A stretch of DNA of 64,000 nucleotides, from positions 7,554-71,553 of the forward strand of contig DDXV01000020.1 of assembly GCA_002347815.1 (NCBI GenBank). Reading direction: 5' to 3'. This DNA is from Syntrophaceae bacterium UBA2251. Lineage in GTDB: Bacteria; Desulfobacterota; Syntrophia; Syntrophales; UBA2251. Positions 1-64,000 of this stretch are shown here, piece after piece. Under the pieces are notes generated by a model that searched no databases, had not been told where the DNA came from, and saw nothing but the letters and a program-made list of their open reading frames with translations. Numbering within the stretch: position 1 is the first letter of the stretch; each line of letters begins with the position of its first letter. The position numbers and the translations under genes are program-made.

Positions 1-977
1 TGTTCAACCCTTCCGGACCGGCCGCGGCGGGCTGGGGCGTTCCGATGGCCACGGACATCGCCTTCGCCGTGGGCATCCTGGTCCTCCTTGCCTGGCGCAT
101 CCCGCGCGGGGTCATCATCTTTCTGACCGCCCTGGCCATTGCGGATGACCTGGGGGCGGTGCTGGTCATCGCGCTTTTCTTCACGCGGGCCATCGATATG
201 CAGCTTCTGGCCGCGGCCGCCGCACTGCTGGGCATCCTGGTTCTCCTGAACCGCGGCGGGATCCGCCACTCCTTGCCCTATGCCATCCTGGGGATTCTCC
301 TGTGGCTGGCGCTTCTGAAGTCGGGGATACATGCCACCCTGGCCGGCGTGCTCCTGGCCTTCGTGATCCCCCCGCGCCCCATCTTTACGCCCCATCAGTT
401 CGATGAGCGGCTCGATGCGGTGAAACGGGCCCTGCACGAGGCCGAGTCGGATTCCGAAGGGAGCGATATTTTTCTGAGCATTGCCCGGTTGTTCGGTCTG
501 GCCGAGCGTCTCGAAAGGACGTCCGCCGCCGTGCAGTCGCCCCAGCAGCGGATGGAGCACCGCCTCGCCCCCTGGGTAACCTTTGGGATCATCCCGCTGT
601 TTGCCATGGCCAATGCGGGGCTGGATGTGTCTGCGATGCCGATCCGGGAGGTTGTCCTTCAACCCGTGACGCTGGGGGTCGTTCTGGGGCTCGTTTTCGG
701 GAAGTTCCTCGGGATCACGGGATTCTCCTGGCTGGCCGTGAGACTCGGGATGGCGAGCCTCCCCGGCGGCGTCGGGTGGCGTCACATTTCGGGTGCGGCC
801 TGGCTCGGGGGCATCGGATTCACGATGTCCCTCTTCATTGGGCAGTTGGCCTTCGCCGGAGCTCCTTCGCTCTTCGAACAGGCCCGGCTCGGCACCATGC
901 TGGCCTCCCTGATATCCGCGATTCTGGGGCTCGGCTGGCTCTATTTCGGCGCGCGGGGGGCGTCTGCCGACGGCTAG
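1..977 (+). CDS. nhaA: Na+/H+ antiporter NhaA (5' end cut by window edge)
   Basis: The frame is open from base 3. The translation ...GWGVPMATDIAFAVGILVLL...AIADDLGAVLVIALFFT carries the NhaA signature (ATDIAF, ADDLGA). The protein is polytopic and hydrophobic throughout. Confidence 0.9.
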   Translation, partial: FNPSGPAAAGWGVPMATDIAFAVGILVLLAWRIPRGVIIFLTALAIADDLGAVLVIALFFTRAIDMQLLAAAAALLGILVLLNRGGIRHSLPYAILGILLWLALLKSGIHATLAGVLLAFVIPPRPIFTPHQFDERLDAVKRALHEAESDSEGSDIFLSIARLFGLAERLERTSAAVQSPQQRMEHRLAPWVTFGIIPLFAMANAGLDVSAMPIREVVLQPVTLGVVLGLVFGKFLGITGFSWLAVRLGMASLPGGVGWRHISGAAWLGGIGFTMSLFIGQLAFAGAPSLFEQARLGTMLASLISAILGLGWLYFGARGASADG

Positions 978-2182
978 CGGTTGTCCGCTTCCACCGCCTC
1001 CGTGAGACGGTCGCCGAAATCGGGGATGGCCGCCTCAATCCGGACCCAGGCGGACATCATGGGGATGCCCACCGGGTCGGCGACGAAGGCCTTGGTCGCC
1101 TCCTGCAGCGCGACGACGAACGTTTCCGTCGCCTCGATTTCGGAATGGCGGTCGTAGTACAGGCCGTTGAGCAGGGACAGGGCATGGTACTTCTCGATGG
1201 CCACCCGGGCCTCCTCGATGTAGGCCGTGTACAGGGTCCGGAAGAAGGCCTGGCTCATCACGATGCCGTCCTGACTCAGGACGCGCATCAGGGCCTCGGC
1301 GATGTCCTTGGCCATGCGCACCAGCCCCGCGTCGGGCTTTTCCCGGTCCATTTCCTGGTGCTTGTGTTCGTAGGTTTCGGATATCTCCACCTGGCAGATG
1401 CGGTTGAGGGACGCCCGCTGGTAGACCTCGCTTAAGAGCGAGACTTCAAGCCCCCAAGTGGGCGAGATGCGGATGCCGCGGGCGAGGCTGCTGACCAGGG
1501 CAAACTCGCCGGAAAGCGCGTAGCGGAAGTTGCCCAGGTATTCGAGAAAGGCGTTGTACTCCAGAATCCGCTTCAACGTCCGGATCAGCGGGATGTAGTA
1601 GAGCCGGGTCACCCGTCCGTAGAGCCGGTCCGTCACACGGGCGTAATACCCTTTGCTGAATTCGAAATCGACCGCCGGCTGCACTACGGGGTAGATCAGG
1701 CGCGCGAGCATTTCCCGGGAATAGTTGATGATGTCCGTGTCGTGTAGGGCGATGGCATAGATGTTCTTGTCGGCCAGCAGATAGCCCAAGGTCATCCAGA
1801 CCGACCGGCCTTTGCCGGGAGTGTCGACGGAGAAATCGCAGGCCCGCAATTCCTTGTAGAGCGCCTTCATCCGCGGTCCGTCATGCCAGACGACGCGGAC
1901 CTCCATGGGCAGGACGGACAAGACCTTCTTGACTCTGGAGAATTGCCGTTTATCGGCGCGATCGAGGGACAGGACCAGGCGGCGCAGGTAGCGGACCCCC
2001 GTCAACTCAGCGATGATGCGGGGCATGGACGGGGTGTCGAATTCCGACACGAGGGCGGGGAGCAGCAGGGCGATGTTCCGCTTGCGGGCGACGGCCTGGA
2101 GGTCGGTCTCCAGTTCCGCGAGTGGGCGCTCCCCGAGCCTTTGCAGCGTGGTGATCATGCCGTGCTGGTAGAAGTCTGCCAT
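974..2182 (-). CDS. glucosyl-/mannosyl-3-phosphoglycerate synthase-like glycosyltransferase
   Basis: 402-aa ORF with ATG at 2182 preceded by AGGAGAGG. GT-A-like motifs (PGKGRSVWMTLGYLLADKNIYAIALHDTDI, ETYEHKHQ) resemble MpgS/GpgS-type enzymes. It is co-operonic with an MPGP-family phosphatase. The exact sugar specificity is not determinable from sequence. Confidence 0.7.
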   Translation of the reverse strand: MADFYQHGMITTLQRLGERPLAELETDLQAVARKRNIALLLPALVSEFDTPSMPRIIAELTGVRYLRRLVLSLDRADKRQFSRVKKVLSVLPMEVRVVWHDGPRMKALYKELRACDFSVDTPGKGRSVWMTLGYLLADKNIYAIALHDTDIINYSREMLARLIYPVVQPAVDFEFSKGYYARVTDRLYGRVTRLYYIPLIRTLKRILEYNAFLEYLGNFRYALSGEFALVSSLARGIRISPTWGLEVSLLSEVYQRASLNRICQVEISETYEHKHQEMDREKPDAGLVRMAKDIAEALMRVLSQDGIVMSQAFFRTLYTAYIEEARVAIEKYHALSLLNGLYYDRHSEIEATETFVVALQEATKAFVADPVGIPMMSAWVRIEAAIPDFGDRLTEAVEADNR

Positions 2183-3438
2183 GGTTCCTCTCCTTCCGTT
2201 TTTTCCCAGAGGTCAAGCAGGTACCCCTTCATGGACTCGAACATCTGGGCCTGCTGTTCGAAGTGTTCCTCCGCACCGGCCGCATCCTTGTCCCGAAGTT
2301 CATTGACCAGGGATGCGACCCGTCCGTAGTACAGCGGGATCAGCGTGTCGAGGAGCTTCATCCGCTGCCTGGGCGTGGTGTGAAAGGCCCGCATGTAGCG
2401 GTAAACGGTACGGACCCAGGCTTCGACAGGCATGGTGAAGGCGCCGGCGTCGGCATGCCGGGCGAGATGCTTCACGACGTCCAGATCCCGGCGCTCCAGG
2501 ATCTTGTGCCAGACCCCGCCGAAGTTCCTGAAGCCGATCCGGAAATAGTCGATCAGGCTCTCCTGGTCGATGGACAGGGGCGGCGGTTCCTCTCCCACAT
2601 AGTCGCCCAGCGTGGGGACGCTGGTCGAGGCCTGCACCTGGCGCCAGTGGGTTTCGTAGTCCTCCATGAGCTGAAAGATGGTGCCCACGACCTGGCGAAA
2701 CATGGGCCCCAGATCGGCCGCCGGATCCTTTTCCCCGTGGATTTTGGACCCCAGCCTGGCCTGGCAGATCCGATATCCCGAGACGATCGCCGTGGTGGTC
2801 ATCCAGATGTCGATGCCGAAGCGGGCGACGTCCGTTTCCCAAACCTCGCGCTGCAGGTAATCCCGAACCAGTGGGAGGGAGATGCCGAAATCGCCCCCGA
2901 TCGGCTGGCGGATCCGCCGGCCGTAGAGGGCGCGCGTCAGGTTATAGGCGATGGTGTTGGTGATGGTCCCGTCGAGCTTGTGGCGCTGATAGTCCGGCAC
3001 GACGAAATCGTAACCGCCGAAAACCGGATCCAGGAGGTTCCGGACCCAGTTCGGGGTGATGGAGGCGAGATCGGAGTCGAACACGGCCATCGCCTTCGGT
3101 TTGAGAAAGGCGGCCACCTCGAACGCGGCCCGCAACGCGGATCCTTTGCCCGGCAGTCCCCGGTAGATCGTGACGATCTTGTCGATGTTGAAGGACTTGA
3201 CGTCGCAGGAACGCGCCAGGTCGCGCGTATCGTCGGTGGAGCCCCCGTCCGCGATCATGATGAGCGCCTTGGCGTCAGGGTAGCGGTCCTTCAGACCCTG
3301 AGCCACGGTCCGGATCACATGAACGATGGCGGGTCCGCTCTGGTAGGCGGGGATGCCGATGACGATGTCGGCCATTCGGAGCCCCTCGATCTTCTGGCGG
3401 ACATGGTCGCGAATGGCTGAGGAGAATCTTTGCATCAT
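2155..3438 (-). CDS. family-2-type glycosyltransferase (possible second sugar-transfer step of a glycosylglycerate pathway)
   Basis: N-terminus is IGIPAYQSGPAIVHVIRT...IADGGSTDDT...DSDL (GT-A/DXD-like). ATG-ATG at 3438 is preceded by GGAGGG. The track start at 3465 is a TTG lying 1 nt after the mscS stop. The 3' end overlaps the next gene by 28 nt. Confidence 0.8.
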   Translation of the reverse strand: MMQRFSSAIRDHVRQKIEGLRMADIVIGIPAYQSGPAIVHVIRTVAQGLKDRYPDAKALIMIADGGSTDDTRDLARSCDVKSFNIDKIVTIYRGLPGKGSALRAAFEVAAFLKPKAMAVFDSDLASITPNWVRNLLDPVFGGYDFVVPDYQRHKLDGTITNTIAYNLTRALYGRRIRQPIGGDFGISLPLVRDYLQREVWETDVARFGIDIWMTTTAIVSGYRICQARLGSKIHGEKDPAADLGPMFRQVVGTIFQLMEDYETHWRQVQASTSVPTLGDYVGEEPPPLSIDQESLIDYFRIGFRNFGGVWHKILERRDLDVVKHLARHADAGAFTMPVEAWVRTVYRYMRAFHTTPRQRMKLLDTLIPLYYGRVASLVNELRDKDAAGAEEHFEQQAQMFESMKGYLLDLWEKTEGEEPWQTSTSTA

Positions 3439-3465
3439 GGAGGCCCTCCGGAAATAAACGGTCAA

Positions 3466-5159
3466 TCAGGGATTCCCGCCGGTCTTGCCCCCCGGCCCCG
3501 CAACCCTGAAGGCCGGCGGCGTGTAGGATTCCGGCAGATACGCCTCCGGGATGGTCGTCTGGTTGCCTTCCCGCAGGGCGGCATAATGGGGCGACATGAT
3601 CTCAATGCCCGCCTCGTTGAAGCTGTCCTGGATGTTCTGGTGCAATTCCGAATAAGTAGATGCCATCATGGCGGGTTTGTCCGTGTAGGCGTTCAGTTCG
3701 TAGCTAACATAGGAATCATCCAAGCTCGTCTGGAAAACAAAGGGGGCCGGCGCCTTCAGGATGTGGGCCGTTTTGGCGGCAGCGGCCGTCAGACATGCAT
3801 GAACTTCCCTCCACGGCACGTCGTAGCCGATCGTCACGCCGGTGTGCAGGATGAGGCCGGCCGTTTCCGAAGAGGAGCTGTAATTCACGATGTGGCTGCC
3901 GAGAATCATGGCGTTGGGAATGGTGATTTCCTCGTTCTTGATGGTCCTCAGGCGCGTCACGAGCAGCGTCTTTTCGACCACGTCGCCCGTGGCGTCCGAT
4001 ATCCGGACGCGATCGCCGATGCGAAAGGCCCGCATGTAGGTCATGATCAGGCCGGCCACGACATTGGCGACGGCCGCCGTGGAGCCCAGGGACAGCAGGA
4101 CGCCGATAAAGATGGACACCCCCTTGAAGGCCGGCGCGTCCGAACCCGGGAGGTAAGGAAACGCGGCCACCACCCCGAGTGCCAGCAGGAGGAAACGGAC
4201 GATCGCATAGGTCGGCGGGGCCCATTCGGGATAAAAGCCGGGAAAGACGAGGACGCCCTTCTCCACGGCCGAGAAGACGAATTTGGCTAGCTTCAGCAGG
4301 TAGTACATGATCAGGACGATGATCGTCAGGAAAAACAGGTTCGGCAGGAAGTCCAGCAGGGCGCCGGCGATGATCGACAGCGGCGTCAGGATGTAGCCCA
4401 GGATCTTCGATGAATACGCCTTCGTCCAGGGGAAGAACGTCAGGACGAACCCCGTATAGAAGTACAGGGTCGCCAGCAGGATAACCCAATAGATCAGCCT
4501 GGCTGCCCGGATCAGCATGTCGCCGAGTTGCCGGGAACTTAAAATCTCCAGCTTCTGGAATTTGATCGCGGGAATGCGCACCCCTTTCCACGATTCGACG
4601 ATGGCATACACCTTGACGAAGAGTTTTTTCCAGGCGTAGACGAACAGGCCCAGAACGACCGTGAACAGAACGGCAAACAGCATGCCGGTCAGAACCGACT
4701 TCACGCTCCTGTCTTTTCGGTATTCCCCGATGGCGGCCTGGATCGTCGCGGCGTATTCCTGGGCGAGATCGAGTCGCTTCTTGCCCGCGGCCTTGGCGTC
4801 GGCGTCCGTCACGGTCATGAGCACCAAGTCGTCGACGGAAACGTCCGTGGAGGTCTCCCCGTTCGTGACCGAGATCTTGTCGATCCCGACCTGATGGTTA
4901 TCGGCCAGTTTCGCGATACGGGCCTGGACGAATTTCGCCCGTTCTTCGTGGGAAAGGGAAAACACCCTGGCCTGAATCGAAAAAAGGGTCCGGTTGTCGA
5001 AAACCACCGGGGGGCGCCGGCGGCCTGGACGTCTTTGGCCTCCTTGGGGGCGGATTGGCGCGCGTCGCCGGTGGGAACGGCGCACAGCGCGGAAATCAGG
5101 AAGATCAGGAACGACAGCCCCAGAATGAAACGTCCCGTGATGCGTTTTTGCGAAGTCAT
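3466..5159 (-). CDS. MscS-family mechanosensitive channel with an apparent -1 frameshift at a G6/C6 tract (5009-5014)
   Basis: ATG at 5159 has an AGGAGA RBS and encodes a signal peptide (MTSQKRITGRFILGLSFLIFLISALCA). The conserved body (VVFDNRTLFSIQARVF...MscS beta-domain...IEIMSPH) continues in another frame from about 5008 down to the stop at 3466. One extra C would join the two frames. Confidence 0.8.
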
Positions 5160-5284
5160 GCTGCGTCTCCTGAAGGGCCGATGGGATTCCGGCCCCGTCG
5201 GCGGATGATGCGGATCGGATATCGGTTGCGTTCAGGTTGCCCGGCGTTTCCTCCGGGAATCGGACTTCCCGAGCCAGGATAGCT

Positions 5285-6184
5285 TCAGAGCGGCTCTTTA
5301 TCAAATAAAAAATGCTGCCATTTTCGCCGACCCGCGTCCTGCCCGCGGCCGCGGACGGGAAACACGCCCGCCTCGTCGAGCAGCGCGAGGACCGCCTCGT
5401 TCCAGCCCCGGCTGCCCGGGTGGGCGGCGCGTCTGGCGCTCGGGAAACCCCCGTCGATGCCACCGCCGCCTCCAGCGTGGGGGATGATCACGGGAATGTC
5501 GACCGCGTCGAGCAGGGGGGCGTCGTTTTCGCTGTCGCCCAAGCCGATCGTCAACGGTGCCCGGCCCAGGTTGCTGCGAAAAACCTCCGCGGTCAGGCGG
5601 ACGGCATGGCCCTTGTCCTGTCCGCCTCCCGAGAGGTGGTGGAACCGTCCGCCACGGACGAGACTGAACCCGCGGGCCTGGGCCATTTTCCTGAAGGCCG
5701 CAACGTGCTCCGGGTTTTCGATGATCAGGGGTTCGGAAAACTCCCTGGCCTTGGCCAGGCGGGCCTCCGCCAGCGGCAGGCCCGTCAGCCCGGCGATCTC
5801 CTGGGGCGACAGGTCCCCGAATCCGAGGACACCGCAACGCGTCCCGGCCTCGGCCACGAAGCGCCGGAGCTCGGTATACGGAACGCCTCGGGAAAGGACG
5901 CGATAACGGTCCTGCCGAACCGCATGAGGAATCGAAAACCGGCGGTACCCCTCGGGGAAGAAAACGGCGGCGCCGTTCTCGCAGATGAAGGGGGCCCGGA
6001 TGTCCATCGCCGCCTGCAGGCGCTCGACTTCCGCCCGCGTTTTGCTCGTCGTGAAGATCAGCGGGATGTGGTGCTCCCGGAGCGCCGTCAGGGCGGGAGT
6101 TGCGTCCGTCCACGCGTAATCGGCTTCGTTCAGCAGGGTGCCGTCGAGATCCGTGAAAATGATGAGGGTCGTCTTCCGGTTCAT
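5285..6184 (-). CDS. HAD-IIB phosphatase, mannosyl-3-phosphoglycerate phosphatase (YedP/MPGP) family
   Basis: MNRKTTLIIFTDLDGTLL...IFTTSKTRAE...ICENGA...GLGDSENDAPLL aligns along its length with the YedP/MPGP family. Start chosen at the ATG at 6184; the track ORF extends 18 codons further upstream. Confidence 0.85.
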   Translation of the reverse strand: MNRKTTLIIFTDLDGTLLNEADYAWTDATPALTALREHHIPLIFTTSKTRAEVERLQAAMDIRAPFICENGAAVFFPEGYRRFSIPHAVRQDRYRVLSRGVPYTELRRFVAEAGTRCGVLGFGDLSPQEIAGLTGLPLAEARLAKAREFSEPLIIENPEHVAAFRKMAQARGFSLVRGGRFHHLSGGGQDKGHAVRLTAEVFRSNLGRAPLTIGLGDSENDAPLLDAVDIPVIIPHAGGGGGIDGGFPSARRAAHPGSRGWNEAVLALLDEAGVFPVRGRGQDAGRRKWQHFLFDKEPL

Positions 6185-6474
6185 GGTTCGTGCCCGCTCG
6201 GGATTGACCGACGCGCCAATCCAACACATCATACGCAATGAACGGACAAAAGGCGAGGAAAACGACGATTGCTTTGCATATCGCTAAGATATCCATGAAA
6301 TCTCCCCTTGCCTTTTGGGGGGCGAGGGTGCATAGGAAAAACGGGCGGCCGGGGGATGGCCGGACGGGACGCGGGATCGCCGGGAACACGGGCGTCTCCC
6401 GCGCGGGAATCAAGACAAGGGGAAAAAGAGGGAGAACCTGGAGAAGGGGTCTCTTGCGAAGGGAGGGGGCGACA

Positions 6475-7212
6475 ATGAAGAAAACGGCGAAAAGATTCTT
6501 GGCGGGGGTCGGCATCGTCCTGGTTTTGGTCATCCTGGCCTTGGGCGGGTATCTCGTCAAGATGAACATGGAAACGCGGAAGATGACGCCGTCGGCCACC
6601 GGGGAGATCACGGCCGGCGTGTATGCCGTCCGGGATTCCTACGTCAATCTTTTCCTGATCAAAGGCGCGGACGGATATATCGCCGTCGATGCGGGCAACA
6701 GCCTGAAGCGGGTCCGGCAGGAGATGCAGATCCTGTCCATAGACCCGTCAAAGGTGACGGCCGTCTTTTTGACGCACACCGATTTCGATCATGTGGCCGC
6801 ACTGGACCTGTTTCCCCAAGCCACGATTTACCTCTCGAAGGCCGAGGAGCAGATGATCAACGGGACGACGCCCCGTTTTGTCGTCATCCACAACCCGAAG
6901 ATCCCCCGTTACGCGCTGCTGGACGACGGTCAAACCATCGATGTTTCCGGGCGGAGCGTGCGGGGCATTGCCACGCCCGGCCACACCCCCGGCGCCATGA
7001 GCTACGTCGTCGACGGGGCCTACCTGTTTGTCGGCGATACGATGAGCCTGAAAAACGGGAAAGCCGGTTTATTTAATGAATTTTTCAACATGGATTCGGC
7101 CACGCAGGAAGCATCCATCCGAAAGCTGGCCGCTCTGAAAAATCCGAAATTTGTATTCACCGCCCACTATGGATTCACGGACGATGCCGCTCGAGCGTTC
7201 GGCGATCGCTGA
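6475..7212 (+). CDS. MBL-fold metallo-hydrolase, N-terminally membrane-anchored or secreted
   Basis: ATG at 6475 follows GGGAGGGGG. There is an N-terminal hydrophobic helix (FLAGVGIVLVLVILALGG), then LTHTDFDHV (an HxHxDH-like motif) and GHTPG. Confidence 0.85.
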   Translation: MKKTAKRFLAGVGIVLVLVILALGGYLVKMNMETRKMTPSATGEITAGVYAVRDSYVNLFLIKGADGYIAVDAGNSLKRVRQEMQILSIDPSKVTAVFLTHTDFDHVAALDLFPQATIYLSKAEEQMINGTTPRFVVIHNPKIPRYALLDDGQTIDVSGRSVRGIATPGHTPGAMSYVVDGAYLFVGDTMSLKNGKAGLFNEFFNMDSATQEASIRKLAALKNPKFVFTAHYGFTDDAARAFGDR

Positions 7213-7340
7213 CGGCCGTCGCGCCGGAATGACGGAATGAGCGCGGCCGCGGTCCGGCGTCCCCGGGGATTCCCCGGGGCGGTGTATGGCGGAAACGTGC
7301 CTGAACCGCCAGGGCCTTGAAACGGGCAGGGGAGGCGTCC

Positions 7341-7805
7341 ATGAACCCGGATGACATGCAGGAAAAGGCGGCCAGGCTGTTTGGGGTCCGATTGCATTGA
7401 AGCCAGGCGATTCTTGCGGTCGGGCAGGAAAAACTGGGGATAGAGGATGAGAATCTGATCCGGGCCATGGATCCTTTCGGGGGCGGGTTGGATGGGCATG
7501 GAGAAACCTGCGGGATCGTCATCGGCGGACTGGCCGCCATCGGTTTGCGATTCGGGCGTTCAAAACCCGGCCAGGAGGCCGATATCAGGATGAGGGAATG
7601 CTCGCGCCTGTTCGTGAGGCGCTTCCGGGACGAAGTGGCGGACGGCAAAATCCTGTGTCGCGACATCACCGGGGTTGACTGGCGCGATCCCGTTCAGGTA
7701 AAGAGCTTCCGGGAAGGCGGAGGACGTGATGCGTGTCAGGCCCTGATCGGCAAGACCGCCAAGATCCTCGGCGAGATATTGGAGCGCTCCTGCCCGGAGA
7801 CCTAG
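7341..7805 (+). CDS. C_GCAxxG_C_C family redox protein, candidate selenoprotein (in-frame TGA at 7398-7400)
   Basis: The track reports only 7467-7805. The same frame reads MNPDDMQEKAARLFGVRLH-TGA-SQAILAVGQEKLGIEDENLIRA upstream, from the ATG at 7341 (GGGGAGG RBS). The TGA sits where the family has its first invariant Cys (..NC[AS]QA[VI]L..). The other three Cys are present (GETCG, ILCRD, DACQA). Confidence 0.65.
7402..7425 (+). promoter_or_regulatory. candidate bacterial SECIS-like hairpin downstream of the TGA
   Basis: GCC-[AGG bulge]-CGAUU-(CUUGC loop)-GGUCG-GGC begins 2 nt after UGA, and the apical loop lies about 13-17 nt downstream. An alternative 9-bp helix (7388-7396 with 7415-7423) would enclose the UGA. 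Folded by hand only. Confidence 0.3.
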
Positions 7806-8001
7806 ACGACCCCGCGGATAGGCCCGGGATAGACTTAACGGGCCACGCCATCCCCCCGACAGCCCCCATGTTCATCGCCCCCTCCCCGGCGCCATCCCCG
7901 GATGGCGCATCGGCGCCCCTCCCCAGCTGGCAAAGGGGGTGAGAGACGGTCGGGCCGATTCTCGAAGACAAGGAAGGCGGGCGAAGCCCGCCCATGACGT
8001 T

Positions 8002-9462
8002 TTGAAGGCCGCCGTGCAGGATTTCACCGAAGGCGATATTGGCAGGCAAGTCATCAGTTTCAGCGCGCCGATCATGTTCGGCAATCTGCTGCTGTCCCTT
8101 TACGGGATCATCAACATGATCTGGGTGGGGAGACTCCTGGGTCATCAGGCCGTGGCCGCCATCTCGGCCTCTCTGCCCATCGTCATGCTCATGCCCGCGT
8201 TTTTGATCGGCCTGGGGATGGCGACCAATGTCCTCATCGCGCAGGCATTCGGCCGCCGGGACACGGCGATGCTGAAAAAGATCCTGGCGAATTCCTTTAT
8301 CGCCTCGATGTCGTTCTGCCTGATGATCTCCCTGATCGGGCTCCTGTTCCGGCGTCAGTTGCTGGACTGGGTCAATGCGCCGCAGGAGATCCAAGGCATG
8401 GCGCTGTCCTACCTGACCATCATCATGGCGACGCTGGTCTTCCAGTTCTTCATCAACTGGATGAACGGCATGCTTCGCGGTCTGGGAGACGCCACCACCG
8501 TCGTGAAGATCCTCATCTTGCTCGCGGCATTCAACATCGTGTTCGTTCCGCTGTTCATTCGCGGCATCGGACCCCTGCCCCCGCTCGGCGTGGCCGGGGC
8601 GGCGTGGGGCACGGCGCTGGCCGCCGTGTCGACCTGCGTCATCGGCTATCTTTATCTTCTGCGCTTCAATCCCTACGTCGATATGCAAAACTGGGACTAC
8701 CGATTGGATTGGCGGATCATCCGCGAAGTTTTCGTCATCGGCGTTCCCGCCTCGCTGCAGATGATGGTCGTCTCTCTGGCCGGCGTGATCATCATCTCCC
8801 TGGTCAACCGTTACGGCACGACGGTGACCGCCGCCTTCGGCATCGGCATGCAGATCGATATGCTGGCCACCATCCCCTTCATGTCCATCGGGATGGCGGT
8901 GACCACGATCGCCGGTCACAATCTGGGCGCGAGGAAACTGGACCGCGTCTTCCAGACCCTGCGCGTCTCGGTCTGGCTCGGCCTGCTCGTGGCGTTTGCC
9001 TGCACGGCCGTGCTCTTGATTTTTCCCCACGACATCGGGGCCATCTTCCTCAAGGAATCGCTGGAAAAGGCCCGCGTGCTGGAAACGGTCCGCGATTATT
9101 ATCGGTGGATGGCCTTTATCTTCCCCTGCTTCGCCGTCATCTTCGCCATCCAGGGCGTCTTGCGCAGCGCGGGCGATACCCTGGCCTTGATGGGGCTGTC
9201 GTTCATCGCCATGTTCGTCATCCGCATTCCGCTTGCCTATTTCCTGGCCGGCCCCGTGGGGTTGAAGCAGGACGGCATCTGGATGGCGATGCTTTTAAGC
9301 AACGCGCTGGCCGTCAGCTTGAACTGGCTGTACTTCAAGCATGGCCCGTGGAAGAAGCGGCGGATCCTGGGAGATCGACGCAAACGCTCGCCGGAAGAAA
9401 GGGTGGAAGTCCCTGGCCGCGCCCCTACTTCCGCCAGAAACCGGGCATCAGGAGGACGATGA
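8002..9462 (+). CDS. MATE family efflux transporter (start uncertain: 7939 GTG, 8002 TTG or 8014 GTG)
   Basis: ..FTEGDIGRQVISFSAPIMFGNLLLSLYGIINMIWVGRLLG.. is a typical MATE N-terminus, and the protein has about 12 TM segments. The first 20 codons of the track ORF overlap a GC hairpin and look non-coding. Confidence 0.85.
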   Translation: MKAAVQDFTEGDIGRQVISFSAPIMFGNLLLSLYGIINMIWVGRLLGHQAVAAISASLPIVMLMPAFLIGLGMATNVLIAQAFGRRDTAMLKKILANSFIASMSFCLMISLIGLLFRRQLLDWVNAPQEIQGMALSYLTIIMATLVFQFFINWMNGMLRGLGDATTVVKILILLAAFNIVFVPLFIRGIGPLPPLGVAGAAWGTALAAVSTCVIGYLYLLRFNPYVDMQNWDYRLDWRIIREVFVIGVPASLQMMVVSLAGVIIISLVNRYGTTVTAAFGIGMQIDMLATIPFMSIGMAVTTIAGHNLGARKLDRVFQTLRVSVWLGLLVAFACTAVLLIFPHDIGAIFLKESLEKARVLETVRDYYRWMAFIFPCFAVIFAIQGVLRSAGDTLALMGLSFIAMFVIRIPLAYFLAGPVGLKQDGIWMAMLLSNALAVSLNWLYFKHGPWKKRRILGDRRKRSPEERVEVPGRAPTSARNRASGGR

Positions 9463-10876
9463 TCGTGTAGATCTCCAGCCGGCCCAGCAGCATGCAGGCG
9501 ATCATGATCCACTTGCCCGGCAGGGGCACGCCGGAAAAGTTGTCCATCGGCCCGATGCTGCCCAGGCCGGGCCCCACGTTGCCCAGACAGGTCGCCGCTC
9601 CCGAGATCGAGGACATCATGTCCATGCCCAGCGCCGCGAGGGCCATTGTGGCCAGGATGAAAATGCCGACATAAAGCATGAAGAACCCCCAGATGCTCCG
9701 CATGATTGTCTGAGGAACCGGCGTCCGCCCCAGCTTGACCACCGTGACGGCATGGGGATGAATGATCCGGAGGACTTCCAGGTAGCAGTGCTTGGCCAGA
9801 AGAACGACGCGCACGATCTTGATCCCTCCGCCCGTCGATCCGGCCATGCTGCCCAGGAACATGCAGAGCAGAAGAACCTGTTGGGAGAGCGCCGGCCACG
9901 CCTCGAAATCGGTCGTGACGAATCCCGTCGTGGTCATGAGGGAGACCACCGAAAAGGTCGCATGGCGAAAGGCTTCGAAAACCGTCGGATAGACCTTTCC
10001 CCCGTAGACGTCGAGGACGACGATCAGGATAAGCGCCCCGGTGATGAGCAGGTAGGAACGGAACTCCGGATCACGGAGAAATTCCCGCATCCGGCCGTGG
10101 ACGAGCTTGTAGTGAAGCGAAAAATTGATTCCAGCGATGAACATGAAACCGATGACGACGAATTCGACATACGCGCTGTGATAATGGCCGACGCTCGCGT
10201 TGTTCGTCGAAAATCCGCCCGTGGGCATGGTGGTGAAGGCGTGGCAGACGGAATCGAACCAGGACAGGCCTCCGAAAAGCAGGAGCACGATCTGCATGAC
10301 CGTCAGGAACAGGTAGATTTTCCAGAGCGTCCGGGCGGTGTCGGAAATTCGCGGGGTCAGCTTGTCCACGACGGGACTGGGGGTTTCAGCCTTGTAGAGC
10401 TGCATGCCGCCGACGCCGAGGAAGGGCAGGATGGCGATCGACAGAACGATGATGCCCATGCCCCCCAGCCATTGGGTCTGCGCGCGCCAGAAGAGAATGC
10501 CCCTGGGCAGGTGTTCGACATCCTTCAGGATGCTTGCGCCGGTGGTCGTAAATCCTGAAATGCATTCAAAATAGGCGTCTGTCAAATCGGGAATGGCCCC
10601 CGAAAGAAGATAGGGCAGGGTCGCCACGAGACCGGCGGCGATCCATCCCAGGGTGACGATGGCCACACCGTCCCGGTGACTCAACGCGTAGTCCTCCTGG
10701 CCCCGGCTCCACAGGAAAACCCCGCCTCCGAGGCCGCAGGTTGCGATCAGCGAGAGGAGAATGGCGAGGGCGCTGCCGTCCCCGTAGTAAAGCGCAACCA
10801 GCAGGGGCGCCGTCATGGACAGGCCGATGTAGAAGACGAGGACCGCGACCAGATAGGCGATCAAGCGGAAATTCAT
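9425..10876 (-). CDS. trkH: Trk-type K+ uptake protein TrkH
   Basis: 483-aa polytopic protein with TrkH/KtrB-like repeated pore motifs (e.g. GFTTTGAS, TTGF, TGG). Its start overlaps the trkA stop by 1 nt (TAATG). Confidence 0.9.
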   Translation of the reverse strand: MNFRLIAYLVAVLVFYIGLSMTAPLLVALYYGDGSALAILLSLIATCGLGGGVFLWSRGQEDYALSHRDGVAIVTLGWIAAGLVATLPYLLSGAIPDLTDAYFECISGFTTTGASILKDVEHLPRGILFWRAQTQWLGGMGIIVLSIAILPFLGVGGMQLYKAETPSPVVDKLTPRISDTARTLWKIYLFLTVMQIVLLLFGGLSWFDSVCHAFTTMPTGGFSTNNASVGHYHSAYVEFVVIGFMFIAGINFSLHYKLVHGRMREFLRDPEFRSYLLITGALILIVVLDVYGGKVYPTVFEAFRHATFSVVSLMTTTGFVTTDFEAWPALSQQVLLLCMFLGSMAGSTGGGIKIVRVVLLAKHCYLEVLRIIHPHAVTVVKLGRTPVPQTIMRSIWGFFMLYVGIFILATMALAALGMDMMSSISGAATCLGNVGPGLGSIGPMDNFSGVPLPGKWIMIACMLLGRLEIYTIIVLLMPGFWRK

Positions 10877-12234
10877 TAAAAATACTCCAGCTTGACGGTC
10901 AGGAGCTCTTCGATCTTCTTCGAGACCTGCTGCAGGGCGAAGATGATCAGCCGGTCGCGAGGCCGGATGATCGTGTCACCGCTGGGAATGATGATTTCGT
11001 CGCCGCGGACGATGGCCCCCAGAATCGCCCCCGGGGGGAAGGGAACCTGGGACAGCGGGGTGTTGACGATGTCCGACGTTTCGAGCGCTTCCGCTTCGAT
11101 GGCCTCGGCCGCCTCTTCCCGGAGAGGGGCCACGGAGATGATGCGGCCCCGGCGGATGTACTGGAGAATCGCGCGGACCGCCGCCATGCGGGGATTGATG
11201 ACCGTGTCCAGACCGATGGCCGACACGATGTGCATGTAGCTCAGCTTGCTGACCCGGGTGATGGTGCGCCGGGTCCCCAGCTCCTTGGCGAGCAGGGAGA
11301 TGAGGACGTTGCTCTCCTCGTCGCCGGTCAAGGCGATGAGCAGATCCATGTCGCCGGCGTTTTCCTCCCGGAGCAGGTCCCGGTCGGCGCCGTCTCCTCG
11401 AATCACGATCGCCCGGTCCAGAACGGTCGCCAGCTTCTTGCACTTCTCCCCGTCCTGGTCGATGATCTTGACGTTCATGCGACGCCGGTCGAGGGCCTTG
11501 GCGACGGCCATGCCGGTTTCCCCAGCCCCGACGATGAGGACGTTTTTCAGGGGGCGGGTCGGAATGTCGAGCCGGTCGAGCGTGGGGTTGACCTCCGCCC
11601 GTTTCATCACCAGATAGACGAGATCCATGGGCTGGATGATATCGCGGCCGCTGGGGATCAGGATCTTGTGGCCCCGGACGATGGCGCCGACGAGCAGGTT
11701 GCCCTCGTACGCCTTCAGGTCGGTCAGCCGCTTCCCGGCCAGGGGAGACTCGGCGGTGATGAGGAAGCTGACCAGCTTGACCTCGCCGCCCACGAAGTCG
11801 ATCACCTCCGAGGCGCCCGGCACCTCCATGAGGCCGAGAATCGTGTCCACCATCATGGCGTTCGTATTGATGATCAGGTCCACCCCGAGGAGATCCCGAC
11901 TGAAGAGGGATGATTCACCGAGATACTCCGGGTTCTTGACCCGCGCGACCTTGACCATGTGCGGGTTGAGACTGCGGGCCAGAAGGCAGGCAATCAGGTT
12001 GACCTCGTCGCTGTCCGTGGCCGCCGCCAGAAGCTCCGCTTCCTGAACCCCGGCGGCGCGAAGCGTCTGGGGACTCGTGCCGGAGCCGAGAAATGCCTGT
12101 ACGTCGAGATTCTCGCTGATCCGGCGGATTTTGGCGGGATCCTGGTCGATCAGGACGACCTCCTGACTTTCATCGGAGAGCTTCTTGGCGATATGGTACC
12201 CGACTTCTCCCGCGCCGATGATGATCACTCGCAT
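10876..12234 (-). CDS. trkA: Trk system K+ uptake protein TrkA (double RCK/NAD-binding)
   Basis: MRVIIIGAGEVGYHIAKKL plus a second Rossmann motif VLIVGAGETGMAVAKAL. The length (452 aa) and the two-RCK architecture match TrkA. Confidence 0.92.
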   Translation of the reverse strand: MRVIIIGAGEVGYHIAKKLSDESQEVVLIDQDPAKIRRISENLDVQAFLGSGTSPQTLRAAGVQEAELLAAATDSDEVNLIACLLARSLNPHMVKVARVKNPEYLGESSLFSRDLLGVDLIINTNAMMVDTILGLMEVPGASEVIDFVGGEVKLVSFLITAESPLAGKRLTDLKAYEGNLLVGAIVRGHKILIPSGRDIIQPMDLVYLVMKRAEVNPTLDRLDIPTRPLKNVLIVGAGETGMAVAKALDRRRMNVKIIDQDGEKCKKLATVLDRAIVIRGDGADRDLLREENAGDMDLLIALTGDEESNVLISLLAKELGTRRTITRVSKLSYMHIVSAIGLDTVINPRMAAVRAILQYIRRGRIISVAPLREEAAEAIEAEALETSDIVNTPLSQVPFPPGAILGAIVRGDEIIIPSGDTIIRPRDRLIIFALQQVSKKIEELLTVKLEYF

Positions 12235-12606
12235 GATTTCCTCCCGCGATCGGTTGAACCCGGGACGCTATACAACAGACGGCCGGACCCCCCGCCGGGG
12301 ATGGTCCTCATCGTCCCCCCGATGCCCCGGGGCGGATTCCGCCGCTTCTGGAGAGCGTGCGTCCGATCAAGGCGCTTCCGCAACGCCGGACCCTCCCGCC
12401 GCGCGAAATGATTCATCGAATACCAGACCGGTCTTGCTTTGACAAGCGGAAAGCCTTCCCGGGGATGATCGATGCGCGGGCGCAGGGTCCGTCGCGACCT
12501 TTGGGACGGCGCCGATGACCCGCGAGCGATATTTCCCTTGATCTTGCCCGGGCAGTGTGGAATGAAAGGGCTCATTCACTTTCCTGGAGGAGGGCACGAA
12601 AATCCC

Positions 12607-13083
12607 ATGTCAGGAGCATTGATCAGCGCGCGGATGCGCGCGGCCGTCGGGTCGCCGCTGGCGTCCGGACAACCGTTTGCGGTCGAAAAAGGGTCGATCC
12701 GGGATTTGGCGGAGGCCATCAACCATCTCCACCCCCTTTACGTGGACGAGGCGTACGCCCAAAGCACGGGTCACGGCAGCGTGCTGGCGCCGCCGACGTA
12801 CCCGTCCTACAACCTGGCGCTGGGCGCGCCCCTGGAGGCGCTCACGTTCGAGTTCCCCGTGGGCAGCATCCTGCACGGCAGCGACGACTGGGAATTCCTC
12901 GGGGACATCCATGCGGGCGACATGCTCACGCCGCAGGGGAAACTCCTGGACCTCTACGAAAAACAGGGCAAGCGGGGCGGCATGCTCTTCATCGTTTCGG
13001 AGATCACCTACACGAACCAGCGGGGCGAGGTCGTGGCGATCTACCGTCCCACGGAAGTCGTGATCGCCCTGCCGACGGCTTAA
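12607..13083 (+). CDS. MaoC-like dehydratase, N-terminal-type (FAS1-like) hotdog subunit
   Basis: ATG at 12607 follows GGAGGAGG. FAVEKGSIRDLAEAINHLHPLYVDEAYAQSTGHGSVLAPPTY is typical of MaoC_dehydrat_N proteins. It is paired with the next gene. Confidence 0.8.
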   Translation: MSGALISARMRAAVGSPLASGQPFAVEKGSIRDLAEAINHLHPLYVDEAYAQSTGHGSVLAPPTYPSYNLALGAPLEALTFEFPVGSILHGSDDWEFLGDIHAGDMLTPQGKLLDLYEKQGKRGGMLFIVSEITYTNQRGEVVAIYRPTEVVIALPTA

Positions 13084-13099
13084 GGAGAATACACCGGTC

Positions 13100-13534
13100 A
13101 TGAAGACGCAACCTTACTTTGATGACATTCGCCTGGGCGAGGAAATCCCGCTTCAGGTGCGGGAACCGCTCTCCACCCGCAGCCTGGTGAAGTGGGCCGC
13201 GGCGGTCCGGGACTTCTACGAGGTCCACTACGACAAGGATTTTGCACGCAGCATCGGCCTGCGGGACGTCATCGCCCACGGCCCCAACAAGTGCGCGCTT
13301 CTTGGCCGCCTGATGACGGAATGGATCGGCGAGGCCGGACGGCTGCACAGGCTCTCCTGCACGCACAAGGCGAGCAATTTCCCCGGCGAGACCCTGGTCT
13401 GCCGCGGGCGGGTCAAGGACAAGTATTCCAAAGACGGCCGGCATTACGTGGAATGCGAGGTCTGGGTGGAGAATCAGGACGGCGTCGTGGCCGCCCCGGG
13501 TGCGGCGACGGTATCGCTCCCCTCCCGGGGGTAG
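13100..13534 (+). CDS. MaoC family (R)-hydratase/dehydratase hotdog subunit
   Basis: DFYEVHYDKDFARSIGLRDVIAHG matches the MaoC hydratase motif region. The 144-aa size fits a single hotdog fold. Confidence 0.85.
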   Translation: MKTQPYFDDIRLGEEIPLQVREPLSTRSLVKWAAAVRDFYEVHYDKDFARSIGLRDVIAHGPNKCALLGRLMTEWIGEAGRLHRLSCTHKASNFPGETLVCRGRVKDKYSKDGRHYVECEVWVENQDGVVAAPGAATVSLPSRG

Positions 13535-13568
13535 AACCGCTCCCGCCGGCGCGGCCGCGAATCCGCGC

Positions 13569-13598
13569 TTGACAAACACCCCCGATCTTTTCTAAGGT
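13569..13598 (+). promoter_or_regulatory. sigma70-like promoter candidate for the riboswitch-btuCD transcript
   Basis: TTGACA (13569-13574), an 18-nt spacer, then TAAGGT (13593-13598). This would start transcription just before riboswitch P1. Confidence 0.35.
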
Positions 13599-13604
13599 CA
13601 GTCC

Positions 13605-13765
13605 GTCTCAAACGGATGGATGTGAGGAAGAGGGGTGAGAAGCCCCCGCTGCCCCGCAGCCGTGAAGGGAACGAACGCCCAGGACGCCACTGTCGCCGGT
13701 CAACGGCGATGGGAAGGCGGGCCAGTAGGTCGCCCGAAGCCGGAAGACCGGTCCATCCGCAAGTC
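13605..13765 (+). ncRNA. cobalamin (B12) riboswitch
   Basis: P1 pairs GGATGGA (13614-13620) with TCCATCC (13752-13758). The core has GGGTGAGAAGCCC, GCCACTG, GGGAAGGC and the B12 box AGCCGGAAGACCGG. A GAGGGAGG SD and the GTG start of the permease follow directly. Confidence 0.85.
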
Positions 13766-13783
13766 CTCGAGGGAGGCCTCCGC

Positions 13784-14818
13784 GTGCGACCGACCGTCCA
13801 TCCCATTGTCACCCCGTTCCGGGTTCTCCGTATCAGCGGCATCCTGTTTCTGATCTGTCTGGCCGTCTTCATCGGGTCGCTCTTCGCCGGTCCGGGACAG
13901 GTCGGGGTGCGCACCCTGCTCTCCTCGCTCCTCTCGTTGGGGTCCGGATCGTATGCCGGCGACGCCGATGCGGGGCAGACCATCCTTCTGTCCCTCCGGA
14001 TTCCCCGTCTTCTCTTCGCGGGGATCGTCGGGGCCGCCCTGTCCGTGTCGGGGGTCGTCTTTCAGGCGCTGTTACGCAACCCGCTCGCCGACCCCTATAT
14101 CCTCGGCATCTCGGGGGGCGCCGCCGTGGGGGCGATCGCCGGGATCCTGCTCGGCGCGGCGGCCGTTCCTTTCGGCGTCCCCGGCCTCGCCTTCGTCGGG
14201 GCGCTGACGACCCTGCTCGCGGTCTTTGCCGTGGCCGGCGCCGGACGGGACCTCCGTTCCCACACCCTGCTTCTGGCCGGGGTCATCGTCAACGCCTTCT
14301 TCAACGCCGTCATCATGTTTCTCCTCGCCGTCAGCAGTTCGGGCGACCTCCACAGCATCATGTTCTGGCTCATGGGGGATTTGAGCCTCGCCCGGGGACG
14401 GGACATCCTGTCCGTCGGCGCGGCGCTCGTCGTGGGCTTCTCCGTGATCTGCCTGTACGCGCGTCCGCTCAACCTGATCGTGACGGGGGAGGAGACGGCC
14501 CGCACCCTGGGCGTCGAACCGGCGACCGCGAAGCGGATCCTCCTCGTCGTGACCTCGCTCATGACCGGGCTGGCCGTTTCGGTGAGCGGCACGATCGGTT
14601 TCGTAGGCCTGATGGTGCCGCACCTGATGCGGATGGCCCTCGGTCCGGATCACCGGCTGCTGCTGCCCGCCTCCCTCTTTTTCGGGGCGGCCTTTCTCAT
14701 CCTGGCCGACACGCTCGCCCGGACGCTGCTCGCCCCGATGGAGCTGCCCGTGGGCGTGGTCACGGCCCTGTGCGGGGCGCCCTATTTCATCTATCTTCTG
14801 AGGAGGATGAACGATTAA
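13784..14818 (+). CDS. FecCD/BtuC-type ABC permease (corrinoid/iron-complex importer)
   Basis: GTG at 13784 sits after GAGGGAGG. The 344-aa polytopic protein has a typical FecCD family end (...LCGAPYFIYLLRR). The track ORF's first 56 codons are actually the riboswitch. Confidence 0.88.
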   Translation: MRPTVHPIVTPFRVLRISGILFLICLAVFIGSLFAGPGQVGVRTLLSSLLSLGSGSYAGDADAGQTILLSLRIPRLLFAGIVGAALSVSGVVFQALLRNPLADPYILGISGGAAVGAIAGILLGAAAVPFGVPGLAFVGALTTLLAVFAVAGAGRDLRSHTLLLAGVIVNAFFNAVIMFLLAVSSSGDLHSIMFWLMGDLSLARGRDILSVGAALVVGFSVICLYARPLNLIVTGEETARTLGVEPATAKRILLVVTSLMTGLAVSVSGTIGFVGLMVPHLMRMALGPDHRLLLPASLFFGAAFLILADTLARTLLAPMELPVGVVTALCGAPYFIYLLRRMND

Positions 14819-15626
14819 CGCCGTTCTGGACATCGACCGGGTCCGCTTCCGCTACGCCGGAGACTGGGTGCTGACGGACGTCGCCTTTGCCGTGGCCGCC
14901 GGCGCGTTTCTGGGGATCATCGGCCCCAACGGCTCCGGGAAGACGACCCTGCTCAAGGTGATGAACGGCCTTCTCCGCCCCCAGGCGGGCGCGGTCCGGT
15001 TGAACGGCCGCCCCCTGGCCGGGATGCGGCGCCGCGAGGTGGCGCGGGTGATGGCCGTCGTCCCCCAGGACGCGGCGCTGCTCTTCACCTTCACCGTGGA
15101 GGAGATGGTCCTGATGGGGCGATCGCCGCACCTGGGCCGCTTTGGGTTCGAGGGGATGGGGGACTTCCGGATCGCCCGCGCGGCCATGGACCGGACCGGC
15201 GTCCTCGCCCTGGCGCACCGGCCCTATGACACCCTGAGCGGGGGCGAGAAGCAGCGGGTCCTGATCGCCCGCGCCCTGGCGCAGGAACCGCGGATTCTCC
15301 TCCTCGACGAGCCGACGGCGTATCTCGACATCCGCCATCAGGCGGGGATCTTCGACCTGATGAAGGACCTGAACCGCCGGCAGGGCCTCACGGTCGTCGC
15401 CGTCACCCACGACATCAACCTGGCCGCCCTCTACAGCGACGAGGTCCTGCTTCTGGCCGACGGGCGCGTCTTCGGCGCCGGACCGCCGGAGGCGGTCGTC
15501 ACCGCGGAAAACATCCGCGGGGCGTATGGCATCGGCGTCCTCGTGGATTCCCATCCGGCGACAGGCCTGCCCCGGGTCACGCCGGCCGGGTATGCCGGGG
15601 GCGGAGGACCCGATCCGGCGCCCTGA
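14814..15626 (+). CDS. ABC transporter ATP-binding protein (BtuD/FepC type); probable non-canonical ATT start
   Basis: Walker [10 protein letters not shown], signature LSGGEKQR, Walker B LLLDEP. The conserved first beta-strand ([14 protein letters not shown]) lies upstream of the track's GTG at 14868. It is bounded by a stop at 14808, and AGGAGG lies 7 nt before ATT 14814. Confidence 0.8.
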
Positions 15627-15719
15627 AAGGCGCGATCCTTATTCATCCGGTTTTCCGGGTGCGAAATGGTTTTGCGAGGTTGGGCGAGTGGGCGCCGCAC
15701 GCGCGTGCACTCGATTCTT

Positions 15720-15875
15720 GAACGTCCTGCGGCAGGGAGGAAGCCGGTGCGAATCCGGCGCTGCCCCGCAACTGTAAGTGGAACGACCTCCGCACGAGGC
15801 CACGGGTTCGCGGTTGAACCCGGAAGGCGCGGACAGTAGGACGCCACGAGCCAGGAGACGCCGCCGCAGGCCAGC
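15720..15875 (+). ncRNA. cobalamin (B12) riboswitch
   Basis: P1 pairs CCTGCGGC (15726-15733) with GCCGCAGG (15863-15870). The core has GGAAGCCGGTGCGAATCCGGCGCTGCCCCGCAACTGTAA, GCCACGG, GGAAGGC and the B12 box AGCCAGGAGACGCCGCC. Confidence 0.88.
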
Positions 15876-15912
15876 GACTCGATTCCCGCGGGGGAAGAAG
15901 GGAGTGGGCAGG

Positions 15913-18000
15913 ATGCACAGAGGCAAGCGTGTTTTAGAGGTATTTGTACTGGTCGTGACGATATTGCTGTTTCCGATGATCGTTTTCTGCGATCCCGGAA
16001 AGTCGGACCAGGAGAGTTTCTCCACATTGGGTGAGGTCGTGGTCACGGCGACGCGCGACCACGAAAATGTCCAACAGGTTCCGGCGAATGTTTCCATCGT
16101 TACCGCCAGGGAGATCGAGCGGTCAGGCGCGGCCAATCTTGTCGAGGTGCTGGAAAGACTGGAGGGTGTTCCATTCCGGAACTACGGCGGCAACGCGGCC
16201 CAGTCTGTTATCGACCTGCGGGGGTTCGGCGGGGACAACCCATTCGGGAAGACCCTGATTCTGCTCGATGGCCGCCGCCTGAACCGGCCCGACATGTCCT
16301 CCATCAATTGGCTTCAGATCCCCCTGAGTCAGATCGAGCGGATCGAGGTGGTCCGGGGTGCCGGGAGCGTTCTTTACGGCGATGCGGCCGTCGGCGGCGT
16401 GATCAACATCATCACGAAAAAGGGCCGGGGCGCGCCCCGGTACCGGGGCGCCGTTGAGGCAGGCAGCTTCGGCTTCCACCGGGAACAGGCGGGAGTCGCC
16501 GGCGCCGTTGGCAAGGCGCGCTACGCGCTGAGCGGCGAAAACAGTGTCCAGGAGGGCTGGCGGGACCGGTCGCGACTCTCGTCGCGGGGAGGGACGGTGG
16601 ATCTGGGATATGCGGCCGGAGAACGCCTCGACGTGTCGCTGACGGCTTCCTTCAACCGTACAGATTACCAGATGCCCGGCGCGCTGACGAAGGCCCAGAT
16701 GAAGCGGAATCGGCGCCAGTATCAGCCGGCCACGCCCGAGAACTGGGCGAACGCCGCCCCGGACGACGACGGTTTGGACCGTTACGTCAACGTCCATGCG
16801 GGACTGACGTCATTTCTGGGCCAAGCGGGCGAGTTCGACCTCCAGGTCCTGTACGGAAAGAAGGAACTGGAGGTCAACATGCCATCCTGGACGGCGGGCC
16901 AATATGCGGACATCGATACGGACACCTTCGGGGTCACGCCTAAATACGTCCTGGCACGGGACCTCTTTGGGTGCGGAAACAAACTGACGCTGGGAGTGGA
17001 TTATTACCGCGAACCTTACAAAAAAATATTTTTCGGCACGCGAAATCGCCGCGAGAAAACCCGTTGGGCGGACCTGATGCGGGAGAGCCTTGGGTACTAC
17101 GCCCGGGATGAGTTCCGCCTCATGAAGCGCCTCTTGCTGAGCACGGGGTATCGGTCGGAACGGACCGTCATCGAAGGGGAGGCCACAGACCGAATTGCGC
17201 CGGCCAACGATTTCCGCGATCGCGAGAAGTCCTATCGTGCCGAGGCCTATGAGGTGGGGCTGACTTGGCTTGCCGGCGAGGAATCGAAGATCTTTGCCAA
17301 GGTCGCCTCGGTTTACCGCATCCCGTTTCTCGACGAGGTTGCCTCGTTCAATGGCTTCGGCGGCGGCTTCCTACAGGATCTCGACCGGGAAAAGGGCGTC
17401 AGTCTGGAGGCGGGGGCGGTGCTCCATCCGCTGGATCGCCTGAAGATCGGGCTGACTCTCTTCCGCATCGACATGGAGGACGAGATCCAGTACGTCTACG
17501 TCACTTCCTGGTCCGGGTACAACCAGAACGTCGGAAAGACGCGGCACGATGGCGCCGAGGTCTCCCTGTCCTGGCTGTGGGAAAAGCGCATGCGGGTCCA
17601 CGGGACCATCACCTGGCACCGGGCTACCTTTGAAAACGGTCCCAACAAGGGGAAGGACATGCCTCTCGTTCCCCGCTGGCTGGCCAGCGCCGGTGCCGAG
17701 ATCGAACTGACGCACGGCTGGACCCTGCGACCCGAGGTACGACATGCGAGTCGCGCCTATCTCTCAGGGGACAACGACAACAACACCGAGCGACTGGATG
17801 CCTACACCCTTTTGAATCTGTATCTTTCTTGGCACACGTCGTTAGGGAAACTCAAAACGACGGCGTTTGTCGGCGTGGAAAATCTGGTCGACGTGAAATA
17901 CGCCTCCTTCGGTTCGGACAACCTCTCGTGGGGCGGCGTCAACACATACTACCCCATGCCGGGGATCGCCTTCAAGGGGGGGCTGTCCCTGGAATATTAG
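15913..18000 (+). CDS. TonB-dependent outer-membrane receptor (BtuB-like, riboswitch-controlled)
   Basis: ATG at 15913, a signal peptide, a TonB-box/plug region (LGEVVVTATRD...VSIVTAREIERSGA...LRGFGG) and a C-terminal beta-barrel ending GLSLEY. Confidence 0.9.
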   Translation: MHRGKRVLEVFVLVVTILLFPMIVFCDPGKSDQESFSTLGEVVVTATRDHENVQQVPANVSIVTAREIERSGAANLVEVLERLEGVPFRNYGGNAAQSVIDLRGFGGDNPFGKTLILLDGRRLNRPDMSSINWLQIPLSQIERIEVVRGAGSVLYGDAAVGGVINIITKKGRGAPRYRGAVEAGSFGFHREQAGVAGAVGKARYALSGENSVQEGWRDRSRLSSRGGTVDLGYAAGERLDVSLTASFNRTDYQMPGALTKAQMKRNRRQYQPATPENWANAAPDDDGLDRYVNVHAGLTSFLGQAGEFDLQVLYGKKELEVNMPSWTAGQYADIDTDTFGVTPKYVLARDLFGCGNKLTLGVDYYREPYKKIFFGTRNRREKTRWADLMRESLGYYARDEFRLMKRLLLSTGYRSERTVIEGEATDRIAPANDFRDREKSYRAEAYEVGLTWLAGEESKIFAKVASVYRIPFLDEVASFNGFGGGFLQDLDREKGVSLEAGAVLHPLDRLKIGLTLFRIDMEDEIQYVYVTSWSGYNQNVGKTRHDGAEVSLSWLWEKRMRVHGTITWHRATFENGPNKGKDMPLVPRWLASAGAEIELTHGWTLRPEVRHASRAYLSGDNDNNTERLDAYTLLNLYLSWHTSLGKLKTTAFVGVENLVDVKYASFGSDNLSWGGVNTYYPMPGIAFKGGLSLEY

Positions 18001-18042
18001 CGGCCGGCGGCCTTGCCGCGGGGGATGCCGGCCCCCTTCCGG

Positions 18043-19670
18043 CTATGCGTCGATCGAAGCGAGCATCGTCCGGAGGTCCGTCGTCGGCTGCAGGCAGGCG
18101 TTGCCGGTGCAGACGTAGGCCGTCGCCCGGCCGTCGATGCAGTGCATGTCCCGCGTGTAGGGGGCGAGGCGGCAGATGGGGGGAGAGGCCTCGCCGGCCG
18201 GGCGCAGGATGACGACCGTCCGGGGCAGAAAACGGGACCTCAAGGCCCGCAGCAGGGCGCGGGTGTCTTCCGCGGCCGGGTCGCCCACGACCACTACTTC
18301 CCGCGCCGGTCCGAAGGCGAAATCGAGAGCGACCATGAATTGGGCATAGGCCCCCGGCGATTGCCGCAGATCGTGATCGAAGGCCGCGGCGGCATCCCAC
18401 GCCTCGTCCAACAACGCCGTTTCTCCCGTCATGCGTCCCAGCCGCAGCAGGTTCCAGACGGCCACGGCGTTGCCGGACGGCATGGCCCCTTCGAAGATCT
18501 CCTTCTGACGGACGAGGATCTCCTCTCCATCCCGCGGCGTGAAGAAGAACCCCCCGCGGGGATCCTTGAAGGCGGTCATCAGGCCGCCCGTCAGGGCCAG
18601 GGCCGCCTCCAGATAAGACGCCTCCCCGGTGGCTTCATAGAGTTCGATCAGGGCAAGGGTGAAGAACGCGTAATCGTCGAGGGCGCCCGCAATGCCCGCC
18701 TCGCCGTCGCGGAAGCGGTGCAGGAGGGCGCCGTCGGGGCGGCGCATCCGACCGAGGATGAAGGCCGCGGCCCTTTCGGCGGCGTCGACGCAGGCCGGAT
18801 CATCCAGGCAGGCCCCGGCCTTGGCCAGGGACGCGATCATCAGGCCGTTCCAGTCGGTCAGGATCTTGTCGTCTTTCTGCGGCGGAACCCGCCGCTGCCG
18901 GACGGCGAAAAGCGTCTGACGGGCCCGCTCGACGCGCGCTTCCCGTTCCGGGTCGATGATCGGCGACGCCCCGCCCGCCCCTTCTGTTGAGGGCGCAAGA
19001 TGCGGGATGTTCATGCCCGTTTTGCGTCCCGTGAGTTCGTCGGTGAAGTTGCCGGTTTTCTCGAAGCGGAAGGTGCGTCTGAACAGATCGGCGTCGGCCT
19101 CGTCCAGGATGCCGCTGACGTCTTCCCATCGCCACAGGTAGAATTTCCCCTCTTCCCCCTCGCTGTCGGCGTCTTCGGCGGAATAAAAGGCCCCCTCGGG
19201 CGACGTCATCCGGGTCAGGACATAGGAGAAGACCTCCCGCGCCGTGTCGGCATACGTTTTCGCGCCCGTCGCCTGGAAGGCTTCCGTATAGGCGTAGGCC
19301 AGCATGGCCTGATCGTAGAGCATTTTTTCAAAATGGGGGACGAGCCAGTCCGGGTCCACGCTGTAGCGGTGAAAGCCGAAGCCGATCTGGTCGTAGATCC
19401 CGCCGCGGCGCATGGCCTGGAGGGTCTTTTCCGCCATTCCCAGGGCGTGCCGGTTGCCGGTCCGTTTCCAGTAACGCAGGAGGAACAGGAGGTTCTGCGG
19501 GGTCGGGAATTTGGGCCGGGAGTCGAAGAAGGCCAGATGGCAGATCTCGTCGCGGATGGTCCAGTCGTAGAAGGGCGTGGGCCGGTCCCAGAGCGCGCTT
19601 CCGCGAGCGTCGTGACGACGGCCTCCAGCGCCTCCTGTTCCGCCGCGAGATCGCCGATGAGGTCCATCAT
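18043..19670 (-). pseudogene. yyaL/DUF255-type (thioredoxin-domain protein) gene lacking its thioredoxin domain, fused to a frameshifted DinB/MDMPI-like 5' fragment
   Basis: From about 19520 down to 18043 there is an intact six-hairpin domain (PKFPTPQNLLFLLRYW...GGIYDQIGFGFHRYSVDPDWLVPHFEKMLYDQA...). Upstream, an ATG at 19670 with a GGGGAGG RBS gives MMDLIGDLAAEQEALEAVVTTLAEA. After a 1-nt frame change at 19594-19598 it reads LWDRPTPFYDWTIRDEICHLAFFD. No thioredoxin-like CxxC domain is present. Confidence 0.6.
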
Positions 19671-19739
19671 GTTCGCCTGCCTCCCCAAACGGCGCCCAGC
19701 GGAACCGTCCCTGCCGTCCGGTGGAACGCGCCGTGAAGC

Positions 19740-21143
19740 TCAGTTCCCCTTGAGCTCTTTCAGGATCCGGTCGGCGCAGAGCAGGCCGCTCTGGGCGGCG
19801 CTGTTGATGGCGAGCCCCCGGCCCCGGTAGGTGTCGCCGGCGAAGTAGAGATTGGGAATCCCCGGCGCCTTGAGCCCTGGCTTGAAGTTCCCCACGAGGC
19901 CCGGCTGACGGGCCAGGCCGTCGCAGCCGTCCACGTAGTAGGGCAGACGCCATTCCGTCTTCGCCTCGATCCCCGGGAACATGTCCTTCAGGTCTTCCCA
20001 GTGGCGCTTAAGGAGCCGTTCCCGCATGAACTTGTCCGAGGCCTCCGCGTGCTCGCAGACCAGATCCGTGTGGAGGACCTGCTTTCCCGCCGGGGCCACG
20101 TGCTCGGAGAAATTCGAGGCCGGGAAGGCCTGGAAGGGAAAGCCGGCGTGCCGGGTTTTCAGGGCGCTGAAGAAGCACTTCTTCTGGGGGTCCACCACCG
20201 GCTCCTTCAGGCCGATCATGAAGCCGATCAGTCCCGTGACCTCATGCTGGATATCGGTGATCCGCTTGACCCACCAGCGCGGCAGCGGGCTCGATTCGGG
20301 GTTGAAGTCCAGGATCTGGGACAGCTTGTAGATGGGCAAGGCGCACACCACCCGCTCGGCCGTCAACAGCTCCGTTTCGAAGATCCGGTATTCCTCCTGG
20401 TAGATGTGCTTCTGCGCGGGGACCCGCACGCCCGCGGCCCGGCCATCCGCAACGACCACCTCCTGGACGTCGCTGTTGAGGCGGATCTCCCCGCCCCCTT
20501 CCCGGATGACCTCGGCCAGCCCCCGGGTCACGCCCTCCATGCCGTCCAGGGGATAGCTCGCCTGCAGGGCCTGGCGGGTCTTCAGGAGGTTTTCCCGGGC
20601 GATGTAGAGGACCTCGCCCGCGGCCATGTCGATGGCGTGCGGGATGGTCGTCATGATCATCCCCAGGTCGGTGAAGAGCTCCCGGACCGGGGCCTGCGGA
20701 ACGTTTTCATGGAGCCATTCGGCGAGCGACCGGTCGTCCCACGCCTCGATCTCGGCGTCGCTCAGCATCGCGATCCGCTGCATCAGATCCCGGAAGGCGA
20801 TCTTGTCTTCCCGCGTCATGGGGACGAGCTCCGCCACGCTGACAAACTTTTCCCCGTTCCAGATGTCCACGGTGTCGCTGAAGGGCGCCCAGGCCACCTT
20901 CTTCCCCACCCGCTCGTTCAGGGCGTTGCAGGTGGACTTTTCCCCGAGCTCGATCATGTGCAGGCCGATTTCGACCCGCCAGCCCGCGGACGGATACCCG
21001 TCATAGCTCATCATTCTCCCGCCAAACTTGGGAAAGCGGTCGAGAACGAGGACCTTCTGCCCGGCCTCTTTGGTCAGGATCGCCCCGACCCCCAGACCGG
21101 CGATCCCCGCCCCGACGACAATCGTATCGTACTGTTTGGTCAT
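19740..21143 (-). CDS. FAD-dependent oxidoreductase (phytoene desaturase/amine oxidase superfamily)
   Basis: N-terminal dinucleotide-binding motif YDTIVVGAGIAGLGVGAIL...VLVLDRFPKFGGR, and a C-terminal NLYFAGD motif. Confidence 0.85.
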   Translation of the reverse strand: MTKQYDTIVVGAGIAGLGVGAILTKEAGQKVLVLDRFPKFGGRMMSYDGYPSAGWRVEIGLHMIELGEKSTCNALNERVGKKVAWAPFSDTVDIWNGEKFVSVAELVPMTREDKIAFRDLMQRIAMLSDAEIEAWDDRSLAEWLHENVPQAPVRELFTDLGMIMTTIPHAIDMAAGEVLYIARENLLKTRQALQASYPLDGMEGVTRGLAEVIREGGGEIRLNSDVQEVVVADGRAAGVRVPAQKHIYQEEYRIFETELLTAERVVCALPIYKLSQILDFNPESSPLPRWWVKRITDIQHEVTGLIGFMIGLKEPVVDPQKKCFFSALKTRHAGFPFQAFPASNFSEHVAPAGKQVLHTDLVCEHAEASDKFMRERLLKRHWEDLKDMFPGIEAKTEWRLPYYVDGCDGLARQPGLVGNFKPGLKAPGIPNLYFAGDTYRGRGLAINSAAQSGLLCADRILKELKGN

Positions 21144-21514
21144 GATTCCCCTCCTTCATGTGGTTTGCAGCGACGGCCCGGCCGGCCGATGGCGTTCGAT
21201 CCGCGCCCTGACGAGTGCCTCCAAAGGACGCCCCGCAACTTACCAGATGTCGAGGGCCCTCCTCAAGCAAAAACGTCCCGGGCAGCCCGCCGCTCGCGGC
21301 AGGGGGATCGTCCGCCCCGGTATCGGAGAAAACAGGGACCGGGTGCGGGCCGCAAAATTGCCTTGCAAAATGACGGCCTCCGTGCAAAATTCACGGCGCA
21401 TGCCGCCGCCGGCCGGCGGATCCGTCGCCGGAGGCCCGTTGCGGCGGCGGCGCGATTTTCAAGGACCCAAAGGAACGCGGACGCGTTTTTGACTTCATCG
21501 AAAGGATCGCCGGA

Positions 21515-23122
21515 ATGAAAATCAAGTTCATGGGGGCAGCGCGGACGGTGACCGGTTCGTGCTTCATCGTCGAGGCGGCGGGTCACCGCTTTGCCATCGA
21601 CTGCGGCATGCATCAGGGCAATGCCGAAATCGACCAGCGCAACTGGGAGGTGGACCTCTACGATCCGGCCGGGATCGAGTTCTTCATCATCACGCACGCC
21701 CACATCGACCACTCGGGGCTGATCCCCCGGATGGTGCAGAAGGGGTTCCGAGGGCGGATCTACATGACGCCCCCGACGAAGGAGCTCCTCCAGGTGATGC
21801 TTCTGGACAGCGCCCACATCCAGGAGACGGAGGCCCAGTGGAAGACGAAAAAGCGCCTGCGGCACGGGGACAAGCGCACCCAGGCCCTCTATACCCAGAA
21901 AGACGCCCAGGCGTCCTTTCCCCTGTTCGATGCCGTTCCCTACGAGCACGAGTTCAGCCCCGGCGACGGGATCAAGGTCAGACTGCGCGACGCCGGCCAC
22001 ATTCTCGGGGCGGCCCTGGCGGAGCTCTGGATCCAGGAAAACGGCGCGACGTCCAAGCTCGTCTTCTCCGGCGACCTCGGCCGCCCGTCCCAGCTTATGA
22101 TGCGGGACCCCAGCGTCGTGGAAGAGGCGGACATCCTTTTTCTGGAGTCCACCTACGGGAACCGGAACCACAAAAACGAGGACGCCAGCCTCGACGAACT
22201 CGCCCAAGCCGTGGCCTACAGCTATGAACGGGGAGAGAAGGTGATCATTCCGGCCTTCGCCGTGGAGCGGACCCAGGAGATGATCTATTCCCTGCACCTC
22301 CTGGAAAAGAGCGGCCGATTGCCCAAGGACATGCCCGTTTTCGTGGACAGTCCGCTCGCCATCGCGGCCACGGAGATCTTCCGTCGCTACAAGAAGGATT
22401 TCGACGCGGAGGCAAAGGCGCTGCTCGCCAAGGGCGAAGATCCGCTGACGCTGCCCGGCCTGCGCTATACCCAGAACACCCAAGACTCGATGAACATCAA
22501 CGCCGTCGCCGGTCCCGCGATCGTGATCTCCGCGAGCGGCATGGCCGATGCGGGCCGGATCAAGCACCACCTGCGACACAACCTCTGGCGGGAGGGGGCG
22601 AGCGTCGTCTTCGTCGGCTTCCAGGCGGCGGGGACGACCGGCCGGCGGATCATCGACGGGGCGGAGAAGGTGCGGCTCTTCGGCGAGGACGTGGCCGTCA
22701 AGGCGAAGGTCTTCACGATCAACGGCTTTTCCGCGCACGCCGGCCAGACGCAGCTTCTCGACTGGCTGGCCCACTTCCGGAACCCGGCGCCGCAACTGTT
22801 CCTCGTCCACGGCGAATACACGGCCCAGCAGGTGCTGGCGGGCCTGGTCGAGGAGCGGTTCGGCATCAAGGCCGTCATCCCGGACTATCTGGAAGAGACC
22901 ATCCTCAAACCCGGCGAGGCGATCCAACGCGTGGCGTTTCCCGAGCAGGCCGCGCCCCGGATCGACTGGGCGTACCTCATCGCCGACGTGGAGGCGAAGC
23001 TGGCCCACCTGAAAGAACGACAGGCGAAGATCGAAGGCAAGACCTGGGTGGAACAGACGGACCTCCGGGATCGTCTGTTCGAAGTGAACCGGAGCCTGAT
23101 GCAGCTCATCTCGGAGAGCTGA
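21515..23122 (+). CDS. beta-CASP family MBL-fold RNA-metabolising nuclease
   Basis: MKIKFMGAARTVTGSCF..., the HAHIDHSG motif and a later beta-CASP region (ESTYGNRNH...GFSAHAG...LVHGE). Confidence 0.88.
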   Translation: MKIKFMGAARTVTGSCFIVEAAGHRFAIDCGMHQGNAEIDQRNWEVDLYDPAGIEFFIITHAHIDHSGLIPRMVQKGFRGRIYMTPPTKELLQVMLLDSAHIQETEAQWKTKKRLRHGDKRTQALYTQKDAQASFPLFDAVPYEHEFSPGDGIKVRLRDAGHILGAALAELWIQENGATSKLVFSGDLGRPSQLMMRDPSVVEEADILFLESTYGNRNHKNEDASLDELAQAVAYSYERGEKVIIPAFAVERTQEMIYSLHLLEKSGRLPKDMPVFVDSPLAIAATEIFRRYKKDFDAEAKALLAKGEDPLTLPGLRYTQNTQDSMNINAVAGPAIVISASGMADAGRIKHHLRHNLWREGASVVFVGFQAAGTTGRRIIDGAEKVRLFGEDVAVKAKVFTINGFSAHAGQTQLLDWLAHFRNPAPQLFLVHGEYTAQQVLAGLVEERFGIKAVIPDYLEETILKPGEAIQRVAFPEQAAPRIDWAYLIADVEAKLAHLKERQAKIEGKTWVEQTDLRDRLFEVNRSLMQLISES

Positions 23123-23147
23123 CCGTCCCGGACAGGGGGACCCTCCG

Positions 23148-24362
23148 ATGGCGGAAGACCTTTCCCGGCTGAAGATCGACAAGTCGGCGCAGGCCCTGCG
23201 GCCGTCGCGGCGGCGCGCGTTTCTCCTGCCGGCCCTGATCCTGCTCGTCGCGGTTTGCCTCGCCGCGCTTTACGTCCTCGGCGTCCTGAAGCCGGCGGCC
23301 GCCGTGCAGACGGCGACGGCCTCTTTCGTCTACCCATCCCAGAATTTCACGGTGCTCAACGCCAGCGGATACATCGTCGCCCAGCGCAAGGCGGCGGTCG
23401 CCTCGAAGGCCACCGGCCGGCTGACGTCTCTCCGGGTGGAGGAGGGAAGCCGGGTGGCCCGGGGGCAGGTCATCGCCCAACTGGAAAACGACGATGCGGA
23501 GGCCAGCCGGGATCAGGCGGCGGCGAACCTGTCCGTGAGCCGGGCCAACCTGAATCAGGCGAAGACGGCGCTGGAGGATGCGGCGCGGGATTACGACCGC
23601 AACCGGCGGCTGCTCGAGAAGGGCATCATTGCCCGCAACGCCTTCGATCTGGCCGAAACCCGATACCGGAGCGCCCAGGCCGCCGTGGCCGGTGCCGAAG
23701 CGGCGATCCGGGCCGCCGAGGCCGGGCTGCGGGGCGCGAGCGTCGCCCTGGAATACACCCGGATCCGCGCGCCCTTCGATGCCGTGGTCCTCACGAAGAA
23801 CGCCGACATCGGGGATATCGTCACCCCCCTGGGGGCGGCGGCCAACGCCAAGGCGGCCGTGGTGACGATCGCGGATCTCGGATCGCTGGTCGTGGAGGTG
23901 GACGTCTCGGAGGCGAACATCGGACGGGTGACCGTCGGGCAGCCCTGCGAGATTCAGTTGGACGCCATGCCGGACGAGCGGTTCCCGGGGAGGGTCCATA
24001 TGATCGTGCCTACCGTGGACCGGAGCAAGGCGGCGGTCATGGTCAAGGTCCGGTTCCTGAACACGGACCTCCGCAGGCTCCCGGACATGAGCGCCAAGGT
24101 CGCCTTCCTGTCGCGGCCGGTGGGGCCGGACGAGGGGAAGCCGCGGCTGGGCGTGCCCCGCGCGGCCGTCATGCAGCGGGGAGGCCGGCCGGTCGTCTAC
24201 GTCGTTCGAGGCGACCGCGTCCGGGAAACGGACATCCGGACGGGCCGCGGGCTCGGGGAGATGATCGAGGTGACGGGCGGGCTGAAGGCGGGCGAAAAGG
24301 TGGTGGTGAATCCGCCGGCCGCGCTTGGGGATGGCGGGCGGATCGAGGTGGCGGAACCGTGA
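23148..24362 (+). CDS. efflux transporter periplasmic adaptor (HlyD/MacA family)
   Basis: An N-terminal TM anchor, a coiled-coil hairpin (ANLNQAKTALEDAARDYDRNRRLLEKGIIARNAFD) and the motif IRAPFDAVVL. Confidence 0.88.
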   Translation: MAEDLSRLKIDKSAQALRPSRRRAFLLPALILLVAVCLAALYVLGVLKPAAAVQTATASFVYPSQNFTVLNASGYIVAQRKAAVASKATGRLTSLRVEEGSRVARGQVIAQLENDDAEASRDQAAANLSVSRANLNQAKTALEDAARDYDRNRRLLEKGIIARNAFDLAETRYRSAQAAVAGAEAAIRAAEAGLRGASVALEYTRIRAPFDAVVLTKNADIGDIVTPLGAAANAKAAVVTIADLGSLVVEVDVSEANIGRVTVGQPCEIQLDAMPDERFPGRVHMIVPTVDRSKAAVMVKVRFLNTDLRRLPDMSAKVAFLSRPVGPDEGKPRLGVPRAAVMQRGGRPVVYVVRGDRVRETDIRTGRGLGEMIEVTGGLKAGEKVVVNPPAALGDGGRIEVAEP

Positions 24363-25072
24363 CGACGGAAGCGCCGGCGCCCATCATCGACGTGCGGGGG
24401 GTCAGCAAGTCCTACCGGAGGGGGGAAGTGGTGGTGCCGGTTCTGCACGACATCACCTTCACCATCGCCCCAGGCGAATTCCTGTCCCTCATGGGCCCGT
24501 CGGGCTCGGGCAAGAGCACGCTCTTGAACCTCGTCGCCGGCATCGACCAGGCCGACAGCGGCCGCATCGTCGTCGAAGGCGTGGACATCACCCGGCTCAC
24601 CGAAACCGAACTGGCCCGGTGGCGGGCGAATTCCGTCGGGTTCATCTTCCAGTTCTACAACCTGATCCCCGTGCTGACCGCCCTGGAAAACGTGGAGCTG
24701 CCCCTGCACCTGTCGGGGCTTTCCCGGCGGGCGCGCCGGGAGCACGCCCTGACGGCCCTGGACCTCGTCGGCCTGTCCCACCGCCTCGATCATTTTCCCG
24801 GCCAGCTCTCCGGCGGGGAGCAGCAGCGCGTCGCCATCGCCCGGGCGGTCGTCACCGACCCGACGGTGCTCGTGGCGGACGAGCCGACGGGCGACCTCGA
24901 CCGGGTTTCGGCCGGTGAGGTCCTGGACATGATGGCACGCCTGAACCGGGAGCTGGGCAAGACAATCGTCATGGTGACCCACGACCCGCGGGCGGCCGCG
25001 CGCGCGCATCTGAAGCGCCACCTGGACAAGGGAGTCCTGAGCGCCGATGATCCTGCTGAGAATCCTGATTAG
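24359..25072 (+). CDS. ABC transporter ATP-binding protein (MacB/LolD type)
   Basis: The GTG at 24359 overlaps the adaptor stop (GTGA). Walker A GPSGSGKST, signature LSGGEQQR, Walker B LVADEPTGDLD. The track's 605-aa ORF is an artificial upstream extension. Confidence 0.9.
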   Translation: MTTEAPAPIIDVRGVSKSYRRGEVVVPVLHDITFTIAPGEFLSLMGPSGSGKSTLLNLVAGIDQADSGRIVVEGVDITRLTETELARWRANSVGFIFQFYNLIPVLTALENVELPLHLSGLSRRARREHALTALDLVGLSHRLDHFPGQLSGGEQQRVAIARAVVTDPTVLVADEPTGDLDRVSAGEVLDMMARLNRELGKTIVMVTHDPRAAARAHLKRHLDKGVLSADDPAENPD

Positions 25073-26204
25073 AAACGCCTTCCGGAACCGCCTGCGGACG
25101 GGGCTGACGATCCTCGGGATCACCATCGCGATCCTGGCCTTCGGCCTTTTGCGCACGGTCGTGAGCGCCTGGTACGCGGGTGTGGCCGCCTCCTCCGCCA
25201 CCCGCCTGGTGACGCGCAACGCCGTCTCCCTCATCTTTCCCCTGCCGCTGGCCTACAAGGACAAGATCCGCCAGGTCGACGGCGTTTCCCACGTGTCCTG
25301 GGGCAACTGGTTCGGGGGGATCTACATCAGCGAGAAGAACTTCTTCGCCAATTTCTGCGTGGACCCCCCAAGCTACTTGGCCCTGTATCCCGAATACATC
25401 CTGTCCGAACGGGAGCGGAAGGCCTTCCTGTCCGACCGCAAAGGGTTCATCGCGGGCCGCAAGCTCGCCGACCGGTTCGGCTGGAAGCCGGGCGACACGG
25501 TGACGCTCAAGGGCGTCATCTTTCCCGGCAATTGGGATTTCGTCCTGCGGGGGATCTACCGCGGCCGGGACCGGACCATCGACGAGACCCAGTTCCTCTT
25601 TCAGTGGGAGTACCTGAACGAGACCGTCCGGCAGCGCTACCCCAGCCGTGCCGACCAGGTGGGCTTCTACATGATCGGGGTGGCGAGCCCCGAGCGGGCG
25701 GTGGATGTCGCGGGCGCCATCGACCGGCTCTTCAAGAATTCCCTGGCCGAGACCCTGACCGAGACGGAAAAGGCCTTCCAGCTCGGCTTCATCGCCATGA
25801 CGGAGGCGATCGTCATGGCCATCCAGCTCGTCTCGATCGTGATCATCGTCATCATCATGGCGGTGGTCGCGAACACGATGGCCATGACGACGCGGGAGCG
25901 GATCGGGGACTACGCCATCCTGAAGACCCTGGGGTTCGGCGGCCGGCAGATCGCCCTCCTCATCTTCGGCGAGGCCCTGGTCATCACCGGGATCGGCGCC
26001 GCCATCGGGATGGCCCTGACCTATCCGGCGGCCCGGGCCTTCGGCAGCACGCTGTCCAACTTCTTCCCCGTCTTCAACGTCGCGCGCGAGACCCTCTGGC
26101 TCGATCTCGGGGCGGCGCTCGTCGTGGCCGTCGCGGCGGCGGTGATTCCCACGCAGCGGGCGATCGGGATCCGCATCGCCGACGGCCTGCGGAGGATCGG
26201 CTGA
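25047..26204 (+). CDS. ABC transporter permease (FtsX/MacB-type)
   Basis: An N-terminal TM segment, a large periplasmic domain and a C-terminal FtsX-like three-TM bundle (TRERIGDYAILKTLGF). Confidence 0.85.
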   Translation: MILLRILIRNAFRNRLRTGLTILGITIAILAFGLLRTVVSAWYAGVAASSATRLVTRNAVSLIFPLPLAYKDKIRQVDGVSHVSWGNWFGGIYISEKNFFANFCVDPPSYLALYPEYILSERERKAFLSDRKGFIAGRKLADRFGWKPGDTVTLKGVIFPGNWDFVLRGIYRGRDRTIDETQFLFQWEYLNETVRQRYPSRADQVGFYMIGVASPERAVDVAGAIDRLFKNSLAETLTETEKAFQLGFIAMTEAIVMAIQLVSIVIIVIIMAVVANTMAMTTRERIGDYAILKTLGFGGRQIALLIFGEALVITGIGAAIGMALTYPAARAFGSTLSNFFPVFNVARETLWLDLGAALVVAVAAAVIPTQRAIGIRIADGLRRIG

Positions 26205-27370
26205 TGGCGGTGCCCTTCTCCTACAGCCTCCGCAACCTCTGGACCCGGCGCACGACCACGATCCTGACGGTCGCCGGCATGGCCCTCGTGGTGTTCGTCT
26301 TCGCCACGATCCTGATGCTCGCCGAAGGCCTCGAGCGGACCCTCGTCGAGACGGGATCGGCGGACAACGTCGTGGTGATCCGCAAGGGGTCGGCCTCCGA
26401 GGTCATGAGCGGCGTGGAGCGCGCGCAGGCGGCGGTCGTTGAGGTCCAGCCGGAGGTCGCCGTCGGCCGGGACGGCCGGAAGCTGCTCGCCAAGGAACTC
26501 GTCGTGCTCATCGCCCTGCCGAAACGGGGGAACGGAAAGGCCTCCAACGTCGTCCTGAGGGGGATCGGCCCCGCGTCCCTGGAGCTGCGCCCCCAGGTCC
26601 GCCTGGTGGCGGGGCGGCTGCCGCGGATGGGGTCCTCGGAGGTGATGGCGGGGCGGAGCGTCGTGAAGGGCTTCCGGGGCGTCGGGCTGAACGAGTGGGT
26701 TTGCTGCGGCCTGCGCGACTGGCGGGTCGTGGGGATCTTCGATGCGGGCAACACCGGCTTCAGCTCCGAGATCTGGGGGGACGCGGACCAGTTCATGCAG
26801 GCCTTCCGCCGGCCCGTCTACTCCTCCGTCCTCTTCAGGCTTCGAGATCCCCGTGAATTTCCGGCCGCGAAGGCGCGCCTGGAGACGGACCCCCGCCTGA
26901 CCCTCGAGGCGAAGCGGGAGACGCGCTATTACCTGGACCAGTCGGAGATCATGGCCAAGTTCCTCCGCATCCTCGGCGTTTCCCTGACGGTCATTTTCTC
27001 GATCGGGGCCATGCTCGGGGCCATGATCACCATGTACTCGGCCGTCGCCAACAGGACCGCCGAGATCGGGACGTTGCGCGCCCTGGGCTTCCGGCGCCGG
27101 AACATCCTGATCGCTTTCCTGATGGAGTCGCTGCTGCTGGGCTTCATCGGCGGGGCGGTCGGCATCGCCTGCTCGTCGCTGACCCAACTGATCACGGTCT
27201 CGACGCTGAACTTCCAGACCTTCTCCGAGCTGGCCTTCCGGTTCACCCTGAGCCCGGCGATCGCCGCCCAGGCGATGGGCTTCGCCCTCGGGATGGGCTT
27301 CATCGGCGGGGTCCTGCCCGCCCTCCGGGCCTCGCGCCTGAACATCGTCGACGCCCTGCGGGCCGTGTAG
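26204..27370 (+). CDS. ABC transporter permease (FtsX/MacB-type), second copy
   Basis: The ATG at 26204 overlaps the preceding stop (TGATG). Same architecture as the previous gene (NRTAEIGTLRALGF...LRASRLNIVDALR). Confidence 0.85.
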   Translation: MAVPFSYSLRNLWTRRTTTILTVAGMALVVFVFATILMLAEGLERTLVETGSADNVVVIRKGSASEVMSGVERAQAAVVEVQPEVAVGRDGRKLLAKELVVLIALPKRGNGKASNVVLRGIGPASLELRPQVRLVAGRLPRMGSSEVMAGRSVVKGFRGVGLNEWVCCGLRDWRVVGIFDAGNTGFSSEIWGDADQFMQAFRRPVYSSVLFRLRDPREFPAAKARLETDPRLTLEAKRETRYYLDQSEIMAKFLRILGVSLTVIFSIGAMLGAMITMYSAVANRTAEIGTLRALGFRRRNILIAFLMESLLLGFIGGAVGIACSSLTQLITVSTLNFQTFSELAFRFTLSPAIAAQAMGFALGMGFIGGVLPALRASRLNIVDALRAV

Positions 27371-27450
27371 AAAACCCGGCCGATCTTCGTTCAAGGGTCT
27401 GCGATCGGAGGGGGGTAACGCCCGCGCCCGCTCCGAAATTCCTCCGGCCT

Positions 27451-28563
27451 TCAGCGGACGGCGGCCAGGGCGGCGAGAAGGGCCTCCACGTTCTCTTCCG
27501 TGCACGACGCGCCCATGAGGCCGATCCGCCAGACCTTCCCCTTCAGCGCTCCCAGCCCGCCGCCGATCTCGATGCCGGCGCCGTCGAGGAGCTTCCGGCG
27601 GACGGCGGCCTCGTCCATTCCCTCCGGAACGAGGACGGTGTTGATCATGGGCGCGCGATCGGCCTCGGCCACGAGCATCGAGAATCCCATTTTCTGGAGG
27701 CCCCGGACCAGGGCCTGGTGCACTCGCCGATGCCGCTCCCACCGCGCTTCCAGGCCTTCCTCCAGGACGATCCGGAGGGCCTCCCGCAGGGCGTAGATCA
27801 TGCTGATCGGCGCCGTGTGGTGATACACCCGGTCCGGTCCCCAGTACTTGAGGATGAGGGTCATGTCGAGGTACCAGGACTGCACGCGGGTCTTTCGCTT
27901 CTCCAGGACCTCGACGGCGCGCGGGCCGAAGGTGATGGGGGCCAGGCCGGGGGGGCAGCTCAGGCACTTCTGCGTTCCCGAGTAGCAGATGTCGATGCCC
28001 CAGGCGTCGGTCTCCAGGGGGGCGCCGGCGAGGGACGTCACGGCGTCGACGAGGAAGAGGGCGCCCCGCGCGTGGGCCGCCTCCGCCAGTTCCGGGAGGG
28101 GCTGGAGGACGCCCGTGGAGGTCTCGGCGTGGACGACCGCCACGACCTTGGCGGGAGAGGCCGCGAGGGCCCTGCGGACGGCGGCGGGGTCCACGGGGGA
28201 TCCCCAGGGCGCCTCCACCCGCTCAAGTTCGGCGCCGCAGCGCGCCGCGATGTCGCACATCCGCTCTCCGAAAATGCCGTTGACGCACACCAGGATCCTG
28301 TCGCCCGGTTCGAGGACGTTGACCAGGGCCGCCTCCATCCCGGCGCTCCCCGTCCCCGACACGGGCAGGGTAAACCGGTTTTCCGTCCGCAGGACGGCCC
28401 GGAGCATCTCCTGGACCTCTTCCATGACGGCGAGAAAGGCGGGGTCGAGGTGGCCGATGACGGGGGCCCCCAGGGCCGCCGTGACGGCCGGCGGGACGTT
28501 GCTCGGTCCCGGCCCCAGGAGGATCCGGTGCGGCGGGGTCAGGGGTTCGTAGCGTTTGGACAT
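27451..28563 (-). CDS. class V aminotransferase (serine-pyruvate / alanine-glyoxylate type)
   Basis: 370 aa. Has LLGPGPSNVP and the PLP-lysine context YSGTQKCL. The overall pattern matches the AGXT/SgaA family. Confidence 0.85.
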   Translation of the reverse strand: MSKRYEPLTPPHRILLGPGPSNVPPAVTAALGAPVIGHLDPAFLAVMEEVQEMLRAVLRTENRFTLPVSGTGSAGMEAALVNVLEPGDRILVCVNGIFGERMCDIAARCGAELERVEAPWGSPVDPAAVRRALAASPAKVVAVVHAETSTGVLQPLPELAEAAHARGALFLVDAVTSLAGAPLETDAWGIDICYSGTQKCLSCPPGLAPITFGPRAVEVLEKRKTRVQSWYLDMTLILKYWGPDRVYHHTAPISMIYALREALRIVLEEGLEARWERHRRVHQALVRGLQKMGFSMLVAEADRAPMINTVLVPEGMDEAAVRRKLLDGAGIEIGGGLGALKGKVWRIGLMGASCTEENVEALLAALAAVR

Positions 28564-28596
28564 GCCGGTCTCCTTTCCGTGCAGAAGGCGGTCCCG

Positions 28597-29589
28597 TCAG
28601 CCCCGCCGGGACAGGGCCTCGGGGTTGACGAGGTGTTTCGGGACCTCGCCCCGGAGGGCGGCGATCAGGTTGTTCGCCGCCATGACGGCCATCCGCTCCC
28701 GGGTCGCCACGGAGGCGCTGCCGATGTGGGGGACGATGAGGCAGTTGGGCAGGCCGAGGAGGGGGTGATCCTTGGGCAGGGGTTCGGGATCCGTCACGTC
28801 CAGGGCGGCGGCGGCGATGACGCCGTCCCGAAGGGCCCCGTACAGCGCCTCCGGGTCCACCACGCCCCCCCGGGCGGTGTTGACGAGCACGGCCGTTTCC
28901 TTCATGTTGCGCAGGGCGGCCCCGTCGATGAGGTGCCGCGTCTCGGCGTTGAGCGGCACGTGGAGGCTGACGAAGTCCGATTTCCGGAGGAGTTCGTCGA
29001 GGGTGGCGCACCGCTTCGCCCCGGCCGCCTCGCCGGCCGCCGTCTCACCCCGGGGGTGGTGGTAAAGGACCTCCATCTCGAAACCCCGGGCCCTCCGGGC
29101 CATGGCCTGGCCGATCCGGCCCATGCCGACGATCCCGAGGACGGCCCCGTGGATGTCCCGTCCCAGCAGGACGAGCGGTTCGAAAGTCTCCCATTTCCCC
29201 GCCCGGATGCAGTCCACCCCTTCCACGATCCGCCTCGCCGCCGCCATGAGCAGGGCGAACGCGAGGTCGGCCGTGGCTTCCGTCACGGCGCCGGGGGTGT
29301 GGCCGACGAGGATTCCCCGGGCGGTTGCCGCGGGGACGTCGATGTTGTCGAAACCGACGGCGTAATTGCTGATGATCTTGAGCCCGGGGCCGGCGGCGTC
29401 CATGACGGCGGCGTCCATCCGGTCGTTGAGAAGGGACAGGATCCCGTCCACCCCCCGCACCTGCTCGAGAAAGGTGTCCCGGGGCGGGGGGAACCGCCCC
29501 TCCCAGATCCGGGCATCGCAGGCCGCCCGGATTAGGCCGAGCCCCGCCGCAGGGATGATCCGGGTGACGAAGACCTTCGCTTTTCCCAT
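28597..29589 (-). CDS. D-2-hydroxyacid dehydrogenase (glyoxylate/hydroxypyruvate reductase type)
   Basis: NAD motif [16 protein letters not shown] and catalytic region PHIGSAS. 330 aa. Confidence 0.88.
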
Positions 29590-29599
29590 GGAACGGTCC

Positions 29600-30520
29600 C
29601 TACGACTTCGCGAGGAGGGCGTCGTAGACCCGGCGGTTGAAGGGGGTGTCGATCCCCAGGGCCTGGCCCGCCCGGACCACGTATCCCATGAACGTCTCGA
29701 TCTCCGTTTTCCTCCCGTTCTCCATGTCCACCTGGAAGGAGGTCTTCGTCTCGTAGGGGAAGCGCGCCACCGTTTCCATGGCCTGGGCGACGGCGTTTGC
29801 GGGGAGGCCGATTCCCCGGGCCCGGGCCAGCCGGTCCACCTCGTTCATCATCCCCTCGAGCAGACGGAGGGCCTCCGGGTCTTCCAGGATGCCCCCCAGG
29901 GATTTCCCGAAGAGGGCCGTCGCGCCCGCCACCGGCGAGATGAAGAGGAACTTTTTCCAGACCTCCACGGCGACGGCCTCGGTCAGAACGGCCTGGATGC
30001 CCGCTTCCAGAAAGAGGGATTCGATCGTACGGAAGGGCGCCGCCGGCCCCGTTTCGGGGCCGAAGAACAGGCTGCCCGCCCCGCCCAGCTGCTGGACCAC
30101 GCCGGGCGCGGCGATGCGGCTCGAGATGTACACCGTCCCGTTCAGGACCCGGGCGCGGGGCAGGATCTTCCCCAGCCGCTCCGCGGTGTCCACGCCGTTC
30201 TCGAGGGGGATGACGACGGTCGCCTCCCCCGTGACCTCCGCGAGGGCCCCGGCGGCGCCGTCGAGATCGTACCCCTTGACCGTGATCAGGACGAGGTCCA
30301 GGGGGCCGAGGTCTCCCGGACGGTCCGTGGCTTGGGCCGGTCGAGCGACGAACTCCCCGTCCGGGGTGACGACCCGGAGTCCCTGCTTCCGGATCGCCTC
30401 GAGGTGTGCGCCGCGCGCCACGAAGGCGATCCGGTGTTCGTCTCCGGCTTCGTAACGGCGGGCCAGCCGGCCCCCGTAGTAGCCCCCAACGCCGCCGATG
30501 CCGATAATCGCGATGTTCAT
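29600..30520 (-). CDS. 2-dehydropantoate 2-reductase family (PanE/ApbA) oxidoreductase
   Basis: [20 protein letters not shown] Rossmann N-terminus and the ApbA_C region (...[16 protein letters not shown]...). Confidence 0.85.
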
Positions 30521-31200
30521 GGGGTCTTTCCTTTCTTCGCGTCCGACGCGAGGGAGGTGATCAGCTCGTAAATGGGCCGGAACATCGTCGCTACTCGCCC
30601 TCTTTTGGGGATCATGAACACGAACCCCTTGCGATCGCCGGGAACCAGGGCGATGTGGCGGATCGTTCCCGGATCGGGATGACGGGCGAGATGATCGCGG
30701 AACCGTTCCCGCACATTCAAGTTATCATAATAGAGGATAAAATCCAGCTTTCCCCACCGAACCGTCTCCTTTTCCAGCCGGGCTTCGTTGGCGATCTTCG
30801 GCCCCCGGAAACGGCTGTAGGACCGTTCGATGAGATGGCCCTCTCCGGGGACGTCCGACTTCAGATGAATCGTGACGAAGAGACGGTCGAACCGCATGGT
30901 GAGAAGGGAGATGGGCAGGTAAAGCCACGACTGGCGGGGGAGGAGCGTGATCGTCGCATCCACCCGCGACACCGGACCTTTTCGTTTGAGGAGGAGGTTG
31001 GCGTGATACCCCACGACGCCGCCGATGGTCGTGTAGGTCTGGTCGTCGGGATTCACCGTGTCCACCAGGGCCTGGAAGGCGTCGAGGAAAATCTTCCGGT
31101 TTCTTCTCCGGCCCTGGAAGTACCCCACCGTCAGGAGGATCGTGGTGACGACGAACAGATAGAACAAGGGTTCCTGCAGGATGTATTCGTGTTCGAACAT
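30517..31200 (-). CDS. hypothetical membrane-anchored protein
   Basis: 227-aa ORF with one N-terminal TM helix (LFYLFVVTTILLTVGYF). It lies 2 nt after the ArsA-like gene's stop, and its own stop overlaps the panE-like start by 4 nt. No family recognised. Confidence 0.65.
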   Translation of the reverse strand: MFEHEYILQEPLFYLFVVTTILLTVGYFQGRRRNRKIFLDAFQALVDTVNPDDQTYTTIGGVVGYHANLLLKRKGPVSRVDATITLLPRQSWLYLPISLLTMRFDRLFVTIHLKSDVPGEGHLIERSYSRFRGPKIANEARLEKETVRWGKLDFILYYDNLNVRERFRDHLARHPDPGTIRHIALVPGDRKGFVFMIPKRGRVATMFRPIYELITSLASDAKKGKTP

Positions 31201-31202
31201 GT

Positions 31203-32138
31203 TCAGAACCGCTCCCCGATGTCGTTATCGATCCGGTAGAGGACCGTCTCTCTCCCCTCGTAAAGGGCCTCCGACAGGGGCACCCGTTCCACGGGAACGC
31301 CGGGCGCCGCCTTCTGCAGGGCCTGCTCGACCCGCTCCGCCATCTCCCGGTTCCGCTCCGTGACCTTGTTGTTCACCAGCAGACGGAGCGGCAGGTGAAG
31401 CTCCGCGAGACCCTCCGCGAGCCGGCAGGATTCCTGGAGGGAAAGAAGGTCGGGGTTGAATACGAGAACCACGCTGCAATCCGCCCCCCGCAGGAGGCCG
31501 TTCAGCCGGTTGTAATTCTCCCGGAGGGCGCGGAGCCGCTCCAGGATCGCATCCTCCCCGGGATCGTATGCCAATCTCTCTTCCACCGGGGTTTCCCCTG
31601 CCTTCATAGGCCTGCGGATCTTTCCGATCGTGTAGCGCTTTTCGAGAATCGTCTCCCGGATGCGGATCAGCCGGTCGATCCAGGTGAGGGTCACGCTGGG
31701 GAGGGCGAGGAAGCGGAGGGTGAGCCCCGTCGGCGGGGTGTCGAAAATCACGTAGTCGAAGCCGGTTTGGGCGTTCAGGGTTCGCTCGATGCTCGTGAGG
31801 AGGGCATACTCCTCGATTCCCGGCGAGTACTTGAGGACGGAAAAGTAGTCGTCCAGGTTGAGCACCTGGAGATAGCGGTAGGTCTCCCCGAGGACCCGGG
31901 TTTCCCGTTCGAGATACTCCCGGGACAGCTTTTTAAGATCCACCTCCTGGATCGTCAGGGTGTCCGAGATCTTTTTCCCGCCGCTGTCCGCCGTGACGCC
32001 GAAAATGTCTCCGAGGTTGTGGGCCGGGTCGAGGGACTGGACGAGCACCCGGGCCCGCCGGGAGATCTGCCGGCCCCAGGCGGCGGCGATGGTGGACTTT
32101 CCCACCCCCCCCTTTCCCGTAAAGAACAAAAACTTCAT
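31203..32138 (-). CDS. ArsA/Get3-family P-loop ATPase (single-domain)
   Basis: The ATG at 32138 gives MKFLFFTGKGGVGKSTIAAA (deviant Walker A) and DPAHNLGDIF (ArsA signature-like). The track's 429-aa ORF is an upstream extension. Confidence 0.85.
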   Translation of the reverse strand: MKFLFFTGKGGVGKSTIAAAWGRQISRRARVLVQSLDPAHNLGDIFGVTADSGGKKISDTLTIQEVDLKKLSREYLERETRVLGETYRYLQVLNLDDYFSVLKYSPGIEEYALLTSIERTLNAQTGFDYVIFDTPPTGLTLRFLALPSVTLTWIDRLIRIRETILEKRYTIGKIRRPMKAGETPVEERLAYDPGEDAILERLRALRENYNRLNGLLRGADCSVVLVFNPDLLSLQESCRLAEGLAELHLPLRLLVNNKVTERNREMAERVEQALQKAAPGVPVERVPLSEALYEGRETVLYRIDNDIGERF

Positions 32139-32431
32139 CCGTCGATTCCCAGCATGCCGCACATTTCGGCGAGCATGTCCCCGGCGTCCTCCGCCCGGAC
32201 GTTCAGGATCCGGATCTCCCGTTCCATGAAGGGCAGGAGCTCCACGGCCAAAAACGTCGGGGGGGACGGCAGGCCGATGAAGGATCCGAGGACGAGGAGG
32301 GCGAAGATGTTTTCCAGCTCCCTTGCTTCCACGGCGGTCAGCGCCGCGGCGCTTTCCCGGTGATGGTCGCCAAACCGGATCAGGAATTCCCGCAGGAGCG
32401 AAATCGGGGATAATTTCATGCACGCATCCAT
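32135..32431 (-). CDS. small hypothetical protein coupled to the ArsA-like ATPase
   Basis: 98-aa ORF whose stop overlaps the ATPase start by 4 nt. It lies 57 nt downstream of cstA. No family recognised. Confidence 0.55.
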   Translation of the reverse strand: MDACMKLSPISLLREFLIRFGDHHRESAAALTAVEARELENIFALLVLGSFIGLPSPPTFLAVELLPFMEREIRILNVRAEDAGDMLAEMCGMLGIDG

Positions 32432-32488
32432 CGCCGGGCAAAAGGCGCGGCGCGGGATCTTCGGGGTCCCCCGCGCCGCGCCGTCCGT

Positions 32489-34231
32489 TCATTTGGATTG
32501 GACCTGTTCACGGTAGTACTTCTTCACGAAATCCACGATGAAAATGAAGTTCATGATGAGCATGACGATCGAAATGCCCATGACGGTCCAACCCTGGACG
32601 GGCGAGCTGGCGATGTTCGCCGGCAGGGGAACCCACATGAACCACACCAGGGCGGCGGTGACCGTCACCCACAGGATCCAGGCGGGGATGACGGCCACAT
32701 GGCAGAATCTGGACTGCAGCTTCGTATGGACCCAGCACGCCCCGGTCATCAGGGCGATGGAGGCGATCAACTGGTTCGCCGCGCCGAAGGAGGGCCAGAG
32801 GATAGTGAAGTTCTTGCTGTAGGCCAGGTAGATCCCGATGAAGGCCGGGATGAGCGAGGCGATCCAGCGGTTCGTGAGAAAATTGTAGAATCCCGACGCC
32901 GTCCCCTTGAGGGGGATCGCCATCTCTGAGACGCAGTAGCGGGCCAGCCGGTTCGTCGTGTCGAGGGTCGTCAGGGCGAAGGCGGCGACCCACATCCCGG
33001 CCAGCACCTTCACATACTGGGTGGGGATCACCGACAGCCACGTGGCGGCCACCATATCGGCGTAGGACTGGACAAAGAGGTTCGCCTGGGAAAGCCCGAG
33101 CTTCGTGGACAGGGGCGTGAACTGGGCGGCCCAGGTGGAGGCGGTCAGGGTGAACTCGATGCCCTTCTCCGCCGCCGCCGTCTGCAGGGCCGTGAACCCG
33201 AACCCCGCGATGGCCACCACGACGATCGTCGACAGGAACCCCTCGGTGAACATGGCGCCGTAACCGATGAGGAGGGCGTCGCTTTCCTTGGTGAGCTGCT
33301 TGGAGGTCGTTCCCGAGGCCACCAGGGAGTGGAACCCCGACAGGGACCCGCAGGCGATGATCAGCGGGATCGCCGGCCAGAAGGGGGTCGGCTTGCCGCC
33401 CGTGAGGATGGGGGAGAAGCTCGTGAAGGCGGGAACCTCGAAACCCCGGAAGGCGAAGACCGCCGCGAGGAGCCCCAGGATGAGTCCGGCGTACAGCAGG
33501 AAGGAGTTCTGGTAGTCCCTCGGCTGCAGCAGGACGTTCACGGGGATGGCGGCGGCGATGATGATATAGAAGAACAGGACGTACATCCACGTTTCGTAGG
33601 TCGCCGGCATGGGAAACTCCACGCCCAGGAAGATGGCGATGGCGAGCAGAACGATGCCGATGACGCTCGCCAGGGTGAAGTTCATCTTCACCCGGTAGAT
33701 GAGGACGCCCAGGATGAGGGCCGCGATGATCGACCAGACATAGGCGGAGGCGATGGCGGGCGTCTTCACGAACATGCCGCCGATGACGGCGCTGAAGGCC
33801 GCCACGACGAGGATCAGCAGGAAGAAGACGAGCCAGTAGAAGGCGGTTCCCGTTCTCTTCCCCATGAGGTCCGAGGCCACGAACTGGATCGACCGGCCGT
33901 CGTAGCGGACGGACGCCATGAGGGCGAGATAGTCATGGACGGCCCCGATGAAAATGTTGCCGAACCAGACCCAGAGAAGCCCCGGCACCCAGCCGTAGGC
34001 CATGGCGAGCGCCGGTCCGATGATGGGCGCCGCTCCGGCGATGGAGGAGAAATGATGACCGAACAGGACGGCCTTGCGTGCGGGGATGTAGTCGACGCCG
34101 TCGTACAGGCGGGACGACGGCGCCTCGTTGGCGTCGGTCGCCCCCACCACATCCCGCTCCAGTTTTTTCCCGTAGAGGAAATAGAGGAGGACATAAATCG
34201 CTAAACCGACCAAGACAATCAGGGTAGTCAC
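32489..34231 (-). CDS. cstA: carbon starvation protein A family transporter (CstA/BtsT-type peptide/pyruvate transporter)
   Basis: 580-aa polytopic protein. N-terminus YGKKLERDV...PARKAVLFGHHFSSIAGAAPIIGP is the CstA hallmark. GTG start follows AAAGGAGG. Confidence 0.9.
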   Translation of the reverse strand: MTTLIVLVGLAIYVLLYFLYGKKLERDVVGATDANEAPSSRLYDGVDYIPARKAVLFGHHFSSIAGAAPIIGPALAMAYGWVPGLLWVWFGNIFIGAVHDYLALMASVRYDGRSIQFVASDLMGKRTGTAFYWLVFFLLILVVAAFSAVIGGMFVKTPAIASAYVWSIIAALILGVLIYRVKMNFTLASVIGIVLLAIAIFLGVEFPMPATYETWMYVLFFYIIIAAAIPVNVLLQPRDYQNSFLLYAGLILGLLAAVFAFRGFEVPAFTSFSPILTGGKPTPFWPAIPLIIACGSLSGFHSLVASGTTSKQLTKESDALLIGYGAMFTEGFLSTIVVVAIAGFGFTALQTAAAEKGIEFTLTASTWAAQFTPLSTKLGLSQANLFVQSYADMVAATWLSVIPTQYVKVLAGMWVAAFALTTLDTTNRLARYCVSEMAIPLKGTASGFYNFLTNRWIASLIPAFIGIYLAYSKNFTILWPSFGAANQLIASIALMTGACWVHTKLQSRFCHVAVIPAWILWVTVTAALVWFMWVPLPANIASSPVQGWTVMGISIVMLIMNFIFIVDFVKKYYREQVQSK

Positions 34232-34651
34232 GTTCTTACCTCCTTTCTGAAGCCATGCATGTTACGGTTCGGTGCAGGAAGCCCCTGTCCGGACGTTCCG
34301 GATGCGGGGACATCCCCTTCGTTGATTCTGGAAAAACGGCTTGACGGTCGGGACGGGACTCAAGAGGGTGGAAACATCGTTTCGAAATCCGGCGGACTTT
34401 CCCATGGAGCGGCTCCCTTGGGGTGGATCATGCCAGCATCCTGTTTCTGAATGCGTATACTGTAAACAAGTAAGGCCCGCATGTCAAAGGAAATCTGGCA
34501 ACCTGGGATCGCGTCTTGCTTTTCCCAATCGGCCGGGGTATGGAACAGACGTGTGTCCGACGGGAGCCGGAGCGGGACGGCCCGATGCGCCGCGCCGCGC
34601 GGGCAGACGGGTCCGGCGCGGGAGAACGGACTGCGGACCGGGGGGAAGAGA

Positions 34652-35776
34652 ATGCGGACGAAGCGGGAACTGATCGACCGGGCGCGGGAGCTCGGGTTTT
34701 GCGACATCGGATTCGCGACGGCGGAGCCGTTCGACTCCCAGCTCGAGATCCTTCGGGAGCGGCGCGAGGCCTACGCCTGGACCGAGGCCGCGGGGCTCGA
34801 CCTGACGGCCGGCGCCGATCCCCGCACGATCCTGCCGGAGGCGAAATCCCTGATCGTCCTTCTGGAGAGCTACCTGGATGAGGCCTATCCCCACGCCCTG
34901 GAGGGGCACTTCGGCCGCTGCTACCTCGACGACGACCGGGTGACGAAAGACGGGATGTCGAAGCGGCTGGCCCGCTTCCGCGCCTTCCTCCGGGAGGACG
35001 GCATCGCCTCCAAGGCCCCCTTCCACCTCCCCCAGCGCCTGGCGGCCGCCCGGGCCGGCGTGGGCGACTTCGGCAAGAACAACTTCCTCTACGCCCGCCG
35101 GGCCGCCGGGCGGAGTTCGTGGGTCCTGCCCCTGGTGCTTGTCGCCGACCGGGCCTTCGACCCCGATCCGCCCACCGTCTCCGTGGGCTGTCCCGACTGG
35201 TGCCGCAACGCCTGCATCGCCGCCTGCCCCACGGGGGCGATCCGCGGACCCAACCGGCTCGATCCGCGCCGCTGCATTTCCTATCTGACGTACTACGGCG
35301 AGGGGCTCACGCCCCGCGAACTGCGGGAGCCCATGGGCCTGTGGGTCTACGGTTGCGACCGCTGCCAGAACGTCTGCCCGCGGAACATCCCGTGGATGGC
35401 GCGGGAGCGGCACGTCAACGCGCGCGTCGCCGCCCGGGCGGACGCCTTCGACCTCTCCCGGCTGCTGGCCATGGACAAGGCGTATTTCCTCGCCCGCGTC
35501 TGGCCGCACATGTTCTACATGTCCGAGCGCGATCTCTGGCGCTGGCACATGAACACGGCCCGGGCGATGGGGAACAGCCGCGACGACCGTTACGTCGGCG
35601 ACCTGACGGCCGCCCTGGCGGGGAATGCCGACGCGCGGGTCCGGGCGATGGCCGCCTGGGCCATGGGCCGGATCGGCGGCGATCCGGCCCGCCAGACCCT
35701 GGAGGGCCATTTGAGTCGGGAGGATGGTCTTGTGGCGGAGGAGGTCCGCCTGGCCCTCGCGGCGACGAGAGACTGA
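34652..35776 (+). CDS. queG: epoxyqueuosine reductase-like 4Fe-4S protein with C-terminal HEAT repeats
   Basis: ATG at 34652. A DUF1730-like N-terminus (LIDRARELGFCDIGFA), two Cys clusters (CPDWCRNACIAACP, CDRCQNVCP) and a C-terminal HEAT-like segment (VRAMAAWAMGRIG). Confidence 0.75.
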   Translation: MRTKRELIDRARELGFCDIGFATAEPFDSQLEILRERREAYAWTEAAGLDLTAGADPRTILPEAKSLIVLLESYLDEAYPHALEGHFGRCYLDDDRVTKDGMSKRLARFRAFLREDGIASKAPFHLPQRLAAARAGVGDFGKNNFLYARRAAGRSSWVLPLVLVADRAFDPDPPTVSVGCPDWCRNACIAACPTGAIRGPNRLDPRRCISYLTYYGEGLTPRELREPMGLWVYGCDRCQNVCPRNIPWMARERHVNARVAARADAFDLSRLLAMDKAYFLARVWPHMFYMSERDLWRWHMNTARAMGNSRDDRYVGDLTAALAGNADARVRAMAAWAMGRIGGDPARQTLEGHLSREDGLVAEEVRLALAATRD

Positions 35777-35882
35777 CGGGGTGCTTCCCGATGACGCCGG
35801 GGGATCGCCCGGGCGGCCCACGGTCAAGATGTCTTGACCTGGCCGGGGGCGGCGGGAAAAACGTGCCGGGGGATGAACGGAC

Positions 35883-36659
35883 ATGAATTTTGGGATCGGG
35901 ATACTGGCCGGCGCGCTCGGCGCGCTGGTCGGCCTGGGGGGCGGCGTGGTGATGATCCCCATGCTGACCGGCTGGCTCGGATTCTCCCAGCACCGGGCGC
36001 AGGGGACCAGCCTGCTCGCCTTGATGTTCACCGGGCTGGCCGGGGCCGCCGCCTATGGCGCCAACCGGTCCGTCGACTGGACGGCCGCTGTCCTGCTCGC
36101 CCTGCCCGCCCTGCTGACGGCCTGGGTCGGCGCGCGCTCCTGCAACCGTCTGCCGGAACGGAGCCTTAGGCGTCTCTTCAGCGCGTTTCTCATCGCGATT
36201 TCCGCCCTGATGCTCCTCAAGCCCTTCCTGCATCCCGTGACGGGGGCGGTCTCCGTCGGGTTCAAAGCCGGCGTCCTGGCGGCGACGGGATTGATCACGG
36301 GATTTCTGTCCGGTCTGCTCGGCATCGGCGGCGGGGCCGTCATGATCGCGGCGATGGTCCTCATCCTCGGCTACGGACAGCACCCGGCGCAGGGGAGCGC
36401 GCTCGTCGCCATGGTTCCGGTTGCCGCCGTCGGCGCGTGGTGCTACCGGGGCTTCGGGCGCGCCGATGCCGGCGTTCTCAAGGGCCTTGTCCCGGGCATC
36501 CTCCTGGGGGCCGCGGGCGGCGCCCAGCTGGCTCATCTGTTCCCCGACGCCGGACTGCGGATCGTCTTCGTCGCCGTCCTCGCCGGCACGGGCCTCCACG
36601 GTCTGCGGGCGAAAGCGGGGGAATCATCGTGTCAGGCTTCGGGGGGGCGGCCGGAATGA
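35883..36659 (+). CDS. TauE/SafE family sulfite/anion exporter
   Basis: 258-aa protein with about 8 TM segments and two internal repeats containing GLGGGVVMIP and GIGGGAVMIA. Confidence 0.85.
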   Translation: MNFGIGILAGALGALVGLGGGVVMIPMLTGWLGFSQHRAQGTSLLALMFTGLAGAAAYGANRSVDWTAAVLLALPALLTAWVGARSCNRLPERSLRRLFSAFLIAISALMLLKPFLHPVTGAVSVGFKAGVLAATGLITGFLSGLLGIGGGAVMIAAMVLILGYGQHPAQGSALVAMVPVAAVGAWCYRGFGRADAGVLKGLVPGILLGAAGGAQLAHLFPDAGLRIVFVAVLAGTGLHGLRAKAGESSCQASGGRPE

Positions 36660-37030
36660 AAATGAGTGCAAAAGCGTTCGATCGGGCCGTCGCGCGCGCG
36701 GTGGACCGCATTCCGGCGGAGATCCGGGATCTGATGGAGAACGTCGTCGTCGCCGTCCGGAAGCGGCCGACGCAGGAAATGCTCGATGCGGTCGGGATGA
36801 CCGCGGACGACCCGCCCCTCGGCCTCTACTGGGGAGAATCCCTGCTCGAGCGTTCCAGCTTTTCGCCCGTCCAGTACCCGGACACGATCTTCGTCTTTCA
36901 GGAGCCGCTCGAAGCGATGTGCGAAACCCTCGCGGAGCTGGAGCGGGAGATCGAGATCACCGTCGTGCATGAGGTCGCCCATTTTCTCGGCATGGACGAG
37001 GATCGCCTGGCAGACCTGGGATACGCCTGA
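36656..37030 (+). CDS. zincin-like metallopeptidase family protein (DUF1025 type)
   Basis: The ATG at 36656 overlaps the tauE stop. C-terminal motif VVHEVAHFLGMDEDRLADLGY (HExxH). Confidence 0.8.
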   Translation: MKMSAKAFDRAVARAVDRIPAEIRDLMENVVVAVRKRPTQEMLDAVGMTADDPPLGLYWGESLLERSSFSPVQYPDTIFVFQEPLEAMCETLAELEREIEITVVHEVAHFLGMDEDRLADLGYA

Positions 37031-37049
37031 GGGGGTCGTGGCCGCGCGG

Positions 37050-39431
37050 TCACCGCTTGCCGGGGCCGCCGCCGCGCTTCCGCTTCCTTTCGATTTCCGC
37101 GATGGCCCTGCCCGCGGCCGCCTTCACCCGCGGGCCGTAGGCCCGGAGGCTCAGGATTCCGATCTGGCGCTGGATGGATGTCAGCGCCGGCAGGGCGGAT
37201 TCCTCGCCGATGGCCCCCAGCGCCGCGCAGATCTTTTCTTCCAGCTCTTCCCTGGCCGCCGAGGACTTGACGGGTTTCGCCTTCAGGAGATCGATCAAGA
37301 CGGGCACGGCCGGCGGATGGCGCAGGCTGCCCAGCAGGGGAACGATGTCGAGCTGGAGCGCTTCCCGCGCCTGGGGAAGGGTCTCCGTCAGGAGCGGACC
37401 CCGCTCGTCGCCGCCGATGCCGTTGATACTTTTCAGCGTCTCCTTCTGAACGCGCCGGTCGGCGTGGAGGAGCAGCGGCTGCAGGGCCCGGACGTGGATG
37501 TCCCTGCCGATCCGGCCCAGGAGCCGCGCCAGGTTCCGCTGGTAGTACCACACCCCGTCCTGACGGATGTTCGTGAGAACCGCGGAAAGGGCCAGGGTCC
37601 CCATGTCGTTGACGAGGTTCATGATCCGGATGCGTTCATCCGCGCTTTCGCTCTTCTGGAGCAGTTCCAGGAAGTGCTCCGCGGCCGGTTCCATGCGGAC
37701 GAGGAGACGGCCGGCCTCGTCGCTTTCGAGCAGGCCGCCGGCCTTGCTGCTCCGCTGATGATCCCGGGTCTGGAACATCTTGAACAGGATGTCGATCAGG
37801 TCCGCCTGCGAGAGGTCCCGCATGACGTCTTCCGCCAGTTGCTGGATCGTGTCGTTTCGCTCCAGCGCGCCGGTGTGAATCTGATGGAAGACCTTCACGA
37901 TCAAGCGGCAGGGGCTGAATCGTCGTTCCCGGATCAATCCCTGCCCCAGTTCCCCCAACTGTCGGCAGAGCTTCACGTAGGCGGGGGTGGCGGCGGTTTC
38001 CCTGCCGATCCACGCGGTGAGCTTTTCCAGATTCCGGACGACCGGTTCGTAACGATTTCCGGAGAGGAGCCCCGGAAGGATCCGGGACAGATCTTCCGCC
38101 GCCCGATCGCGGACGGTCGCCTCCCGGCTCGCGAGGTTCGAGAACACCTCGTCGAGGATCTCGCCGGCCCGCGCGCTTTCCCCGCGGGCATAAAGCAGCG
38201 CGATCCGTTCTACCGGGGACGCCTCGGGCGGGGCAGCGGGGGGAGCCGCCGCGGCGCCGCCCTTACGCTCCGTCGTAACGTCCCGGTCGGGGGCGCGGCC
38301 CCCGGTTGCCGGCTCATCCCGGACGGCCGTCCCGGCGGCCTCGATCGGGCGGTCCCGATCCGCGGCGTCGCCCTGCGGGGCTGCGCCATCCGTTGTCCCG
38401 GCCTGTTCGTGCAGCCGGATCATCGTTTCCAGCTCGGCGACCTGTCGCCGGAAGACCCCGGTGTTCCGCCCTCGTGGGGCCTTCCCCTCCTGCGGGTGCG
38501 TCGCGGCCGGCGGTCCCGCGGGCGCTTCCCCCGTGTCCAGTTTGCCTATGTCCGGGGCGGCTTCCGGCCCGGTCGCGGTCTTGTCCCCGTCCACGAGGTC
38601 GCGGATCTGCCGGTGGAGGCGCTCCTCGAAGCGGCTTTCCGCGCTGCGGGACAGCAGGGCGCCGACCAGGCCGGAGTCCAGTTTGGCGACGAACCGCGCG
38701 ATCAGAAGCGACAGCTTTTCCGTTTCGGCGGATTCGGCCGTGCGGTTCAGCGCGCCCATCACGGCAACGAGACGGTCCGAAAATTCGCCCGGCGGCACGG
38801 CCGTCCCCCGGGAGGCGATCTCGGCGAGACCGGCCTGCAGGACCTTCGCGATCCTTTCGGGATCGCGGGCCATCTCCCGGATCCGGTCCGGGTCGAGCGC
38901 CGCGCCGCCCTCCGCGCCGAGGAGATATGCAACGACCGGGTCGTCTTTCGTCCCGCCGTCCGCGGAAACCGGCCGATCCGCGTCCGTGACGACGTAGACC
39001 TTCTCGCCCAGACGAATGTGCGGGAGGTCCTGCGCCTCCAAGACACTCCGTATCCCGCCCCGCTCCGCCAGTGCCTCCGGCTTTTCCGACAGGATCTGCA
39101 GAAAGGCCAGGAGTTCGTCCCTCTCCAGCCCCCGGGAGAGGGTGAGATAGCGGATGCCGGCGTTCATCAGGAGCCGGAGAAAGGCGGCGACCTGGGGCCG
39201 TTCCTGGTCTTTCGGGCCCAGGGGCGTTCCGTTGACGAGGAGGGTTTTTTCCGCTTCGGCGAAAACCACCTCCCCGCCCTCTTCCAGAACCTGCCCCAGG
39301 GTTCGATGAAGCTTTTCCAGGGTGTTCTGGATCATGGCGCTCGTGGGCGGATAGAGGCGCAGATTGGTCAGGGCGGTATTGATGGCGATGAGGATCTCGA
39401 TCGTCCGGTTCGCGGGGCTTCCGTCTGGCAT
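37050..39431 (-). CDS. HEAT-repeat domain protein with disordered Pro/Ala/Gly-rich centre
   Basis: 793 aa. The N-terminal domain is ILIAINTALTNLRLYPPTSAMIQNTLEKL... C-terminal HEAT/PBS-lyase-like repeats are present (VRALQPLLLHADRRVQKETLKSI, AVPVLIDLLK, ICAALGAIGEESALPAL). Confidence 0.75.
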   Translation of the reverse strand: MPDGSPANRTIEILIAINTALTNLRLYPPTSAMIQNTLEKLHRTLGQVLEEGGEVVFAEAEKTLLVNGTPLGPKDQERPQVAAFLRLLMNAGIRYLTLSRGLERDELLAFLQILSEKPEALAERGGIRSVLEAQDLPHIRLGEKVYVVTDADRPVSADGGTKDDPVVAYLLGAEGGAALDPDRIREMARDPERIAKVLQAGLAEIASRGTAVPPGEFSDRLVAVMGALNRTAESAETEKLSLLIARFVAKLDSGLVGALLSRSAESRFEERLHRQIRDLVDGDKTATGPEAAPDIGKLDTGEAPAGPPAATHPQEGKAPRGRNTGVFRRQVAELETMIRLHEQAGTTDGAAPQGDAADRDRPIEAAGTAVRDEPATGGRAPDRDVTTERKGGAAAAPPAAPPEASPVERIALLYARGESARAGEILDEVFSNLASREATVRDRAAEDLSRILPGLLSGNRYEPVVRNLEKLTAWIGRETAATPAYVKLCRQLGELGQGLIRERRFSPCRLIVKVFHQIHTGALERNDTIQQLAEDVMRDLSQADLIDILFKMFQTRDHQRSSKAGGLLESDEAGRLLVRMEPAAEHFLELLQKSESADERIRIMNLVNDMGTLALSAVLTNIRQDGVWYYQRNLARLLGRIGRDIHVRALQPLLLHADRRVQKETLKSINGIGGDERGPLLTETLPQAREALQLDIVPLLGSLRHPPAVPVLIDLLKAKPVKSSAAREELEEKICAALGAIGEESALPALTSIQRQIGILSLRAYGPRVKAAAGRAIAEIERKRKRGGGPGKR

Positions 39432-39566
39432 GTCCCTTTCCTTTCACACGCACCCGGTGCGCGCGGGGCGCAAAGGTCGCCCCGGGTTCCGGGCTCCGCG
39501 AGATCTTACGGTAAACGCGGGCGGCTGTCAACGACAAGGGGGCTCGCGGGGCCGGGGGAAGCGGGA

Positions 39567-40118
39567 TCATTCCTTCAGACGGTATTGAAAGCGGGCGACG
39601 ATGTTGAGCCGGTCGAGCCGGAACGGCCGGGGGAGGGGCCCGAACGGCGAAGAGGCCCGGATGACGTCCAGGGCGGCGCGGTCGAGCAGCTCCGAGCCGG
39701 CGGAGGTCACCACGTCCGCCCCGGCGAGGCCGCCGTTCGCGGCGATGGAAAAACGGACCACGGTCTCCCCCTCGTGGCCGCGGGAGGCGGCTTCGGGGGG
39801 GTAGGTCCAGCGCCGGTTGATCCGGTACTTGACCTTGAGCAGATAGGGCGTGTAGGGGCTGTCCGGGTTCTCCAGGGCGACGGTGTCCTCCTGCGGAACG
39901 GGGGGAAGGGCCGCCGGCGTCGCGGGAGCGGCGGCGGCCGCGGGCGGTTTCGCCGCCGGTTCCTCCGTTGCCTTCTCCGGTTCCTTCAGGCTGACCGTGA
40001 GCGGTTTCGGGTCCCGGCGTTCCCCGTTCATGTCGATGAATCCCGTGAGCGACAGGACGACCGCGTGGGCAAAGATCGACGCCAGGATGGCCAGGACGAG
40101 GAATTTTCTGGAGGTCAT
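39567..40118 (-). CDS. TonB-family energy transducer
   Basis: An N-terminal TM anchor, a Pro/Ala-rich spacer (EEPAAKPPAAAAAPATPAALPPVPQ) and a TonB_C domain (YPPEAASRGHEGETVVRFSIAANG). Confidence 0.85.
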   Translation of the reverse strand: MTSRKFLVLAILASIFAHAVVLSLTGFIDMNGERRDPKPLTVSLKEPEKATEEPAAKPPAAAAAPATPAALPPVPQEDTVALENPDSPYTPYLLKVKYRINRRWTYPPEAASRGHEGETVVRFSIAANGGLAGADVVTSAGSELLDRAALDVIRASSPFGPLPRPFRLDRLNIVARFQYRLKE

Positions 40119-40275
40119 GGGCCCGCTCCGTTGAGGTGCGGGAACTATAGCAGAGATGGGGCAGGAATCAACGGGAAATGCGCGCGGATTCTCCTTGATT
40201 ATCGGGTGAGGCCGTTGTACACAGCACCGGTCCGCTGAAAAACCGTCCGACCATCACGCACCGGAGACACGATCC

Positions 40276-41781
40276 ATGACGCTACGCAGGAAGATCCTGA
40301 TCATTGTCGGGCTGACCCTGCTCGGCCTGATCTCGATCCCGTGGCTCAGCTCGCACCGCGAACTGATCGTGCCCCTGCTTCTCGTCGGCCTGGCCGGCGT
40401 TGCCCTTCTGGAAAGATTCGTCCTGCGCCCCCTTGCGGGTCTCGCCGGGGAGATCATGAGGATCGGCGAGCACGGCGCCTTCTCCGAGCGGATTACATTC
40501 CAGGGCCGGGACGAGATGGCGGGACTGGCGGCGGCTGTCAACCGCATGCTCGATACGCTGGAAGAGACGCGGGGCAAGCTCGAAACCGAATCGGCCCGCT
40601 ATCGGGCGATCATCGAACTCCAGTCGGAATTCATCGGCCGTTTCCGGGCGGACGGGACGATCACCTTCGTCAACGACGCCTTCCGCCGGCTGGTCGGCAA
40701 ACCGCGGGACGAACTGACCGGAGCGAGCCTCCGCACCCTGATCCCTGCGGACGACTATGAACGGGTCCTGCTGCAGTTGCGCGTCCTGACGCCGGCAGCG
40801 CCGGATCTGTCCGACAACGAACACCGCATCGCCTTTCCCGACGGCCGGGCGCGCTGGCTGCTGTGGAATGCGCGGGCCATCTTCGACGCCGAGGGCCGCT
40901 TCCTGGAGTGTCAGGCCGTCGGTCGGGACATCACCCAAGAGAAGGAACTCCGGAGCGCCTATCGGCGGAGCGTCGAGGCGATCGAGCAGGCCAAGATCGA
41001 ATGGGAAGGCTCCGTGGATTCCCTGGAGGGGCTGATCCTCCTGGTGGACGATCAGAAACGGGTGGTGAGGGCCAACCGGACCGTGGAGGACTGGTCCCTG
41101 GGATCGGTGACGGCGGCGATCGGCCGGCCCCTGCACGAGATCCTCCATCCCGGCTGTTCCGAATCCGGATGCGGCCTGGCGTCGTTTTTGAAGGCGTCCC
41201 TGGGCAGTGTCCGCGCCGGCGAGACGCTCGTGACGGAACTGGACGATCCGCGGCTCGGGAAGACGGTCCAGGTCCGGCTGCGGACCGTTTCCCTCAAGGA
41301 GCGCCGCAACGGTCCGTCATCCGCCGCGCTCGCCGTCGTCCTCGTTCTGGACGTGACCGCCCGCAAGCGCGCGGAGGAGGTCCTCAAGGCCTTGAATAGC
41401 CGGCTTGAGGAGGCCAACCGACAACTGGGGATGGCCTATGCCCGAATGCGGGACGAGAAGGACCATCTGAAGAGACATCTCTTCCAGGAGGAAATGGGGT
41501 TGCTGTTGAACTACGAGGGCCGGATCGAGGGTGTTTCGGAAAAGCTCATGGAACTCCTGGGAAAAGCCCAGGACCGGCTGATCGGTCAAGGTTGGCGGGA
41601 GTTGATCCAACCCGCGTACCGGGACGATTTCGCCTGGGAGCTGCGGCAGGCCTGGATGGGGCAATCCCAGACGTTCAGCCTGGAATTTCTCGATGTCCCG
41701 GCGAAGTCGCGGATCTTCGATGTCAGGATGACGCGGCTCACCCTGTCCGGGAGCCGACTCGTCCTGCTGACGTTTCGGTAG
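40276..41781 (+). CDS. membrane-anchored HAMP + multi-PAS sensor protein without recognisable output domain
   Basis: Two N-terminal TM helices, a HAMP-like linker (FVLRPLAGLAGEIMRIGE...MAGLAAAVNRMLDTLEE), PAS-like blocks and a coiled coil. No HisKA/HATPase, GGDEF or HD motifs were seen. Confidence 0.75.
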   Translation: MTLRRKILIIVGLTLLGLISIPWLSSHRELIVPLLLVGLAGVALLERFVLRPLAGLAGEIMRIGEHGAFSERITFQGRDEMAGLAAAVNRMLDTLEETRGKLETESARYRAIIELQSEFIGRFRADGTITFVNDAFRRLVGKPRDELTGASLRTLIPADDYERVLLQLRVLTPAAPDLSDNEHRIAFPDGRARWLLWNARAIFDAEGRFLECQAVGRDITQEKELRSAYRRSVEAIEQAKIEWEGSVDSLEGLILLVDDQKRVVRANRTVEDWSLGSVTAAIGRPLHEILHPGCSESGCGLASFLKASLGSVRAGETLVTELDDPRLGKTVQVRLRTVSLKERRNGPSSAALAVVLVLDVTARKRAEEVLKALNSRLEEANRQLGMAYARMRDEKDHLKRHLFQEEMGLLLNYEGRIEGVSEKLMELLGKAQDRLIGQGWRELIQPAYRDDFAWELRQAWMGQSQTFSLEFLDVPAKSRIFDVRMTRLTLSGSRLVLLTFR

Positions 41782-41794
41782 GCGGAGGCGCCCG

Positions 41795-42283
41795 ATGACG
41801 GAAACCCTGGACGAGCGCATGATGGACCTGGCGCTGGAAGAGGCGCGGCGGGCGGGAGCGGGGGGGGAAGTCCCCGTCGGGGCGGTCCTGGTGCGGGACG
41901 GGGCGGTCCTCGCCCGGGCGCACAACCGGCCGCTCGCTCTCCAAGACCCGACCGCGCATGCGGAGGTCTTGGCCGTTCGGGCGGCGGCATCGACGGCGGG
42001 GAACTACCGGCTTCCCGGGACGACGCTCTACGTGACCCTGGAGCCCTGCATCATGTGCGCCGGCATGCTCCTCCAGGCCCGGATCGCGCGCCTCGTTTTC
42101 GGGGCCGCCGATCCCAAGGGCGGCGCCGCGGTGTCCCTGTACCGCCTGTTCGAGGATGCCCGTCTGAACCACCGTGTGGCCGTGACCGGCGGCGTGCGTG
42201 CGGCGGCCTGCGCCGAACTTTTGAGTGGATTTTTTCGCGAAAAGAGGGTAGACTCCGCCGCTCACTCGAGAGATGCCGGGTGA
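41795..42283 (+). CDS. tadA: tRNA adenosine(34) deaminase
   Basis: Deaminase zinc motifs HAEV...TLEPCIMCAG within a 162-aa protein. Confidence 0.92.
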   Translation: MTETLDERMMDLALEEARRAGAGGEVPVGAVLVRDGAVLARAHNRPLALQDPTAHAEVLAVRAAASTAGNYRLPGTTLYVTLEPCIMCAGMLLQARIARLVFGAADPKGGAAVSLYRLFEDARLNHRVAVTGGVRAAACAELLSGFFREKRVDSAAHSRDAG

Positions 42284-42287
42284 TTGC

Positions 42288-42382
42288 GGAGAGATACCGA
42301 AGTGGTCGTAACGGGATCGACTCGAAATCGATTTGGGGGCCACAAAGCTCCCACGGGGGTTCGAATCCCCCTCTCTCCGCCA
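42288..42382 (+). tRNA. tRNA-Ser (anticodon CGA), CCA encoded
   Basis: Acceptor GGAGAGA/TCTCTCC, anticodon loop CTCGAAA, long variable arm, T-loop GGTTCGAATCC. Confidence 0.93.
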
Positions 42383-42395
42383 GGAATACCCCGCC

Positions 42396-42489
42396 GGAGA
42401 GATGCCTGAGAGGCCGAAAGGGCACGACTGGAAATCGTGTGTATGCCCACAAAGGTGTACCGCGGGTTCGAATCCCGCTCTCTCCGCCA
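42396..42489 (+). tRNA. tRNA-Ser (anticodon GGA), CCA encoded
   Basis: Acceptor GGAGAGA/TCTCTCC, anticodon loop CTGGAAA, long variable arm, T-loop GGTTCGAATCC. Confidence 0.93.
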
Positions 42490-42531
42490 GACATATCGAC
42501 AGCGGCCCGCCGGGCGCTGTCGCCGTTTGAT

Positions 42532-42626
42532 GGCCGGGTCCCGTGCAACAGCGGGTTGTGAACCCCGTCAGGTCCGGAAGGAAGCAGCGGTAACAATCCC
42601 CGTTGTGTGCCGCGGGTAACCCGGCC
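42532..42626 (+). ncRNA. ffs: signal recognition particle RNA (small/4.5S type)
   Basis: Contains the invariant helix-8 motif GTCAGGTCCGGAAGGAAGCAGC. The terminal helix pairs GGCCGGGT with ACCCGGCC. It sits in the conserved position upstream of dnaX. Confidence 0.88.
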
Positions 42627-42655
42627 GTCTTTAATCCAAGAAGAACGGGGAAACG

Positions 42656-44350
42656 ATGGGTGCGGAATACCGGGTCCTGGCCCGAAAATGGCGGCCGCAG
42701 ATCTTCGAGGACGTTCTCGGGCAGGAGCATGTCGTCCAGACGCTGAAGAACGCCATTCTTCACCGCCGGATCGCCCACGCCTTCATCTTCAGCGGTCCGC
42801 GCGGGGTCGGGAAGACCTCGGTCGCCCGGATCATGGCCAAGGCCTTGAACTGCGAGACCGGTCCGACGGACACCCCCTGCAACACCTGCGTCAACTGCAG
42901 AGAGATCACCGACGGCATCGCCCTCGATGTCCGCGAAATCGACGGGGCCTCCAACCGGGGGATCGACGAAATCCGGGAGCTCAGGGAGAACGTCCGGTTC
43001 TCTCCCGCATCCTGCCGTTACAAGATCTACATCATCGACGAGGTCCACATGCTCACCCGGGAGGCCTTCAACGCCCTCCTGAAGACCCTGGAGGAGCCTC
43101 CGCCCCACGTGATCTTCATGTTCGCCACGACGGAGACCCACAAGGTGCCGGCCACCATCCTGTCCCGCTGCCAGTGCTTCGATTTCCGGCGGATTTCCCT
43201 GAAGGCGATCGCGTCCAGCCTGAAGGCGATCGCCGCGGCGGAAGGGATCGCGATCAGCGATACGGGGCTCACCTGGATCGCGGAAGCGGGAGACGGGAGC
43301 CTCCGGGACGCGCAGAGCATCTTCGATCAGGTCATTTCCTACGGGGGGGCGACCATCGCCGACGGGGACATCGAGACGCTTCTCGGCCTGACCGACCGGC
43401 GCTTCGTCCTCGATCTCTCCCGGGCGATCGTCGCCCGCGATGCGGCCCGCTGCCTGAAGATCGTCGAGGAGGGCTATTTCGCCGGCCTGGACATGAAGGT
43501 GTTCTACCAGATGCTCCTCGTCCATTTCCGGAACCTCCTGATGACGAAGATCGCGGGCGACGCCCCGGGTTTGATCGAGGTCTCCGACGCGGATCTGGCG
43601 CACCTGAAGGCCCTGGCCGGAGAGGTTTCCCGGGAGACCCTGCAGCGCCTGCTCGACATCCTGCTCGCCGAGGAAGAGGCCGTGCGCCGGAGCCGCGACC
43701 CCCGGATCAACCTGGAGGCGGCCCTCGTGCGGATGGCCTATCTCGAGCCGCTTCTGCCGATCGACGTGATCCTCGACCGGATGGAGGGCATCGAGCGGCG
43801 CCTGGCGGGCGCCCCGCCGGCGTCCCGGGAAGGCCGGCCCGCGGCTTCCCCGGCCTATGACGGGCCGGCGCCCCCGGCGGCGCGGGCGGTGCGGGAACCG
43901 GCGGCCCCCGCGGCCGGACCGGAGCGCCGGGAAGACCTGTCCGCCCCGGATCCCGCGCCGGACGACTGGGAAGGGTTCAAGGCCTTCGTCCGACAGACGA
44001 GCTTTCCCCTGGGCAGCAAGATCGAAAAGGGCCGGCTCCTTGACCGGAGCGGCAACGAGCTCAAGATCGCCATGCCGAAGGAGTATGCGTTCCTTCTGGG
44101 GCCCGAGGAGAAGAAGCGGCTGGAGGAAATCGCCCGCGCCTTCTTCCGCCTGGATTCCCTGCGGGTGCGGATCGAGATCGTCGCGAACAACGGCCCTGCC
44201 GCGGCGGCGAACGGCAACGGCTCCGCACGGAACGGGAAGAACGGCGACCTGAAACGGCAGGCGCTCGACCATCCGCTCGTGAAGAAGGCCCTGGACGTCT
44301 TTCCGGGGGCCATGATCCAGGAGGTCATCATCCGCAATTCGGACGGATGA
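42656..44350 (+). CDS. dnaX: DNA polymerase III subunit gamma/tau
   Basis: YRVLARKWRPQIFEDVLGQEHV, Walker A GPRGVGKTS, zinc module CNTCVNC, and SRC (SRCQCF). Confidence 0.95.
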   Translation: MGAEYRVLARKWRPQIFEDVLGQEHVVQTLKNAILHRRIAHAFIFSGPRGVGKTSVARIMAKALNCETGPTDTPCNTCVNCREITDGIALDVREIDGASNRGIDEIRELRENVRFSPASCRYKIYIIDEVHMLTREAFNALLKTLEEPPPHVIFMFATTETHKVPATILSRCQCFDFRRISLKAIASSLKAIAAAEGIAISDTGLTWIAEAGDGSLRDAQSIFDQVISYGGATIADGDIETLLGLTDRRFVLDLSRAIVARDAARCLKIVEEGYFAGLDMKVFYQMLLVHFRNLLMTKIAGDAPGLIEVSDADLAHLKALAGEVSRETLQRLLDILLAEEEAVRRSRDPRINLEAALVRMAYLEPLLPIDVILDRMEGIERRLAGAPPASREGRPAASPAYDGPAPPAARAVREPAAPAAGPERREDLSAPDPAPDDWEGFKAFVRQTSFPLGSKIEKGRLLDRSGNELKIAMPKEYAFLLGPEEKKRLEEIARAFFRLDSLRVRIEIVANNGPAAAANGNGSARNGKNGDLKRQALDHPLVKKALDVFPGAMIQEVIIRNSDG

Positions 44351-44392
44351 TCGCGGGCTGGACGACGTCAAGACATCAAGGAGGTCGGTTCA

Positions 44393-44707
44393 TTGTCACA
44401 CAACATCGGTAACATCATGAAACAGGCCAAAAAGCTCCAGGAGCGCATGGGCCAGCTCCAGGCGGAGATGGAACAGAAGACCGTCACCGCCACGTCCGGC
44501 GGCGGAATGGTGACCGTGACGGTCAGCGGCAAGGGCGAACTCGTCTCCCTCAAGATCGAACGGGACGTGGTCAATGCCGAGGACGTGGAGATGCTCCAGG
44601 ACCTGATCCTGGCGGCGGTCAACGAGGGGGTCCGCAAGGCCCAGGAGATGGCCCGGTCGGAGATGATGAAAATCACGGGCGGCCTGAACATCCCCGGACT
44701 GACGTGA
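44393..44707 (+). CDS. ybaB: nucleoid-associated protein YbaB/EbfC
   Basis: [22 protein letters not shown]...[11 protein letters not shown] is the family pattern. 104 aa. Confidence 0.93.
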
Positions 44708-44717
44708 GGGGGATGCC

Positions 44718-45317
44718 ATGACCGGTTATGCCCTGCCCATTCAGAAACTCATCCGCGAGCTGTCGCGCCTCCCGGGGATCGGCGAGCGGACGGCCACCCG
44801 CCTGGCGACCCATATCCTCCGGGTCCCGGCCGAGGACGCCCGGCGGCTCGCCGAGAGCATCGTCGAGGTGAAGGAGAAGATCCACCTCTGCCCGGTCTGC
44901 TTCAATCTGGCCGAGGGGGAGCAGTGCGACATCTGTCGCGACGGCTCCCGGGACCGGGGGCAGATCTGCGTGGTCGAGGAGCCGGATTCCCTGATGGCCG
45001 TAGAACAGAGCGGCAGCTTCCGGGGGACCTACCACGTTCTCCACGGGGTGCTGGCGCCCCTCGACGGGGTCGGTCCCGAACAGCTGCGCCTCCAGGAACT
45101 CCTGAAGCGCGTTCAGGGCAACGGCGTCCGGGAACTCATCATCGCCACGAATCCCAGCGTCCAGGGGGAGGCGACGGCCCTGCTCATCAGCCGCCTGGTG
45201 AAGGATCAGGGGGTGTCCGTCACCCGGATCGCCCAGGGCGTCCCCGTGGGCGGCGACCTCAAGTACACGGACCGGATGACCCTGGCCCGGTCCATCGAGT
45301 TCCGCCGGGGAATGTAG
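44718..45317 (+). CDS. recR: recombination protein RecR
   Basis: [13 protein letters not shown] (HhH), a C4 zinc finger (CPVCFNL...CDIC) and a Toprim region. Confidence 0.95.
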
Positions 45318-45340
45318 CCCCCGGAGAGGTGGGACCCCTC

Positions 45341-46192
45341 ATGACGACAGCGCGAGACCTTTCCGCCCGGTGCGTCGCCGAAACGGTGCGGGAGCTGTTC
45401 CTGACCGCGAACACGGTCCTCCCGGCCGATGTCCTGGCCGCCCTGGAAGGGGCCGGGGAGCGGGAGACCAACGGCCTGGGGAGGTATGTCCTGGAGCGCA
45501 TCCTGGAAAACGCCCGGGTGGCCCACGAGGAGGGGATGCCCCTGTGCCAGGACACCGGACTGGCCGTGGTCTTTCTCGAAATTGGCCAGGACCTCCACAT
45601 CGTGGGGGGCGATCTCGAGACGGCCGTTCAGGAGGGCGTGCGGCAGGCTTACCGGGACGGGTTCCTCCGGGCCTCGGTCTGCGATCCCCTGACCCGCCAC
45701 AATACGGGCGACAACACCCCCGCCGTTCTCCATACGGCCATCGTTCCCGGCGACCGCCTGCGGATCACGGCCCTGCCGAAGGGCGGCGGAAGCGAAAACA
45801 TGAGCAGCGTGGCCATGCTCGTGCCCGCCGCGGGCGAGGCGGGCATCCGGGCGCACGTGCTCGACCGGGTGCGGCAGGCCGGGCCGAACCCCTGCCCGCC
45901 CGTGATCGTCGGCGTGGGCATCGGCGGATCGCTCGACCAGGCGCCGGTCCTCGCGAAGCAGGCCCTCCTGCGCCCGGTCGGCCGGCCCCACCCCACCGAC
46001 GCGCGTCTGGCGGCGATGGAAGCGGCGCTGCTCGAAGAGATCAACCGCCTCGGCATCGGACCCCAGGGCTACGGGGGCGAGGTAACGGCGCTCGCGGTCC
46101 ACGTCGAGATGCGCCCCTGCCACATCGCGTGTCTGCCGGTGGCCGTCAACCTCCAGTGTCACGCGGCCCGGCACCGGACCGCCATCCTTTGA
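45341..46192 (+). CDS. class I Fe-S hydro-lyase alpha subunit (fumarate hydratase/tartrate dehydratase type)
   Basis: ATG at 45341. PLCQDTGLAVVFLEIG motif. 283 aa. The track ORF is an upstream extension. Confidence 0.88.
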   Translation: MTTARDLSARCVAETVRELFLTANTVLPADVLAALEGAGERETNGLGRYVLERILENARVAHEEGMPLCQDTGLAVVFLEIGQDLHIVGGDLETAVQEGVRQAYRDGFLRASVCDPLTRHNTGDNTPAVLHTAIVPGDRLRITALPKGGGSENMSSVAMLVPAAGEAGIRAHVLDRVRQAGPNPCPPVIVGVGIGGSLDQAPVLAKQALLRPVGRPHPTDARLAAMEAALLEEINRLGIGPQGYGGEVTALAVHVEMRPCHIACLPVAVNLQCHAARHRTAIL

Positions 46193-46224
46193 CAGGGGAT
46201 CAGGCCTTGAATTTCAACGTATTG

Positions 46225-46773
46225 ATGGAAAACCTGCCCCGCCGCATCGCCGCCCCCCTCGCGCCGGAGATCTGCGAAGACCTGAAGGTCGGGGACCGGC
46301 TCCTGATCGGCGGAGTGGTCTACACGGCCCGCGACGCCGCGCATCAGCGCATCGCGGCGGCCCTGGCGCGGGGCGATGACCCGCCGTTCGATCTCGACGG
46401 GGCGGTGATCTTCTACGCCGGACCTTCGCCGGCCCCGCCGGGGCGGCCGATCGGCGCCATCGGCCCCACGACGAGCTACCGCATGGATCCGTTCACGCCC
46501 CTGCTCCTCGAGCGGGGACTGAGGGGCATGATCGGGAAGGGCCGCCGGTCCGAGGACGTCGTCCGGGCCATCGCCCGGCATCGCGCCGTCTATTTCGGCG
46601 CCATCGGCGGGATCGCCGCCCTGATGGCGAAATGCGTGCAGCGGGCGGAGATCGTCGCCTACGAGGATCTGGGGCCGGAGGCGGTGCGGCGCCTCGAGAT
46701 CGTCGACCTGCCCGTCGTCGTCGTCAACGATGCCCGCGGCGGAGACCTTTTCGCCCGCCCCGCAGACGGATGA
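46225..46773 (+). CDS. class I Fe-S hydro-lyase beta subunit (fumarate hydratase C-terminal type)
   Basis: ATG at 46225. GPTTSYRMD and GMIGKGRR motifs. 182 aa. Confidence 0.88.
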   Translation: MENLPRRIAAPLAPEICEDLKVGDRLLIGGVVYTARDAAHQRIAAALARGDDPPFDLDGAVIFYAGPSPAPPGRPIGAIGPTTSYRMDPFTPLLLERGLRGMIGKGRRSEDVVRAIARHRAVYFGAIGGIAALMAKCVQRAEIVAYEDLGPEAVRRLEIVDLPVVVVNDARGGDLFARPADG

Positions 46774-47008
46774 CCCGCAACCGCCCGTCCGGAACATTCC
46801 GCGCTTCCGGACCCGGTTTCCCGGACCGCAAATATCCGTTGACAAGCGGGGAAGAATATAATAGCGAACAACCCTTATTTGTCGGGCATGTCCATGAATG
46901 CGATGTCGGAAATACAGGCGACCCCACCCTCCTTCCCGTCTTGCGGGGGGATCCAAGGATGGGGCCTCTGTTTATGAGTTGCAGGATTCCAATCGGGGAG
47001 AAAAGCCA

Positions 47009-47554
47009 ATGTTAGAGGTCAGATGGCATGGGAGAGGCGGTCAGGGGGCGGTGACGTCGGTCGAACTGCTGGCCTTGGCCGCGATCGGAGAGGGAAGGTT
47101 TGCCCAGGGATTTCCCAGCTTCGGTCCGGAACGGCGGGGGGCGCCGGTCGCGGCCTTCAACCGGGTGGACGAGAAGCGGATCCGGCGGCGCTGCGTGATC
47201 GCCAGTCCGGACGTGGTCGTGGTCCTGGACGAGAGCCTGATCGGCCTCGTCAACGTGACGGACGGCCTGAAACCGGACGGGGTGCTCGTCGTCAATACGT
47301 CCCGCACGGCCGAGGAGATCCGGAAGGCCCTGAACTACAAGGGCCGGCTCGCCATGGTGGACGCCTCCGCGATCGCCGTGCAGGAGCTCGGCACGCCCAT
47401 CACGAACACCACCATGCTGGGGGCCCTGATCAAGGCGACGAAGGTGGTGAAGCTCGCGTCCGTGGCGGCCCCCCTGGAGCACCGGTTCGGCCGCATCGCC
47501 CCCCGCAACCAGAAGGCGCTGCAGCGGGCCTACGACGAGGTCAAAATCCACTAG
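47009..47554 (+). CDS. 2-oxoacid:ferredoxin oxidoreductase gamma subunit (POR/VOR type)
   Basis: ATG at 47009 follows GGGGAG. MLEVRWHGRGGQGAVTSVELLA is the hallmark gamma N-terminus. Confidence 0.9.
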   Translation: MLEVRWHGRGGQGAVTSVELLALAAIGEGRFAQGFPSFGPERRGAPVAAFNRVDEKRIRRRCVIASPDVVVVLDESLIGLVNVTDGLKPDGVLVVNTSRTAEEIRKALNYKGRLAMVDASAIAVQELGTPITNTTMLGALIKATKVVKLASVAAPLEHRFGRIAPRNQKALQRAYDEVKIH

Positions 47555-47578
47555 TCCTATTGAGATCGAGGTATCCAC

Positions 47579-47869
47579 ATGGCACAGAAGAAATGGCCAG
47601 AAACCTGGCAGGAAGTCACCCCGGGCTGCATGATCTTCGAGGGCGGGAACAGCCGGGAGTACCATACCGGAAGCTGGCGGGCCCAGCGGCCCGTCTGGGA
47701 CAACGCCAAATGCATCAAGTGCGGCATCTGTTACATCTTCTGCCCGGAGGCATGCGTGAAGGAGGATGCCCAGGGCTACTTCGCCGCGGACCTGGATTAC
47801 TGCAAGGGATGCGGGATATGCGCCCACGAATGCTGGCCGGGCGCGATCACCATGGTTGAGGAGGGATAA
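47579..47869 (+). CDS. 2-oxoacid:ferredoxin oxidoreductase delta subunit (2x[4Fe-4S])
   Basis: CIKCGICYIFCP and CKGCGICAHECW cluster motifs. 96 aa. Confidence 0.9.
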   Translation: MAQKKWPETWQEVTPGCMIFEGGNSREYHTGSWRAQRPVWDNAKCIKCGICYIFCPEACVKEDAQGYFAADLDYCKGCGICAHECWPGAITMVEEG

Positions 47870-47872
47870 GGC

Positions 47873-49033
47873 ATGTCGAAACGCATTGGTATGGAAATCG
47901 CCCTTGCCACCGCGGAAGCGGTCGCCCTGTGCCGGCCCGACGTGATCGCGGCCTATCCCATCACCCCGAACACGCATATCCCCGAGCACCTCTCCGACAT
48001 CGTGGCCGAAGGCCGGCTGGACGCGGAGTTCATCTGCGTCGAATCCGAACACTCCGCCATGAGCGCCTGCGCCGGCGCGTCCGGCACGGGGGCCCGGGCC
48101 TTCACGGCGACGAGCTCCCAGGGGCTGCTCTACATGTACGAGGTCCTGGGCATCGTTTCGTCCATGCGGCTGCCCGTCGTCATGGCGATCGGCAACCGGG
48201 CGATCTCCGGCCCCATCAATATCTGGAACGATCACAGCGACATCATGACCATGCGGGATCTGGGCTGGCTGTCCCTCTTTGCCGCCAACGGCCAGGAGGC
48301 GGTGGACATGATGATCCAGTCCTTCAAGATCGCCGAGGACGCGGCGGTGCAACTGCCCATCAACGTCAATCTGGACGGGTTCCAGCTCACGCACATGGTC
48401 GAGGCGCTCTTCCTCCCCGACGAGAAGGAGGTGGACCGGTTCCTCCCGCGGCGCAAACCCTACGCGGCCCTGCACCCGGACCATCCCGTCACGATGGGGG
48501 CGCTGGGCATGCCGGACATCTTCACGGAGGCCACCAAGGCCCGCGACCAGGCCCTGGTCGATTCCCGGACGGTGATCCTCAAGGTCTGGAAGGAATGGGA
48601 AAAACAGTTCGGCCGCCGGTACGAACCGATCGAGGCCTACAAGACGAAGGGGGCCGACGTGGTGATGCTGACCATGGGCTCCATGGGCGAGACGGCCGAG
48701 ATCGCCGTGGACGAGCTCCGCAGGGACGGCGTTCCCGTGGGGCTCCTGAAGCTGAAGCTCTGGCGGCCCTTTCCGTTCGAGGAGATGAAAAAGGCGGTGC
48801 GCGGCGTCAAGACCCTGATCGTCACCGACCGGTGCTGCTCCCTGGGCGGCCCCGGCGGCCCGCTGGCGGCGGAGGTCCGGTCCGCCCTGTACGCGGAGGC
48901 CGCACGGCCGGCCATCGAGAACGCGCTCATCGGGCTGGGCGGCCGCGACGTCACCGTGGACGACTTCAAACAGATGTTCCGTCAGGCGGGCAAGTCCAAG
49001 GGCATCTATGAATTCTATGGAGTGAGGGGATGA
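47873..49033 (+). CDS. 2-oxoacid:ferredoxin oxidoreductase alpha subunit
   Basis: 386 aa. AAYPITPNT...ESEHSAMSA..TATSSQGL pattern of PorA/VorA. Confidence 0.9.
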   Translation: MSKRIGMEIALATAEAVALCRPDVIAAYPITPNTHIPEHLSDIVAEGRLDAEFICVESEHSAMSACAGASGTGARAFTATSSQGLLYMYEVLGIVSSMRLPVVMAIGNRAISGPINIWNDHSDIMTMRDLGWLSLFAANGQEAVDMMIQSFKIAEDAAVQLPINVNLDGFQLTHMVEALFLPDEKEVDRFLPRRKPYAALHPDHPVTMGALGMPDIFTEATKARDQALVDSRTVILKVWKEWEKQFGRRYEPIEAYKTKGADVVMLTMGSMGETAEIAVDELRRDGVPVGLLKLKLWRPFPFEEMKKAVRGVKTLIVTDRCCSLGGPGGPLAAEVRSALYAEAARPAIENALIGLGGRDVTVDDFKQMFRQAGKSKGIYEFYGVRG

Positions 49034-50004
49034 TGAGTACGGCAAAACCGATATCGATCGTGGAGAACTTCGAGATCTACGCCCCGAAGCTGGTGGACAA
49101 GGAGGAGTTCTTCTGCTCCGGACACCGCGCCTGCCAGGGGTGCGGGGAAGCCCTGGCCATCCGCCTCATGTGCAAGGCCCTGGGCAAGGATACCGTGATC
49201 GCCAACGCCACGGGCTGCATGGAGGTGATCGCGACCCCCTATCCGGCGACCGCCTGGACGCTGCCGTGGATCCACGTCGCCTTTCCCTGCGCGGCGGCCG
49301 TGGGGGCCGGCGTGGAGGCGGGGCTCAAGGTTCTCAGGCGCAAGGGCGTGAACCCCGACCGCTACATCAAGACCGTGACCATCGGCGGCGACGGCGGAAC
49401 GGTGGACATCGGCCTCCAGGCCCTTTCGGGGGCCATGGAGCGGGGTCACGACATGCTCTACGTCTGCTTCGACAACGAGGCCTACATGAACACGGGGATC
49501 CAGCGTTCGAGCGCGACCCCCTTCGGCGCCTCGACGACCACCGCCCCGGCGGGCAAGGCCAGCATCGGCAACAAGACCTGGAAGAAGAACGTGCCCGAGA
49601 TCATGGTGGCCCACAACATCCCCTACGTCGCGACGGCCTCGCCGAGCTACCCCATCGACTTCATGAACAAGGTCAAGAAGGCCCGGGCGATCCAGGGGCC
49701 GACCTACATCCACTGCCTGTCCGTCTGCCCCACCGGCTGGCGGGCCAAGTCGGAGGAGTGCATCAAGCTGGGCCGGCTCGCCGTGGAGACGGGGGTCTTC
49801 CCCCTGTACGAGGTGGAGAACGGCGTCTATCGCCTGACGGTGGAGACGCCCGATCCGCTCCGCCCCGTGACGGATTACATCAAGGCCCAGGGCCGGTTCC
49901 GGCACCTGACGCCCGACGAGATCCGGACCATCCAGCGCCGGGTGAACCTGGAATACCGGAAGCTCATGAACAAAGTGGAACATTCCCTCTCGTGGACGGA
50001 ATGA
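49030..50004 (+). CDS. 2-oxoacid:ferredoxin oxidoreductase beta subunit (TPP-binding)
   Basis: CQGCGE...GGDGGTVDIG...DNEAYMNTG TPP and Fe-S motifs. Its start overlaps the alpha stop by 4 nt. Confidence 0.9.
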   Translation: MMSTAKPISIVENFEIYAPKLVDKEEFFCSGHRACQGCGEALAIRLMCKALGKDTVIANATGCMEVIATPYPATAWTLPWIHVAFPCAAAVGAGVEAGLKVLRRKGVNPDRYIKTVTIGGDGGTVDIGLQALSGAMERGHDMLYVCFDNEAYMNTGIQRSSATPFGASTTTAPAGKASIGNKTWKKNVPEIMVAHNIPYVATASPSYPIDFMNKVKKARAIQGPTYIHCLSVCPTGWRAKSEECIKLGRLAVETGVFPLYEVENGVYRLTVETPDPLRPVTDYIKAQGRFRHLTPDEIRTIQRRVNLEYRKLMNKVEHSLSWTE

Positions 50005-51956
50005 AGACCGCAAAACCGATCCGAAACAAAGGTGAACAAGGCATGAAGACAGTATCCTTTAGCAGTTGGGGCGGCAAGGTGATCGATAACCGGAAGGGCA
50101 TGCCGGCCAAGGCCGCCGCGGTTGAAGCGCCGTTGACGATCGACGGGGGCCCGGTTGCCGCCCTCATGGGCTGGAACGGGATCGTCGTCGCGGACCCGAG
50201 TGTCGACCTCCTTTCCCTGACGGTGGCCTATCTCGAGGAGGCGAGGAAGCTCTCCTGCGGCGAATGCTCCGTCTGCCTCATCGGCATCGACCGCATGCTC
50301 GACCTCCTCAAGGCGCGGGCGGCCGGCAAGGGCGTCAAGGCGGACCTGGACGAGATGGACGAGATCGTCCGGGGGGTTGCGGCGAACGCCAAGTGCAATT
50401 TCGGTCGCGCGGCCGCGCTCAACCCCGTGGGCGACGCCCTGAAATATTTCCGGGCGGATTTCGCGAATCCGGCGGCGTCAGCGGGCAAGACAACCGCGAA
50501 GACCTACCGCGTGGCCGTGACGGCGCCCTGCATGGAGGCCTGTCCGGCGACCCTCGATATCCCCGGCTACATCGAGCTGATCCGCAACGGACGCTTCGGC
50601 GAATCCCTGAACCTGATCCGCGAGCGGTGCATCCTCCCCGGCGTGACGGGGCGGGTCTGCACGCATCCCTGCGAGGACGCCTGCGTCCGCAAGGACCTGG
50701 ATCAATCCCTCGCCATCCGTCTGCTCAAGCGGGCGGCGGCGGACGCCGATCTGAAGGCGGGCGGGACGCCTCTGGCGGCCCCGGCCGTGGTGAAGAAGGA
50801 AAAGGTCGCCGTGATCGGCGCCGGACCGGCGGGGCTCGCGGCGGCGTACCATCTGCGCCTTCTGGGTTACGGCGTGACCCTCTTCGAATCCCTGCCCCAT
50901 GCCGGCGGCATGGCGGCGGTGGGCATCCCGGATTACCGGCTGCCCAAGGACATCCTGAACTACGAGATCGACCTGGTCCGGCGCCTGGGCGTGGAGATCC
51001 GCCTCAACGAACCGGTGGACCGCATCGACCCGGGGAAGCTCAAGAAGGCCGGCTACGCGGCCGTCTTCATCGCCGTCGGGGCGCACGCGGGCAACGCGAT
51101 CGGCGCCGAGGGCGAGGACGCCGGCTACGACGGCTTCATGGAAGGGGTCGAGTTCCTGCGGCGGATCAGCCTGGGGCAGAAGATCGCCCCGCGCCGGAAG
51201 GTCGTCATCATCGGCGGCGGCAACGTGGCCATCGACTGCGCCCGCACCTGCCTCCGCCTGGGGTTCGGGGAGGTGGAGATCCTTTATCGCCGTTCGCTCA
51301 TCGAAATGCCCGCCCGCGCGGAGGAGATCGCCGAGGCCCAGGAGGAGGGCGTGAAGATCCGCTTCCTCGCCGCCCCCCTGAAGGTCGTCGCGAAGAACGG
51401 GAAGGTGACGGCGATCGAATGCATCAAGATGAAACTCGGCGAGCCCGATGCGAGCGGCCGCCGTCGTCCCGTCCCCGTCAAGGGGTCGGAGTTCAGCGTG
51501 AAGACGGAGATGATCGTCCCCGCCATCGGCCAGAACCCCGCACTGCCGGCGGTGGCCGGAACGGAGGCCCTGGTGGTGGCAAAGGGCAATACCGTGGCGG
51601 TCGACGCGGTCACGCTCCGGACGAACCTCGACGGGGTGTTCGCCGGCGGCGACTGCGTCACCGGACCCGCCACCCTGATCGAGGCCCTGGACATGGGCAA
51701 CCGTGCGGCGCGGAGCATCGACCTTTACCTGCAGGGCGAAACCCCGGCGGCGGAGCGCCCGTTCGCGGGGATCGACACGCGCGCCCAGCGCACGAAGGGC
51801 TTCGTGAGTCCGGCGGCGTCCGTGGAAGCGGCGCTCCTGCCGGCGAAGACCCGCATCGAAGGCTTCGACGAGGTCGAGGGCGGCTTCGACGCCCCGGCGG
51901 CGATCCGCGAGGCCAATCGCTGCCTGCGCTGCTACCGCCTGATGGTCTGGGCATAG
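50001..51956 (+). CDS. NAD(P)H-dependent flavoprotein: NuoF-C-terminal-like Fe-S domain fused to a GltD/SfrB-like FAD/NAD(P) oxidoreductase (alternative start 50043)
   Basis: SCGECSVCLIG (a NuoF-type cluster motif), then CMEACP...CTHPCEDAC (GltD N-terminal clusters), VAVIGAGPAGLAAA, VVIIGGGNVAIDCA and GVFAGGD. Confidence 0.85.
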   Translation: MKTAKPIRNKGEQGMKTVSFSSWGGKVIDNRKGMPAKAAAVEAPLTIDGGPVAALMGWNGIVVADPSVDLLSLTVAYLEEARKLSCGECSVCLIGIDRMLDLLKARAAGKGVKADLDEMDEIVRGVAANAKCNFGRAAALNPVGDALKYFRADFANPAASAGKTTAKTYRVAVTAPCMEACPATLDIPGYIELIRNGRFGESLNLIRERCILPGVTGRVCTHPCEDACVRKDLDQSLAIRLLKRAAADADLKAGGTPLAAPAVVKKEKVAVIGAGPAGLAAAYHLRLLGYGVTLFESLPHAGGMAAVGIPDYRLPKDILNYEIDLVRRLGVEIRLNEPVDRIDPGKLKKAGYAAVFIAVGAHAGNAIGAEGEDAGYDGFMEGVEFLRRISLGQKIAPRRKVVIIGGGNVAIDCARTCLRLGFGEVEILYRRSLIEMPARAEEIAEAQEEGVKIRFLAAPLKVVAKNGKVTAIECIKMKLGEPDASGRRRPVPVKGSEFSVKTEMIVPAIGQNPALPAVAGTEALVVAKGNTVAVDAVTLRTNLDGVFAGGDCVTGPATLIEALDMGNRAARSIDLYLQGETPAAERPFAGIDTRAQRTKGFVSPAASVEAALLPAKTRIEGFDEVEGGFDAPAAIREANRCLRCYRLMVWA

Positions 51957-52074
51957 GATCCGGGAAGGGGCCGGCCCCCGTGATTGGCGGCCTCCCGGAG
52001 TGAAGGATTCTTGACGACAATGAACCCGTCCGGAGCGTTGCCGGGGGGAGAAACCCGCAATTGAGGAACAGGCT

Positions 52075-52782
52075 ATGATCGAAATCACGTTAGATGGATG
52101 GAAGGTGAAGGCCCAGGAGGGGTCGACCCTCCTCTCCCATATCCGGGCGCGCAACATCGACCTGCCCACGCTCTGTCAGCACGACGAACTGTCTCCCTTC
52201 GGGGCCTGCCGCCTGTGCGCCGTGGAGGTGAAGGTCAACGGCAAATGGGAACTCGCCACGGCCTGTAACACGCCGGTCGCCAAGGGGATGGAGGTCCGGA
52301 CCGATTCCGAGCGGGCGATCGCGGGACGGAAGCTGGCCGCCTCCCTGCTGTACTACCGGTATCCCGCGACCCGGGCCGTGCGGGATCTGGCGGAGAACCT
52401 GGGGGTCGCGGTCGCCGCGGAGGCGGCGGACGCTAAGGAGTGCGTCCTCTGCGGTCTGTGCACGCGGACCTGCCGGGAGATCGTCGGGGTCGCCGCCCTG
52501 TCCTTCGAGGATCGGGGCCTCGGCCGCGACGTGGATGAGCCGCGGATCGCCTTCGACGCGAACGCCTGCATCGGCTGCGGGTCCTGCGCCTACGTCTGCC
52601 CGACGGGTCATGTGAAGATGGAAGCCACCGGGGACAAGCGGATCATCTGGGACAAGGCCTTCAAGATGGCGACCTGTCAGGTCTGTGGTCGCCCGTTCGC
52701 CCCGGAGGATCAGTTGAAATACATCAGCGCCAGGACGGGCGTGCCCATGAGCCGTCTGAAGACCTGCATGAGCTGCCGTTAG
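52075..52782 (+). CDS. 2Fe-2S + 4Fe-4S ferredoxin-like protein (NuoG/HydC N-terminal type)
   Basis: ITLDG...LPTLCQHDELSPFGACRLCAVEV (2Fe-2S). Later CVLCGLCTRTC and CIGCGSCAYVCP. Confidence 0.85.
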   Translation: MIEITLDGWKVKAQEGSTLLSHIRARNIDLPTLCQHDELSPFGACRLCAVEVKVNGKWELATACNTPVAKGMEVRTDSERAIAGRKLAASLLYYRYPATRAVRDLAENLGVAVAAEAADAKECVLCGLCTRTCREIVGVAALSFEDRGLGRDVDEPRIAFDANACIGCGSCAYVCPTGHVKMEATGDKRIIWDKAFKMATCQVCGRPFAPEDQLKYISARTGVPMSRLKTCMSCR

Positions 52783-52853
52783 GCGACGACCGGTCCCGAA
52801 CCGGTGCCGTTGCGGTGGGCGAAGGGGCCGATCCGAAGCTCTGAAAAAGACAT

Positions 52854-52929
52854 TCCCCAGTAGCTCAGTCGGTAGAGCGGCTGGCTGTTAACCAGCATGT
52901 CCGTGGTTCGAGTCCGCGCTGGGGAGCCA
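52854..52929 (+). tRNA. tRNA-Asn (anticodon GTT), CCA encoded
   Basis: Acceptor TCCCCAG/CTGGGGA, D-loop AGCTCAGTCGGTAGAGC, anticodon loop CTGTTAA, T-loop GGTTCGAGTCC. Confidence 0.95.
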
Positions 52930-52930
52930 A
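52920..52930 (+). repeat. left copy of 11-bp direct repeat TGGGGAGCCAA (tRNA-Asn 3' end; putative attL core)
   Basis: Exact 11-mer repeated at 63156-63166. It coincides with the onset of AT-richer sequence. Confidence 0.55.
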
Positions 52931-52937
52931 TTTAGTT

Positions 52938-52979
52938 CGGCTGTAAGAACGTCACCTGTTCTTACAGCCGTTTTATTTT
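52938..52979 (+). terminator. rho-independent terminator after tRNA-Asn
   Basis: A perfect 13-bp stem CGGCTGTAAGAAC / GTTCTTACAGCCG with a 7-nt loop, followed by TTTTATTTT. Confidence 0.8.
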
Positions 52980-53411
52980 CCATCGCCGCCGTAGCACGCT
53001 TGAGTGACACATAATGTCAATCCGGGGAAGCTTGATCACGGTCTCCTCGACGAAGAGCGTGGGATACGCCTTGATTGCCTGCCTGTCCTCTCCCAGAAAC
53101 ATCTCCCTAAACATTGTCTGAAATTCTCCACGTTTTTGGGGAATTCTCAATATGCCAGGATCCCGACATAAGAACGGGTCCGGTTTTCGGGGGGGCGGTT
53201 CAAGCCATAGGGGCTGGGAGATTTAAATGTCACAGGGAAAAATATTTTTACGAAAAATTTACTTCTTCGATCCGTTTCTTAACAGCATCTTGATATCTTG
53301 AGTGTTATTATACCTAAAAAGGGGTTGCTATAGGATGAGTGTAACCGAAATTTGTCTCGGGATAATATGGCTTATCATCGAAGGAGCTGAAGTTATTTAG
53401 GGGTTTCCGAT

Positions 53412-53504
53412 ATGAAAATATTCTATATTATTGGATTGATCACCGCTGCAGGTCTTGTCATTTATCTGTTTGTCGCCCTGCTTAAGCCGGAGTTGTTCTC
53501 ATGA
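53412..53504 (+). CDS. kdpF: K+-transporting ATPase subunit F
   Basis: 30-codon hydrophobic ORF MKIFYIIGLITAAGLVIYLFVALLKPELFS whose stop overlaps the kdpA ATG (ATGA). Not in the ORF track because of its size. Confidence 0.8.
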   Translation: MKIFYIIGLITAAGLVIYLFVALLKPELFS

Positions 53505-55246
53505 CCGCTCATGGAATTTTTCAGATCACAACCTATTTCATCGCGCTTATCGCTGTGGCAATTCCTCTGGGGCGCTACATGGCACGAGTTTATCAGGGTG
53601 AACCCGTCTTCTTGAAAGGGATGACTGGCCCCCTGGAAAAATGGATTTATCGGCACTGCCGGATCAATGCGGATGAGGAAATGACCTGGAAGGCGTACGC
53701 CGGACGATTGGTCATCTTTTCTGTGATGAGTTGCCTTGTCGTCTATCTGCTGCAACGGCTTCAGGGATTTCTACCGCTCAATCCCCACGGACTTCCCGCT
53801 GTGCCCCCCGATCTGGCCTTTAATACGGCGGTCAGCTTCGTGACCAATACGAACTGGCAGGCCTACAGCGGCGAAACGACCCTGAGCTTCTGCACGCAAA
53901 TGCTGGGGATGACCGTCCAGAATTTCGTTTCCGCCGCTGCAGGAATGGCGGTTCTGATGGCTTTCATCAGGGGTTTGAAACGAACTCTCTCCCCAACCAT
54001 CGGCAATGTCTGGGTAGATCTGACGCGCACGATCCTCTATATCTTGCTGCCCCTTTCGTTGGTTTTGGCGCTCTTTCTCGTTTCCCAGGGCGTCGTGCAG
54101 ACGCTGCAAAGCCCGGCCGAGGTCGGGCTGTTGGAACAGGCAAAAGACGGGGCGGCCACTGCGGAGTCCGTGCAGGAGATTCGCCTGGGGCCGGCTGCAA
54201 GCCAGGTAGCCATCAAACAGTTGGGAACCAACGGGGGCGGCTTTTTTAACGCCAACTCGGCCCATCCCTTGGAAAATCCGACACCACTGTCCAACTTCTT
54301 GGAGATGTTGGCCATTCTTTTGATCCCTGTGGCTTTGTGCATCACCTTCGGTCGGATGCTGGGAGATGGAAGGCAGGGATGGGCGCTTCTTGCCGCGATG
54401 ATGATGATTCTGATCCCGCTGCTCGGGATCTGCCTGGTGAGTGAGCAGGCAGGGAACCCATCCTTCCGGCAGATGAACGTCGATCAGTCCATCGGTGCCC
54501 TCCAATCCGGCGGTAATATGGAAGGCAAGGAGGTCCGGTTCGGCATCGCAAATTCCGCACTCTGGGCTGCCGTGACGACCGCTGCGTCCAGCGGCAGTGT
54601 CAATGCGATGCACGATTCGTTCACGCCTCTGGGAGGGCTGGTTCCCCTCGTGTTGATGCAATTGGGCGAGATCATCTTCGGAGGGGCAGGTTCGGGCTTG
54701 TACGGCATGCTGATGTTCGTCCTGATAACCGTTTTCATCGCGGGGCTCATGGTGGGCCGCACGCCGGAATACCTGGGCAAGAAGATCGAGGCCTTCGAAA
54801 TCAAGATGGCAGCGCTCGTCATCCTGATCCCGGCGGCCGTCGTCCTCATCGGCACAGGCGTTGCCGTCGTCACCCGACCGGGGCTTGCCGGAATACTCAA
54901 TACCGGCCCGCACGGCTTTTCCGAAATTCTCTACGCCTTCTCTTCGGCAGCGAACAACAACGGCAGCGCCTTCGCCGGCTTGAACGCCAATACACCCTTC
55001 TATAACCTAACGTTAGGTTTTGCGATGCTCATCGGACGCTTCGGGCTGATCATCCCTGTACTGGCAGCAGCCGGGTCGCTCGCGCAGAAGAAATGCGTTT
55101 CCGCCGGCGCGGGCACGCTGCCCACGCACACGCCGCTGTTTGTGATGTTCCTTGTTGCGGTGATTATGCTGGTGGGCGCACTGACCTTCGTTCCCGCCCT
55201 CGCCTTGGGACCGATCGCCGAGCATCTGGCCTGGATGCGATCATAG
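53501..55246 (+). CDS. kdpA: K+-transporting ATPase subunit A
   Basis: 581 aa. Has NTNWQAYSGE and GTNGGGF selectivity-filter motifs. Confidence 0.95.
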   Translation: MTAHGIFQITTYFIALIAVAIPLGRYMARVYQGEPVFLKGMTGPLEKWIYRHCRINADEEMTWKAYAGRLVIFSVMSCLVVYLLQRLQGFLPLNPHGLPAVPPDLAFNTAVSFVTNTNWQAYSGETTLSFCTQMLGMTVQNFVSAAAGMAVLMAFIRGLKRTLSPTIGNVWVDLTRTILYILLPLSLVLALFLVSQGVVQTLQSPAEVGLLEQAKDGAATAESVQEIRLGPAASQVAIKQLGTNGGGFFNANSAHPLENPTPLSNFLEMLAILLIPVALCITFGRMLGDGRQGWALLAAMMMILIPLLGICLVSEQAGNPSFRQMNVDQSIGALQSGGNMEGKEVRFGIANSALWAAVTTAASSGSVNAMHDSFTPLGGLVPLVLMQLGEIIFGGAGSGLYGMLMFVLITVFIAGLMVGRTPEYLGKKIEAFEIKMAALVILIPAAVVLIGTGVAVVTRPGLAGILNTGPHGFSEILYAFSSAANNNGSAFAGLNANTPFYNLTLGFAMLIGRFGLIIPVLAAAGSLAQKKCVSAGAGTLPTHTPLFVMFLVAVIMLVGALTFVPALALGPIAEHLAWMRS

Positions 55247-55255
55247 AGAGGGAAC

Positions 55256-57328
55256 ATGAACGCAAAAGCAAAATCATTCTCGCTTCTTGACCGCCAGGTC
55301 CTGCAACGGACCCTGATCGATGCCGTCGTCAAACTCAACCCCCTGCACCTGATCAAGAACCCGGTGATGTTCGTTGTGGAAGTCGGCTGCATCCTGACGA
55401 CGTTGCTCATTATTCAAGCCCTCTCCGGCCATGGCGACGAGAGAACTTCCTTTATCGTGGCCATCAGTCTCTGGCTGTGGTTCACGTTGCTCTTCGCCAA
55501 CTTCGCCGAAGCCATGGCGGAAGGCAGAGGCAAGGCCCAGGCAAGATCGCTGAAAGGCTCACGGCGGGACGTTACCGCCAAGCTTCTTTATGAACCGGAT
55601 CGGAATGCGATCTTCGACCTCGTTGCCGGATCGCAGCTCAAGAAGGGAGATCTCGTGCTGGTGAATGCCGGAGATACGATCCCCGGCGATGGGGAGGTGA
55701 CCGTCGGTGTCGCCTCCGTCGATGAGAGCGCCATTACCGGGGAGAGCGCCCCGGTGATCCGGGAAAGCGGCGGAGACCGCAGCGCCGTGACCGGCGGCAC
55801 CCGTGTGCTGTCGGACTGGCTCATCGTCCGCATCACGGCCAATCCGGGCGAGACCTTCTTAGACAAGATGATCGCGATGGTGGAAGGCGCCAAGCGCCAG
55901 AAGACGCCGAACGAGATTGCCTTGGACATCCTGCTTGCCGGGCTTACGCTGATCTTTCTTCTGGCCACTGTGACCCTTGTTCCCTTTTCGCTCTACAGCG
56001 TGCGGGCGACGGGACAAGGGGCGCCTATCTCCATGACGGTGATCGTCGCCCTGTTGATCTGCCTTATCCCGACCACGATCGGCGGCCTGCTCTCCGCCAT
56101 CGGTATCGCCGGCATGGACCGGATGATCCAGGCTAATGTCATTGCCCTGTCGGGAAAGGCCGTGGAAGCCGCTGGCGACGTGGACGTCTTGCTGCTCGAC
56201 AAGACCGGCACGATTACGCTGGGGAACCGTGAAGCGACGGAATTTATACCCATCGGGGGGATCACAGCAGTACAACTGGCGGATGCGGCGCAGCTCTCCT
56301 CCTTGGCCGACGAGACGCCGGAGGGGAGAAGCATCGTCGTCCTGGCCAAGAAGGCATACGGCATCCGCGAGCGCGACATCAAGACACTGGGGGCCCGCTT
56401 CATCCCCTTCACCGCCAAAAGCCGCATGAGCGGTGTCAATCTCGACGGGCGGGAAATCCGCAAGGGAGCGGCCGATGCGGTCGAGGTCTATGTCAAGGCG
56501 AAGGGCGGTGGCTTTCCCGAAGAGGCAAATGCCATCGTCAATGGTATCGCGGTCCAGGGCGGAACGCCGCTGGTTGTTGTCGAGGGGTCTCAAGTCCTGG
56601 GGGCTATCCGCTTGAGCGACGTCGTCAAGGGCGGCATTCGCGAACGCTTCTCCGAACTGCGGCAAATGGGCATCCAGACCGTCATGATCACCGGGGACAA
56701 TCCACTCACAGCGGCCGCGGTGGCCGCCGAGGCGGGCGTGGACGACTTTCTGGCCCAGGCGACCCCGGAGGCGAAGCTGAACCTGATCCGCGCGTATCAG
56801 GCGCAGGGTCATCTGGTCGCGATGACGGGCGACGGGACGAACGATGCGCCGGCACTGGCACAGGCGGACGTAGCCGTAGCCATGAACACGGGCACACAGG
56901 CGGCGAAGGAGGCTGGAAATCTGGTGGACCTCGACTCCAATCCCACGAAGCTGATCGAAATCGTCGGGATCGGCAAGCAACTCCTGATGACGCGGGGTAC
57001 GCTCACGACCTTCAGCATCTCCAATGACGTGGCTAAGTATTTTGCCATTCTGCCTGCGGCCTTCTCTGGAATCTATCCTGACCTGGCGGTTCTGAACATC
57101 ATGGGGTTGTCGACACCGCAAAATGCGATCCTGTCGGCGGTCATCTTCAACGCGCTTATCATCGTCGCCATGATTCCCTTGGCACTGCGCGGCGTCAGAT
57201 ACCGCCCGATGGGTGCAGCCGCTGTTCTCCGTCGGAACCTGATTCTCTATGGCGCCGGGGGCCTCGTGGTGCCGTTTGCCGGGATCAAGGCCATCGACAT
57301 GCTACTGACACTACTAAACTGGATTTGA
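55256..57328 (+). CDS. kdpB: K+-transporting P-type ATPase subunit B
   Basis: DKTGTIT phosphorylation site, MITGDN and [10 protein letters not shown] motifs. 690 aa. Confidence 0.96.
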
Positions 57329-57912
57329 AAGAGGCGACCATGTGGCAACCGATACGAACAGCCATCCTACTCTTTGTCGTGATGACCCTCCTGATCGGGA
57401 TTGTTTATCCTTTTGCAGTGACGGGACTGGCACAGTTGCTGTTTCCTTGGCAGGCGGGTGGCAGCCTGGTCAAAATAAACGGCGGAAAGACCGTTGCGGA
57501 GTTGGTCGGTCAGCCCTTCAGCGAACCCGGGTATTTCTGGGGGAGGCCGTCCGCAACATCCTCTGGAGCTTACAACGGCGCCGCTTCTATGGGGTCGAAT
57601 CTGGGTCCAACGAATCCGGCCTTAAAAGAAGCCGTCAGGCGGCGAATCATCGCGCTGCTAACCGCCGATCGGGAAAACAGGCAGCTCATCCCTGTGGATC
57701 TTGTGACCGCCTCGGGAAGCGGACTCGATCCGCATATCAGCCCGGCCGCCGCACTGTATCAAGTGCCCCGGGTGGCAAAAGCACGCGGCATCGACTCAAG
57801 GAAAATCGAGGCATTGGTCCGGATAAATATCCGGGACAGGCAGTTCGGCATTTTCGGCGAACCCACTGTGCATGTCCTGCACCTGAATATGGCGCTGGAT
57901 GCGATGCGTTGA
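57325..57912 (+). CDS. kdpC: K+-transporting ATPase subunit C (alternative start 57340)
   Basis: One TM segment, then [21 protein letters not shown]...[11 protein letters not shown], the KdpC signature. Confidence 0.93.
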
Positions 57913-57963
57913 TTCTGTTACACTGGCATCCGTTAATAAACCTAAGCACATAGGGATATCGAG

Positions 57964-60660
57964 GTGATGGAAACGAAAAGACCTGATCCCGACGAACTCC
58001 TGGATAGGGCTGTCACCGAGGAGGAACGCCGGCACCAGGGCAAGCTGAAGATCTTCTTCGGTGCCGCCCCGGGTGTGGGTAAGACCTATGCAATGCTTGA
58101 GGCCGCCCAAAAGCGGCGGCTTGAAGGTGTCGACATCGTTGTCGGGATTGTGGAAACGCACGGCAGGAAGGAAACCGACGCCCTCCTCAAGGGCTTGGAC
58201 ATTCTGCCGCATCGGATACATTCCCATCGCGGGCGGGGTATCCATGAATTTGACATCGATGCTGCCCTCCGACGAGCCCCCTCCTTGATAATCATCGACG
58301 AACTTGCCCATACGAATGCTCCGGAGTCGCGACATAAAAAGCGCTGGCAGGACGTCCGGGAGCTTCTCTGCGCGGGTATCTCCGTCTACACCACCGTCAA
58401 CGTTCAGCACCTCGAGAGCTTAAACGACATCGTCCGGCAGATCACTGGCGTCATCGTTCGGGAAACCCTTCCGGATTCTTTTCTGAACCGAGCCGACGAG
58501 ATCGAACTGATCGACCTGCCCCCCGACGATCTGCTCCAGCGCCTGAAGGAGGGGAAGGTCTACATCCCGGAACAGGCTGAGAAGGCAATGGAGCACTTTT
58601 TCCGCAAGGGCAACTTGATTGCCTTAAGAGAGCTGGCCCTGCGGCGCACCGCCGAACAGGTGGATGAGCAGATGATAAATTACCGGCGCGATGCAGGCGT
58701 CAGGGACATCTGGCCGGCGGCGGAACGAATCCTCGTCTGCATTGGGCCGAATCCCCGATCCATCCGCCTGATACGCGCCGCAAGACGGATGGCGGCTGGG
58801 TTGAGAGCCGAGTGGATTGCGGTACACGTAGAGGCCCCTTCCCATATCAAACCCTCCGCAGAAGACTTGCAGACCTTGGCGGAACATATGCGGCTGGCGG
58901 AAAGTCTGGGTGCGCAAACCGTAACCCTGACAGGTCCCAAGGCGAGCGATGAGATCCTTACCTATGCCCGCCAGCGCAACGTCAGCAAGATCATCGTCGG
59001 TAAGCCGACCCATCCACGCTGGAAGGACAAGCTCTTGGGTTCACCGTTGGATGAGATCGTCCGGGGAAGCGGAGATATCGAGATCTATGTGATTACGGGA
59101 GATTCATCTGAACCGCCGGTAAAGTCGAGCGCCAGATCTCATCCACAGCTGATTAAACCGAGGGAGTGGATTTGGAGCCTCGGGACTGTGGCCATAAGCA
59201 CCGCGTTGGCCGTTCTGACGTTTCCGTATTTTGAACAGACAGACATCGTGATGATCTATCTGCTCGGCATTGTGATCACGTCGACTCAGACCGGGCGCTT
59301 GCCAGCGCTGGCAGCCACCGTGTTAAGCGTTGCCGCATTCGACTTCTTTTTTGTTCCACCACACTTTACCTTTGCTGTCAGTGATATCCGTTTTCTTGTA
59401 ACATTCGGCGTCATGTTCATCGTGGCCTATATCATCACGCGGTTAACGCTGAAGATCCGTGAACAAGCGGAAACTTCGCGAAAGCGGGAAAGGGGTACGG
59501 CTGCGCTGTATGCACTGAGCCGCGAGCTGGTCCGGGAACGCAAGAAGGCCCGGATCATCGAGATCGCCGTCCAACACATCGGCGAGGTGTTTCGCAGCCA
59601 GATCGTCATTCTGGTACCGGACGAACAGGGAGAGTTGGGCGTATCGGAAACGGGCGTGGGTACCTTTGCCATCGACCAGAAGGAGTTGGGTGTTGCCCGG
59701 TGGGTCTTCGATAACCGCCAATGCGCCGGTTTGGGAACAGACACACTCCCGGGAGCCAAAGCGCTTTACTTGCCGATGATTGCTTCTTCCGGCGTCGCGG
59801 GGGTCGTGGGCGTTCTTCCTGTGGATGCCGAAAAGGGATTTGCCCCTGAGGACATTCACTTTCTGGAAAGCTTCGTGAACCAGACCGCCATGGCGATAGA
59901 AAGGATTATACTGGCCAAAGAGGCACACGATGAGCGCCTGAAAGCGGAGGCCCAGAAGGTCCGAAATACATTCCTGAGTTCCGTCTCCCACGACTTAAGA
60001 TCGCCGTTGGCGGTCGTGGAGGGAGCGGCCAGCACGCTTCTGGAGAAAGAAACCTCCCTGAATCGACCAGACCGTCTGGAACTGCTGCGGACAATCCGCG
60101 AGGAGACGGATCGCCTGGAGCGCATCATCCACAACGTCCTGAACCTGACCCGGCTTGAATCCGGTGCGATCAACATTCACAAGGAGTGGCAGCCTTTGGA
60201 GGAAATCATCGGAGTCGTCCTGAACCGCCTTTCCGAACGCCTCAAAGAGCATCCGCTGGAATTGCATATTCCCCCGGACCTTCCCCTCATTCCCTTTGAC
60301 ACCCTTTTGCTGGAGCAGGTGCTGGTGAATCTCTTGGAGAACGTCCTGCGGCATACCCCGACCGGAACGCCGATTGAAATCACAATCACCCTAAAGAAAT
60401 CAGCCGTCATGATTGATATCGCCGACCGCGGTCCCGGCATCCCCGCCCTTGAGGAGGAAACCATTTTCAGCAAGTTCAACCGCAGCAACCAAACGCGGAT
60501 CGGAGCCGGTATCGGTCTGACCATCTGCCGCGCGATCATAGAAGCCCATGGCGGCCGTATATGGGCTGAAAACCGGCCAGGTGGCGGTGCCGCATTCAAG
60601 TTCGTGATCCCCATCGAAGGGACTCCGCCCGCCTTGATCCCCGAAAAGGAACTGACATGA
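57964..60660 (+). CDS. kdpD: sensor histidine kinase KdpD
   Basis: N-terminal KdpD domain (GKLKIFFGAAPGVGKTYAML), a Usp domain, 4 TM segments, GAF, the H-box FLSSVSHDLRSPL, and a HATPase domain (DRGPGIP..GIGLTIC). Confidence 0.95.
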   Translation: MMETKRPDPDELLDRAVTEEERRHQGKLKIFFGAAPGVGKTYAMLEAAQKRRLEGVDIVVGIVETHGRKETDALLKGLDILPHRIHSHRGRGIHEFDIDAALRRAPSLIIIDELAHTNAPESRHKKRWQDVRELLCAGISVYTTVNVQHLESLNDIVRQITGVIVRETLPDSFLNRADEIELIDLPPDDLLQRLKEGKVYIPEQAEKAMEHFFRKGNLIALRELALRRTAEQVDEQMINYRRDAGVRDIWPAAERILVCIGPNPRSIRLIRAARRMAAGLRAEWIAVHVEAPSHIKPSAEDLQTLAEHMRLAESLGAQTVTLTGPKASDEILTYARQRNVSKIIVGKPTHPRWKDKLLGSPLDEIVRGSGDIEIYVITGDSSEPPVKSSARSHPQLIKPREWIWSLGTVAISTALAVLTFPYFEQTDIVMIYLLGIVITSTQTGRLPALAATVLSVAAFDFFFVPPHFTFAVSDIRFLVTFGVMFIVAYIITRLTLKIREQAETSRKRERGTAALYALSRELVRERKKARIIEIAVQHIGEVFRSQIVILVPDEQGELGVSETGVGTFAIDQKELGVARWVFDNRQCAGLGTDTLPGAKALYLPMIASSGVAGVVGVLPVDAEKGFAPEDIHFLESFVNQTAMAIERIILAKEAHDERLKAEAQKVRNTFLSSVSHDLRSPLAVVEGAASTLLEKETSLNRPDRLELLRTIREETDRLERIIHNVLNLTRLESGAINIHKEWQPLEEIIGVVLNRLSERLKEHPLELHIPPDLPLIPFDTLLLEQVLVNLLENVLRHTPTGTPIEITITLKKSAVMIDIADRGPGIPALEEETIFSKFNRSNQTRIGAGIGLTICRAIIEAHGGRIWAENRPGGGAAFKFVIPIEGTPPALIPEKELT

Positions 60661-61361
60661 AGGAAAGCCCCTCCACGGTACTCTTGATAGAGGATGAACG
60701 CCAAATGCGGCGATTTCTCCGAGTCACGCTCCAAAGCGAAAAATATAGCGTGCTGGAAGCAGAAACGGCTGCCGACGGACTGTCCCAGGCGGCGACACGC
60801 AGTCCCGACGTCGTACTGCTCGACTTGGGGCTTCCCGATATGGATGGCCTTGAGGTCATCGAAAAACTCCGTGAATGGTCTGCCGTGCCCATCATTGTCA
60901 TCTCCGCCAGGGAACAGGAAGGGGATAAAATAAAGGCCCTCGATGGTGGGGCGGACGATTACTTGACAAAGCCTTTCGCCGCCGGCGAACTTCTAGCTAG
61001 AATCCGCGTCGCTCTTAGACACGCGGCACCGAAACTACAGGATCATGGGGAGGCGGTTTTTATCGCCGAAAACCTCCGGATCGACTTCCTCAAGCGCCAG
61101 GTTTATTGCGGCACCCGGGAAATTCATCTCACTTCCATCGAGTACAGGCTCTTAACTGTCCTTGTCAAGAATGCCGGAAGGGTCATGACCCACCGGCAAA
61201 TCCTTAAAGAGGTCTGGGGGCCTCCCTATGTAGAACAAACTCACTATCTGCGTGTCTTCATGAACCAGTTGAGAAAGAAGATTGAGACCGACTCCACCCG
61301 CCCACATTTTTTATTGAACGAACCAGGTGTCGGCTACCGTTTTAACCCGAACCTTGATTAG
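60657..61361 (+). CDS. kdpE: OmpR-family response regulator KdpE
   Basis: Receiver domain (LLIEDE...DVVLLDLGLPDMDG...TKPF) plus a winged-helix domain (LTSIEYRLL...GVGYRF). Its start overlaps the kdpD stop. Confidence 0.93.
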   Translation: MKESPSTVLLIEDERQMRRFLRVTLQSEKYSVLEAETAADGLSQAATRSPDVVLLDLGLPDMDGLEVIEKLREWSAVPIIVISAREQEGDKIKALDGGADDYLTKPFAAGELLARIRVALRHAAPKLQDHGEAVFIAENLRIDFLKRQVYCGTREIHLTSIEYRLLTVLVKNAGRVMTHRQILKEVWGPPYVEQTHYLRVFMNQLRKKIETDSTRPHFLLNEPGVGYRFNPNLD

Positions 61362-61582
61362 TTCTAAAATGTTCTGATTTTCGATGTTATAACCTGCGAT
61401 CCACACAGCAATGTTGGGTTGAGTATTATTGAATCGTAGGGTGCCGGAAAGGATTTCAACGGTTTGTCAATATGGATATTTTATAATCAGGACGGGCTCA
61501 GTATCCCTGTTTCGCAGCAACCATGAGTAGTGCCATGATGAAGTTCTTGCAGCTATATGCGCCCTGCCGAGCCAAATTCAAT

Positions 61583-61607
61583 CCGCTGAACTTCAGCGGT
61601 TCTTATT
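61583..61607 (+). terminator. possible terminator downstream of kdpE
   Basis: CCGCTGA-ACT-TCAGCGG hairpin followed by TTCTTATT. It lies about 220 nt past the kdpE stop, so the assignment is tentative. Confidence 0.35.
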
Positions 61608-61698
61608 GAACGCAAGACCCCGTGGGGTGATCCCCTCGGGGTCTCGTCGTTTCAGGCTTGTTCCCGCCGACTTATGCCCGTTCATTAATCTCATCCGG

Positions 61699-63012
61699 TT
61701 ATTCAGTAGATTCAGGCAGTTCGAGGAGGAACCGCCATGCCGGGATCACTTCGATGGTCCCGCTGCCGGCATCGATCCGCTCCTCCTCGTTCCGGGTCAC
61801 GATGATTCCGGCTTTCAGGCCCAGCTCGGCCATTGCCTCACTCAAGGCCGCAGTTTCCCGTTTCCGCGTCTGCGGCTCCGCCAGCGACTCGCACACCTGG
61901 ACCAGCATCGGCGCCCGGCCGCGCATCGGGACGATGAAATCGACCTCCCGGCCGGTCCTGGTCTTGTAATAGTAGATTTCCGGGTGAAGACGCCGGAGCG
62001 TCGTGAACACGAGGTTCTCAAGGAGATGGCCGGAGTTGACCAGAATGCCGGACGACACCGAAGTGACCAGTGCGTGATCGATGCAGTAGACTTTTTTCGG
62101 ATTGGTGTTGCTGCGCGCGAGGGACGGGTCGAATATGCGCACGGTGAACAGGAAGTAGGCATCCTCGAACCATTCCAGGTAATCCGACACTGCGGACTTT
62201 GGCGCCTTGTGGCCCAGCGACTTGAGGTAGCCCGTGAGATTGTTGACGGAGTACAACGAGGCCGTGTTGTCCACCAGCCAGTGCGCCAGATCGGTCACCG
62301 CCTTCGGGTGTGAAACGTCGTGGCGCTCGACCAAGTCCCGAAACAGGATGGTGTGAAAGTATTCCTGGTGGGTCTTGATCCGCAGGTTCCGTCCAAGACC
62401 GGCGGCCTCGGGGAAACCGCCGGTCTCCCAGTATCCCTCGAAGGACTTCTGAACGAGGAGCCGTTTTTTCGTCGACAGCGCGCCCTCGCTCTCGATTCCC
62501 TTGTAGTCCAGGAATTCCCTGAACGAGAACGGAAACATCTCCCATGAGAGCGCCCGCCCGCGCATCTGCGTGGCGATCTCCTTTGACAACATCCTGGCTG
62601 ACGAACCGGTCAGGTACACCTCGCATTTTTCCGTGCGCATCATGCGGTCGATGAATGGCTCCCAACCGGGGGCGGCCTGGATCTCGTCAAAAAAGCAATA
62701 GACCGTCTCGGTGTTTTTCTTCTCCGGGTAGATGGAGTAATAGGCCTCGGCGATCAGGCCGAGATTGTCCCGCCGCAGGTTGTGGAGGCGGTCGTCGAAA
62801 AAGTTCAGGTACAGGATGTTCTGCCGAGGAACCCCGCCGTCCAACAGCCGATGGATAACCTGGAACATGTAGGTGGACTTGCCGCTCCGCCGAACCCCGA
62901 TGCAGACGGCGGCCTTGCCGTGAACCGACTCGATACGCAAACGCCGGGGCACCCCGGTCTCCATCCGGGTTTCCTGGAAGTCCAGAATGATGGATTTAAT
63001 CGTCTCTATCAT
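61699..63012 (-). CDS. AAA+ ATPase (DUF4143-containing, ATP-binding protein)
   Basis: The P-loop GVRRSGKST, Walker B-like FFDEIQ and a C-terminal DUF4143-like region are present. 437 aa. Confidence 0.85.
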   Translation of the reverse strand: MIETIKSIILDFQETRMETGVPRRLRIESVHGKAAVCIGVRRSGKSTYMFQVIHRLLDGGVPRQNILYLNFFDDRLHNLRRDNLGLIAEAYYSIYPEKKNTETVYCFFDEIQAAPGWEPFIDRMMRTEKCEVYLTGSSARMLSKEIATQMRGRALSWEMFPFSFREFLDYKGIESEGALSTKKRLLVQKSFEGYWETGGFPEAAGLGRNLRIKTHQEYFHTILFRDLVERHDVSHPKAVTDLAHWLVDNTASLYSVNNLTGYLKSLGHKAPKSAVSDYLEWFEDAYFLFTVRIFDPSLARSNTNPKKVYCIDHALVTSVSSGILVNSGHLLENLVFTTLRRLHPEIYYYKTRTGREVDFIVPMRGRAPMLVQVCESLAEPQTRKRETAALSEAMAELGLKAGIIVTRNEEERIDAGSGTIEVIPAWRFLLELPESTE

Positions 63013-63155
63013 AGGGTCATCCCTGGTTATTGTTATTTCCGGTTACAACATCATCCGGTCATAAATATAGCCGGTTTGACCTTTAAGTGTCAAGGGATAT
63101 TCCCGGATACAGTCTGAGCTTCCCGACGGAGAACGGTTGTGAAGAGGGTTGCACA

Positions 63156-63166
63156 TGGGGAGCCAA
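63156..63166 (+). repeat. right copy of 11-bp direct repeat TGGGGAGCCAA (putative attR core)
   Basis: Exact match to tRNA-Asn positions 52920-52930. It sits at the AT-rich to GC-rich transition. Confidence 0.55.
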
Positions 63167-63174
63167 AACGTCGA

Positions 63175-63212
63175 GGGGCCGTTTCCCGTGAAGTCGGGAA
63201 ACGGCCCCTTTT
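63175..63212 (+). terminator. rho-independent terminator (probably the ancestral tRNA-Asn terminator; may also serve the convergent regulator gene)
   Basis: A 13-bp perfect stem GGGGCCGTTTCCC / GGGAAACGGCCCC with an 8-nt loop, followed by TTTT. It lies 8 nt after the right direct repeat. Confidence 0.75.
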
Positions 63213-63289
63213 CCGTGGTGTCGAGGTTTTGGGAGGTTTGCTGCCGGAGGGCTTTCGCCGCAGGCGGCCCGCGCCTGCCCCCGGGAGCG

Positions 63290-64000
63290 CTACTTCATCG
63301 CCAGCAGGTGCGAGCGGAGGTTCGCGCCGCCCTTGCCCAGTCTCATTTTCCTGCGGAGGTTGTTCCGGTGGGCGTTCACCGTGCCCAGAGAGACGCCCAT
63401 CACGTGCGCGATCTCGCCCGAGGACTTCCCCTCCTTGACCAGGTTGGCGACCTGGATCTCCTTGGGCGTGAGGTTAGGATAACAGGAGGCGAGGTTGTAC
63501 ACAAAGTCCGAGGAGATGTCCATCAGGTTGGATTCCAGGACGCTCAGGGAAACCCGATCCATCGGCGCCATCTGGCCGTCCTTCAGTCTCTCCAGGTAAG
63601 GGGTGATGAGCTCCTGCATGTTGGATTTGAGCCGCGCGGACGTCAGGCGCTGATTCTGCTCCTGCTGGTCCAGAAGGACCTTGAGGGCCGTATTGAGGGC
63701 CTCGAGTTTTTCGGCCTGCAGGGCCAGGGAATCCTTGCTTTTCCGAAGCTCATCCTCCATCCGTTTGCGTTTCGTGATGTCCTGAAGGGTGCTCAAGACC
63801 AGTCGCTCGCCATCCAATTCGAAGACCTCGGCCGACAGGATGCAGCAATGGACCTCCCTGGACTTGTTCCGCCAATAGATCTCCTTGTTGCGGATCTTGC
63901 CGTCTCTTGAAAGCTGATCGAGGATCTCCCGACGCTGTTCCTCCTTCCATTCCCCGAGTTCCAGGGAGTTTTTGCCGAGCAGCTCATCGCGGGTATAGCC
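63290..64000 (-). CDS. PAS-domain LuxR-family (HTH) transcriptional regulator, 5' end beyond the window
   Basis: The frame is open to base 64000 (GYTRDELLGKNSLELG...PAS...DITKRKRMEDEL). There is a coiled coil, then a C-terminal LuxR HTH (LTPKEIQVANLVKEGKSSGEIAHVMGVSLGTVNAHRNNLRRKM). The track start at 63817 is an internal TTG. Confidence 0.88.
   Translation of the reverse strand, partial: GYTRDELLGKNSLELGEWKEEQRREILDQLSRDGKIRNKEIYWRNKSREVHCCILSAEVFELDGERLVLSTLQDITKRKRMEDELRKSKDSLALQAEKLEALNTALKVLLDQQEQNQRLTSARLKSNMQELITPYLERLKDGQMAPMDRVSLSVLESNLMDISSDFVYNLASCYPNLTPKEIQVANLVKEGKSSGEIAHVMGVSLGTVNAHRNNLRRKMRLGKGGANLRSHLLAMK

Follow-up and report, generated by a model that had tools for sequence, protein, structure and literature searches.

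The locus analyzed here raises a simple question: does a TGA that interrupts the reading frame in front of a short redox protein gene end translation, or does it specify selenocysteine (Sec)? The gene lies in a stretch of 64,000 nucleotides from Syntrophaceae bacterium UBA2251, referred to below as the window, and the list of open reading frames (ORFs) holds a single entry for it, a frame of 112 aa at 7467-7805. An initial annotation had held that this entry misses the upstream part of the gene, in which the frame starts at an ATG with its own Shine-Dalgarno sequence and passes through the TGA. All of these elements were found in the raw sequence. From the ATG at 7341, 19 sense codons lead to the TGA at 7398-7400, after which 22 more sense codons run into the ATG at 7467, and past that point the frame stays open until a TAG at 7803-7805. 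Translation of 7341-7805 yielded a product identical to the one conceived earlier, MNPDDMQEKAARLFGVRLH-U-SQAILAVGQEKLG..., with the C terminus ...RSCPET. When 7100-8000 was scanned for promoters and terminators, none was detected on the plus strand. For the reasons set out below, we conclude with high confidence that 7341-7805 is a genuine Sec-encoding gene, whose product is a 154-residue selenoprotein of the C-GCAxxG-C-C family from a Syntrophales bacterium. The features of the locus are listed in Table 1.

Table 1. Features of the predicted selenoprotein gene and their coordinates in the window
Feature	Position	Strand	Remarks
Shine-Dalgarno-like GGGGAGG	7329..7335	+	5 nt 5′ of the ATG at 7341; read from the raw sequence
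Full selenoprotein CDS, C-GCAxxG-C-C family (very probable)	7341..7805	+	154 codons, M1...U20...T154, then TAG
UGA, predicted Sec residue 20, first invariant Cys column	7398..7400	+	Column census and homologues
Predicted bacterial SECIS	7403..7437	+	Upper stem 7411-7417/7424-7430, loop 7418-7423, lower stem 7403-7406/7434-7437
112-aa ORF from gene callers	7467..7805	+	C-terminal 73% of the predicted full protein
Cys57 codon TGC, second family cysteine, motif CGIVIG	7509..7511	+	Invariant column in alignments A1, A3, and A5
Cys106 codon TGT, third family cysteine	7656..7658	+	Invariant column in alignments A1, A3, and A5
Cys132 codon TGT, fourth family cysteine	7734..7736	+	Invariant or nearly so (A1, A3, and A5)

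The full-length product was compared with family profiles after Cys had been written for Sec. It scored 85.2 bits against PF09719, covering profile positions 2-118 of 118 (cutoff, 27), and 51.6 bits against TIGR01909, covering positions 2-120 of 120 (cutoff, 47.4). The 112-aa ORF reached 58.1 bits against PF09719 and matched positions 27-118, and the gain to 85.2 bits with a Cys at residue 20 indicated that the annotated ORF begins partway through the domain, as had been proposed. This shorter product lacks helices 1 to 3 and the Sec/first-Cys site. In three alignments (A1, A3, and A5), U20, C57, C106, and C132 fell into columns where Cys is invariant or nearly invariant. The four family cysteines are 26 to 49 residues apart, and a motif of the CxxC/UxxC type is absent. 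The second of them belongs to the motif C57-G-I-V-I-G62, which has an Ile where the consensus has an Ala; the relatives carry CGAVIG or CGALAG at this place, with both G58 and G62 invariant. When 5.8 billion proteins were searched with the family profile, at least 7,957 clusters, archaea included, were matched at an E value of ≤1e-10.

Two curated groups are homologous to the window protein over most of its length, and it belongs to neither. With the DVU_1555 family C-GCAxxG-C-C protein (NF045669), the E value was 9.6e-19, and the score of 67.5 bits stayed far below the cutoff (103). With the HUGP/GUXX-star fusion selenoprotein (NF045501), the E value was 2.2e-15, and the score was 56.8 bits over profile positions 8-144 of 236, against a cutoff of 325. 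The latter consists of two modules, whereas the window protein has no C-terminal GUxx-stop module and a single Sec. The name HUGP, which is all that we go by here, suggests a His-Sec dipeptide like H19-U20 of the window protein.

Relatives of the gene were collected by scanning one genome per GTDB species, which gave 80 loci, mostly from Syntrophales, Syntrophaceae, and Smithellaceae metagenome-assembled genomes (MAGs). Together with the window, these loci showed TGA at the column in 37 cases, TGC in 32, and TGT in 12, and neither TAA nor TAG was found in any of them. Besides the window, TGA occupies the column in 36 assemblies, at protein identities of 45 to 91%. At the upper end is L002 (DAOPOS01), the closest relative, which is 91% identical and syntenic and carries the identical TGA and the identical hairpin (described below). 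Full-length Cys homologues read ...FHCSQA[IV]LAVGQEKLG... around the column, and one of them, P0034, has its Cys exactly there (...FHCSQAILAVGQEKLG); among phylogenetically diverse Cys-type members, the column is an invariant Cys. According to the initial annotation, the TGA occupies the column of the first of the family's invariant cysteines, and the other three are kept. The alignments with family members agreed with this assignment, and the comparison of orthologues that it had called for revealed TGA or TGC/TGT at the site and conserved protein sequence on both flanks.

The region between 7341 and 7466 also proved to be conserved as protein. Among the close TGA loci, an ATG stands exactly 19 codons 5′ of the TGA in 30 out of 30, and 29 distinct ones have a purine-rich, Shine-Dalgarno-like run (GGAGG or a close variant) before this ATG. 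Pairwise identity over the 19 upstream codons was 0.685, 0.714, and 0.47 at the first, second, and third codon positions, a pattern of coding-type evolution. For the 22 codons that link the TGA to the ATG at 7467, the encoded protein is highly conserved and the third positions are variable outside the hairpin. Beyond the TGA, the ORF is intact in every TGA locus but one, at a length of 127 to 143 codons. The one exception is L054, which has an in-frame stop 72 codons past its TGA and a match whose length is not a multiple of three; it has the appearance of either a second copy in decay or a misassembly.

These comparisons bear on the possibility that the gene is a pseudogene or has decayed at its N terminus, either through a nonsense change of TGC or TGT to TGA or in such a way that the 112-aa ORF alone is expressed. 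Such decay would fit the truncated products (101 to 131 aa) given by gene callers and by all public records, as well as the decayed look of the related locus L054. It is at odds with the fact that 36 other assemblies have a TGA in this column, too, and never a TAA or TAG, and with the conservation, as coding sequence, of the ATG, the Shine-Dalgarno run, and the 19 codons before and 22 codons after the TGA. In addition, a 112-aa product would be devoid of helices 1 to 3 and of one invariant Cys of a compact domain that is modeled with confidence. We therefore regard decay as very improbable. A sequencing or assembly error in place of a true TGC or TGT has a negligible chance of being correct. 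Only a single base separates TGA from either Cys codon, and the window probably stems from a MAG, but the syntenic L002 agrees with the window in both the TGA and the hairpin, the TGA recurs in 35 more assemblies that are independent and come from different studies, and the TGA co-occurs with a hairpin that Cys loci lack. An erroneous base call and a pseudogene had both been named beforehand as outcomes that would speak against a Sec codon, and the 36 independent assemblies with a TGA, in which the ORF is intact apart from L054, left neither standing. The reading of the TGA as a Sec codon is the one that we follow here.

The initial annotation had placed a candidate SECIS hairpin near the UGA, at 7402-7425. 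Folding of 7398-7460 did reveal a SECIS-like hairpin, made up of a 7-bp upper stem, the 6-nt loop GGUCGG, and an optional 4-bp lower stem (Table 1). Its energy was −15.0 to −16.5 kcal/mol, which is just moderately better than that of dinucleotide shuffles (z = −1.6 to −2.2), and 17 nt separate the UGA from the loop. The bSECIS model of Zhang and Gladyshev (2005), in the summary given by PMC13188914, demands a loop of 3 to 9 nt, an upper stem of 4 to 16 bp, 16 to 37 nt between UGA and loop, a minimum free energy (MFE) of ≤−7.5 kcal/mol, and G in the first two loop positions, usually as G[G/U]. The window hairpin agrees with the model in every one of these respects. The proposal of a SECIS close to the UGA therefore stands, whereas its coordinates do not: the element occupies 7411-7430, or 7403-7437 when extended. 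A hairpin at 7402-7425 would be mismatched in the window, has no G in its loop, and is a weaker alternative fold. That alternative (GCC.GGCxxU with the loop UCUU) is the MFE structure in two loci only, L011 and L027.

Like the E. coli fdhF-type SECIS and the bSECIS model, the window hairpin is part of the coding region and follows the UGA directly. With the model it shares a small apical loop beginning with G-G-U, and its spacing and MFE fit as well, whereas its stem sequence is unrelated to that of the E. coli fdhF SECIS. The GGUC of the window loop is found in the loop of the fdhF element, too.

The hairpin recurs in nearly all TGA loci. In Cys loci, almost the same peptide (AVGQEK) is encoded by varied synonymous codons, and the RNA adopts no consistent fold. 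To put this in numbers, codon entropy was computed among sequences keeping the same amino acid. At codons +5 to +8, the synonymous-codon entropy was 0.00 to 0.34 bits in TGA loci versus 1.23 to 1.81 bits in Cys loci, and flanking codons within the TGA loci gave 1.5 to 2.2 bits. Likewise, third-position identity was 0.815 in the hairpin and 0.40 to 0.47 outside it, and 90.9% of the cells assigned to stem positions were paired, compared with 37 to 64% when the partners were slid. In the 3′ arm, frequent changes are confined to A/G opposite U, which keeps the pairing as either U-A or U-G. Compensatory covariation was almost absent, with one pair changed on both sides and a score equal to that of shuffles, because the element is nearly invariant. 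One TGA locus, L057 from Nitrospiraceae, has an unrelated hairpin with the loop GGGGAU, 23 nt past its UGA. Judged from these sequence comparisons, a constraint on the predicted SECIS at the RNA level, specific to the TGA loci, is supported by conservation rather than by covariation.

Could the UGA be read as something other than Sec? Within the window, TGA is the commonest stop codon, ending 24 of the 38 family-confirmed genes, so the standard genetic code applies here and the recoding is a local event. Scanning for TGA-interrupted frames uncovered no other such gene in the 64 kb. Six other apparent read-through candidates in the window turned out to be either shadow ORFs or neighboring genes that belong to different families and lie in the same frame by chance. 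A search with ARAGORN, Rfam, and NCBIfam/Pfam (about 60 ORFs) encountered none of selA, selB, selD, and tRNA-Sec in this 64-kb portion of a multimegabase genome. The cultured reference of the order, Syntrophus aciditrophicus, possesses 19 selenoproteins, including SelD (PMC1794560). By analogy with this Syntrophales lineage, we assume that the source genome decodes Sec.

Recoding of the UGA to a non-Sec residue, by a near-cognate Trp or Cys tRNA helped by the hairpin or under a reassigned code, is nevertheless a reading that has to be weighed. It would accord with Sec machinery not being visible in the 64-kb window and with a JGI protein of the same clade (P0005) that is recorded with W at the column. 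We consider it highly unlikely, since UGA serves as a stop in those 24 genes, the column alternates with Cys codons only (the classical signature of Sec), and the hairpin fits the SelB-type bSECIS consensus in both loop and spacing; moreover, Syntrophales are rich in selenoproteins, and the family itself is curated as a selenoprotein family. The column census, the coding signal upstream of the TGA, the intact ORFs, and the standard code together exclude, for practical purposes, that a base was miscalled, that the gene is a pseudogene, or that the code is reassigned.

For Sec decoding, the preferred reading, the following course can be proposed. Translation would start at the ATG at 7341, and the UGA would not terminate it, because the hairpin just downstream would act as a bacterial SECIS. 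As in the established bacterial pathway, from which this step is taken over, the hairpin would recruit SelB-GTP-Sec-tRNA(Sec), and Sec would be inserted at residue 20, where the family otherwise has the first of its four invariant cysteines. Sec20 would then work together with Cys57, Cys106, and Cys132.

The initial annotation had asked whether a Sec-containing member of this family was already described, and the literature shows that this is so. The first selenoprotein prediction for the family dates from 2007 (Zhang and Gladyshev; PMC1976440) and concerned the delta-1 symbiont of Olavius algarvensis, whose "putative redox protein" came with a predicted SECIS, and the C-GCAxxG-C-C family was included in a catalogue of 2022 (PMC9312934). 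A catalogue of 2026 distinguishes two subfamilies that differ in the position of Sec, represented by MGD8741185.1 (form 1) and WP_012158890.1 (form 2) (PMC13188914). The NCBIfam title of TIGR01909 is "C-GCAxxG-C-C family (seleno)protein." In common with the PF09719/TIGR01909 selenoproteins, the window protein has the full-length domain and the four Cys positions, one of them as UGA/Sec, and likewise a bSECIS directly downstream and a deltaproteobacterial (Thermodesulfobacteriota) host. Across the 81 loci, Sec was found at the first Cys only, a position that may lie outside both of the forms distinguished in the 2026 catalogue.

Public databases present a different picture of the gene. NCBI, JGI, ENA, and Logan all list the exact 112-aa sequence, under the name "C_GCAxxG_C_C family probable redox protein," and in the 90% cluster of this fragment, 14 of 14 members are truncated, at 101 to 131 aa. 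No selenoprotein annotation of the Syntrophales orthologue group was present in the public records examined. As the uniform truncation of the cluster members indicates, this orthologue group is systematically misannotated in public databases. The fragments are devoid of the three N-terminal helices and the Sec site, and selenoproteome counts for Syntrophales MAGs are consequently underestimated. The gene as such is an ordinary member of a known selenoprotein family and leaves the knowledge of Sec decoding unchanged; what is new is modest and consists of the systematic truncation and of a fold link to the structure 1H21, to which we now turn.

The AlphaFold model of P0034, a Cys homologue 50% identical to the window protein, is all-alpha and confident (pLDDT, 94.4; pTM, 0.90). 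In this model, residues 1-42 belong to the fold, and the first Cys is at the N terminus of helix 2 (H21-33). A sequence search with the single protein did not find any solved homologue. The sole significant PDB neighbor of the model was 1H21 (Foldseek probability, 1.00; TMq, 0.62). The family profile also matches 1H21, with an E value of 4.8e-6, and the cysteine of GxxCGAxxG is clearly aligned in this match, whereas for the helix of the fourth Cys there is just a second, weak stretch of alignment (2.7 bits). The entry, titled "A novel iron centre...," is the split-Soret cytochrome c of Desulfovibrio desulfuricans ATCC 27774. It is a dihaem cytochrome of 247 residues in which the domain is fused to a haem-binding part, while the window protein stands alone with 154 residues, contains no CxxCH motif, and has Sec in place of the first Cys. 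The iron centre of 1H21 is said to have been described by Abreu et al. in 2003 as a [2Fe-2S] cluster on four cysteines.

Since split-Soret cytochrome c, through its iron-centre domain, provides the sole solved relative, Sec20 is a candidate metal ligand. By this structural analogy, the role that we favor for it, at slightly less than even odds, is to bind an iron or iron-sulfur centre as one of four ligands, in which case the window protein would be a small electron-transfer or redox protein. More specifically, and more tentatively, Sec20 may coordinate, directly through its selenolate, an iron or Fe-S centre homologous to that of 1H21. A different role is conceivable for the same genuine selenoprotein, in which Sec20 is catalytic and forms a selenenylsulfide with one of the three cysteines instead of binding a metal. 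In the majority of bacterial selenoproteins, Sec serves thiol-based redox chemistry (PMC1976440). The family goes under the name "putative redox-active protein" in both Pfam and JGI. The first Cys of the P0034 model lies at the start of helix 2, and the N terminus of a helix is a typical place for reactive Cys or Sec residues. The absence of a CxxC/UxxC-type motif and the distances of 26 to 49 residues between the cysteines tell against such a redox pair, and four invariant cysteines in an all-alpha domain homologous to that of 1H21 fit a metal site better. We hold a catalytic Sec20 to be possible, if somewhat doubtful. The genes nearby encode an MBL-fold hydrolase, MatE, and TrkH/TrkA; among the relatives, the MBL-fold and MatE genes are shared only with the syntenic L002, and this neighborhood gave no hint of function.

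Fitch parsimony on a rough neighbor-joining tree of 78 loci counted at least 6 switches between Sec and Cys. In the same tree, Sec is the prevailing state of the Syntrophales-type clade, inside which a Cys-type Smithellaceae clade is nested. One Cys locus, L023, retains a near-intact SECIS, which implies a "fossil" element in a Cys gene. L050 and L051 have a redesigned stem (GCGGC/GCCGC) with the loop GGUCG, implying a lineage that was reconverted to Sec. With its well-populated pair of clades, Sec in Syntrophales and Cys in Smithellaceae, the family offers a compact example of dynamic Sec/Cys evolution.

If Sec20 is indeed a selenolate ligand, then the Syntrophales proteins and their Cys-type sister clade in Smithellaceae would constitute a natural series of Se/S ligand swaps, in which the tuning of a small Fe-S redox protein by selenium could be studied in syntrophic anaerobes. 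For this family, with its more than 7,900 sequence clusters, the link to split-Soret cytochrome c provides a hypothesis that can be tested.

Downstream of the selenoprotein gene, a strong terminator-like hairpin (8 bp, 7 of them GC, followed by a T-rich tail) was found on the minus strand at 7975-7993, inside the 5'-terminal part of the ORF predicted for MatE (7939-9462). Because the hairpin falls inside this ORF end, the MatE start may be located downstream of 7993. Elsewhere in the window, two very long ORFs overlap on opposite strands, one of 1089 aa (36969-40238, +) and the other of 793 aa (37050-39431, -), and only the minus-strand ORF yielded a Pfam match, a weak one to HEAT_2.

The other gene clusters of the window are listed in the table below. 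Two cobalamin riboswitches belong to a locus for vitamin-B12 uptake at 13579-18000 (+). Cation transport genes are abundant in the window, including kdpABC, TrkH/TrkA and NhaA. A housekeeping cluster was observed at 42288-45317 (+), in which dnaX-ybaB resembles a read-through candidate; the two genes share a common frame across a TGA, but this is simple adjacency. Pyruvate:ferredoxin oxidoreductase subunit genes and their neighbours were also observed, at 46898-52782 (+). The best NCBIfam match of the beta-CASP nuclease scored 394.6 bits, far under the cutoff of 800. Since no CRISPR context was seen for this gene, its product is probably a generic aCPSF1-like RNase.

Gene clusters and RNA features in the window
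Feature	Position	Strand	Remark
NhaA antiporter	3-977		
TrkH/TrkA	9425-12234	-	
Cobalamin riboswitch 1	13579-13770	+	69 bits
BtuC-like permease	13616-14818	+	after riboswitch 1
ABC ATPase	14868-15626	+	after riboswitch 1
Cobalamin riboswitch 2	15713-15882	+	90 bits
TonB-dependent receptor	15778-18000	+	after riboswitch 2
Beta-CASP/metallo-beta-lactamase nuclease	21515-23122	+	best NCBIfam match 'type VII CRISPR-associated protein Cas14'
Two tRNA-Ser (CGA, GGA)	within 42288-45317	+	
SRP RNA	42532-42629	+	
dnaX, ybaB/ebfC, recR	within 42288-45317	+	
porC-like	46898-47554	+	
porA	47873-49033	+	
porB	49030-50004	+	
NuoF/GltD-like flavoprotein ORF	within 49140-51956	+	after por genes
HoxU/NuoG-N-terminal-like Fe-S protein	52075-52782	+	then tRNA-Asn
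kdpABC potassium-pump operon	53501-61361	+	complete, with kdpD/kdpE two-component regulators

Among the related loci of the selenoprotein family, two distant members also carry TGA at the first-Cys column, one from Nitrospiraceae (L057:3037-3096) and the other from Dehalococcoidia (L056:1139-1198). The hairpin of the former, with loop GGGGAU 23 nt downstream, is unrelated; no convincing SECIS was found in the latter, and its local hairpin is also present in its Cys neighbour, L065. In the MAG of L008, a second copy (L054:3001-3446) retains TGA and SECIS but encounters an early stop 72 codons past the TGA, and the length of its match is not divisible by three. This copy is probably a paralogue in decay or the result of an assembly error. 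The protein P0005, encoded on a 975-bp contig of JGI sample 3300075153, is a full-length member of the Sec clade with Trp recorded at the Sec column (…GMQWSQAVLAVGQEKLG…), reflecting either a genuine TGG codon or translation of a TGA by the pipeline under an alternative code.

In a Cys-type (TGC) locus of a Desulfarculaceae MAG (L023:3058-3100), the SECIS hairpin is still nearly intact (UUCUGGC-GGUCGG-GCAAGAA), and the nearest tree neighbour of this locus, L052, carries TGA at the first-Cys column. L023 has the appearance of a Sec-to-Cys conversion that happened recently and left a 'fossil' SECIS. Two Sec (TGA) genes, L050:1419-1466 and L051:2110-2157, are nested within the Cys-type Smithellaceae clade. 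Their SECIS stem is built differently (GCGGC/GCCGC), with the loop GGUCG unchanged, which suggests that the Sec site in these genes was re-acquired or remodelled.
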